Below, piece after piece: positions 1-41,564 of a stretch of 41,564 bases of DNA; positions within the stretch are counted from its first letter, which is position 1; each line of letters begins with the position of its first letter. The notes beneath the pieces were generated by a model, which saw only the letters and a program-made list of their open reading frames with translations, did not search any database and was not told where the DNA came from. Source of the DNA: a virus; IMG/VR virus record IMGVR_UViG_3300045988_083850; one strand, 5' to 3'. The position numbers and the translations under genes are program-made.

Positions 1-128
1 ATTGGACTTCTACCGAGTCCAGTGCTACCGACGCATGGAATCTGAACCTCTACGGCGGTACGACCGGTTGGACCACTAAGGCCAGCAACGCGGGCAGAGT
101 TAGGGCAGTGTCAGCATTTATTGTTTAA
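1..128 (+). CDS. 3' end of DGR target protein 1 (continuation of 40858..41564 across the circular junction); variable C-type-lectin/DUF1566-like C-terminus
   Basis: Reading frame runs from 40858 through the 55-nt end overlap. Translation ends ...WYWTSTESSATDAWNLNLYGGTTGWTTKASNAGRVRAVSAFIV, with TAA at 126-128. Confidence 0.9.
   Translation, partial: WTSTESSATDAWNLNLYGGTTGWTTKASNAGRVRAVSAFIV
12..116 (+). repeat. DGR variable repeat VR1
   Basis: 105 nt aligning to TR 683-790. Hand alignment gives 12 substitutions, all at TR adenines, plus one 3-nt gap. The last 21 nt (agagttagggcagtgtcagca) are identical to TR. Confidence 0.93.
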
Positions 129-156
129 TTCTTAATTTCTTAGTCTTTAACCTTTA

Positions 157-176
157 GGTACGGCGAAAGCCGTACC
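157..176 (+). promoter_or_regulatory. post-VR1 stem-loop with GAAA loop (candidate DGR target-recognition hairpin)
   Basis: ggtacggc-gaaa-gccgtacc forms an 8-bp stem. An equivalent hairpin follows VR2 at 12422-12439. Confidence 0.75.
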
Positions 177-203
177 ATTATAAGGCAATTTAATAAACAA
201 GCA

Positions 204-620
204 ATGGCGGTAAAATTAGTTTCAAGTACAAAGATTTATTTAGATGCACGCAAGTTGTTAGACATCATTTTGGATATAGTACCCAATTTCCCACGTGCCT
301 ACAAATTCACCATCGGGGCAAAGCTGCAAGAAATTGGCGTTAATCTGATGCAGGAGATAGCGGCGGCGTACATCAATAAGGACAAAGCCGAGACAGTAAA
401 GCACCTAACCGAGTTTCAGGCAGAGTTTGAGACAATGAAAACGCTAATGAGAATTGCCGGAGAAAGGGAGTGGATAAAAGGCAGAGGAAAGTTTGCAAAT
501 ATTATCGAGTTAATGGACGAAATAGGTAAACAATCGTCAGCGTGGAAAAACAAAGTAGTTAATACACTTTGTAGCCAGAATCGGAATGTTACGACAGACC
601 GAGAGCGCAGTTTTCCGTAA
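204..620 (+). CDS. avd: DGR accessory variability determinant (Avd-like helical bundle protein)
   Basis: 138-aa helix-rich ORF in the canonical avd position, between the target gene and TR/RT. Family assigned by position and general sequence character only. Confidence 0.75.
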   Translation: MAVKLVSSTKIYLDARKLLDIILDIVPNFPRAYKFTIGAKLQEIGVNLMQEIAAAYINKDKAETVKHLTEFQAEFETMKTLMRIAGEREWIKGRGKFANIIELMDEIGKQSSAWKNKVVNTLCSQNRNVTTDRERSFP

Positions 621-682
621 TAAATGGGGTTTATGCCGTCATTTACGGCTAAGAACAAGATAATAGACCACAGATTGCGGCC

Positions 683-790
683 ACCGAGAACAGTGCTACC
701 AACGCATGGAATCTGAACCTCAACGACGGTAATACGAACAATTGGAACACTAAGGCCAGCAACACGAACAGAGTTAGGGCAGTGTCAGCA
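683..790 (+). repeat. DGR template repeat (TR)
   Basis: 108 nt in the non-coding gap between avd and RT. It contains 11 AAY codons in the VR frame. Every non-adenine position is identical in VR1 and VR2. Homology stops at 790 (TR cta... versus VR ttt...). Confidence 0.93.
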
Positions 791-831
791 CTATTTACAG
801 AAGACAGAAACGTGACAAATGATAATATACA

Positions 832-2016
832 ATGGTAACGACAGAGTGGCTTTTAGATGCTTACTTTGATTGCCGTCATAGCAAAAGACGAACAGCAAGT
901 GCAGTAGTTTACGAAATGGACTACGAAAGCCGTTTGATTGCTTTGCGTGATAGAATCAATAACCGAACGTATCAACCGGGTAAGTCTATTTGCTTTGTCG
1001 TAACACGCCCAAGATACAGAGAGGTATTTGCAGCATCCTTTGAGGATAGAATCGTACACCACTACATAGCTTTGCGCCTAACGCCACTATTTGAGGAAAT
1101 ATTTAGCGAGCGTACATTTAATTGTAGGAAAGGCAAAGGGCAGCTTTATGGTATTAATACACTGAAAGAAGATATAAGGCAGTGCAGCAATAATTATACG
1201 GAAGATTGCCACATTATGAAACTTGACTTAAAAGGTTTCTTTATGAGCATCGACAAAAAGTTATTGTCTGAAATGGTAGATCGTTTTATAGTCAGGTACT
1301 ACAAGGGCGAAGACATAGACGATTTGCGCTACCTTTGCCGTGTCGTTATTTTACACAGCCCGGAAAAGAATTGTGAACGGCACAGCCCTTTGAGCTATTG
1401 GGAGAAGTTGGATAAGAACAAATCACTATTTACAAATGGTGAGGGTAAGGGCGTAGCCATCGGCAACCTGTTTGCTCAGATATTCGCAAACTTCTTACTT
1501 AATACGCTTGATTGGTTTATCGAAAATGAGGGTATAGAACATCATGGCAGGTATGTGGACGATTTCTATTGCATCCATAATGACAAAGAAAAGTTATTGG
1601 CGTTAATGCCTAAGATACGTGAGCTATTAGCCAAGTTAGGTTTACGACTGAATGAGAAGAAGTTTTATTTGCAACATTACAGCAAGGGCGTAGAGTTCAC
1701 CGGGTCAATAGTCAAACCCGGACGTGTCTATACCTGTAATCGCACGATAACAAACTTTATTGCAGCAGTCAGAAGACTAAACAAGGCAAACAACGAGCGG
1801 CAGGTATTACACGCAGTATGTAGCATCAACTCATATTTAGGTTTGCTACGGCATACCAATGAATATGCTATGCGCCGTAAAGTGCTTAACATGATTGAGT
1901 CACATATATTTAAAGAATATGTGTATATCAAAGGGCACTACGAGGTATTGGCAATTAAGAATAAACATAAATTGAGGTATCAAACAATGCAAAGAATTAG
2001 AAATGGCGACTACTGA
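832..2016 (+). CDS. DGR reverse transcriptase
   Basis: 394 aa with the catalytic box GRYVDDFYCIH and a DGR-type motif 4, IGNLFAQIFAN. It lies 41 nt downstream of TR. Confidence 0.93.
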   Translation: MVTTEWLLDAYFDCRHSKRRTASAVVYEMDYESRLIALRDRINNRTYQPGKSICFVVTRPRYREVFAASFEDRIVHHYIALRLTPLFEEIFSERTFNCRKGKGQLYGINTLKEDIRQCSNNYTEDCHIMKLDLKGFFMSIDKKLLSEMVDRFIVRYYKGEDIDDLRYLCRVVILHSPEKNCERHSPLSYWEKLDKNKSLFTNGEGKGVAIGNLFAQIFANFLLNTLDWFIENEGIEHHGRYVDDFYCIHNDKEKLLALMPKIRELLAKLGLRLNEKKFYLQHYSKGVEFTGSIVKPGRVYTCNRTITNFIAAVRRLNKANNERQVLHAVCSINSYLGLLRHTNEYAMRRKVLNMIESHIFKEYVYIKGHYEVLAIKNKHKLRYQTMQRIRNGDY

Positions 2017-2147
2017 TAAAGCACCCATTACCCTATCATCCGATAGGTTGGATATGGACTTATTTAGATTGCTACTTACAAGGTATGTAGTAGTGACCGA
2101 GCAGCGAGACGGCAAAGTAATTTACGAACTTAACAGCATCGAGCACC

Positions 2148-2480
2148 ATGCAGATAATTGAAATAGTAGTATCGGTTATTACCGCTTTGGGCGGTTGGGA
2201 AATGATTAAATATGTGATGAATCGAAAGACCAACCGCCGAAAGGAGGAAGCCGAGGCCGACAACGTAGAATTTAATGTTTTGCGTGAGGCTATGGACTTT
2301 TTGCAAACTCAACTCAAAGATAAAGAGCAACGATTTGCAGAGCAGACCGATTTAGTGAGAAAGCAGAATTTAGATATTTTGCAGCTCAACAAGGAAAAGG
2401 CGCAGTTAGAATTAGACCTACAACGCTATAAGTGTGTAATTAAGGGTTGCACTAAACGTGACCCACAAAATGGTTATTAA
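2148..2480 (+). CDS. membrane-anchored coiled-coil protein of the lysis cassette (holin or i-spanin-like)
   Basis: N-terminal hydrophobic helix IIEIVVSVITALGGW, a basic stretch, then a heptad-like coiled coil (LQTQLKDKEQRFAEQTDLVRKQNLDILQLNKEKAQLELDL). It abuts the amidase gene. Confidence 0.5.
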   Translation: MQIIEIVVSVITALGGWEMIKYVMNRKTNRRKEEAEADNVEFNVLREAMDFLQTQLKDKEQRFAEQTDLVRKQNLDILQLNKEKAQLELDLQRYKCVIKGCTKRDPQNGY

Positions 2481-2481
2481 T

Positions 2482-2895
2482 ATGAGAAAGATTAATGAGA
2501 TTATCGTACATTGTACGGCAACCGCCGAGGGCAAGAACTTTAAGGCGGCAGACATCGACCGTTGGCACAAGGCTAAAGGTTGGAATGGAATCGGCTACCA
2601 TCATGTAGTAGATTTGGACGGAACGGTAGAACCAGGCCGACCAGAAAGCGAGGTGGGGGCACATTGCCTGAAGCACAACACAAATAGTATTGGTGTAGTG
2701 TATGTGGGCGGTTTGGCATCCGATGGTAAGACACCAAAGGACACCCGAACACCACAGCAAAAGGCGGCTTTGGTAAAGTTGCTTACAGAGATAAAGCACC
2801 GTTACCCTAACGCCACGATCCACGGACACCGAGACTTTGCAGCCAAGGCGTGCCCAAGTTTTGACGCTACTAAGGAGTACAAAGACATTAAATAA
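2482..2895 (+). CDS. N-acetylmuramoyl-L-alanine amidase endolysin (Amidase_2/PGRP type)
   Basis: Motifs IIVHCTAT, GYHHVV, GAHC, IGVVYVGG and HGHRDFAAKACPSF resemble T7-lysozyme-type amidases. The ATG at 2482 lies 1 nt after the upstream stop. Alternative starts are ATG 2470 and GTG 2458. Confidence 0.85.
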   Translation: MRKINEIIVHCTATAEGKNFKAADIDRWHKAKGWNGIGYHHVVDLDGTVEPGRPESEVGAHCLKHNTNSIGVVYVGGLASDGKTPKDTRTPQQKAALVKLLTEIKHRYPNATIHGHRDFAAKACPSFDATKEYKDIK

Positions 2896-2902
2896 TGAGC
2901 CG

Positions 2903-3436
2903 ATGAAGAAGTTTATAACTATCTGTATGTGCCTGTTAGCCCTGTTTTGGCTGATAGGCTGCAAGACTACCAAAAAGGCGGTATCGGAATCATCCATAAC
3001 TACAAGAGAGGAAACCGACACCACCAAGTTTGCAACCGATAGCATCCACGTAGGTACTATCAAAACCGACAACCGGACCACGCTAACGTATTTTAGCGAT
3101 TGGGGGTATATCGAGTTTGCCAATAATGGCGGTACGCTCACGATCGACACTTTGGGCAACCTGAAAGCCAATGGCGTGAAGTCATACCAACACGGCAAGA
3201 AAGCCGCCCAGAAGAAAGCCGAGAGTATCACCCAGAGCAAGGACAGTACCGACACCCATAAGCTGCAAGCAAATGGGGTGCAGAGCCGAGACAACAAACA
3301 AGCCAACAGAGAGCCACAGAAACAAGGCGTGAAAGCCTTAAAATGGTATCAGCGTACAATTTACCATATCGGCTTTTTATGTTGCGTAGCGGCGATTATT
3401 TACGCTATATTCTTATATCTACGAAGAAAAAAATAA
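2903..3436 (+). CDS. lipoprotein with C-terminal transmembrane helix (candidate unimolecular spanin)
   Basis: ATG at 2903 gives MKKFITICMCLLALFWLIGC with lipobox LIGC. The C-terminus YHIGFLCCVAAIIYAIFLYLRRKK is a TM helix plus a basic tail. The track ORF start at 2837 is TTG and overlaps the amidase. Confidence 0.55.
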   Translation: MKKFITICMCLLALFWLIGCKTTKKAVSESSITTREETDTTKFATDSIHVGTIKTDNRTTLTYFSDWGYIEFANNGGTLTIDTLGNLKANGVKSYQHGKKAAQKKAESITQSKDSTDTHKLQANGVQSRDNKQANREPQKQGVKALKWYQRTIYHIGFLCCVAAIIYAIFLYLRRKK

Positions 3437-3479
3437 AATCTGTTTTCTTAATAGTGCAAGCCCGGAGCCGACCGAGAGG

Positions 3480-4718
3480 TTAGCCCGGGCGATTTGCTTT
3501 ACCCAATACGTAGTCTATAACTTTGCGGTTTGCTTCGTCTATTTTATCACGGCTAAACTTTATATAAACACCTGTAATCTTAGAGCCGTGAACGTGTCCG
3601 AGGGCTTCGCTTATAGTGTCCTTTGGTATATCTAAATCAGCGGCATACGTTGCCCAGGAATAGCGACCCCAATATGATGTAATTTCTTTTTCTATTGGTT
3701 TCATTATTGGCAAATGGTTTTTTGTGTACTTTGGTTTGCCGTTGGCATCTACCTCAATGGGGCCTATACGTCTTAAACCCTCATTTAGATGTATCAGATA
3801 ATTGGTATGTGATTTGTAGCGGTCAAACGGTGAAAGAAGATGCTTTTTGCCCTTATATCGCTCAATTATTTCCGCCGCTTCTGGCTCAACCTTAATACTA
3901 TAAAGTTTCCCTGTTTTTGCCCTACGGTATTCTATACGACCATCAATGTAGTTTGCAGGTGTTAAGTTAGCTAAATCTTTCATGTTAATACCCACCAAAT
4001 AAATAATAAGTAAAAACATATCTCGATACTCGCTATCTGTTTTGTTAAGCTGCAAACCCATCATTAGGCGCAGTTTGTCAATTGGCACAACCCTCATTGC
4101 TGTTTCTTCTGTTGGTATGTGAAAGTTACGAAAAGCATAGTTTTGGGTAATGCCATCATCTATTGCAAAGTTTATCACATTGCGTAAGTTACGTAAGTGC
4201 ATAGCACGACTATTGACGCAAAGCCGTGGCATCGAATTTTGAAAGCCGATTATCCATGTTTTGTTAATCTCGTTGAAATGGACTAAATCGGCATCCCCAC
4301 AATACAAATTTACTTTTTTCAAAGTTTGTTCAAATAACATTTTTGTGCCACCTGTTTTTGTGTCGATCACCTTTCTAAACATTGCGCCTAAAGTCGGAAC
4401 GCCTACCGTTGGGGCCTCCAAATCCATATTAGCAAGCATTTGGCGAAGTTGGGGAGGCGTAAGTTTTTGCCAAAGCCCCTTTTCTCGTAACTCCAATATA
4501 CGGTTACTTACTTGCATCAATAGCATTTGCAGCACGCTATTAATTTTACGTGCGCCTTTGCCTATACATTGTTTTGTAGTGGCATCCCATTCGTCTGACT
4601 TCAAAAATATGCCTGTTGCTATATAGATGTTTGTACCATAGCCGACACAGATTTGCACCGGGTACGTACCATCTTTTAATGCCCTACGTGTGTCAAGTCT
4701 AATATTTGATTTTGCCAT
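3480..4718 (-). CDS. int: tyrosine site-specific integrase
   Basis: 412 aa. The N-terminal arm-type domain (MAKSNIRLDTRRALKDGTYPVQI) is typical of Bacteroidetes integrases. The C-terminus reads ALGHVHGSKITGVYIKF with a catalytic-type His and Tyr. Confidence 0.85.
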   Translation of the reverse strand: MAKSNIRLDTRRALKDGTYPVQICVGYGTNIYIATGIFLKSDEWDATTKQCIGKGARKINSVLQMLLMQVSNRILELREKGLWQKLTPPQLRQMLANMDLEAPTVGVPTLGAMFRKVIDTKTGGTKMLFEQTLKKVNLYCGDADLVHFNEINKTWIIGFQNSMPRLCVNSRAMHLRNLRNVINFAIDDGITQNYAFRNFHIPTEETAMRVVPIDKLRLMMGLQLNKTDSEYRDMFLLIIYLVGINMKDLANLTPANYIDGRIEYRRAKTGKLYSIKVEPEAAEIIERYKGKKHLLSPFDRYKSHTNYLIHLNEGLRRIGPIEVDANGKPKYTKNHLPIMKPIEKEITSYWGRYSWATYAADLDIPKDTISEALGHVHGSKITGVYIKFSRDKIDEANRKVIDYVLGKANRPG

Positions 4719-5018
4719 ATTGTTTTGCTTTGTCTTTGCTTATTATTTGCTGAAAAATGCGCCCAAATATACCAAAATATACCATAAAAACAGCCACCAA
4801 CGGCATATTTTTACGATTATTTAGGAAATTGGCGATACTACCAATTTGCTGAAATCTTCTTTTTAATCTTTGATTATCAGTTGTTTATAAGCAAAGAAAC
4901 AGCTTTCTAAAGCCATAAGCGGCAGTGTTCCTCATTATATAAATATTACTTTTGTAATATATTGATAATCAAATAATTATCTTTGCTTAATTTTTGTTTG
5001 CTGAAAATTTGCAGCAGT
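4719..5018. other. AT-rich non-coding region upstream of int with TTTGCT(GAAA) repeats; candidate attP / int control region
   Basis: TTTGCT occurs at 4724, 4735 and 4746 (11-bp phasing) and at 4982. TTTGCTGAAA occurs at 4746-4755, 4845-4854 and 4997-5006. There is also a tandem caaa(a)tatacca at about 4763-4785. Confidence 0.35.
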
Positions 5019-5071
5019 CTATCTATATTTGGCACGCCCAGACAATAACCGAGCGTGCCAAATATAGATAG
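5019..5071 (-). terminator. perfect 19-bp inverted repeat directly after the moron stop codon
   Basis: ctatctatatttggcacgc (5019-5037) pairs with gcgtgccaaatatagatag (5053-5071) around a 15-nt loop. The stop codon of 5073..5597 lies 1 nt away. No strong U-tract on the minus strand. Confidence 0.55.
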
Positions 5072-5072
5072 C

Positions 5073-5597
5073 TTATTTCAATTGTTTTTTACCTTTGCTG
5101 ATTACGATACCTTTAGCGTTTTCACCCACTTCAATGCCATTTAAGTTGTATCTTTTTGTATCGGCTTTAGAAGTATCCACGGAAACGTTTTCTATACCGT
5201 CAGTGTCAGACTTACGTAACTCGATCCATCCCTTTTCATCGTAGGTAGAAAGATGCAACAAGCCATTATCAAACATCGTAACCACGAAATTAACAACGCT
5301 TTCGCTATTCCATGGAAGCAAATGCAAAATGTAGTTCCCTGTTTGTGAACAACTCAACCAATAGCCCTTAAACATCCAATCATTATTAGGAAAATAGAAA
5401 CGTGTATAATTGCCGTCCTTTAGTTCCAGATACTTAGGTGTGTTACCTAAACGATACTCAAACGGAAAATTGGAGAAAGAGCCACCAAAGCCGTAAACGT
5501 CCCATTTGCCTTGTATCTCTATTTCATCCAAATTGTTGATTTGCGCATTTGCGCTCATTGCAAGCATAAGCAGCAATGTAATTAATACCTTTTTCAT
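5073..5597 (-). CDS. secreted hypothetical protein (lysogeny-expressed moron) with T9SS-like C-terminal tail
   Basis: Signal peptide MKKVLITLLLMLAMSANA|Q. It starts 6 nt after the repressor stop. The C-terminus is DGIENVSVDTSKADTKRYNLNGIEVGENAKGIVISKGKKQLK. Confidence 0.6.
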   Translation of the reverse strand: MKKVLITLLLMLAMSANAQINNLDEIEIQGKWDVYGFGGSFSNFPFEYRLGNTPKYLELKDGNYTRFYFPNNDWMFKGYWLSCSQTGNYILHLLPWNSESVVNFVVTMFDNGLLHLSTYDEKGWIELRKSDTDGIENVSVDTSKADTKRYNLNGIEVGENAKGIVISKGKKQLK

Positions 5598-5603
5598 ACC
5601 TTA

Positions 5604-6266
5604 TTATATTCTTAATAGTCCTACAACTTTATAAATACCGAACACATCGGCTTTGCAAACCTCAAAGTCTGGATATTCAGGATTGAATGAAACACACTTA
5701 AAGTTATCACCATTATCATACAAGCGTTTAAGTACAGCACCGTCCCGAGTATCAAGAACATAGGTTTTACCCCATTCTATAACATCACAAACCTTTCTTA
5801 TTGCTATTTCGTCGCCGCCCTCAAATTTAGGCTCCATTGAATCACCCTTAACAATCATTGTGCAGTCGTATGGTGGGAAAGCCTTAATAATCGGCATTTG
5901 TTCACAATCACTTGATTTGATACTATCACTAAAGCCTGTAAGAAGTCCGGCAACAACCGCCATGGGAATACGTGGGCGTGTCTCGTTGTTTTGCTCCAGT
6001 TCGGGCACGCTTTCACGTGCATACACATCCCCCGCACCCTCCATAAGCCATTTGAGGTTTATGTTATAAGCATGAGCAATCTTTTTTAGGGTATCAACCG
6101 TTATGGTTTGTTGCCCCTTTAGCATCTTACTAAACCCTGATGGGTCTATACCAGCCCCCTTTGCAAAGGTGGTTGGTTTGGTTAGTGCATCATATTCGAT
6201 GTAATCACTAAGTCGTTTGATAAGGTCTTTTTGTTCCATTTTGTGCAAATTTCCTTTAATTTCCAT
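5604..6266 (-). CDS. CI/LexA-type repressor (XRE HTH + S24 peptidase domain)
   Basis: HTH region TTFAKGAGIDPSGFSKMLKGQQTITVDTLKKIAHAYNINLKWL. S24 motifs IVKGDSMEPKF and AVLKRL. It is divergent from the early operon. An alternative start is the internal Met at 6239. Confidence 0.85.
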   Translation of the reverse strand: MEIKGNLHKMEQKDLIKRLSDYIEYDALTKPTTFAKGAGIDPSGFSKMLKGQQTITVDTLKKIAHAYNINLKWLMEGAGDVYARESVPELEQNNETRPRIPMAVVAGLLTGFSDSIKSSDCEQMPIIKAFPPYDCTMIVKGDSMEPKFEGGDEIAIRKVCDVIEWGKTYVLDTRDGAVLKRLYDNGDNFKCVSFNPEYPDFEVCKADVFGIYKVVGLLRI

Positions 6267-6294
6267 TAAATATCATTAATTATAAACGAAAATA

Positions 6295-6336
6295 ATTGGT
6301 AATTCTTGGAAATTCCAATTATTACCAATATCTTTG
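6295..6336 (+). promoter_or_regulatory. 35-bp near-perfect palindrome (operator candidate) abutting a TAtcTTTG -7 box for rightward early transcription
   Basis: attggtaat-tc-ttggaa-a-ttccaa-tt-attaccaat (6295-6329) is symmetric about 6312 with 2 mismatched positions per arm. tatctttg at 6329-6336 matches the Bacteroides TAnnTTTG consensus. Confidence 0.55.
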
Positions 6337-6496
6337 CACTCGAAATAAGTAAGTAACTAACCTTACGAGTACAAGAAAGGCTGTCGGACATTTAGCCCAA
6401 CATACCATAAACCCAACTGCAAATATACGGCAGTTTTTCTTTTTCTCCAAAGGTATAAGTAACTAAGTAAGTAACTTTAATAAAATTTATACTTTT

Positions 6497-6712
6497 ATGG
6501 CAGACGAAACAGGAAAAGCAATCAAATTGACACGTGACGATTTGCGGTCAATTGACGTGGGAAAGACGAAAACGTTTTACCTACCTGATGCGAAAGCGTG
6601 CGACAACGGCAAGGCTTTAACGTATCAGTTTCAAAATTTGATGGGCTGCAAGTTCAGCGTTAAAACGGACTATACAGCCAATACACTAACCATCACACGT
6701 AACGCTATATGA
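6497..6712 (+). CDS. hypothetical protein, first gene of the rightward early operon
   Basis: 71-aa ORF whose stop is in an ATGA overlap with the next gene. No recognisable motif. Confidence 0.5.
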   Translation: MADETGKAIKLTRDDLRSIDVGKTKTFYLPDAKACDNGKALTYQFQNLMGCKFSVKTDYTANTLTITRNAI

Positions 6713-6909
6713 TTATCACCAAACCCGAAGTAGAGCCAGACGGTTTGTATAACCAAGGGCAAGCAGCCAAAGCGTTGCATGTAGATCGGCACACCGTCGC
6801 CCGGTACGCTAACGATGGGCTTATTAAGTTCAGAGTTAGAAAAGCCGGAAAAGGCTTAATCACTACGGGGGCGGAAATAATCAAGTGTTGGAAATCAATG
6901 TATCTTTAA
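6709..6909 (+). CDS. small helix-turn-helix DNA-binding protein (excisionase/Cro-like)
   Basis: LYNQGQAAKALHVDRHTVARYANDGLIKF is a typical HTH. The protein is 66 aa and sits in the early operon. Confidence 0.6.
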   Translation: MIITKPEVEPDGLYNQGQAAKALHVDRHTVARYANDGLIKFRVRKAGKGLITTGAEIIKCWKSMYL

Positions 6910-6921
6910 AAATTAAGCCGT

Positions 6922-7155
6922 ATGAAAAAAGTAATGAAGAATTGGCGTTATTGGCTGATGGTGGTTATCGGCTTTATCGCTTTTTTCAATCTGATTGGGA
7001 TGCCACACAATGATAACCCCAACTATTGGGAGTTAGTGATCTATTCCAAGTTTACAGCCGTAGCACTCGCATATTTCGACATACGTTTGTATGTATGGTT
7101 TGCGAAGCACAGAAAGATAGATGAGCTATTGGAGTACATCAACGAAGATAAATAA
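6922..7155 (+). CDS. small membrane protein (two predicted TM helices)
   Basis: Hydrophobic segments YWLMVVIGFIAFFNLIGM and FTAVALAYFDIRLYVWF. Confidence 0.5.
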   Translation: MKKVMKNWRYWLMVVIGFIAFFNLIGMPHNDNPNYWELVIYSKFTAVALAYFDIRLYVWFAKHRKIDELLEYINEDK

Positions 7156-7176
7156 CATCATTAATCATATACAAAG

Positions 7177-7833
7177 ATGAAAACAGATTTTAATATTAAC
7201 GTACAGGTCAATTTGGGTGTAACACCCGAAATCGTGGCTTTGGTAAATGCCATTTTGTGCCACCGACCAACAGTTGCGCCGACCGCCGAGGAAGCACTCG
7301 ACGGAAACGGACAAGTAGATAACAAGCCAGAGGACACCACCCAGGCACAGCCTCAACAGCCTACTAACAAGCGAGGCAGAAAGAAGAAAGAGGACGCAGC
7401 CGCCGACAAGCCGGAGCCTACCAAGGAGCCAGCCGGAGACGAACAGCAGGAGGCAGCAGCCAACGAAGCCGATGCCAACGGTGAGCAGGTAGCCGAGCAG
7501 GAAGAAGCCAAAGCCGAGGAAGCCGCCCCACAGAATGAGGGCCAGGCCAAAGCAGAGGCAGAGCAGAAGCCATTAACCGCCGAAGACGTTAGGGCAGCTA
7601 TGCACAAGACACGCCAACGTATCGAGGGTGAAGACTACAAGGAGAACACCAACGGCGATCTATACAAGAAGTACCATAAGCCATTAACGGCACAGTTCAA
7701 GAACATAGCCGCTTTGTTGGGTGCTGAAAAACCGAGTGCTTTGCCACCTGATAAGATTGCAAATTTCATTGAGCAGTGCAACGGTTTGCAGATAATGGAA
7801 GATGGCACGATCGGTTCAAATTGCCCATTTTAG
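7177..7833 (+). CDS. hypothetical protein with acidic E/A/Q-rich low-complexity centre
   Basis: 218-aa ORF preceded by ATATACAAagATG. The central region is low-complexity (EQQEAAANEADANGEQVAEQEEAKAEEAAPQNEGQAKAEAEQK) and the C-terminus looks globular. Confidence 0.5.
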   Translation: MKTDFNINVQVNLGVTPEIVALVNAILCHRPTVAPTAEEALDGNGQVDNKPEDTTQAQPQQPTNKRGRKKKEDAAADKPEPTKEPAGDEQQEAAANEADANGEQVAEQEEAKAEEAAPQNEGQAKAEAEQKPLTAEDVRAAMHKTRQRIEGEDYKENTNGDLYKKYHKPLTAQFKNIAALLGAEKPSALPPDKIANFIEQCNGLQIMEDGTIGSNCPF

Positions 7834-7858
7834 TAACAACATTTAATCATATACAATT

Positions 7859-9007
7859 ATGGCAGGTAAACACGCTTTATTATCACCAAGTGCGGCGCAT
7901 CGTTGGATGAATTGTACCGCCGCCCCACTTCTGGAAAAAGACGTGGAGGATAAGGGCAGCACCTTTGCAGAGGAGGGAACGTTAGCCCACGCCTATTGCG
8001 CCAAGAAACTGAAAGAGTTTTTGGGTTTGTCGGTGGATGAGGAAAAAGCCGAGATAGTGCAGTTAGACGAGCAGTACCACAGTGGCGAAATGGACGAGTA
8101 CACCGATACGTACAAGACTATCGTACTGGAAAAGTTCAACGCCGCCCGAGCTAAGACCAAGGACGCACAATTGTTGGTTGAGGTCAAGTTAGATTTTAGT
8201 CACTATGTGCCTGATGCTTTCGGTACGTCGGACGCTATCATTATTGCCGATGGCGTGATGGAGGTTATCGACTTTAAGTATGGCAAGGGCGTAAAGGTGT
8301 CAGCCGTGGAAAATCCACAAATGATGATTTACGCTTTGGGCGCATGGGATTTATTTAACTTTGAGTACGACATACGTAAGGTACGCATGACTATCGTACA
8401 ACCACGTATTGATAATCTTTCAGAGTTCGAGTTAGATGCCGCCGACCTCATTAATTGGGCAGTCGATGAGCTGCAACCAAAAGCCAACGAAGCCTATGCC
8501 GGAGGTAAGCAAAAGCCGGGCAATTGGTGTCAGTTCTGCAAGGTTAAGGCCAACTGCAAAGCCCTATCGTCTATGTGCATCGAAGCACAGCAAGCCAACC
8601 CCGACCCACGTAAGATTAGCAAGGAAGTAATGGAAAGCACTATACTACCTTTGCTTTCAACGTTCAAAACGTGGCTAACTGGAGTTGAGGAGTACAGTTT
8701 GGAACAGGCGTTAAATGGTGTACAGTACCAAGGTTTCAAAATCGTTGAGGGGCGCAGTATCCGCAAGATAACAAACCCAACCGCCGTTATGGAACTTTTA
8801 GGCAAAGAGGGTTTTGCTAAAGAATCCTACATTAAGCCTACCGAGCTACGAAGTATTACCGATTTGGAGAAGCTCATTGGTAAGAAACGCTTTGGTGCAA
8901 TTTGCGCCGAGTACATCAACAAGCCACAAGGCAAACCAACGTTAGTGCCTGAATCAGATAAACGCCCGGCGTTTAATCAGGCGGCAGACGACTTTAAAGA
9001 CATTTAA
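7859..9007 (+). CDS. PD-(D/E)XK / Cas4-like exonuclease (DUF2800-like)
   Basis: N-terminus HALLSPSAAHRWMNCTAAP, a D..D/E-x-K-like core (SDAIIIADGVMEVIDFKYGKG) and a C-terminal cysteine cluster WCQFCKVKANC. It sits in the nuclease-SSB-PolA gene order. Confidence 0.65.
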   Translation: MAGKHALLSPSAAHRWMNCTAAPLLEKDVEDKGSTFAEEGTLAHAYCAKKLKEFLGLSVDEEKAEIVQLDEQYHSGEMDEYTDTYKTIVLEKFNAARAKTKDAQLLVEVKLDFSHYVPDAFGTSDAIIIADGVMEVIDFKYGKGVKVSAVENPQMMIYALGAWDLFNFEYDIRKVRMTIVQPRIDNLSEFELDAADLINWAVDELQPKANEAYAGGKQKPGNWCQFCKVKANCKALSSMCIEAQQANPDPRKISKEVMESTILPLLSTFKTWLTGVEEYSLEQALNGVQYQGFKIVEGRSIRKITNPTAVMELLGKEGFAKESYIKPTELRSITDLEKLIGKKRFGAICAEYINKPQGKPTLVPESDKRPAFNQAADDFKDI

Positions 9008-9033
9008 GTTTAACATTTTAAATATATACAATT

Positions 9034-9597
9034 ATGATAGACCCTAAAGTAGTTAATGACACTAAGGTAATCTTTGGCCCATGCCGCCTTAGTTACACCC
9101 ACGTTTTCGAGAAGTACAGCCCAGACGGTGACGGAGAGGGCAAGTTTATGACTAGCGTTTTGATCCCGAAGTCTGAAAAGAAGACTATCGAAGCAATCAA
9201 AAAGGCAATCGAGGCAGCTAAGAAAGCCGCTATCGTAGCCAAGTGGGGAGGCAAAGAGCCTAAAAAACTTGATTTGGCTTTGCGTGATGGCGACGAAAAG
9301 GACGATGAGGTTTACGAAGACCACTTCTATTTGAATGCCAAGAACAACACACGCCCGGGCGTGGTAGATCGCAAGAAAGTGCCTATCGTGGACGAGGAAG
9401 AAGTTTACAGCGGCGTTTGGGCGATTGTGTCGGTAACTTTCTATGGCTACGACGTAAGCGGTAACAAGGGCGTAGCGTGCGGCCTCAACAACATTATGAA
9501 GTTCAAGGACGACGACCATTTGGGCGGCAGAGTATCAGCCGAAAGCGACTTTGGCGATTTGGACGGCATCGACGATGAGGACGACGACGATTTGTAA
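9034..9597 (+). CDS. phage single-stranded DNA-binding protein (DUF2815-like)
   Basis: Lies between the nuclease and the polymerase. The acidic C-terminal tail DLDGIDDEDDDDL is typical of SSBs. Also carries the motif FYGYDVSGNKGVACGLNNIM. Confidence 0.6.
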   Translation: MIDPKVVNDTKVIFGPCRLSYTHVFEKYSPDGDGEGKFMTSVLIPKSEKKTIEAIKKAIEAAKKAAIVAKWGGKEPKKLDLALRDGDEKDDEVYEDHFYLNAKNNTRPGVVDRKKVPIVDEEEVYSGVWAIVSVTFYGYDVSGNKGVACGLNNIMKFKDDDHLGGRVSAESDFGDLDGIDDEDDDDL

Positions 9598-9686
9598 AGT
9601 GCTTTTTTCTCTACGATAAAATGTTAATGTAGTAGCCCCCGGCGGCGGAAAGAGGAAGCCGCCGGGGTAATCAAACAACAAAGCGT

Positions 9687-11660
9687 ATGAAAGAATTAGG
9701 CATAGACATCGAAACATATAGTAGCAACGACCTAACCGAGTGTGGCGTTTACAAGTACGTGGAAGCCGAAGACTTTACCATATTGCTTTTTGGGTACAGT
9801 GTGGATGGTGGTCCGGCTAAATGTGTGGACTTTGCAAGCAGCGAAACTTTGCCGCCGGACATCAAAGCAGCATTAACCGACCCCGAGGTAATAAAGACCG
9901 CTTTCAATGCAGCTTTTGAGCGTATTTGTATCGGCGTGTATTTAGGCATCAAAGGGCGATTAGACCCGAGACAATGGCGGTGTACGATGGTAAGAGCCGC
10001 CCGAATGGGTTTGCCGCTTTCGTTGGCTCAATGTGGTGAGGTGCTTAAACTGGAAGACAGAAAGATGACAGAGGGTAAAGCCCTGATAAGATACTTTAGT
10101 GTTCCAAACAAGCAAACCAAACAGGGCATAACAAAGATGATCCGACACAAGCCGAGCGATGCGCCCGAAAAATGGGCAACGTTCAAAACCTACAATATCC
10201 GAGACGTGGACGTGGAGCAAGCCATCTTAAAAAAGGTCAGAAGATTGGAAGCACCAGAGTTTGACGAAGATTTGTACGTAGCCGATCAGCACATTAACGA
10301 CCGTGGCGTGATGATAGACCAAGTATTGGTAAACAATGCCGCCCGATTTGATGAGCTATACAAAGATGAGCTATTTGCAGAAGCCCGAAAACTTACAGGC
10401 ATGAGTAACCCGAACAGCCCCGGACAGATTAAGCAATACATATCCGAGAACACCGGGTTTACTATTGATAGCCTCAACAAAAAGAATTTGGACGACTACG
10501 AGGTACAGTTTAAGTATTGGCCCAAGGTGCAGAAAGTTTTGGCTTTGCGTAGGGAAATGGGTAAGACTTCTAACAAGAAGTACACAACTATGCAAAAATG
10601 TGTCTGCAAGGATAGCCGAGTACATGGTTTGTTGCAGTTTTGCGGTGCAGCACGTACAGGCAGATGGGCAGGACGTTTGGTGCAGTTGCAGAACCTACCA
10701 CAAAACCATCTGGAAAGTCTAGATGATGCACGCTATTTGGTTAAGCAGGGTGATTTGGAAGAGTTTGAAATGAACTACGGAAACGTTACCCAAGTACTTA
10801 GCGAGTTGATACGTACCGCTTTCATAGCCAAGCCCGGTTGCACGTTCCACGTATGCGACTTTTCAGCGATCGAGGCACGTGTGATAGCATGGATAGCCGG
10901 GGAAACATGGGTATTGGACGCTTTCAGGGCAGGGCACGACATCTATTGTGAGACTGCAAGCAAGATGTTTGGTGTACCAGTGCAAAAGCACGGCCCCAAC
11001 GGAGATTTGAGACCGAAAGGCAAAGTAGCCGTTTTAGGTTTGGGTTACGGCGGCGGCGTATCGGCATTGGAAGCGATGGGCGGTAAGAAGTTAGGTTTAA
11101 CAGAATCCGAGGAAAAAGACATCGTAAACAAGTGGCGAGACAGTAACCCACATATCGTTAAGTTGTGGCGTACCGTTGAGAAAGCGGCTATCATAGCCAT
11201 TAAGACAGGAAAAAGCGTGCAGATACAACGAGGCATTATTATTAGTTATCGTTGGGGTATGTTGCTAATTACCCTACCAAGTGGCAGGACTATTTGTTAC
11301 CCACGTACAGAGGTTGGAATCGAGACAAACGACGGTTGGCGAGGCGACCACGAAATTATCGAATATGAGGGTTTGAACCAAAAAACGAAGAAGTGGGGAA
11401 AATTGAGAACCTACGGCGGTAAGCTAACCGAGAACATCGTACAGGCTACGGCACGTGACATATTGGGTTGTGTGATACTTAGAGCCGAGCAACGAGGGTT
11501 AAACGTAGTTTTCCATATACACGATGAGATCATCGTTGAGGCTACGAAAGACCAGACGTTACCGATGGTTGAGGCTTTGTTTAGTGAGCCTATACCGTGG
11601 TGCAAAGATCTGCCGCTCAAAGGTGCAGGGTACACCACCCCATATTATTTAAAAGATTAA
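9687..11660 (+). CDS. family A DNA polymerase with 3'-5' exonuclease domain
   Basis: Exo I motif LGIDIETYS, Pol motif A HVCDFSAIEARVIAW, motif B KGKVAVLGLGYGGG, motif C FHIHDEIIVE. Confidence 0.88.
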   Translation: MKELGIDIETYSSNDLTECGVYKYVEAEDFTILLFGYSVDGGPAKCVDFASSETLPPDIKAALTDPEVIKTAFNAAFERICIGVYLGIKGRLDPRQWRCTMVRAARMGLPLSLAQCGEVLKLEDRKMTEGKALIRYFSVPNKQTKQGITKMIRHKPSDAPEKWATFKTYNIRDVDVEQAILKKVRRLEAPEFDEDLYVADQHINDRGVMIDQVLVNNAARFDELYKDELFAEARKLTGMSNPNSPGQIKQYISENTGFTIDSLNKKNLDDYEVQFKYWPKVQKVLALRREMGKTSNKKYTTMQKCVCKDSRVHGLLQFCGAARTGRWAGRLVQLQNLPQNHLESLDDARYLVKQGDLEEFEMNYGNVTQVLSELIRTAFIAKPGCTFHVCDFSAIEARVIAWIAGETWVLDAFRAGHDIYCETASKMFGVPVQKHGPNGDLRPKGKVAVLGLGYGGGVSALEAMGGKKLGLTESEEKDIVNKWRDSNPHIVKLWRTVEKAAIIAIKTGKSVQIQRGIIISYRWGMLLITLPSGRTICYPRTEVGIETNDGWRGDHEIIEYEGLNQKTKKWGKLRTYGGKLTENIVQATARDILGCVILRAEQRGLNVVFHIHDEIIVEATKDQTLPMVEALFSEPIPWCKDLPLKGAGYTTPYYLKD

Positions 11661-11682
11661 ACAATATAAAGCATATACAAAA

Positions 11683-12393
11683 ATGGAGATACAGACAAGT
11701 AAGGCACTATCAGACGTGCAGCAATTCAGATACGAGTTATTACAATGGTGTGGCAACGTGGAAGATGCGGAGAAAGCCAATACCTTTGTGATGGGTAAGA
11801 ACGAAAAGCCAGTACAGGCGCAGTTACCAAAATCCGGCATAGAGGACGGCATCTATTTGGTACACGCCGACGGCAAAGCAACTTTGTTTGAACTGGAGTA
11901 CACCAAAGACGACAACATGAATAGCGAGGTAGCGGCTATCGGTTTGAAGATGGGTAGCTTTGGCATTAAGATAGCTTTGCACGATGAAGCTAACGGCGAT
12001 GGTATCACACTAACAACAAAGAGCAGTGGCGACGAAGAAAACGACCAAGCCTACTATATAGACAACTACGACGATGCAGTAGCAGACATGGACGGAGCAA
12101 GAAACACCAACCATTTACGTAGTATTCTAAATCCACAGATAAAGTTAGCCGATGATTGGTACATACCATCTTTAGGCGAGTTGTACCGTATCTTTATCAA
12201 CAAAAAGACTATCAATACAGCTTTGGAGTTTGCCAAGGGCGATAAACTGCAAGACCGTTGGTATTGGACTTCTACCGAGTACAGTGCTACCAACGCATGG
12301 ACTCTGTACCTCAGCGACGGTATTACGTACCGTTGGAACACTAAGGCCAGCGACACGGGCAGAGTTAGGGCAGTGTCAGCATTTATTTTTTAG
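11683..12393 (+). CDS. DGR target protein 2 (DUF1566/C-type-lectin-fold variable C-terminus) in the replication module
   Basis: The C-terminus DWYIPSLGELYRIF...RWYWTSTEYSATNAWTLYLSDGITYRWNTKASDTGRVRAVSAFIF is paralogous to target 1. It contains VR2. No signal peptide or lipobox. Confidence 0.9.
   Translation: MEIQTSKALSDVQQFRYELLQWCGNVEDAEKANTFVMGKNEKPVQAQLPKSGIEDGIYLVHADGKATLFELEYTKDDNMNSEVAAIGLKMGSFGIKIALHDEANGDGITLTTKSSGDEENDQAYYIDNYDDAVADMDGARNTNHLRSILNPQIKLADDWYIPSLGELYRIFINKKTINTALEFAKGDKLQDRWYWTSTEYSATNAWTLYLSDGITYRWNTKASDTGRVRAVSAFIF
12274..12381 (+). repeat. DGR variable repeat VR2
   Basis: 108 nt, the same length as TR. Hand alignment gives 11 substitutions, all at TR adenines, and the last 21 nt are identical to TR. 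Confidence 0.93.
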
Positions 12394-12421
12394 CCCTTAA
12401 TATTTTAGTTTTTAATCTTTA

Positions 12422-12439
12422 GCACGGCGAAAGCCGTGC
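12422..12439 (+). promoter_or_regulatory. post-VR2 stem-loop with GAAA loop
   Basis: gcacggc-gaaa-gccgtgc forms a 7-bp stem. Relative to the VR1 hairpin the t:a pair is replaced by c:g (a compensatory change). Confidence 0.75.
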
Positions 12440-12463
12440 CATTATTCACCAATACCGCCAATT

Positions 12464-12613
12464 ATGAAAAAGATGTACTGCAAAACGTGCCTATCATACG
12501 ATCCTGATGAAGACAAACCCGGTTATGGAGTTTGCCATCTATCGGAGTGTGAAGTTTGCGAACAGTGCCCCGGTTGCATAGATTGGCGGTATTTTAAGAT
12601 TTGGTTTAGTTAG
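12464..12613 (+). CDS. small cysteine-rich protein (zinc-ribbon-like), below the ORF-track size cutoff
   Basis: ATG 12464 to TAG 12611-12613 encodes 49 aa: MKKMYCKTCLSYDPDEDKPGYGVCHLSECEVCEQCPGCIDWRYFKIWFS. It has seven Cys, including CxxC and CxxCxxCxxC. The stop lies 2 nt before the next start. Confidence 0.5.
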   Translation: MKKMYCKTCLSYDPDEDKPGYGVCHLSECEVCEQCPGCIDWRYFKIWFS

Positions 12614-12615
12614 TT

Positions 12616-13522
12616 ATGAACAGTACAGCGTATCAAAAGAGAAAGCCCCTTAACTTTGACAAAAAGTTGCAACATAGTATCGAGTTATTACAGAAGTCGG
12701 AAAAGTTGGCTTTGCGTTATTCAGATAAGGGGTTTTATTTGGCATTTAGTGGGGGCAAAGACAGCCAAAGCCTTTACCACGTGGCAGTATTAGCAGGTGT
12801 AAAGTTTGACGCTCATTATAGCCTCACGACTTTAGACCCACCAGAGTTAGTTATATTTATTCGTAACAAATATCCTGATGTTGCGATAGACAGACCAAAA
12901 CTAACCTTTGCCCAACTTTGCATTAAAAGTAAGGCTTTGCCAACTCGCTTAATGCGCTTTTGTTGCGCCGTACTGAAAGAAACCAAGGGAGCCGGGACAG
13001 TTACACTTACAGGCGTAAGGCGTGAGGAATCCGTACAGCGCAGCCACAGAAACGAAGCCGAGATTATCAGGGCAAAGAAGACAGACCGATTTAGTGGCAG
13101 CTTTGAGCAGTTAGACCAATTCACACGAAGCCAAGAAGTAGAGGGCGTGCAGTGTGTCAAGGGCAAAGACAAAATCGTAATAAACCCTATCATAGATTGG
13201 ACGAGAGAAGATGTTTGGTACTTTCTTAATGAAGTCGTTAAAGTAGAACATTGCGAGCTATACGATAAAGGTTGGCAGCGTATTGGGTGTTTGTTTTGCC
13301 CGATGGCAAGCCAAAAGGAAATTATAAAACAAGGGGGGGGCATATCCACGCTACAAGGCTTTAATATTACGTACCATACACCGACTAAGAGAAAACGGCT
13401 ATATGAATCGTTATACCGACCTAACAGACGAGGAGGTTTTTAATTGGTGGACTTCTAAGCAGGGCATTAAACATTGGTATTGTGAGCATAAATTACAGGG
13501 CAATTTGTTCGATGATTTATAA
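12616..13522 (+). CDS. PAPS reductase / PP-loop family protein, reading frame broken at a G8 tract (13333-13340)
   Basis: PP-loop LAFSGGKDSQS and a cysteine pair CLFCPMA. The track ORF ends at 13443, after 37 codons that look out of frame. Removing one G opens 60 codons to TAA 13520-13522 (AYPRYKALILRTIHRLRENGYMNRYTDLTDEEVFNWWTSKQGIKHWYCEHKLQGNLFDDL). Confidence 0.7.
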
Positions 13523-13557
13523 ACCAAAATACCGATCATCTTAAAAAGTAAAACAAT

Positions 13558-13815
13558 ATGGCAAAAGATTTCAAATACATAAGGTTTATGGTATTTAAGG
13601 CAAGCAACATTAAATACCTATTCGAGCAGTTGGACGATGAGCCACGACCATTTGAGTTAGTGGTACACCCACCAATAGGCAAAATCGGTGTGCGCCCGGT
13701 TACTATCAAGGCAAGCAACGAGGAAGATGCTAAGTACTTTAAGGGTATCTTAGATAAGTTATCGTATGAATCTTTAGAAAGATTGACGTATGGCACAGAT
13801 AAAGTTAAACAATGA
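13558..13815 (+). CDS. hypothetical protein
   Basis: 85-aa ORF whose 3' end overlaps the primase-helicase start by 26 nt. No motif recognised. Confidence 0.45.
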   Translation: MAKDFKYIRFMVFKASNIKYLFEQLDDEPRPFELVVHPPIGKIGVRPVTIKASNEEDAKYFKGILDKLSYESLERLTYGTDKVKQ

Positions 13816-16225
13816 TTTCCCGATCGACATAGCAACAGCCCATAGCCGTATGGCAAAGAAGTGGAAGAACAAAGCGACCACATGGGCGAAGTTGGTAGAG
13901 CGATGCAGCGAAACAAAGCGAACCACGGAAAGCGTAAGTGAGTACGCCAAGATGAGCAGGGAGGAACAAAGCAGCATCAAGGACGTAGGCGGTTTTGTCG
14001 GTGGCTACCTATCTGGAGGAACACGAAAGACCGCTAACGTGATGTGGCGAAGTATTGCCACACTTGATATTGACTACGGTACACCGGACCTTTGGGATGA
14101 GTTCACACTAAACTTTGACTTTGCGGCGATGCTTTACAGCACACACAAGCACACGCCGAAAAACCCACGCTTTCGTTTAGTGTTCCCATTGAGCCGTCAG
14201 GTACGCCCAGATGAGTACGAGCCACTTTGCAGGATGATAGCAAGCAAACTTAATATCGAGGTGTTCGACGATACCACCTATCAGTTAGCGAGATTGTTTT
14301 ATTATCCATCTACAAGCAGAGACGGCGAATATGTGTTTGAGTACCAAGACGGCAAGGCGTGCAACGTTGATGAGTTCCTAAAGCAGTACCACGACTATAA
14401 AGATGTGGCACTTTGGCCAGTATCGAGCCGAGAGGGTGACATCATCGTACACGAATTGAAAAAGGTAGGTGATCCGACCGAAAAGCCCGGCTTAATTGGT
14501 GCTTTTTGCCGTGCCTATTCAATAGAGGATGCAATCGACACGTTTCTACCTGATGTGTACGAGAAGACCGCCCACGATGGGCGATACACCTACATTAATG
14601 GTAGTGTGGCGGCAGGTTTGGTTTGCTATGAGGGTAAGTTTGCATACAGTAATCACGAAACAGACCCGGCGAGTAAGCAGCTTTGCAATGCTTTCGACCT
14701 TTGCCGAATACATCTATATGGTGTGCGGGATGAGGGTACGAAGATAACAGACAACACACGTTTGCCGTCGTACCTGAAAATGCAGGATTTCGTAGCCAAG
14801 GATAAAAAGGTAAGAATCTTACTTACTAAGGAGCGACAGGGCCAGGCCGATGATGATTTTGCCGACATCGAAGCAGAGGAAGCCGGAGACAGCGCAGTAT
14901 CTGAAAACGCCGACAAGTGGATGGCTGAATTAGACTTTGACAAGAAAGGCAGCATCAAATCAACGGCAAGCAATATTATTGCTATACTGGAAAACGACCC
15001 AAGGTTGAAAAACCATATATGGCAAAATCTGTTTAATGGGTTTAACTACATAACAGGTGGTTTGCCGTGGAATGCCGAGGCGACACAATGGGGCAATACT
15101 GATGATGCAAATCTAAGGATCTACTTAGATGAGAAGTACGGAGTAACTGGAAAGGACAAAATCAAAGATGCTTTGGTGGCGGTCGTTACACGTCACAGAG
15201 TACACCCGATACGTGATTACCTCAATAGTCTTACATGGGACGGCGTGCCACGCTTAGACCGCCTAATTATTGATTACGTAGGTGCAGAAGATAATGAGCT
15301 AAACAGAGCAATGACACGTAAGCACTTTACGGCGGCAGTAGCCCGAGTGATGAACCCAGGGTGCAAGTATGATTATTGCCTGATTATCGCCGGAGCCGAG
15401 GGTATCGGTAAATCGACGCTTTTTAATGTGATGGGCGGCGATTGGTTTAGTGATAGTTTGGTAACGATGGAGGGTACAAAGGGTATGGAGCAAGCCCGGA
15501 ACGGTTGGGTTATCGAGTTACCGGAGTTGGGCAGTATCAAGCGGTCAGACGTGGAGCAGGTGAAAGCCTACATAAGCCGTCAGAATGATATGTACCGCCC
15601 GGCATACGGCAGCGTGATGGAATCCCACCCGAGACAATGCGTTTTTTGTGGTACGACCAACGAAACATATTTTCTAAAGGGTGAGACCGGAAACCGCCGC
15701 TTTTGGGTAATGAGCGTAAACCCAGAACTACGTAAGCATGGAGACCCACGCCAAGCGATCGAGGCAGACCGTAACCAGTTATGGGCAGAAGCCGTGCAAC
15801 GCTACAAGGATGGCGAAAAGTTGTATCTTAGCGAGGCATTGGAGGCAGAAGCCCGAAAGCGTCAGGGCGAGTTTAACGATAATCAGGAAGACCCATTACC
15901 GGGAATGATACAGGCATACTTAGATATGAAGTTGCCGACCGACTGGAGTACATGGGACTTAAACCGCCGACGTGCCTACATTAAAAACCCCGACCCACTG
16001 GATGCAACAGGCACAGAAACACGTACCAAAGTTTGTGCCGCCGAATTTCTTAGCGAGGTTTTGGGGCGTGATGTTGGCAGCAAAGATTATAAGTATGAAG
16101 CCCGAAAGGTTAATAAAGTCTTAGACGAATTAGGATGGCAAAAACGCCCTACTTTGACGTTTCCGATATATGGTAAGCAAAGGGCATTTGTCAGACCAAT
16201 AGAGGAAGACGATAGCGACCTTTAA
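13790..16225 (+). CDS. primase-helicase (VirE-family P-loop NTPase with N-terminal primase-like region)
   Basis: 811 aa. Walker A IIAGAEGIGKSTLFN, Walker B-like GWVIELPELG, then CVFCGTTNE and RRFWV, as in VirE/D5-type replicative NTPases. Confidence 0.75.
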   Translation: MAQIKLNNDFPIDIATAHSRMAKKWKNKATTWAKLVERCSETKRTTESVSEYAKMSREEQSSIKDVGGFVGGYLSGGTRKTANVMWRSIATLDIDYGTPDLWDEFTLNFDFAAMLYSTHKHTPKNPRFRLVFPLSRQVRPDEYEPLCRMIASKLNIEVFDDTTYQLARLFYYPSTSRDGEYVFEYQDGKACNVDEFLKQYHDYKDVALWPVSSREGDIIVHELKKVGDPTEKPGLIGAFCRAYSIEDAIDTFLPDVYEKTAHDGRYTYINGSVAAGLVCYEGKFAYSNHETDPASKQLCNAFDLCRIHLYGVRDEGTKITDNTRLPSYLKMQDFVAKDKKVRILLTKERQGQADDDFADIEAEEAGDSAVSENADKWMAELDFDKKGSIKSTASNIIAILENDPRLKNHIWQNLFNGFNYITGGLPWNAEATQWGNTDDANLRIYLDEKYGVTGKDKIKDALVAVVTRHRVHPIRDYLNSLTWDGVPRLDRLIIDYVGAEDNELNRAMTRKHFTAAVARVMNPGCKYDYCLIIAGAEGIGKSTLFNVMGGDWFSDSLVTMEGTKGMEQARNGWVIELPELGSIKRSDVEQVKAYISRQNDMYRPAYGSVMESHPRQCVFCGTTNETYFLKGETGNRRFWVMSVNPELRKHGDPRQAIEADRNQLWAEAVQRYKDGEKLYLSEALEAEARKRQGEFNDNQEDPLPGMIQAYLDMKLPTDWSTWDLNRRRAYIKNPDPLDATGTETRTKVCAAEFLSEVLGRDVGSKDYKYEARKVNKVLDELGWQKRPTLTFPIYGKQRAFVRPIEEDDSDL

Positions 16226-16512
16226 GAGCAACAAAGTAGAATGTTGCTACAATGTTGCTCTACGGCTGAAACTGAAAGCGACAATCGTAAAAGGAGCAAC
16301 AACAACAGAAAGAAAAATGCTTTGTTGCTCACTTTGTTGCTTTCTAAAGTGCTGATAATCAATATATAACTATATATAGCAATAATAACAACATAAAAAG
16401 TAGTATAAGTAGTAATGTATAGTTATATACTATAAAATACCTATATATAGGGTATTAAGTATATCTATATAGAATGTTGAAAATAGAATGTTGCTCTAAG
16501 GAGTAAGGAAAT
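16226..16512. promoter_or_regulatory. candidate replication origin: TGTTGCT iterons flanking an AT-rich TATATA block
   Basis: TGTTGCT or its complement occurs at about 16226-16236 (gagcaacaaag), 16238-16248, 16251-16260, 16294-16303 (gagcaacaac), 16321-16330, 16333-16341 and 16485-16498. A related agaatgttga occurs at 16471-16480. A nearly pure A/T stretch spans about 16355-16470. Confidence 0.45.
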
Positions 16513-16833
16513 ATGAAGAAGTTGGAAGCATTAACACGCCACGCCGAGGTATCGGAAAAGGCGATAGAAAAATATTTGGTGCAAGAGGTGAAAGCCATTG
16601 GTGGCCTTTGCCTCAAATACTCAAATGCAAACATGGTGGGCTATCCTGATAGAGTGGTATGCCTACATGGTGGTAAGGTTGTTTGGGTGGAGTTGAAAAG
16701 TAAAGGCAAGAAGCCAACGAAGATACAAACCATAAGACAAAATGAGTTGGTAAGCATGGGCCACGAAGTCTATACAATCGACAACAAACAGACGATCGAC
16801 GAGTTAATTAAAGTTTGGAGGGCAGAACAATGA
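16513..16833 (+). CDS. VRR-NUC domain nuclease
   Basis: GYPDRVVCLHGGKVVWVELKSKGKKPTKIQ carries the D...E-x-K core in the VRR-NUC arrangement. 106 aa. Confidence 0.75.
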   Translation: MKKLEALTRHAEVSEKAIEKYLVQEVKAIGGLCLKYSNANMVGYPDRVVCLHGGKVVWVELKSKGKKPTKIQTIRQNELVSMGHEVYTIDNKQTIDELIKVWRAEQ

Positions 16834-18230
16834 AGTACAGACCATACGAGTATCAGAAAACAGCGATGCAGTGGATATTGGACCACCCACGATGCGGTTT
16901 GTTTCTGGATATGGGTTTAGGTAAGACGGTAAGCACACTTACAGCCATACAACAATTAATGGATGATTGCGAGGTTAGCCGTACTTTGGTGGTAGCACCG
17001 AAAAAGGTAGCTGAAACAACATGGACCACCGAGGCCGAAAAGTGGAATCATTTGCAAAGCCTGAAAGTGGCAAAGGTGATGGGCACAGAGAAAAAGCGTA
17101 ATTTGGCATTGGCATCTAAAGCCGACATCTACGTTATCGGACGTGATAGCTTTGTTTGGTTAGTTGGTAAGTATGGCGGTCAGTTGCCATTTGATGTGTT
17201 GGTGATTGATGAGCTAACGAGTTTCAAATCTCCTAAGTCAAACCGATTTAAGGCGATGCGTACAGCCATACCAACGGTTAGTCGAGTTATCGGACTTACA
17301 GGAACGCCAGCACCTAACGGATTGATAGACCTATGGGCACAAATGTACTGTATAGACATGGGCGAGCGTTTGGGCAAGAGCGTAACGAAGTATCGTGACA
17401 CCTACTTTGATACCCACAAGCATAACGATATAGTAGTACGTTGCGACATCAAAAAGGGGTGTGAGGACATCATTAAAAACAAGATTTCTGATATTTGCCT
17501 ATCTATGCAAGCAAAGGACTATTTGCAGTTGCCGGACATGATCACCCACGAAACCAAACTTACTTTGTCGCCAAAGGTGATGGAGGCATACAACAAGTTT
17601 GAGAAAGAAAAAGTTTTGGAGTTTACCGAATTGCATACCGGAGAAAATGCCAATATCTTAGCGAATAGTGCCGCCGGGCTGATGAATAAGTTAAGCCAGT
17701 TTGCCAACGGTGCAATATACGATGAGGCCAAGGACGTACACGAAATACACGATGAGAAGTTGGATAAGTTAGCCGAGATTGTGGAAGCTGCAAACGGTAA
17801 TCATGTGTTAATCTTCTATCAGTTCAAGCATGATGTAACACGTATCACCAAGAAACTGAAAGGCTATATCGTTAAGTCATACGAGGGCGAAAAGGAGTTG
17901 AAAGAGTGGAACGCCGGAAAGATAGACGTACTATTAGCCCACCCGATGAGCACGGCGTTTGGCTTGAATATGCAGCAAGGTGGGCACTATATCGTATGGT
18001 TTGGCACAGGTTGGAATCTGGAATTATACCAACAAGCCAACGCACGATTACACCGACAGGGACAGCAGTACCCAGTACAGGTGTATAAGTTGATTTGTGC
18101 CAACACCGTAGATGAAAGAGCCAACACGGCATTAAGTGGTAAGCAGGGCGTACAGCAATCTTTGTTGGATGGCCTCAACTATCTTGTAAGGAAGTATCAT
18201 GCAACAATAACTATCAAAGATGAATATTAG
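16830..18230 (+). CDS. SNF2-family helicase
   Basis: ATG at 16830 forms an ATGA overlap with the upstream stop (the track start 16815 is TTG). Motif I DMGLGKT, motif II VIDELTSF, then GLTGTPAPNGLIDLW and the C-terminal RLHRQGQ. Confidence 0.88.
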   Translation: MKYRPYEYQKTAMQWILDHPRCGLFLDMGLGKTVSTLTAIQQLMDDCEVSRTLVVAPKKVAETTWTTEAEKWNHLQSLKVAKVMGTEKKRNLALASKADIYVIGRDSFVWLVGKYGGQLPFDVLVIDELTSFKSPKSNRFKAMRTAIPTVSRVIGLTGTPAPNGLIDLWAQMYCIDMGERLGKSVTKYRDTYFDTHKHNDIVVRCDIKKGCEDIIKNKISDICLSMQAKDYLQLPDMITHETKLTLSPKVMEAYNKFEKEKVLEFTELHTGENANILANSAAGLMNKLSQFANGAIYDEAKDVHEIHDEKLDKLAEIVEAANGNHVLIFYQFKHDVTRITKKLKGYIVKSYEGEKELKEWNAGKIDVLLAHPMSTAFGLNMQQGGHYIVWFGTGWNLELYQQANARLHRQGQQYPVQVYKLICANTVDERANTALSGKQGVQQSLLDGLNYLVRKYHATITIKDEY

Positions 18231-18233
18231 AAT

Positions 18234-18566
18234 ATGGCAAAGGATAAAGACTATATAAGGTTGATACATACGGCCAAGTGGCTACGATTGAGACGTGACA
18301 AACTCAACGATACACCACTATGTGAGAGGTGCGAGGAATTGGGCAGAGTGGCAGCAGCCACCGAGGTACACCACGTTATCCCGGTTGAGGATGGACTAAC
18401 GAGGCAGGAAAAAGAACGCCTGATGTTTGATTACTTTAACCTCAAAGCCCTATGCCATGAGTGCCACGTTAAGGTACATACGGATATGGGCAGGTGTGGC
18501 AAAGTTCAAGCAAAGAACCGGGCCAAAGAGCACCTGAAAAGATTTGTGAATAAATTTTTGAAATGA
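18234..18566 (+). CDS. HNH endonuclease (terminase-associated type)
   Basis: CERCEE...EVHHVIPV...NLKALCHECHVKVH. It lies just upstream of the terminase genes, as in cos-type HNH phages. Confidence 0.85.
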   Translation: MAKDKDYIRLIHTAKWLRLRRDKLNDTPLCERCEELGRVAAATEVHHVIPVEDGLTRQEKERLMFDYFNLKALCHECHVKVHTDMGRCGKVQAKNRAKEHLKRFVNKFLK

Positions 18567-18758
18567 GGTTGCAAGGTGAACCCCGGGGGCCTATTTTTTA
18601 AATGGGGTACACCCCCGGTTAAACCTCACCAACCCCCTTTTCCACACGTGAGCCGATTTTTGGGCCGTGGGGGATTTTGCCCAGATGCAAAGCCCCGGCA
18701 TAGTTGGCACGATATAAAAACGCCCACGTGTGTAGGTTAATAATAAAAAGCAATATTT
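18567..18758. other. GC-tract-rich non-coding gap between HNH and terminase genes; candidate cos/packaging site
   Basis: ccccgggggcc (18581-18591), ggggtacacccccgg, aaccccc, ccgtggggga and agccccgg, plus two cccacRYgtg motifs. Locally much more G/C-run-rich than other gaps. Confidence 0.4.
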
Positions 18759-19457
18759 ATGAAGTTTGGAAACCAAGATGGCACAGGCTTTGGATTTGGC
18801 AGCTTTGGAGCAGGTCAGACCCAAGCCCCCCCACCCGATGAGGTGGAGCCGGAAGAAACCACAGCCGAGGCAACCGCCCAGGCAAAGCGAGCGCATAGAC
18901 GTACAAAGGAGTGTACCGAGTTATCGCAACGCTACGAATACCGCCGGGCATTTAGCGAGGTCAAGTTATTGGAGGCAATGCAGTACGTCAAGCTGCAAGA
19001 CCATACCACCTACAATTTTATCACCGCCGGGGACGTGGATAGCCTTAGTTATCTGAAAGTGGTACTTAATCAGCACGACTTAGACTATTGTTTGTTATCT
19101 ACATGGTGCATGGCGGCAGAGGATATTTTGCAGGTACGGCAATGGTACGAGCAAGGGCGCATTAAGAAACTTGATATGTATTTGGGCGAGATATTTCCGG
19201 GCAGCTATAAGATTGAATGGCAGATGGTACAAAAGTTCTATCAGGACCACCCAGAGGCAGGACGTGCCGCAGTATTCAAGAACCACAGCAAGATATACGC
19301 AGGGTGCAACTACGATGAGGGCTTTTATTTCGGCATACAAACAAGCGCAAACATTAACACTAACCCAAGAACGGAGCAGGGAAGTATAACAGTTGATAGG
19401 GGACTGTTTGAGTTTTACAAAGACTACTTCGACGGCATCCGCTCATTTGAAAAGTAA
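18759..19457 (+). CDS. hypothetical protein with disordered N-terminus and a weak HKD (PLD-nuclease-like) motif
   Basis: The N-terminus is GFGFGSFGAGQTQAPPPDEVEPEE. Later NHSKIYAGCNYDEGFYFGIQTSANINTN resembles HxK...GSxN, but the canonical Asp is absent. Confidence 0.3.
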   Translation: MKFGNQDGTGFGFGSFGAGQTQAPPPDEVEPEETTAEATAQAKRAHRRTKECTELSQRYEYRRAFSEVKLLEAMQYVKLQDHTTYNFITAGDVDSLSYLKVVLNQHDLDYCLLSTWCMAAEDILQVRQWYEQGRIKKLDMYLGEIFPGSYKIEWQMVQKFYQDHPEAGRAAVFKNHSKIYAGCNYDEGFYFGIQTSANINTNPRTEQGSITVDRGLFEFYKDYFDGIRSFEK

Positions 19458-19463
19458 CGCAGC

Positions 19464-20168
19464 ATGGAAGAAAAGAAACAAAAGTTTTTGGAGGCTTTGG
19501 CGCAGGGCTACGGCATCATAGCCACAGCGTGCGAGGCGATAGGCATAGGGCGCAGTACTTATTACCGATGGTACAACGCAGACCCAGAGTTTAAGGAGAA
19601 AGTGGACGAGATCACCGAGACGCAGGTAGATTTTGTCGAAAGCAAGTTGATGCAGTCGATAAACGCCAACGACACAACGGCTATTATCTTCTATCTGAAG
19701 ACCAAGGGCAAAAAGCGAGGTTACAGCGATAAGGCGCAGCCGAAGACCGCCGACCCATTGCCAGTTAGCCAGACTTTGCCGGAGCCATCCACAGAGGAAG
19801 ACAACAAGAAGATAGCCGCCAAGATTAAGAGCAAAAAAGCGTATATCGTTAAGTTGTTGAAGAAGCAAGGCAAATATACCGCCGAACTTACATACCAAGT
19901 GGATATTACAGCTAAGTTGTTGGTACGTGCCGACATTTTGGGCGATGAGATCATGGCAGACGGGCACCAGGCCGTAAACGTGGAGTACAGCCGAGAGGGT
20001 AACGAACGCAAGACGATCGACCCGAAAGAAAAGCTATATATCGAGTTGTTGCAGCAGGGACAGAAAGCGTTAAGGGCTTTGGGCATGAACACCGAGAGCA
20101 AGGAACGAAAGAGCGACAACGATAGTTTTAACGACTTTATGGCAGCGATGCAGGAGGGCGACGAATGA
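19464..20168 (+). CDS. terS: terminase small subunit (HTH type)
   Basis: N-terminal HTH FLEALAQGYGIIATACEAIGIGRSTYYRWYNADPEF. The stop forms an ATGA overlap with the terL start. Confidence 0.65.
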   Translation: MEEKKQKFLEALAQGYGIIATACEAIGIGRSTYYRWYNADPEFKEKVDEITETQVDFVESKLMQSINANDTTAIIFYLKTKGKKRGYSDKAQPKTADPLPVSQTLPEPSTEEDNKKIAAKIKSKKAYIVKLLKKQGKYTAELTYQVDITAKLLVRADILGDEIMADGHQAVNVEYSREGNERKTIDPKEKLYIELLQQGQKALRALGMNTESKERKSDNDSFNDFMAAMQEGDE

Positions 20169-21910
20169 CAGAGGAAGAAAAAGAAAGATTTCGACAACTG
20201 AAAGCCGAGGTATCGGAGCAGTTGCGGCAGGGGCGCAGTACATACGCCGACCGTTACCACCGTGCGCTTATTGAAACAGATAAGCGTATCGGCGATTATG
20301 TGTTTGGAGTGATAGACCACCCAGACGCACACAACTTGTATGAGATATTGGGAGTAAGACGCTTTTTGCAGATGCTTGATAAATACGACTGGAAGCCCAA
20401 GCGAGTAAAGCGTTTTTTCAAGTTCTACGAGGCTTTGCGGTTTAGCGGCATCCGAGGGCGCACACGCTATAAGCTAACCCCGGTGCAAGCCTACCAGTTT
20501 GCCAATATCTACGGCTTTGCCCGAGAAGATGGGCGCAGACTGATACGTACCGCCTACCTATTCGTGCCCCGAAAGTTCAGTAAAACGACATCGTGCGCAG
20601 CTTTGGCGGTTTATGATATGCTTTTCGGTGATAACAACGCCCAGGCATACGTAGGCGCAAATAGCTACGATCAGGCGAAAATCTGTTTTGATGAGATACG
20701 AAACATCATGTTTGATATTGACCCAAAGGAAAAGCACTTTAGGGTTAATCGTGAAAAGATTACTTTCAAAGACCGTGGACGTGATAGCCTCATACAATGT
20801 TTGACCGCCAACGCCAAAACCAAAGATGGTTTGTTTGCCTCATTGGTGATAATGGACGAATACGCCCAGGCCAGAAACACGGCAGGTAAGAATGGCGCAG
20901 ACCTCAAAAACGTATTGACAACATCAATGGGGCCAAGGCGTGAGCCGCTAACAATCATTATTACCACGGCAAGCGATGTGGTAGATGGCCCATTTGCCCA
21001 CGAACTTGACGGAGTGATGGCAGTACTACGAGGTGAGGCAGAAAGCGACACCATGTTTGCATCTATCTTCATGCCTGATGTGGACGATGCAGAGGACAGC
21101 CCGGAGACGTGGGCAAAGGTGCAGCCACATTTGGGTATCACGGTGCAACCGGACTACTACGAAAATGAGTATCAGACCGCCCAGTTATCAGCCGAAAATA
21201 TGTTGGCTTTTCGCACGAAATTGCTTAATATTTTCACGATAAATGACGAAAAAACGTGGTTTACCCACGAAAAGGCAAAAGAATTATTGGGCAATTTCTG
21301 TATAGATCAGGTGCAGGGCCGCCCAGATTGTGCCGTGGCGTTTGATTTGTCGGTGCATGATGATTTCAGCGCAGTATCTTATACCGTGTACCTATCGGGC
21401 AATAAGAAGTTTTACACGCATACTGATTACTATTTCCCGGAGGGAGCATTAAAAGGGCATCCCAATGAGCAGCTTTATAGGCTTTGGAATGAAAAAGGGT
21501 ATCTTATTTTCTGCAAAGGGCAGAAGATAGACACGGCGATGATTACCGAGGATATATTACGACGCAGTAAGTTGGTTAATATTATCCGTATCGGCTATGA
21601 TGCTTACAAGGCGCAGGAGCTAACGAGTATCTTAAAGTCAGTTGGAGCGAGGAACGTGCTAACCCCATTTAGTCAGACCTACGGAAACTTTAACCTACCA
21701 GTAGAAAGTTTTGAGATGCTTGCATGGAGTGATCCGGTAAAGATAGAGTTTAACGACAACCCTATTAACGCTTTCTGTTTGGAGAATTGCGTGATAGATA
21801 CCGACAATCTGGAGAACAAAAAGCCGCTCAAAGTGTCACAATACCGCAAGATAGATGGGGCGATCACAATGCTAATGACTTTGGGTTTGCTATACACATT
21901 TGAGAGGTAA
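20165..21910 (+). CDS. terL: terminase large subunit
   Basis: 581 aa. Walker A-like VPRKFSKTTS, Walker B LVIMDEYAQ and a C-terminal nuclease-type region. It lies upstream of the portal gene. Confidence 0.85.
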   Translation: MTEEEKERFRQLKAEVSEQLRQGRSTYADRYHRALIETDKRIGDYVFGVIDHPDAHNLYEILGVRRFLQMLDKYDWKPKRVKRFFKFYEALRFSGIRGRTRYKLTPVQAYQFANIYGFAREDGRRLIRTAYLFVPRKFSKTTSCAALAVYDMLFGDNNAQAYVGANSYDQAKICFDEIRNIMFDIDPKEKHFRVNREKITFKDRGRDSLIQCLTANAKTKDGLFASLVIMDEYAQARNTAGKNGADLKNVLTTSMGPRREPLTIIITTASDVVDGPFAHELDGVMAVLRGEAESDTMFASIFMPDVDDAEDSPETWAKVQPHLGITVQPDYYENEYQTAQLSAENMLAFRTKLLNIFTINDEKTWFTHEKAKELLGNFCIDQVQGRPDCAVAFDLSVHDDFSAVSYTVYLSGNKKFYTHTDYYFPEGALKGHPNEQLYRLWNEKGYLIFCKGQKIDTAMITEDILRRSKLVNIIRIGYDAYKAQELTSILKSVGARNVLTPFSQTYGNFNLPVESFEMLAWSDPVKIEFNDNPINAFCLENCVIDTDNLENKKPLKVSQYRKIDGAITMLMTLGLLYTFER

Positions 21911-21956
21911 TTTGCAAGTTTTTAGAACATAAAAATATTTAATAAAATAATAATTT

Positions 21957-22006
21957 TACCACGATGCGCCAAGGTGTACCACGATGCACCAAGGCGCATT
22001 TTTTTT
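21957..22006 (+). terminator. tandem 20-bp repeat that folds into a hairpin followed by T8 (rho-independent terminator after terL)
   Basis: Repeat units are taccacgatgcgccaaggtg (21957-21976) and taccacgatgcaccaaggcg (21977-21996). atgcgcc (21964-21970) pairs with ggcgcat (21993-21999), with further inner pairs, followed by T-run 21999-22006. Confidence 0.6.
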
Positions 22007-22022
22007 GCTCACTTTTGTGTTG

Positions 22023-22030
22023 TATCTTTG
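22023..22030 (+). promoter_or_regulatory. TAtcTTTG -7 box upstream of the portal gene (late promoter candidate)
   Basis: tatctttg is the identical octamer to the one at 6329-6336. It lies 22 nt before ATG 22053. Confidence 0.45.
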
Positions 22031-22052
22031 GGGCTAAAAAGTATAATTATAT

Positions 22053-23324
22053 ATGGGTATTTGGCAAAACATAGTAAAATTTTTCAGCCGTAGCACCGAT
22101 GCAGAGGGCGCAGTTAGCGAGCCACAGACACCGGGGCCACGTACCGGAGACTATACCCAGTTCTTTAACTTTTTCGGTACAGGCAATACCGCTTTGTCGG
22201 TAGCCACTGTTTACCGATGTGTGCAGTTACTTAGTGAGAGTGTAGCTAATTTGCCATTTTTGTATATGAGACTGAAAGACGGCATTTTTGTGGAGGACAC
22301 GAATAGCCGTTTGCATTATCTTCTAACAGTACAGCCGGACTTTACAAAGTCGGCGTTTGACTTCTGGAAAGAAGCCGTAGAAAATGTGTTGTTAGAGGGT
22401 AATGCTTACATCGTACCAGTGTACAACAGGGCTACTTTAGATATAGACCGATTGGTTTTGTGTGGGCGCAATACTGTAAACCACGATGTGTATAACGATA
22501 CCTACATGATTACCGATACCATCAACGGTATATGTGGAGTTTACGATGAAAGCGAGATTATCCACATTAAGGGGCATACAAGTAACGGCAAACACGGCGT
22601 TAGCGTACTGGAGTATGCAAGGCAGACGTTAGACATAGCATTAACCGGAGATAGGGAGACGCTTAAACGATTTGCCAATGGCGGCAATGTTAGGGGTATC
22701 GTAAGCAACGATAAGACTACTACCGGGTTTGGTGAGTATCAGGACAAGGAATTGGAGAAGACAGCCGAAAACATAGATAGCCGTTTTCAGAATGGCGAGC
22801 GCATAGTTAGTTTGCCCGGACAGGTGGACTTTAAGCAAATTTCGCTTTCTTCTACTGATATGCAGTTTTTGGAGAGCCGCAAGTTTACGGTACGAGACAT
22901 TTGCCGTTTCTTTGGCGTGCATCCATCTTTTGTTTTTGACGACACGAGCAATAATTACAAATCGGCTGAAATGGCGAATGTGGCGTTTTTGAGTAACACG
23001 TTAAACCCACTTTTACGCAATATAGAAAATGAAATGTTGCGTAAGTTAATCGCCCCTACCCTATGTTGCAAACGAAAATTTGAGTTTGACCGCCGGGGAC
23101 TTTATGCAAGCGATTTGGATAGTAAGGTTAAGTATCAGGCGGCAACGATTGCCGCAGGTATCTACACGGTGAACGATTGGCGCAAGATGGAGAACCGCCC
23201 ACCTATCGAGGGTGGCGACAAGGTTTTAGTATCGGCAAATCTTAGAGATATTGCCAACGAGACCGCAGTTAATAACGCACCGGAGCCAGAGCCAAAGAAA
23301 ACTAAAAAGGACGATAAAAAATAA
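22053..23324 (+). CDS. portal protein (HK97 family)
   Basis: 423 aa, positioned after terL. Typical portal core LSSTDMQFLESRKFTVRDICRFFGVHPSFV. Confidence 0.85.
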   Translation: MGIWQNIVKFFSRSTDAEGAVSEPQTPGPRTGDYTQFFNFFGTGNTALSVATVYRCVQLLSESVANLPFLYMRLKDGIFVEDTNSRLHYLLTVQPDFTKSAFDFWKEAVENVLLEGNAYIVPVYNRATLDIDRLVLCGRNTVNHDVYNDTYMITDTINGICGVYDESEIIHIKGHTSNGKHGVSVLEYARQTLDIALTGDRETLKRFANGGNVRGIVSNDKTTTGFGEYQDKELEKTAENIDSRFQNGERIVSLPGQVDFKQISLSSTDMQFLESRKFTVRDICRFFGVHPSFVFDDTSNNYKSAEMANVAFLSNTLNPLLRNIENEMLRKLIAPTLCCKRKFEFDRRGLYASDLDSKVKYQAATIAAGIYTVNDWRKMENRPPIEGGDKVLVSANLRDIANETAVNNAPEPEPKKTKKDDKK

Positions 23325-23326
23325 AG

Positions 23327-24034
23327 ATGGAGACCAAGACGATGAATAAAGATACAATCATAAGACGGTGTTTGTGTACTCCTACCGAGTTACACGTTAG
23401 AGAGGCAGCAGAGGGCGAAGCACCGAGCCGCACAATAACTGGATATGCCATATTGTTTAACGTACCGTCGGCCCCATTGTGGAGCGACGAAGATAGCGAG
23501 GCCCGGGAAGTGATAGCCCCGGAAGCCGTTACAAAGGAACTCTTAGACGGCCAAGACATCAAAATGACGATGTTTCACAATCGGCAGTTGATTTTGGCAA
23601 GAAGCAATAAGGGCGGCGGTACACTTTCGTACACAGTAGATGAAAAGGGCGTGGCTTTTGAGTTTGACGCACCTAATACCGTGGACGGCGACAAGGCTTT
23701 GGAATTGGTACGCCGGGGCGACATAAGCGGTTGCAGCTTTGCGTTTTCAACACGCTACTATGATAGCGATTTTGTAGAGCGTCAAAGCAAAGTGGCGGCT
23801 AATGGCATTAACAATATTACCTATCGTGTTAAAGCGATTACAGGTATCTTTGATTTTACGTTGGCGGCTGATCCGTATTACCCAGATACGAGTGTAGAGG
23901 CAAGAGAGTTTACCGATGAGTTGAAGCGAGAGCAGAAGACCCCGGAGCCTCAACCACAGACAAGCGAGCAGAAAGAAAAAGCGTTAAAGCAGTTGCGTGA
24001 AATGCGCCACGCTGCAAAACGCAGTTTAGTATAA
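23327..24034 (+). CDS. prohead protease (HK97 family)
   Basis: ITGYAILFNVPS...MFHNRQLILARS...GTLSYTVDEKGVAFEFDAPNT..GDKALELVRRGDISGCSFAF. It lies between the portal and capsid genes. Confidence 0.8.
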   Translation: METKTMNKDTIIRRCLCTPTELHVREAAEGEAPSRTITGYAILFNVPSAPLWSDEDSEAREVIAPEAVTKELLDGQDIKMTMFHNRQLILARSNKGGGTLSYTVDEKGVAFEFDAPNTVDGDKALELVRRGDISGCSFAFSTRYYDSDFVERQSKVAANGINNITYRVKAITGIFDFTLAADPYYPDTSVEAREFTDELKREQKTPEPQPQTSEQKEKALKQLREMRHAAKRSLV

Positions 24035-24058
24035 CATTTAATTTTTAATTTTTCAGAC

Positions 24059-25354
24059 ATGGACAAAAAGACAAAGAAAACAATTAACGTTCGTGAGCTG
24101 ATTAACCAGTATCAGCAGAATTGCGACCGCATCACAGAGATTGCGGACGTATGCGAGAAAGAGCAGCGTGAGCGCAACGAGGCAGAGAACACCGAGTTTG
24201 AAACCCTCATGCGTGAAAATCAGTTGTTGCAAATGAAGATGCAGGCGGCAACCGCCGAGCATTTGCGTGAAAATCCAAACGCCCAGGAAGACGCAATTAA
24301 AATTATCCGTGAAAACGCCGCATCCGGTCAGCGTACCGAAATCATGCTTTTGCGTGATATGATGATGGTGCAAGACGTGGCAAAGGGTGCAATCGTGCCG
24401 CTTAACGTTCAGGACATTTTGAAACCTTTGCAGGAGGGCTTTATTTTGGATAAGGTAGGTTTGCCAATGCCAACAGGTTTGGCAGGTGACTTTGTTTGGC
24501 CTATGTACGAAATGGTTGAGGCAGAGTTAGCAGGTGAGGGCGCAGAACTTAGTGACACCAAAATACCTTTCAGCAAAATGACCGCAGCACCGGAGCGTAT
24601 GGGTATTGCCATCCCGGTAACTAACCAGTCGCTCAACCAGTCGCAGGGACTTTTGGAAATAATCGTGCGTGAGGTTATGCCGCTTGCAATCCGTCTTCTT
24701 TTGAACAAAATCGTTTGCGGCGTAAATAAGGTTAATGGTGCTACTAATTTGGTAGGCCCATTTGTGGCACTCAAAGACAACCCGGTATTGCTTTCAGCCG
24801 TTCCAACCTTTAACGAACTTAACATGATGAAAGCCGCAGTACTTGAAACAGGTATCGACGGCAGCAACCTTTGTTGGGTAATGACAAAGAGCATGGAGGC
24901 TATTTTGGAGGGCACACCAATCAATGAAAAGGGTATTTTCCTACCTACGATCCAAAACGATACCCTTTGCGGTTTGCCAGTGTACACATCAAATGTTATC
25001 CGTGATACTAAGGTATCTTATCAGAAGTATAGCGGCACAGCGTGGGCGGCAGCAGAAGACTTTGACCCACAGAAAGCCACCGCTAAGTACACCGTGACAA
25101 GTGCCGACGATGTTAAGAACATTTCGGGCATGAAGTCAGGCGACTATGTTAAGATTATCGCAGGTACGGAGTTTATCGGTTTGGGTGATTGGCGTTATCA
25201 GCCTATGGGTATGTTTGGTACTTTGCGCTTTATCGTCGATCCATACAGCAAGGCACGCAAAGATAGCGTAGATTTCGTGCTCAACACGGACTATGCTACT
25301 AAGACAATCCGCCCAGAGGCCTTTAAGTTGGGCAAAGTCGGTGGTAAGAAGTAA
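24059..25354 (+). CDS. major capsid protein (HK97 fold) with N-terminal coiled-coil delta domain
   Basis: 431 aa directly after the protease. The N-terminal ~100 aa are coiled-coil and scaffold-like. Confidence 0.8.
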   Translation: MDKKTKKTINVRELINQYQQNCDRITEIADVCEKEQRERNEAENTEFETLMRENQLLQMKMQAATAEHLRENPNAQEDAIKIIRENAASGQRTEIMLLRDMMMVQDVAKGAIVPLNVQDILKPLQEGFILDKVGLPMPTGLAGDFVWPMYEMVEAELAGEGAELSDTKIPFSKMTAAPERMGIAIPVTNQSLNQSQGLLEIIVREVMPLAIRLLLNKIVCGVNKVNGATNLVGPFVALKDNPVLLSAVPTFNELNMMKAAVLETGIDGSNLCWVMTKSMEAILEGTPINEKGIFLPTIQNDTLCGLPVYTSNVIRDTKVSYQKYSGTAWAAAEDFDPQKATAKYTVTSADDVKNISGMKSGDYVKIIAGTEFIGLGDWRYQPMGMFGTLRFIVDPYSKARKDSVDFVLNTDYATKTIRPEAFKLGKVGGKK

Positions 25355-25379
25355 TCACAATTTATAAAGTTATAACGTT

Positions 25380-25688
25380 ATGGCAGTAGTGAGTTTGGCA
25401 CTTTTTAAGAAGCACGTAAGGGCTGATGATTTCGCCGATGATGACGAGTATCTGGAGCATCTATTAGATACAGCAGAAAGCGCAGTTATCACGGCGACCA
25501 ATAGAACCAAAGAGGAATTGGCGCAGATGGGTAACGGAAATGATGTACCTACCCCCATAAAACACGCTATAATGATGTTGGGCGCACATTGGTACAATCA
25601 GCGTGAAAGTGTGAGTAACGTGCAGATGCACGCCGTGCCTGATTCGCTACAAGCCTTAATTAAACCCTATCGGAAATTAGCGGAATGA
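25380..25688 (+). CDS. head-tail connector protein (gp6-like)
   Basis: 102 aa reading LFKKHVRADDFADDDEYLEHLLDTAESAVI...IKHAIMMLGAHWYNQRE, typical of gp6-type connectors. Confidence 0.7.
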   Translation: MAVVSLALFKKHVRADDFADDDEYLEHLLDTAESAVITATNRTKEELAQMGNGNDVPTPIKHAIMMLGAHWYNQRESVSNVQMHAVPDSLQALIKPYRKLAE

Positions 25689-26005
25689 GAGCAGGAGAAA
25701 TGAAATATCGTTTGCAGTTGTTGAAGCCTACGGCGACAACTAACGACTACGGCGAGGAAGCGACAACCTACGAGCCTATACGTACCGTATGGGCAGAGAG
25801 GAAGAAGCAGAGCGGAAACCGTAGTGAGGAAGTGGGCGAACATTTCCCCGACTATCGAGCCGAGTTTAATGTGAGGGACGCACACCCGGTAAAAGAAAAC
25901 TGGAGAGTGCAGCAGTTAGGTGGCTACCTTTATACGGTTGTTGCCATCATCCCTAACATTGATAGAGGTATGAACACTTTAGTTTGTGAACGAGTAAACG
26001 AGTAA
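25685..26005 (+). CDS. head closure / head-tail adaptor protein
   Basis: 106 aa reading YRLQLLKPTATTNDYGEEATTYEPIRTVWAERKKQSGNRSEE. ATGA overlap with the upstream gene. Confidence 0.65.
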   Translation: MRAGEMKYRLQLLKPTATTNDYGEEATTYEPIRTVWAERKKQSGNRSEEVGEHFPDYRAEFNVRDAHPVKENWRVQQLGGYLYTVVAIIPNIDRGMNTLVCERVNE

Positions 26006-26012
26006 TCAAGTT

Positions 26013-26531
26013 ATGGCAAATCAATACGACGATACGCAGTTGCAGAAGTTGTTTACCGAAATGGACGTTAAACACCGAAAGCGAGCCTTAAAAGGTGCTT
26101 TCAGGAGAGAGGCGAACCAAGTAAGGCGAACAGCTATTAACAATTTGCGCAGCTCATTACACAGTAACCGAGATTTGGAAAAAGGTATTAGGGCTATCGT
26201 ATTTAAGAAAGCCGCCGGATTTCGTGTTACTATCGGCACGAAGAAAGCCAACCGAAAAACTGGAAAGGGCGAAAAAGGTATGCACATCAATCGCCAGGGA
26301 CTAAAGAAACCTGTTTTGATATGGGCAGAGGGCGGAACGGAGCAACGAAAGACCAAGACCAAAACAAGGGTTTTCGTTAGGGAACGCCGGGGCCACAATA
26401 CCGGACGCATGAAACGATATGGCTTTATGCGTAAGACCCAAACAGATGTTAGGGATAAGGTAACGGCAGATTTGCGTAACGAGATAGTAGAAAGTGTAAC
26501 TAAGACTGCAAATAAGTATGGCTGCAAATAA
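26013..26531 (+). CDS. neck/tail-joining protein (HK97 gp10-like, basic)
   Basis: 172-aa basic protein in the gp10 position. Assigned by synteny only. Confidence 0.45.
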   Translation: MANQYDDTQLQKLFTEMDVKHRKRALKGAFRREANQVRRTAINNLRSSLHSNRDLEKGIRAIVFKKAAGFRVTIGTKKANRKTGKGEKGMHINRQGLKKPVLIWAEGGTEQRKTKTKTRVFVRERRGHNTGRMKRYGFMRKTQTDVRDKVTADLRNEIVESVTKTANKYGCK

Positions 26532-26910
26532 AACATCATTAAGCGCAGGTAGCATTATCCGTGATATGCTTTTGCAAGACCCCGAGGTAGCGAAGCATAC
26601 TAAAAAGGTTTTCCCAGTTGCTACGGACACGGCGGTTTTGCCGTACATACTTTATCGCCGTGCCTCAATCGAGCAGAACCCGACAAAGGCAGGTTACCCC
26701 GGAGCCGATACCGTGACGATCGAGGTTATTTGTTATACCGAGAAGTACGGTGAGGGCGTGGAATTAGCCGAGGCAGTAAGGGCCGCTTTGGACGGTAAGC
26801 AAGGCGAGAAAGACGGTTTAGTTATGCGCAGTTGTGTTTTGACTGATAGCGAAGAGGGCTACGATAGTGATGCCTATGCGCAGCAGTTAGTTTTTAACAT
26901 TAAAATTTAG
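26518..26910 (+). CDS. tail completion/terminator-like protein
   Basis: 130 aa immediately upstream of the major tail gene. Assigned by synteny only. Confidence 0.4.
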   Translation: MAANKTSLSAGSIIRDMLLQDPEVAKHTKKVFPVATDTAVLPYILYRRASIEQNPTKAGYPGADTVTIEVICYTEKYGEGVELAEAVRAALDGKQGEKDGLVMRSCVLTDSEEGYDSDAYAQQLVFNIKI

Positions 26911-26916
26911 TAAGAT

Positions 26917-27390
26917 ATGAATTATTGCAATGGTAGTAATATGTTGCTTTATTTGGGTGAAGATGCTTTCGGGCACTGTACAACCCATACAGCGACAATG
27001 AACAGCGAGACCAAAGACCGTGCAGTTAAGCCAGCGGCAAGCAAGGCGAAGACTAACGGAATGTGGAAAGAAAAGGGCGTAACAGGTTTGTCTATTGCTA
27101 TTTCAGCCGAGGGCCTTATCTATGATGGTGAGACCGAAGCAAGCTACCAAAAGATGTTGGCAGCGTGGAAGTCAGGACAGCCAGTTAAGATTAAGTGTAT
27201 GCAGAGAGGTGAAAGCAAAAAGCCGTATTTGGCAGGTAGCTTTATCATTTCTTCTTTGGAGCGCACCGACCCGGCACAGGACGATAGTACTTATACTATC
27301 AATCTTGATAACAACGGCGAGCCGGACACACTCGACGAAACGGCATTTACTGATAGTGCCGTGGCAGCATCCGAAGAACATACAGCATAA
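26917..27390 (+). CDS. major tail protein
   Basis: 157 aa directly upstream of the G/GT chaperone pair and the tape measure gene. Confidence 0.6.
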   Translation: MNYCNGSNMLLYLGEDAFGHCTTHTATMNSETKDRAVKPAASKAKTNGMWKEKGVTGLSIAISAEGLIYDGETEASYQKMLAAWKSGQPVKIKCMQRGESKKPYLAGSFIISSLERTDPAQDDSTYTINLDNNGEPDTLDETAFTDSAVAASEEHTA

Positions 27391-27411
27391 CCAAGTTAAT
27401 TAAGTTCATAT

Positions 27412-27729
27412 ATGAAAAAGGTTGAGATTAAAATTGGTAACGAGGTTTTCCCATGCCGTCAGACAATGGGCGCAATGCTTAGATTTAAGCAGGAAACAGG
27501 GCGAGAGGTTACAGAAATCGACGCTACAAGTTTCACCGATATATGTACGTTCCTTTGGTGTTGCATCGTTTCAGCATCCAAGGCAGACGGCAAGAAATTC
27601 AAACTTTCTTTGATGGACTTTGCCGATAGTGTCAGCCCGGAAGATATGAACGAATGGGCTAAAGCTATGGGCCAGGCCAACGAGGAAGATGCCGAGACCG
27701 ATGCAGACGAAAAAAAAAGTTTGCAATAA
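27412..27729 (+). CDS. tail assembly chaperone G
   Basis: 105 aa in the conserved position before the tape measure gene. An A9 run lies 9 nt before its stop. Confidence 0.7.
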   Translation: MKKVEIKIGNEVFPCRQTMGAMLRFKQETGREVTEIDATSFTDICTFLWCCIVSASKADGKKFKLSLMDFADSVSPEDMNEWAKAMGQANEEDAETDADEKKSLQ

Positions 27730-28055
27730 ATGAAGTATTGGGCTTTGCTTTAGGTTGCATACGTCTTTCATACGATGATTTTTGTAGGCTAACGCCTGAT
27801 GAATTTAACAGCGTATGCAAAGCGTACTTAGACCAAGAGCAAAGCCAATACAAAGATAATTGGGAGCGTATGCGTATGTTGGCGTGCATAACTATTCAGC
27901 CGCACGTTAAGAACAAACTAACGCCCCAGAAGCTATTACCGCTTTCGTGGGATAATCGCAGGAAGTCGAAGCAAACGAAGACCGAACACATAACGGCCAA
28001 GGAAGCGGAAGAAAAGAGAAAACAAATTATCGCCCTATTGGGTGACAAATATTAA
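27412..28055 (+). CDS. tail assembly chaperone GT, predicted -1 frameshift product at A_AAA_AAA (27711-27717)
   Basis: The -1 frame is open from the A-run (27710-27718) to TAA at 28053-28055. The downstream ORF has only a TTG as its nominal start (27738). Confidence 0.6.
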
Positions 28056-28060
28056 AGACT

Positions 28061-31000
28061 ATGGCAGGTAAAAGTACTATATCCATAACGTTCAAATTGG
28101 ACGGAGACGGTAAGGGGTTTAAAGACCTTTCGCAAAATGCGGACGGCCTTAAACAAGCCATGACCGCCGCTATTGTGGAAGCCGACAAACTCAAATCGTC
28201 GTTGATCAACTGGAGCCAAGGCGTACAGGCTTTGGGCGCAGTATCTAACGCCGTCAGTCAGCTAAATGGTACTTTGCAAGATATTACCGCCGATAGTAGA
28301 GCCTTTGGCGCAGCTATGAAAGCCGCTAACACGATGGCAGGCAAGAACGCCGAGGGCTTTGCGAACCTCAAAGGACAGGTAGCCGATTTATCCAAGACTT
28401 TGCCTATTGCACGTGATGAACTCGCAAACGGCTTATATCAGGTAATCAGCAATGGTGTGCCCGAAGATAATTGGATAGATTACCTTAATAAGTCGGCTAA
28501 AGCATCCGTGGGCGGTATCGCTGATTTGGGCGAGACTGTAAAGGTAACATCTACTGTTATCAAAAACTATGGTTTGGCGTGGGATGCGGCCGAAAGCGTA
28601 CAGGACAAAATACAGCTCACGGCGAAAAATGGTGTAACATCCTTTGAACAGTTAGCCCAGGCCCTACCAAGAGTGACCGCCAACGCCTCAACATTGGGTG
28701 TAAGTGTCGATGAACTTTTGGCAAGTTTTGCAACGCTTACAGGTGTTAGCGGTAATACCAACGAGGTTGCAACCCAGATGGCGGCAATCTTTACCGCTTT
28801 GGTTAAGCCGTCAAGTGAGGCAACCGAAATGGCGGAAAAGATGGGTATTGAGTTCAATGCCGCATCTATCAAAGCCGCCGGAGGTTTGCGTAACTTTTTA
28901 ACCCAGTTGGACGCATCCGTTAAGGAATATGCCGCCGCTAATGGTGTATTGGAACAGGAAGTTTATGCAAAGTTGTTTGGTAGTGCCGAGAGTTTGCGAG
29001 CATTGACACCACTTACAAATCAGTTGGCCGAGAAGTTCAGCGAGAACGTGGACGCAATGGCAAATAGTGCCGGGACCATCAACGCCGCATACAACGAAAT
29101 GAGTAGTACAGGCGGCGCAACTACGCAAATGCTGAAAAACCAATTAGGCGCAATAACTGATGTGGTAGCCGGGTTTGTCGGCGGAGCGATGCCAATACTT
29201 AGTTTTACCTCACAGTTGGTTATAACCGCTATGAGTATTACAAGTTTGGTTAAGACCCTTAAAGCCCTGAATATCCAACAAGGCATTTTAACGTTACGCT
29301 CAAAGGCAGGTGGTGCAGCAATGCTTTTGTTTGGGCTTAATGCAAGCCGATCGGCAGCGTTTACACGTGTCTTTAGCGCAGCTTTGAAAAGTGGTGCATA
29401 TTCGGCAACCGCTTTCAAAATTGCCCTTAAAGGTTTGATGATTACCACGGTGGTAGGTGCTGCAATCGTAGCGGTAACATCTGTTATCGAATATTTCGTT
29501 AATAAGACCGATGAGGCTACCGACAAGACAAACGAGTTTAGCGAAGCCGAAGACGCTTACAAGAACGCAGCGGCAAATACTAAGGTTGAGTTAGACAAAG
29601 AGATTAAGGCTTTGGGCGACCTCATTACCGCTAAAAAGGACACCACCGACGCAGTAAACCACCTTAACGCCGTATATGGTGATTTGTTCGGGAGCCATAA
29701 GACAGCATCCGAGTGGTACGATACATTGACACGCAAAAGCCAGATATACGTTAAGCAAATTGGCTACGAGGCACAAGCAAAGGTGTTGGCTACAAAGTTG
29801 GCTGAAAAGCAAATCGAGTTGGAAGACAATTACGCTAAACGACGTGCCCTTTGGAAAGCCGGAGGCGCACAGAAGACCACCAAGCGGACAATAACCAACC
29901 GATCAACTGGAGGTGACAGCTACGAAGTTGTTACAACAGAAGACACCAAGGAGTACGCCGATTTAAAGGACAGCGCAAGGGGGCTGATACCGGAAATCCA
30001 AAGTTTGCAAAGACAATTGGGCATAGCCCAAAAGCACATGGCCGATTGTTCTAAGCAGATGGCGGCGGTTGATGCTAAGATGGGACATAACAACAAGACC
30101 GTTAAGGTTAGTGCAATGACCTATCAGCAGGTAGCGGACGCAATCGAAAAGACAGAAAAGAGACTTAAAAATACGACTGATAGCAAGGAAATAGCCAAGC
30201 TAAAGGCGTATAATGCGGAATTACACAACCGTAAAAAGTTATTAGATAAATCGTTGGGCTTTAATACGTTTAAGGGCGGCAGGAGAGGCAACAAGGGTGG
30301 AAGCACAAAAAACAAGCCAGTTGCAGACCCTAAGACCTATGAACAGTTAAGTACTAATATCGAGTACTACAAAAAGAAGCTCACCACGGCGAGCACCGCC
30401 GAGCAAGAAAAGATAAGGGCGAATATCCAAGCATGGGAGAAAAAGAAAGCGGCCATCGAGTTAGCCCAGAAAGCCGCCGAGCGACCAACCGAAATTAAGA
30501 CGCTGCAAGACGTTGAAAAGGAATTGGACTATTTGCAGACCCTACGAAAAACAGCCAACAAAAACGATTTGGCAAGTATCGACAAACTGATAAGCAAAAC
30601 CGAGTTGTTGGGCGCAGCTATGCAACGCCCGGCAAAGTTGGAGACCTTACAGGACATCGACAAGGAAATAGAGTACCAACAGAAGTTGAGGGCTACGGCA
30701 TCCAAGGAAGCTATAAGCGGAATTGATGCGGAAATCAATAAATTGGAAACTCTAAAGAACTATATCGAAAACGCCACGGTGATAGATATACCCGACAGCG
30801 CATTGAAGACGTATGAGCAGCTTAATATTAAGTTGGCATACTATAACGAGTTGTTGGAGAAAGCCACCGAGGAACAACGCCCAGAGATACAAAAGCACAT
30901 TAACGATATTGAGGGTATTAAGAAAGCATGGGACGATAGTTTAGCCGCTTTAAATAAGCCGGGAGACATTACCCAACTTGATACCATCGAGAAGTTAGAT

Positions 31001-32035
31001 GAAGCAGTAAGGTATTATCAGGAGCAGCAGAGCAAGCAGAGTGCCGACGAAATCCAAAACACGCAAAGAACGATCGACGCTTTGGAAGCGAAGCGAAAGG
31101 CGATGCAAAGAGGTATCGAAATACCATCAATGCAAAAAGAGATAGCCGAGATTAACGAACTTTCTAACCGAGAGTTTAAGATCAAGGTTAAGGGTATTGG
31201 CTTTGATGCACTAACCGATAAAATCCGGGAACTGCAAAAGCAGCTCAACGATACCAACAATCCGGTAACGGACGGACAGCGCAAGGACATCGAGGAAATG
31301 ATTAGCACCTACGAACAATGGCGCAAATCTTCTATTTCTTCTTTTGATACCGTAAAGTCTGGTTGGGACAACATCAAGGGTATTGGCGACAGCATCAACA
31401 GCATAACCGACGCTTTGGACGGCAACGGCAACGCATGGCAGAAAGTAACCGCTATCGTGGACGGCTTTATACAACTGTATGAGAGTATCAGCGCAATAGT
31501 AGGCATTATTGATATGCTAACGACCGCCTCAACCGCTCATGCCGCCGCAAAGACCGGAGAGGCAGCAGCCACAACCGCCACGGCAACCGCCCAGGGAGTT
31601 GAGACAGCAGCGCAGACGGCAGCAGCGGCGGCGATGGTTCCAGTTATTGCCGCTAACAAATTGGCGACCGCCTCATATATGGAGTTAGCCGCAGCAATGT
31701 TTTTTGCCGCCCATGCCTCAATACCATTTGTCGGCTTTGGCATAGCATCCGGTTTTGTGAGTGCAGCAACGGCGATGGTGGAAGCTATCGGAATAATGCC
31801 GTTTGCAAAAGGTGGTGTAGTGTCGGGGCCTACGTTGGCTTTAGTTGGCGAGTATGCCGGAGCAAGCAACAACCCGGAAGTTATTGCCCCACTTGATAAG
31901 CTACGTAGCATGATACAGCCGCAGGGCGGTATCGGTGGTAATGTTCGCTTTGAAATCGAGGGCAGAAAGTTAGTTGGGGTAATATCCAATACAACGAGAG
32001 TAGCCGCCAAGAGCGGCAGAAAGTCAAACTTTTAA
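28061..32035 (+). CDS. tail tape measure protein
   Basis: 1324 aa. The N-terminal region (LPIARDELANGLYQVISNGV...) resembles a TP901-type core, followed by hydrophobic segments, a long coiled coil and a Gly/Ala-rich hydrophobic C-terminal region. Confidence 0.9.
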   Translation: MAGKSTISITFKLDGDGKGFKDLSQNADGLKQAMTAAIVEADKLKSSLINWSQGVQALGAVSNAVSQLNGTLQDITADSRAFGAAMKAANTMAGKNAEGFANLKGQVADLSKTLPIARDELANGLYQVISNGVPEDNWIDYLNKSAKASVGGIADLGETVKVTSTVIKNYGLAWDAAESVQDKIQLTAKNGVTSFEQLAQALPRVTANASTLGVSVDELLASFATLTGVSGNTNEVATQMAAIFTALVKPSSEATEMAEKMGIEFNAASIKAAGGLRNFLTQLDASVKEYAAANGVLEQEVYAKLFGSAESLRALTPLTNQLAEKFSENVDAMANSAGTINAAYNEMSSTGGATTQMLKNQLGAITDVVAGFVGGAMPILSFTSQLVITAMSITSLVKTLKALNIQQGILTLRSKAGGAAMLLFGLNASRSAAFTRVFSAALKSGAYSATAFKIALKGLMITTVVGAAIVAVTSVIEYFVNKTDEATDKTNEFSEAEDAYKNAAANTKVELDKEIKALGDLITAKKDTTDAVNHLNAVYGDLFGSHKTASEWYDTLTRKSQIYVKQIGYEAQAKVLATKLAEKQIELEDNYAKRRALWKAGGAQKTTKRTITNRSTGGDSYEVVTTEDTKEYADLKDSARGLIPEIQSLQRQLGIAQKHMADCSKQMAAVDAKMGHNNKTVKVSAMTYQQVADAIEKTEKRLKNTTDSKEIAKLKAYNAELHNRKKLLDKSLGFNTFKGGRRGNKGGSTKNKPVADPKTYEQLSTNIEYYKKKLTTASTAEQEKIRANIQAWEKKKAAIELAQKAAERPTEIKTLQDVEKELDYLQTLRKTANKNDLASIDKLISKTELLGAAMQRPAKLETLQDIDKEIEYQQKLRATASKEAISGIDAEINKLETLKNYIENATVIDIPDSALKTYEQLNIKLAYYNELLEKATEEQRPEIQKHINDIEGIKKAWDDSLAALNKPGDITQLDTIEKLDEAVRYYQEQQSKQSADEIQNTQRTIDALEAKRKAMQRGIEIPSMQKEIAEINELSNREFKIKVKGIGFDALTDKIRELQKQLNDTNNPVTDGQRKDIEEMISTYEQWRKSSISSFDTVKSGWDNIKGIGDSINSITDALDGNGNAWQKVTAIVDGFIQLYESISAIVGIIDMLTTASTAHAAAKTGEAAATTATATAQGVETAAQTAAAAAMVPVIAANKLATASYMELAAAMFFAAHASIPFVGFGIASGFVSAATAMVEAIGIMPFAKGGVVSGPTLALVGEYAGASNNPEVIAPLDKLRSMIQPQGGIGGNVRFEIEGRKLVGVISNTTRVAAKSGRKSNF

Positions 32036-32047
32036 TTATTAGTTAAT

Positions 32048-34747
32048 ATGTATATACACGGCAGTTTTCTAAGTCAGCAGGGCGATACGATAACGGTACA
32101 CATCGTTACCGGGAACGATCGCACGCAGACCATTGAAATAGGTACAGAAAAGGCAGATGTATATTTTAGTGAGGATCCGGCAGAAATCGAGAATGAGGTA
32201 AACGACACTTTCGATGTGCTTTTGAGAAATTCGGCTAAAATAAGATTGCTTTGCGGCAACCTGATTAAAGACCTTTTTAGTACCTCATGCCGTGATGCAG
32301 TCGTAAACATCTATAAAAACGATACGTGTATCTTTGCCGGGTTCATCGAGCCGCAAACTTTGTCACAGCCATATAACAACAGATGGGACGAACTGGAATT
32401 AAATTGCATTGATGCGCTTAGTGCTTTGCAGTATAGCAAATATAAGAATGTGGGCGCATTGGGCGTTATCTATGCTTTCGTCAAGGCAGAGGCAGCGCAG
32501 CGTAGTTTTTACGATATTGCCACCGAGATACTGAAAGGAGTTACCGAGGGACTGGATATATTGGGCAACCAAAATATTAAGTTCTGGTATGATGGCAGCA
32601 AGGCAGTTGATGCACAGACCGCCAACCGCTATCAGGTATTTAAGCAGCTTTCAATATCTGATTTGTTGTTTTTGGGCGATGATGAGAGCGACGTTTGGCA
32701 GCAAGACGAAGTGTTGGAGGAACTTTTGAAGTACCTTAACTTACATATCGTGCAGGACGGCTTTAACTTCTATATCTTTTCGTGGGAATCCGTCAAGGCG
32801 ACACCCGATAAGATTATTTGGCATGACATCGTAGCCAACAGCACCAAGACAACGGCGCAGCAAGCCGTAACAATCGCTTTGGCTAACGTGGCCGATTGCG
32901 ATACCACGATAAGCATAGGCGACGTATATAACCAACTTCTATTAACCGCCAAGGTGGAGAACATCGAAAGCGTGATAGAAAGCCCATTGGACGATGATTT
33001 GTTGGTTAGCCCATACATTAATAAGCAAAAGTACCTCACCGAGTATTCAAGCGACGGAGAGGGAAAGACCGCCTATAATGCTTTTTATGCTATGACCCAC
33101 AACCAAAAAACCACGTATGGCGCAGGTGCTATTACTGATTGGTATTTGCAGGTGATGCGTAACAAACAATGGACGTTCCCGATGAAAGGCAACACAGATA
33201 TAGACATCGTGGACTATTTCGGCAGCGAGGGCACAAACCAACACGCTTTGCCTGATTGGTTAGGGCAAGCACCGGGGGCGGCTATTATGGCTTTAGGCAG
33301 CGTCAAGATGAACACGGCCAACGATGATAACAGCCCGACATCTAAGGTAAACATGACTAACTATTTAGCAGTGTCGGTTAATGGCAATGGCATAGACAAT
33401 GACGAAAACAAAACCTACCCAAGTGTGGCAGACATACAGAAAAATATACCGTATGCCGTCTATACTGGTAACAAGGCAGGGGGCGTTTTTTCGCCGTCAG
33501 ACGAGAAAACCACCAACTATATAGTATTGTCGGGTAAGGTTATCTTAAACCCGATAATGAGGCAGACCAACACGTACACCAAACTACATAACAAGGAGTG
33601 GCACGGCGGTTTACCTATCGGTTTAAAGGAAAACGAGATTTACGTATGGCATCAGACCGTACCGAGCCGTAACAATGGTGATGGCAGGTATTACACCCGG
33701 CAGTATTGGCAAGCAGAGACACCGGACAAAGAAGTATCATGGCATGAGGGCGCAGATAGCGGATTTTATCCATATACCGGGGAGGGTCCGGAGAAATACG
33801 AATTTAAGTACAGCGCAGTAGGCGACAGTACCGACACAATCAGTAAGGTAGCCGTATTAGCCTGTATGTTGGTTATCGGCGACAAATGCGTAGTGGAGAC
33901 CGGAACCGATGGGCAGACAACCGATTTTGTTTGGCAGAAATACAGGGAACGGAGCGAGTGCCAAAGCGATGATGAATATTATCAGCAATGCTTTACAATT
34001 GGCTTTGACCCTAAGATAGGCGACAAACTGGTAGGCACAGAGTTCAGCATCCAAAACAACATCGACTACAAGATGGGTATTGATGCGGAGGGTATAGCAA
34101 TACCGATTACCAAGGGCGACAAGATAAGTGGGCAGGTTAGGTTTATGATATTAGGCCCTGTCAATGCTACATGGGACGTTATCACACGCCGCCACCCTAC
34201 CTTTTTCAGGCATACGAAGTGGAGCAGCTCATCAGTACCGCTTTTAGCCCATGTTAGTAGCATCCTGATTAAGTCGTTTGAGGTTAAAGTTTATAGCGAT
34301 AATGGACTAATCAGCAATGGCAATGATGATAACGATATTATCTACATGAGCGACACCAAAGAAACCTTTGTGAACAAAAAGGACGATTTGGAGTTTAAGA
34401 TAAATTCGGCATTGACCGCCACGGAGTGCGCCAAGTTGGGAGTTAGCAATACGGTGAAGTTATCCACACCGTTGAATATATCAACCGGGGACGGAGTGTT
34501 AGAGGTGTACGACCGAAACGGCAACGTTAAGGCGAAGCCCGAACAAATCTACGTGGATAGTTATTATACTGAATACCATAAGCCACGTATCGTGATGGAG
34601 CAGAAACTAAGGGACATTGATAATGTTGTTAGTCTGTTTAACCATTATCGCCACGAGGCTTTGGGCAAAGAATTTTTCGTGCAGGGCATCGGCAGAAACC
34701 TTATTGAGGGACGTGCCGACCTCACATTAAAGGAGATTGGCACATGA
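32048..34747 (+). CDS. tail tip protein (distal tail/baseplate-like)
   Basis: 899 aa, first gene after the tape measure gene. Assigned by synteny only. Confidence 0.45.
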   Translation: MYIHGSFLSQQGDTITVHIVTGNDRTQTIEIGTEKADVYFSEDPAEIENEVNDTFDVLLRNSAKIRLLCGNLIKDLFSTSCRDAVVNIYKNDTCIFAGFIEPQTLSQPYNNRWDELELNCIDALSALQYSKYKNVGALGVIYAFVKAEAAQRSFYDIATEILKGVTEGLDILGNQNIKFWYDGSKAVDAQTANRYQVFKQLSISDLLFLGDDESDVWQQDEVLEELLKYLNLHIVQDGFNFYIFSWESVKATPDKIIWHDIVANSTKTTAQQAVTIALANVADCDTTISIGDVYNQLLLTAKVENIESVIESPLDDDLLVSPYINKQKYLTEYSSDGEGKTAYNAFYAMTHNQKTTYGAGAITDWYLQVMRNKQWTFPMKGNTDIDIVDYFGSEGTNQHALPDWLGQAPGAAIMALGSVKMNTANDDNSPTSKVNMTNYLAVSVNGNGIDNDENKTYPSVADIQKNIPYAVYTGNKAGGVFSPSDEKTTNYIVLSGKVILNPIMRQTNTYTKLHNKEWHGGLPIGLKENEIYVWHQTVPSRNNGDGRYYTRQYWQAETPDKEVSWHEGADSGFYPYTGEGPEKYEFKYSAVGDSTDTISKVAVLACMLVIGDKCVVETGTDGQTTDFVWQKYRERSECQSDDEYYQQCFTIGFDPKIGDKLVGTEFSIQNNIDYKMGIDAEGIAIPITKGDKISGQVRFMILGPVNATWDVITRRHPTFFRHTKWSSSSVPLLAHVSSILIKSFEVKVYSDNGLISNGNDDNDIIYMSDTKETFVNKKDDLEFKINSALTATECAKLGVSNTVKLSTPLNISTGDGVLEVYDRNGNVKAKPEQIYVDSYYTEYHKPRIVMEQKLRDIDNVVSLFNHYRHEALGKEFFVQGIGRNLIEGRADLTLKEIGT

Positions 34748-36336
34748 TCGAAGTTAAGCAGATAGCAAAACCCAGAAACAGCGGTAGCGGTGGGGCATCC
34801 ACCGGAGGCGGTAGCTATGGAAGTATCGGCAAAATGACCGAGGAAGCCAAGCACGCAGCCAAAGCCGATATAGCGACACACGCAGAGCAAGCCGAGTACG
34901 CAAACCGTGCCGGATATGCGAGCCGTGCCGCCTATTCCGATTTAGCCGGAGATGTTGCGGAGGATAGCCCGATTAACGACCGCTTTTTGTCGAAGATTAC
35001 CGCCGACATAGCGCAAGGGCGCATTACTTTTCAGCAGGGCTTAACGGCTATCGGTTTGGCAATATTCAAGGACGGCGCACACTTTGGCGAGTTTGTCAAA
35101 TCCCTGTATGCAGGTAAGGGCGCAGGTATTGACGCACAAGGTAACGCCGAGGTGGAAAGCCTAAGAGTGCGCAGCTACTTTGAGTGTCTGGAATTGATAG
35201 TAAACCGATTGTCGGCAATCGAGGGCGACCAACTTCTAACGGAAGCGGACACAATCGAAAGCGTGGACGATTTGGGCGATGGTTGTTTTGGTTTGCACCT
35301 GAAAAGCAAGTGGGACGGATATTTTACCGCCCAAGCAGAAAACAATGTACTTAAAGGTATCATCAATACTTTGGCGCAAGGTAGCGGAAAGTATTACACG
35401 GCATGGTTTAGAGTTAATAGCGTTAATACCGCTAACAACTACATAGAGGTGACGCAGTACCCGGACACCGAAGTACCAAGCGGCAAGAATTACCCACCAT
35501 GCGAAATGATGAAGATTGCACGATGGGGAAACCAAACGGACACGAAACGGCAAGATTGTTTGTACCTATCAAGCACAGAGGGGCGAATCGTCAAGCTAAA
35601 GGGAGTGACTAAGCCGATTTTGGATAATGCCAACTACGGTGCAGCTTTCGGCAGTTTGCCCGAATTTGTGTACGAGTTATTGGACGATAACGGCAACCCT
35701 TTGCCAATACGTGATGGTTTAGACTATATGTATATACCGGGTATCGTCACAATGGACGTTATCAGACTTAACAAGTGGACTGGTAAGCCGTTGGTTACGT
35801 ATGTGGATCGTGGGGCGTGGACGCAGAGCGGTAAGTACTATTGCGATGCTATCAACCCGGACACCGGAGAGTATGAGACATCAGACGTTTGGTTTAATGG
35901 CTGCAAGTACAGATGTTGCAAAAACCTCACAACGACCGCCCCGGCATGGAACAATACCGATTGGGCGATGATCGAGGGAAACCCAGACTTTGCCGTAGAT
36001 TTCCAAGAGCCTGAAAGTATCTTAGACCCGGACAAAATAGACCTCACGCTAACCATCGTGGCGACCCTGTATAATATGAATATCACAGACGATATTTTGG
36101 ACGCAGACGTAATGTGGACGAGATACAGCGAGGACGCAGAGGGCAACGAGAGAACGGCGAGCGACAACGTTTGGAGTTTGCGCCACGCCAATACCGGAAA
36201 GTCTTTGCACCTCACAGCTGAGGACATGGATTTTAACGGCTATGTGCCTAAAGTTATACGCTTTACGGCTACCGTTACTTTACGTGACGGCATGGGCAAT
36301 GAAGCAGCAACGGCGGCAGTCAGTTACGAGTATTAA
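34744..36336 (+). CDS. tail tip/fibre-associated structural protein
   Basis: ATGA overlap with the upstream gene. Short N-terminal repeats AEQAEYANRAGYASRAAYSDLAG. Confidence 0.4.
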   Translation: MIEVKQIAKPRNSGSGGASTGGGSYGSIGKMTEEAKHAAKADIATHAEQAEYANRAGYASRAAYSDLAGDVAEDSPINDRFLSKITADIAQGRITFQQGLTAIGLAIFKDGAHFGEFVKSLYAGKGAGIDAQGNAEVESLRVRSYFECLELIVNRLSAIEGDQLLTEADTIESVDDLGDGCFGLHLKSKWDGYFTAQAENNVLKGIINTLAQGSGKYYTAWFRVNSVNTANNYIEVTQYPDTEVPSGKNYPPCEMMKIARWGNQTDTKRQDCLYLSSTEGRIVKLKGVTKPILDNANYGAAFGSLPEFVYELLDDNGNPLPIRDGLDYMYIPGIVTMDVIRLNKWTGKPLVTYVDRGAWTQSGKYYCDAINPDTGEYETSDVWFNGCKYRCCKNLTTTAPAWNNTDWAMIEGNPDFAVDFQEPESILDPDKIDLTLTIVATLYNMNITDDILDADVMWTRYSEDAEGNERTASDNVWSLRHANTGKSLHLTAEDMDFNGYVPKVIRFTATVTLRDGMGNEAATAAVSYEY

Positions 36337-36354
36337 TTTAAACATAGCGCAGTT

Positions 36355-37524
36355 ATGAAGACAAAAAGATTTGATTTCAACTTTAAGCCACTGCAAATTA
36401 ATGTTAGCATGGTGGTTGAGGGCGGTGTATCGGATAGTCAGAACTACGACGCAGACACCGACACATATACGCCCGATTACACCATAGACGCATCTAACTT
36501 AATAGTGCAGCCGAATATCGGCAGACTTGACAAAGACGAGGTTTTAACGCCGGGCTTGATTAATCAAGACCTCACTAATGTAGTCTGGTATGAGGTGAAC
36601 AAAGGAGCAGCCGACACCCTGATAGATAGCACTAACCCAGACTTTGAAGTAGTCAGCAAGGGACCAAAGGCAGGACGTATTAGGATTAAGAAGAACGCCA
36701 AGCCGCAGATACCTATGAATCTACGATTTGAAGCCGACTACAAAGACCCACGTACTAATCAGGTACACCACATCATCAAGCCGTACCAAGTGCAGTGCAA
36801 GAACGCCACAACATATACGCCACTTCTGGTATTGGATGCCGCCGCCCAAACTATCTACAACCCATTGAGCGACCCCGACACGCAGACGGTACACGCATCA
36901 TTGAGATTGGACGTTAATGAGTGCCCAGAGAATAAGCGTTTGTTTGTGTGGGAGGTAATGCGAGACGATGGAACATTTACCGCCGTAGGCAGCGACACCA
37001 CGTTAGACTATGACGTAGCGGTAGCAGCAGACGGAAACAGTTGTACCGTTAATCGTAGCCTCATGGGTACAGAACTTTATTTGCGATGCAGGGCAAAGTA
37101 TAGCCCGGACGGAAACCCGAGCAGCGTGACACTATCGGACAACGCCCCAACTAAGTTAGTGGCATTTATCCGTAGAATCCCAAAATTTGAGTACGACATC
37201 GGCGAACTACCTACCAACCTACCAAGTGGTTTGTTAGAGATTGCGCCAACGGCGAAGATTTGGAACACTAACGGCACGATCGACAATCCGGAACGTGAGT
37301 TATTGCCGCTTTGGTATGTTGCGACCAACGCACAGTCAGGAACGCTTAACTATTCGTTCATAGCACATGGAATGAAACCGACGCTTTCAACCAATAAGGT
37401 TAGTCAGACGTTAGGCGGTGTTTATGGTTTGGACGTTAAGGACGTTGGCCCTACGTGTGCATGGGAAGACAGCGACGGCGCAGTATTCGTTGATGCAGAC
37501 GATAACGTAATATTAATCAAATAA
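36355..37524 (+). CDS. hypothetical protein in tail-fibre module
   Basis: 389-aa ORF in the same orientation as its neighbours. No motif recognised. Confidence 0.45.
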   Translation: MKTKRFDFNFKPLQINVSMVVEGGVSDSQNYDADTDTYTPDYTIDASNLIVQPNIGRLDKDEVLTPGLINQDLTNVVWYEVNKGAADTLIDSTNPDFEVVSKGPKAGRIRIKKNAKPQIPMNLRFEADYKDPRTNQVHHIIKPYQVQCKNATTYTPLLVLDAAAQTIYNPLSDPDTQTVHASLRLDVNECPENKRLFVWEVMRDDGTFTAVGSDTTLDYDVAVAADGNSCTVNRSLMGTELYLRCRAKYSPDGNPSSVTLSDNAPTKLVAFIRRIPKFEYDIGELPTNLPSGLLEIAPTAKIWNTNGTIDNPERELLPLWYVATNAQSGTLNYSFIAHGMKPTLSTNKVSQTLGGVYGLDVKDVGPTCAWEDSDGAVFVDADDNVILIK

Positions 37525-37545
37525 CAATTTAATCAATATAAGATT

Positions 37546-38001
37546 ATGGCAAGATACATTAAAGCAAATCCATTGGTTGCACGATACTTGCAACTGGAGA
37601 ATGATCGTAACATGGTAAGTGATGGCAACTATCTGTTTTGGCAAAACGATATGTTGAAGTTTGGCCCACTAACCCAACTTAACGACATATTGGTTAAGAT
37701 TGGTGGTATTGCACTTATGCCGCATGAGGCGAGAAGCGAGCAGGACGGTACTATTTGCCGACCTTTGCCAATGGCGACCGATGCACGCTTTCAGCAGCCT
37801 ATTAAGGCTAACGTTAATGATGCTATCGTAGGTGGCAACACCAACACCGAGCAGGGCGCAGATGGCGAGGGCGAGAACACAGAGAGCACCGACAACGGCG
37901 GCAACAGCAACGAGGGCCAGGCCAACGAAGAAAATGCAGAGGGCGGCCAACAGTTGGAAGCGTCAGAGAGTGGGCAAACAGAAAGTGAAACCAAAAAGTA
38001 A
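37546..38001 (+). CDS. hypothetical protein with acidic G/N/E-rich tail
   Basis: 151-aa ORF with low-complexity C-terminus NTEQGADGEGENTESTDNGGNSNEGQANEENAEGGQQLEASESGQTESE. Confidence 0.45.
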   Translation: MARYIKANPLVARYLQLENDRNMVSDGNYLFWQNDMLKFGPLTQLNDILVKIGGIALMPHEARSEQDGTICRPLPMATDARFQQPIKANVNDAIVGGNTNTEQGADGEGENTESTDNGGNSNEGQANEENAEGGQQLEASESGQTESETKK

Positions 38002-38007
38002 GGAACT

Positions 38008-39060
38008 ATGAGCAAAGCGAGTACAACCCGAACGATTAAGTTTATTGCCAAGGCAGGAACTTATACGGCATTAATCATGCGCCCAGATGGTGACATCTAC
38101 CAAGAATGGGAGGGCACGGAATCCGACGTTACTAAGGTGTTCCCAAACTTTGAACAGACAAAGCCGAAACTTAACTTTGTCTGTATGAGTAGCCGAGTAG
38201 CCGAGGGAGTGGCAACGCCTGATAGTATGCAGTACTTTTTCAATGGTACGAAAATCGAGTTTAACGGCGATACGTCAAGCGGCATTTTTGCAGGCTACTT
38301 TAAGAAGTTTGCGCCAAGCGGCGACAACATCTACTATGGTTTGCAGATTGTTAAGAATTTGGTAGAAATCGCAGGTTTTGCCCCGGTAACTATCAAGATG
38401 GTGGCAGCTATCAGTTATGGCACACAAAGCGATAATATCCAAGCTACCTATACAATCCCAGTGCAGAAAGCAACAGGTACAAGTTATCGTGTTACCATCG
38501 TCGCAGGAGATAACAAGGGCTTTGTTATTACCGACAAGGGCGGCAGTTGCGTTTTAAAGGCGATGGCATACCAGAACTACGGGGAAATCACCAAAGATTT
38601 AACCTACGTGTGGGAGAAGATGGGAGCCAGTGGTTGGGAGGTAATCAACGGACAGACCGCCCAGACGCTTACAGTGTCAGGCAGCAGCATAGACACATAC
38701 GGAGAGTACAGGGTAACAGTTAATCGTAGTGGCGTTGAAATCGGTAAGGACATACAGGGCGTTATGGACGCATCCGACCCCTACGACATCGACGCACGCC
38801 CGACACCGGAAGACGAGGCGATAAGCGAAGATGAAAGCGGCAACGGCAAAGTAACCTATACGCCGTGGATCGTCAAGCGTGGAACGAACACCCAAGCAGT
38901 CAAAGACGCTAAGTTTTTCTTTGTTGTGAAAGATGCAGCAGGTGTTTACCTGAATAGTGACAGCGAGCGAAAAACGGCGGTTGCAAGCTATGCCGTAACA
39001 CGTGATATGTGTTTGCAAAATGGTGGAGACATCAGCGTAACGATAACATCAGAAAGTTAA
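38008..39060 (+). CDS. hypothetical structural protein in tail-fibre module
   Basis: 350-aa beta-rich ORF. Assigned by position only. Confidence 0.45.
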   Translation: MSKASTTRTIKFIAKAGTYTALIMRPDGDIYQEWEGTESDVTKVFPNFEQTKPKLNFVCMSSRVAEGVATPDSMQYFFNGTKIEFNGDTSSGIFAGYFKKFAPSGDNIYYGLQIVKNLVEIAGFAPVTIKMVAAISYGTQSDNIQATYTIPVQKATGTSYRVTIVAGDNKGFVITDKGGSCVLKAMAYQNYGEITKDLTYVWEKMGASGWEVINGQTAQTLTVSGSSIDTYGEYRVTVNRSGVEIGKDIQGVMDASDPYDIDARPTPEDEAISEDESGNGKVTYTPWIVKRGTNTQAVKDAKFFFVVKDAAGVYLNSDSERKTAVASYAVTRDMCLQNGGDISVTITSES

Positions 39061-39064
39061 GCCT

Positions 39065-40849
39065 ATGGGTGTGTCAATAACAAGAATAGTTAAGTTTATA
39101 CGCAAGGGAAAGGGCGTAATTGTCGCCCAATCCCGAAACGTATATAACTATACCTACAAGGAGTGGACGCAGTTCTACGGACTTAGTGGGCGGTCAGTCA
39201 ATTGGGACGGAATCATAAATGTATCTGATTTTTCCGTAGGTGACACGATGGTTATTAATGGCACGGTATCAGACAAACAACGTATTACCATCAGTCTTTA
39301 CGCTAAAGTAACGGCTATCGACACAAACCGGGCTATAATAACGGCTCAATCACTATACTACATTGCAAGTGGTGAGAATGGAGAAGATGGAAACGACGGC
39401 GTGGACGCAATAACCATTGATATATCGCCGGAGAACATTTTGCACAAAAAGACGGCCACCAATACCTCATACGCAATTACCATTAAAGTATTTGAGGGTA
39501 CAAAGCAACTGATAAGTAGTAACGGCAGTGGGAGCAGCTTTAAGTGTAACGTGGATACATCTAATTTCCCGACGGGCTTAAAAGGTAACACAGTAGCAGG
39601 CACAAATGTTTATACGCTTATTTTGGTGGTAGAAGCAAATTCCAATCCAAGCAAAGATATAGCGATATCTATTGTTTGCCGGGGCGTGACGCATAAACGC
39701 ACCGTGTCATTTAAGACTGTAGCCGATGGGCAACCCGGAGCTAAAGGCGACAGAGGCCCGGCACTACGAGGCCCACAAGCGTGGAGCGATTGCGCCGTAG
39801 GCTATGTGTTCCAATCAGGTGCAAGCGGCGAGGAATACAAGGACGTAGTTTTGTATGGTGGCTACTATTATTCTTGCATTAAATCGCACACCAAGACTGC
39901 AAGCAATTACCCAATAAGTGCGACCGACACCAATAGTGGACTTTGGAAGTTAGCCGACCCGGTGGAAATTGTGGCTACAAAGATACTGTTAGCGCAGTAC
40001 GCTTTAGTCAAAAATTTGGGTGTGGAGGCTATCGACATGAAAGATGCCGACGGTAATATTATCTTTCAGGCGAAAGACGGCAACGTTACTTGCAATAGCG
40101 GTACGTTCACAAATGGCACGTTCACAAATGTAAAAGTTATCGGCTCAATACGAAATCCGTTCAATTTGGCTAATGATAGCTTTGATGCTGATTACAGCGA
40201 TAATGTGGCTATGCTTAGTAGCGGTGGCGGTTGGTTAGATGCCTATTCTATGCCGTGGGACGTAAGCCAGAATGGAAGACGACTAACTATTGTAAACTAC
40301 AAATGGGGCGGCACAATGGCGCAAGGTCAAGCCGAAATTAGTGCGCCAAATGGCAAATACTTCTTTGAGGACGGAATCCAAAAAAGCAAGTTAAAAGTTA
40401 GCCGTGAAATTGTGGAAATGATAGGCTACGGCACTACCACGGAGTTCTACGGTTGGATCGTGCTAAATCGTATTGACTTAATGACAAGTCAAAAATATGG
40501 GCATTGTTTAAAGGCTTTGGCATTTGGCACGGTATCGGGTGGAAACAGTAGTAGCAACACATCAATAACGAGCAATACGTTTGATGGCAGCAAACTAACG
40601 GTAGCCCGACAATCTGAAGGACTTTACCGGGTATTTTTTCCGAGTACGTGGTTTACTTATACAAGTAATTGCCGTGTAATATTAACCGGGCGAGGTGTAT
40701 GCTACGGTGCAAGTAGCCCAGTAAAAGCCACTATGCACTCATTGGGTAACGGTTACTTTGATGTAGTCGTATCGGACGATGCAACCCGAAACGATGGCAG
40801 CTTTGATTTTATAATTTATAATGGATCAGATTTTGACATATTAAAATAG
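39065..40849 (+). CDS. tail fibre protein with short collagen-like segments
   Basis: G-X-Y runs GENGEDGNDGVD (39371-39406) and GQPGAKGDRGPA (39728-39763). Tandem GTFTNGTFTN at 40100-40129. Confidence 0.6.
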   Translation: MGVSITRIVKFIRKGKGVIVAQSRNVYNYTYKEWTQFYGLSGRSVNWDGIINVSDFSVGDTMVINGTVSDKQRITISLYAKVTAIDTNRAIITAQSLYYIASGENGEDGNDGVDAITIDISPENILHKKTATNTSYAITIKVFEGTKQLISSNGSGSSFKCNVDTSNFPTGLKGNTVAGTNVYTLILVVEANSNPSKDIAISIVCRGVTHKRTVSFKTVADGQPGAKGDRGPALRGPQAWSDCAVGYVFQSGASGEEYKDVVLYGGYYYSCIKSHTKTASNYPISATDTNSGLWKLADPVEIVATKILLAQYALVKNLGVEAIDMKDADGNIIFQAKDGNVTCNSGTFTNGTFTNVKVIGSIRNPFNLANDSFDADYSDNVAMLSSGGGWLDAYSMPWDVSQNGRRLTIVNYKWGGTMAQGQAEISAPNGKYFFEDGIQKSKLKVSREIVEMIGYGTTTEFYGWIVLNRIDLMTSQKYGHCLKALAFGTVSGGNSSSNTSITSNTFDGSKLTVARQSEGLYRVFFPSTWFTYTSNCRVILTGRGVCYGASSPVKATMHSLGNGYFDVVVSDDATRNDGSFDFIIYNGSDFDILK

Positions 40850-40857
40850 TAGTAATT

Positions 40858-41564
40858 ATGGCAATAAAGAAAACAAAAAAGTTGAGTGGTCAGGCAACAG
40901 TAACCACCATCAACACAGATCAGAAAATCCCGGTAACGGACGCAAACGGAAAGGTTACGCTTATCTCATTGGCGAACCTCAAAACCGCTTTGTTGGCAGG
41001 TATGAACCTTAACGGCTTATACGATGGTATCTTTATCATGTATCACCGTAAGAGCGATGATTACCCACTCATGGTTAAGCCTCATAAGTGGACATCGTTA
41101 CAGAACAGCGGTGAAATTGCCGACGGCGTAGTGGTAGTTGAGGGCGGCAAAATCTTAGTCGTAGCCCCTACCGAATCAACTTCTAAGCTAACGTGGAGTA
41201 GCGCAGCTATCAGCGGAGGCGGTACGACAACAACCGATCGTGTAACAGCGATGAACGATTGGAACGGTAAGGCGAACACGGCGGCTACAATCAAGGCAAG
41301 CAAAGCCGATGCAATCACCAATACGGCGCAGTATGCACCGGGCTACTGCAATCTGTATAGCCGTGCAAACGCTAACGGCAAGGGTTTGACAGCAGGTAAA
41401 TGGTGGTTGCCATCGTTGGGCGAAATGTTTATGATTTACGCCAACATGACAAAAATCAATTATGCTTTGTCCCTGATTGCCGGAGCCACCCAGTTAGTTG
41501 AAAATTGGTATTGGACTTCTACCGAGTCCAGTGCTACCGACGCATGGAATCTGAACCTCTACGG
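40858..41564 (+). CDS. DGR target protein 1, 5' part (259 aa in total, continues at 56..128)
   Basis: ATG at 40858 with an open frame to the window end. Translation reads MAIKKTKKLSGQATVTT...GKWWLPSLGEMFMIYANMTKINYALSLIAGATQLVENWYWTSTE. It is the last gene of the tail-fibre module. It is absent from the ORF track because it has no in-window stop. Confidence 0.88.
   Translation, partial: MAIKKTKKLSGQATVTTINTDQKIPVTDANGKVTLISLANLKTALLAGMNLNGLYDGIFIMYHRKSDDYPLMVKPHKWTSLQNSGEIADGVVVVEGGKILVVAPTESTSKLTWSSAAISGGGTTTTDRVTAMNDWNGKANTAATIKASKADAITNTAQYAPGYCNLYSRANANGKGLTAGKWWLPSLGEMFMIYANMTKINYALSLIAGATQLVENWYWTSTESSATDAWNLNLY
41510..41564. repeat. 55-nt terminal overlap identical to 1-55 (circular closure of the contig)
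   Basis: attggacttctaccgagtccagtgctaccgacgcatggaatctgaacctctacgg is present at both ends. The gene frame is continuous across the junction. Confidence 0.85.

Follow-up and report, generated by a model that had tools for sequence, protein, structure and literature searches.

Phage DGRs are usually assumed to serve tropism switching. In phage BPP-1, homing needs a GC-rich stem of 7–10 bp with a GRNA loop, which lies at a flexible distance from the VR (PMC3240598). Among the variable proteins of Bacteroides DGRs, about 70% of which are prophage-encoded, the 4EPS-type domain group dominates (bioRxiv 10.1101/2024.11.15.621889). The gut myoviruses nd4 and nd12 encode small C-lec ‘target2’ proteins, where a single TR is used for two different targets (Baykov 2023, PMC10743442). 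Many prophage DGRs were found to combine a target next to the cassette with a non-adjacent one (Wu et al. 2018, PMC5758913). For the Bacuni phages, two targets were described, one of them distant, and both were annotated as adhesion proteins (Hedzet et al. 2021, PMC8143477). Such distant targets could not be detected in the survey of Roux et al. (2021), which looked near the RT only.

We analysed a virus sequence of 41,564 nt (IMG/VR record IMGVR_UViG_3300045988_083850; this whole stretch is called the window), in which one DGR has a target at the end of the tail module (target 1) and another directly behind a DNA polymerase gene (target 2). A tblastn search against isolated phages found full-length homologues of target 2 in the Bacteroides phages Bacuni F1, F2 and F4, with 45–47% identity. 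The F1 protein Bacuni_F1_00026 (QMS42043.1) was 45% identical to target 2 over aa 7–235, and its VR has adenine-type mismatches to the F1 TR. Judged by these alignments, target 2 is the orthologue of the distant Bacuni target. Both have the same N-terminal hairpin. The gene order is also shared with Bacuni F1: tail genes, a DUF1566 target, bAvd, TR and RT come before DUF2800, DUF2815 and PolA, and after PolA there follow a DUF1566 target, a DNA-modification gene and a VirE/VapE primase. The initial annotation had considered that the arrangement might be undescribed. This did not hold, as the distant target of Bacuni F1, F2 and F4 is in print (PMC8143477) and non-adjacent prophage targets were catalogued earlier (PMC5758913). 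Since it has been published for related, cultivable phages, the arrangement is already known, and the present phage adds another case.

Genome layout and DGR elements

Positions 1–55 of the window are a repeat of 41510–41564, meaning that the genome is circular, with 41,509 bp and an assembly overlap. It is a complete 41.5-kb genome of a temperate Bacteroidota siphovirus carrying a single DGR (bAvd, TR and RT). The coordinates of the features are listed in Table 1. Nearly all genes, among them an amidase gene, are located on the plus strand; a tyrosine integrase and an S24/HTH repressor are located on the minus strand. SNF2 helicase, TerL, portal and capsid genes were identified downstream of the replication module. 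The long plus-strand ORFs at 28061–40849 were read as the presumptive tail module, based on their position and on synteny with Bacuni F1.

The consensus of Bacteroidetes promoters is TTTG...TAnnTTTG. In a scan with this consensus, promoters of this type were concentrated at the lysogeny switch, and no promoter of its own was found at the target-2 gene. A scan for sigma-70 promoters and terminators gave counts at background level and is uninformative for Bacteroidota.

Megablast of positions 1–25000 against INPHARED gave no match, which ruled out that the phage is a sequenced isolate or Hankyphage. The host is probably a member of the Prevotellaceae or Bacteroidaceae, as suggested by the MAG titles of relatives. 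When GTDB genomes were scanned with PolA, these titles were Bacteroidaceae, Prevotella and Prevotellaceae, with several MAGs probably being mis-binned. Gut metagenomes contain this phage in abundance (>1600 clusters at an identity of 90%).

Table 1. Features of the DGR, of target 2 and of the replication module, in window coordinates
Feature	Position	Strand	Basis or remark
VR1, 105 nt	12..116	+	own hairpin at 157-176
bAvd accessory protein	204..620	+	PF22296 bAvd, E 2.4e-25
TR (template repeat), 40 adenines, 11 AAY codons	683..790	+	sequence comparison with VRs
DGR reverse transcriptase (RT)	832..2016	+	PF00078 (RVT_1), E 8e-20
DUF2800 exonuclease	7859-9007	+	replication module
Enc34-type SSB	9034-9597	+	replication module
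Family A DNA polymerase (PolA), directly 5' of target 2	9687..11660	+	PF00476; phrog_17
Start context ATATACAA-AA-ATG of target 2	11673..11685	+	common to genes at 7177, 7859 and 9034
Target-2 gene, 236-aa DGR variable protein, pI 4.7, no signal peptide	11683..12393	+	ORF; Pfam Lcl_C, E 4e-7
N-terminal helical hairpin, aa 11-37	11713..11793	+	AF2 helices 11-23 and 26-37
Flexible linker, aa 38-54	11794..11844	+	AF2 pLDDT falls to about 53
C-type-lectin domain (DUF1566/Lcl_C, 4EPS-like), predicted ligand-binding, aa 55-236	11845..12390	+	Foldseek, hhalign
VR2, 108 nt, aa 198-233	12274..12381	+	ungapped alignment to TR 683-790
VR2 3' end AGAGTTAGGGCAGTGTCAGCA, putative IMH-like priming/integration boundary	12361..12381	+	same 21 nt in TR, VR1 and VR2
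7-bp GC-rich hairpin GCACGGC-GAAA-GCCGTGC, putative DGR target-recognition hairpin/cruciform	12422..12439	+	40 nt 3' of VR2
Cys-rich 49-aa ORF	12464..12613	+	after target 2 in 33/36 close-relative loci (L001-L036)
PAPS-reductase (BrxP-like) cargo gene, variable slot	12616..13443	+	PF01507, E 2.6e-17; PADLOC BrxP, E 3e-15
VapE-type primase-helicase, closes accessory island	13790..16225	+	PF05272, E 7e-77
Target-1 gene, 259 aa, spans circular junction to position 128	40858..41564	+	translation of circularised sequence

The TR is flanked by the genes with the bAvd and RVT_1 domains, and all of them are on the same replicon as VR2. Target 1 is the last gene of the tail module; it has an Lcl_C domain at aa 124–254, and its C-terminal end is VR1. 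VR2 was initially annotated as exactly TR-length with a downstream hairpin of its own, and this proved correct. The odd-length repeat is VR1, which deviates from the TR length due to a one-codon deletion. Over the 108 nt, VR2 differed from the TR by 11 mismatches, and 11 of 11 were located at TR adenines. The distance between VR2 and the TR was 11,591 nt, in line with the roughly 11 kb estimated before.

The homology to the TR stops immediately 3' of AGAGTTAGGGCAGTGTCAGCA. By analogy to BPP-1 (PMC3240598), AGAGTTAGGGCAGTGTCAGCA is a putative IMH-like boundary. The hairpin behind VR2 had a DNA fold energy of −9.7 kcal/mol (z = −5.07). Its stem and loop fit the rule of a 7–10 bp stem and a GRNA loop, and the spacing of 40 nt is slightly beyond the 4–34 bp range given in the same paper (PMC3240598). 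The hairpin was retained 3' of both VRs in about 110 related loci and was never found after the TR; fold analysis of the TR flank likewise showed no hairpin there, unlike in the flanks of VR1 and VR2. The stem occurred in compensatory variants among the related loci (GCACGGC/GCCGTGC, GGTACGGC/GCCGTACC and GTTCCCGGC/GCCGGGAAC). Moreover, homology and recombination were seen between the 3' flanks of the two VRs. Judged by these features, both VRs keep the DGR cis signals, i.e. a TR-identical 3' end followed by a GC-rich GAAA hairpin about 40 nt further on. One DGR retrohomes adenine-mutagenised cDNA into two sites, VR1 and VR2.

The target-2 protein and its locus

The target-2 gene starts 22 nt 3' of the PolA stop (11660). 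The initial annotation of a 236-aa gene at this distance from the polymerase, ending in VR2, was confirmed. The start context ATATACAA-NN-ATG, which had been noted as common to target 2 and three neighbouring genes, is exact at all four starts (7177, 7859, 9034 and 11683). Seven matches were found with up to one mismatch, and 0 of 100 shuffles reached seven. The exonuclease and SSB genes are among those starting with the motif, and the motif is lineage-specific. A Cys-rich ORF and a PAPS-reductase-family gene had been described behind target 2, and both are present at the positions given in Table 1. In two related loci (L003 and L035), a C5-methyltransferase takes the place of the PAPS reductase.

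The order PolA, optional ORF of about 100 aa, target 2, usually the Cys-rich ORF, variable cargo and VapE was found in the 33 IMG/VR loci, out of 34, that extend far enough for this count (L016 ends inside target 2). In relatives with a target-2 identity of 40–64% and a PolA identity of 69–92%, target 2 was still located after PolA. In three more distant relatives (L040, L045 and L050), VapE directly follows PolA. In every relative examined, target 2 was outside the tail/structural module and always in the replication module. The placement within the replication module, which the initial annotation had proposed to compare between related phages, is hence conserved and not accidental. Because the order PolA–target 2–VapE is conserved down to 40% target-2 identity, we conclude that target 2 has long been part of an accessory island within the replication module.

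At E ≤ 1e-3, 1647 database homologues of target 2 were found. The best 120 of these 1647 were full-length and about 90% identical, and the ORF was intact in 120 of 120, with 235–247 aa. No hydrophobic N-terminal segment was found in target 2: the maximum KD12 over the first 40 residues was −0.04. This agrees with the earlier statement that the protein has neither a signal peptide nor a lipobox.

The AF2 model was built on 60 diverse family representatives and reached a pLDDT of 90.6; a shallow alignment of 41 sequences gave 45.8. The length and sequence of the linker vary across the family. Foldseek matched the model to 4EPS (E 1.7e-5), to 8Q4E, the C-terminal domain of Lcl (E 6e-4), and also to snaclecs. 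Among viral models (BFVD), the predicted fold matches DUF1566 proteins of crAss-like phages, tail-fibre tips and virion proteins. With these matches, the model supports the earlier placement of VR2 at the C-terminal end within a lectin fold. Most of the variable residues of VR2 are on or beside a predicted beta-hairpin (strands 204–209 and 215–220, within 204–220). The Pfam model Lcl_C (PF07603) matched target 2 with 30.7 bits against a gathering cutoff of 34.9 (E 4e-7) and over aa 153–231 only. The same model was matched by 53 of 60 family members at E ≤ 0.1. The predicted fold match to the Lcl C-terminal domain supports the membership of target 2 in the Lcl_C superfamily.

According to the initial annotation, the N-terminal ~170 aa of target 2 are unrelated to target 1, and only a C-terminus of ~65 aa is paralogous. 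In BLASTP, just 82 aa of the two targets were aligned. The profile comparison with hhalign aligned residues 50–236 of target 2 with residues 51–259 of target 1 at 99.8% probability. On the strength of this profile alignment, the two targets are paralogous over the entire lectin domain of ~185 aa, and the difference is limited to ~50 N-terminal residues. The larger unrelated part was an artefact of reading by eye.

The helical hairpin had no Pfam match, and no structural-protein family matched the N-terminal module in Pfam or PHROG. Matches of the N-terminus to giant InlB-B-repeat proteins were an artefact, as many short-motif matches of 3–8 bits were summed. Weak DUF2560 matches occurred in the N-terminal region and its family (E about 1e-3). 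The PADLOC models, a set that holds no anti-defence families, gave no match for target 2 or the Cys-rich ORF.

The family of the N-terminal region comprises about 78 representatives at 50% clustering. Nearly all of them have 215–250 aa and the same architecture, and the hairpin is conserved. Family members were found among early/replication regions in four phage backgrounds. The relative in crAssE-Sib has genes for a poly(A) polymerase and an AAA ATPase on its two sides, with NinG and a replication factor close by. A 177-aa copy without the hairpin (L146) lies in a lambda-like early region, with a CI repressor, a pyrophosphatase, RusA and an O-like initiator as neighbours. The target-2-like gp76 of BS-TP1 is located among small early-type genes, including one for a Lar-like protein. 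As gp76 is near an RT, it was considered as a DGR target and rejected: the locus contains no TR match, and the BS-TP1 paper names gp27 as the target. Such relatives in the early/replication regions of several phage types somewhat favour a non-structural reading of target 2, as far as gene neighbourhoods can suggest it. A scan of GTDB genomes with the target-2 N-terminus found nothing.

Two family representatives (P0276 and P0313) carry a DUF3310 (SaV-like) N-terminus. This domain occurs in early, cytotoxic phage proteins (PMC8306868, PMC11373665). An IMG/VR query with the DUF3310 fusion found just DUF3310-only genes, and DUF3310 (PF11753) had no match on target 2 itself. That the hairpin is a trimmed DUF3310 was rejected, as hhalign of the hairpin profile against the DUF3310 N-terminus gave 0.4% probability. 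Tentaclins were rejected as members of the target-2 family due to their different topology (N-terminal C-lec followed by Ig domains).

Diversification and the role of target 2

Diversification was checked in 17 independent IMG/VR contigs containing both targets, where each VR was compared to its own TR. The mismatches were located at TR adenines in 265 of 275 cases for VR2 and in 254 of 258 cases for VR1. For VR2, this greatly exceeds what chance would give. In the 15 paired contigs with a full-length TR alignment, TR identity was 106–108 of 108 nt. The substitution spectra of VR1 and VR2 were identical: adenine was kept at a fraction of 0.61–0.62, followed by A->G (0.21), A->T (0.12) and A->C (0.05). 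Residue usage was the same in both VRs as well, with Gly, Tyr, Asn and Ser dominating. In 106 target-2 homologues, each of the 11 AAY codons showed an entropy of 2.2–3.2 bits and 9–14 residue types; the codons without a TR adenine were invariant or nearly so. Based on the entropy at the AAY codons and on the share of mismatches at TR adenines, VR2 is as active in nature as VR1. The initial annotation had made its proposal depend on adenine-site variation at VR2 in populations, and such variation was found (265 of 275 mismatches). Its view of VR2 as a functional homing site of the same DGR was upheld by the adenine-only mismatches to the TR, the hairpin and the population variation at adenines.

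The GenBank sequences of Bacuni F1 and F2 differ by 16 nt (11 aa) in this comparison, and all differences are in the remote VR. Both phages were grown on B. uniformis MB18-33. Bacuni F1 and F4 have different hosts, and their remote VRs are identical. The VR in which F1 and F4 differ is the cassette-proximal one (PMC8143477). Since the remote VR differs by 11 aa between phages of one host (F1 and F2) and is identical between phages of different hosts (F1 and F4), these sequences argue against the remote target being the main tropism determinant, at least on the very few Bacuni strains compared.

We propose that target 2 of this two-site DGR is an accessory hypervariable adhesin, not the primary host-range determinant and probably virion-tethered. 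Our confidence in this explanation as a whole is evenly balanced. Target 2 would be made from the replication-gene transcript and would act as a hypervariable ligand-binding accessory protein. The helical hairpin would most likely anchor it on a larger assembly. This is probably the virion, where target 2 would serve as a second adhesin against variable surface structures. We lean towards the virion because of the fold of tail-fibre tips, the paralogy to the tail-module target and the docking-type N-terminus with its flexible linker. The gene position argues against this leaning: it is non-structural, 22 nt after PolA, with no own promoter and with the start motif of early genes. The early-region relatives, the start motif and the DUF3310 fusions would be at least as compatible with a role outside the virion as with one in it. 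Target 2 could accordingly be read as an early or middle non-virion protein, i.e. an intracellular DGR-diversified binder of a variable host factor (a defence protein or sensor) or of a competing element, and as part of an accessory island of the anti-restriction type, located between PolA and the primase. An intracellular role was one of the two suggestions of the initial annotation; we consider it possible but unlikely. It would be consistent with a position in the replication module that is conserved down to 40% protein identity, with the ATATACAA motif in common with the exonuclease and SSB genes and the missing own promoter 22 nt behind PolA, and with the adjoining slots, which are occupied by a BrxP-like PAPS reductase or a C5 methyltransferase. 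The homologues in BS-TP1, crAssE-Sib and the lambda-like region are surrounded by early, replication or restriction-alleviation genes, and DUF3310 (SaV-like) fusions occur within the family. In bacteria, intracellular DGR targets are reported (PMC10907252, PMC7517822). However, no phage DGR target is known to act inside the cell, and the fold is shared with the tail-module paralogue and with tail-fibre tips. Gene position says little about timing when nearly all genes are co-directional, and neither PADLOC (without anti-defence families) nor an anti-defence family matched target 2. That the remote VR does not follow host range in the Bacuni isolates would also fit an intracellular binder, but this comparison comprises very few strains.

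The same Bacuni isolates bear on whether target 2 is a co-equal second tail-tip receptor-binding protein, used for alternative hosts or phase-variable surfaces and encoded away from the tail genes. A second receptor-binding protein of such placement was the other suggestion of the initial annotation. Such a protein could be expected from the precedent of BPP-1 Mtd and from the annotation of both Bacuni targets as adhesion proteins by their authors (PMC8143477); the lectin domain and the TR-encoded binding hairpin are the same as in target 1, and both VRs are diversified equally. But F1 and F2 infect the same host although 11 residues are changed, and F1 and F4 infect different hosts although their remote VRs are identical. 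In addition, target 2 and target 1 have unrelated N-terminal modules, and the target-2 gene is outside the tail module in all relatives examined. We therefore regard a co-equal receptor-binding protein as doubtful. The indistinguishable substitution spectra and residue usage of the two VRs, together with their homologous and recombining 3' flanks, would also be expected of a passenger paralogue, which was duplicated with its cis elements and undergoes mutagenesis as a side effect, its function being hardly or not at all under selection. This is very improbable, as the ORF (235–247 aa) is intact in 120 of 120 best homologues and the gene has been kept in isolated, plaque-forming Bacuni phages. 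Moreover, the non-VR part is conserved across the family, down to 40% identity at an unchanged position, and so is the distinct N-terminal module.

If target 2, as we favour, is a virion-borne second adhesin, it would be worthwhile to look for its ligand (a capsule variant, mucus or other). If it is non-structural, phage DGR biology extends to intracellular conflict, and a truly intracellular protein would be the first case of a phage DGR used beyond receptor recognition. This DGR target consistently keeps company with replication genes, and its role is now easily testable in a cultivable relative. Large DGR surveys that look near the RT only have missed the polymerase-adjacent class of targets (Roux et al. 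2021).

Comparison with described DGR systems

As in the DGR of BPP-1 Mtd (Doulatov 2004; Guo 2011, PMC3240598), the VR is C-terminal within a C-type-lectin fold and receives adenine-mutagenised sequence from the TR, and a GC-rich stem with a GAAA-type loop is located 3' of the VR. Mtd, which has 381 aa, forms the trimeric tip of the tail fibre and contains beta-prism and beta-sandwich domains; its gene is adjacent to the cassette. In contrast, target 2 has 236 aa and a helical-hairpin N-terminus, its gene follows PolA, and its DNA hairpin is 40 nt off the VR and not directly adjacent.

The best structural matches of the target-2 domain were BACOVA_04982 of Bacteroides ovatus (PDB 4EPS, a type V pilin-tip C-lec) and Legionella Lcl (8Q4E), both of the PF07603 type. 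The 4EPS and Lcl proteins are secreted, lipidated or collagen-fused cell-surface adhesins, whereas target 2 is phage-encoded, without a signal peptide or lipobox. The target2 proteins of nd4 and nd12 are similar in size (about 234–294 aa) and have one C-lec domain flanked by short helices, with the VR forming a surface beta-hairpin. Unlike here, the nd4 and nd12 targets are of the DUF6273 type and lie inside the cassette, and the second one is a tentaclin, with an N-terminal C-lec and then Ig domains.

The prophage DGRs of Wu et al. (2018) are alike in having a second target elsewhere in the prophage, within 50 kb, with one TR and RT acting in trans. The module and role of the non-adjacent targets, which are considered here, were not analysed in that survey (PMC5758913). 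The Bacuni phages are a separate lineage, with no nucleotide-level match to the present phage. In Bacuni F1, PolA and the target are separated by a small ORF, a methyltransferase takes the place of the PAPS reductase, and neither the Cys-rich ORF nor the ATATACAA start motif is present. In both the present phage and the cultivable Bacuni phages, two paralogous lectin proteins are diversified to an equal extent by a single DGR.

Genome ends and the two target sites

The 55 nt at the start of the window (1–55) were identical to those at its end (41510–41564). The window is therefore a complete phage genome of 41,509 bp, circular or terminally overlapping. Target 1, the tail-module gene, and the VR1 in which it ends cross the junction.

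When the 3' flanks of the VRs were compared in the related loci L001–L133, a few contigs were found to have chimeric flanks, with a VR1-type spacer and a VR2-type hairpin. The reverse combination (VR2-type spacer, VR1-type hairpin) was also present. The chimeric flanks indicate recombination or gene conversion between the VR1 and VR2 target sites.

Codon indels and residue usage in the VRs

VR1 was one codon (3 nt) shorter than the template repeat (TR). Further single-codon indels were found in VR1 of the related locus L060, in VR2 of L023 and inside the Bacuni-like family. Such indels would not arise by plain adenine mutagenesis, and slippage of the reverse transcriptase (RT) or imprecise 5' integration may therefore contribute to them.

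At the AAY codons of VR1 and VR2, glycine (~22%) and tyrosine (~20%) were both well above the expectation for independent per-site adenine substitution, and asparagine (~15%) was well below it. The excess and the deficit were alike in VR1 and VR2, which points to selection or an event structure common to both.

Target 2, its start context and its variants

The motif (T)AA(T/A)(C)ATATACAA-NN-ATG was found 5' of four replication-module genes and, in a shifted form, at the start of the RT gene. It occurred at none of the structural gene starts of the window and was not found in Bacuni F1, a Bacteroides phage with an orthologous distant target. The motif may serve as a signal for translation initiation or for regulation.

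Target 2 was acidic (pI 4.7) and target 1 basic (9.4); for the N-terminal 50 residues, the values were 5.1 vs 10.1. Two target-2 family proteins, P0276 and P0313, had an N-terminal DUF3310 (SaV-like) domain, scoring above the Pfam cutoff, where the helical hairpin would be; their lectin body was the same as in the rest of the family. A hairpin-less target-2-like gene (177 aa) lay in the early region of a lambda-like phage, among genes for a CI repressor, a pyrophosphatase, RusA and an O-like initiator. The C-terminus of its protein (…RAVSAF) looks like a diversified VR, and an inverted repeat follows 3' of this putative VR.

Coordinates of the features (window positions unless a locus is named)
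Feature	Position	Remark
Start motif	7167-7179, 7849-7861, 9024-9036, 11673-11685	
Start-motif variant, shifted form	825-834	RT gene start
Target 1	40858-128	
VR1	12-116	
TR	683-790	
Target 2	11683-12393	
Cys-rich ORF	12464-12613	
Cargo slot/optional ORF	window 12616-13443; L003 7987-9284; L035 10930-11509; L001 6469-6771	
Hairpin-less target-2-like gene	L146 4012-4545; L147 5374-5907	lambda-like
BS-TP1 Cys-rich ORF	L056 8737-9081	

Accessory island around target 2

In the slot that separates the Cys-rich ORF from VapE, the primase-helicase gene, some loci carried a BrxP-like PAPS reductase and others a (split) C5 DNA methyltransferase. The DNA polymerase gene (PolA) and target 2 were separated by an optional ORF of ~100 aa. 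Together, this cargo slot and the optional ORF make up a DNA-modification/accessory island surrounding target 2. Of the 36 loci from close relatives (L001–L036), 33 had the small Cys-rich ORF 3' of target 2. By Cys-richness and position, not by sequence similarity, this small ORF is likened to a Cys-rich (zinc-ribbon-like) ORF of the unrelated phage BS-TP1, which stands directly 3' of the target-2-like gp76.
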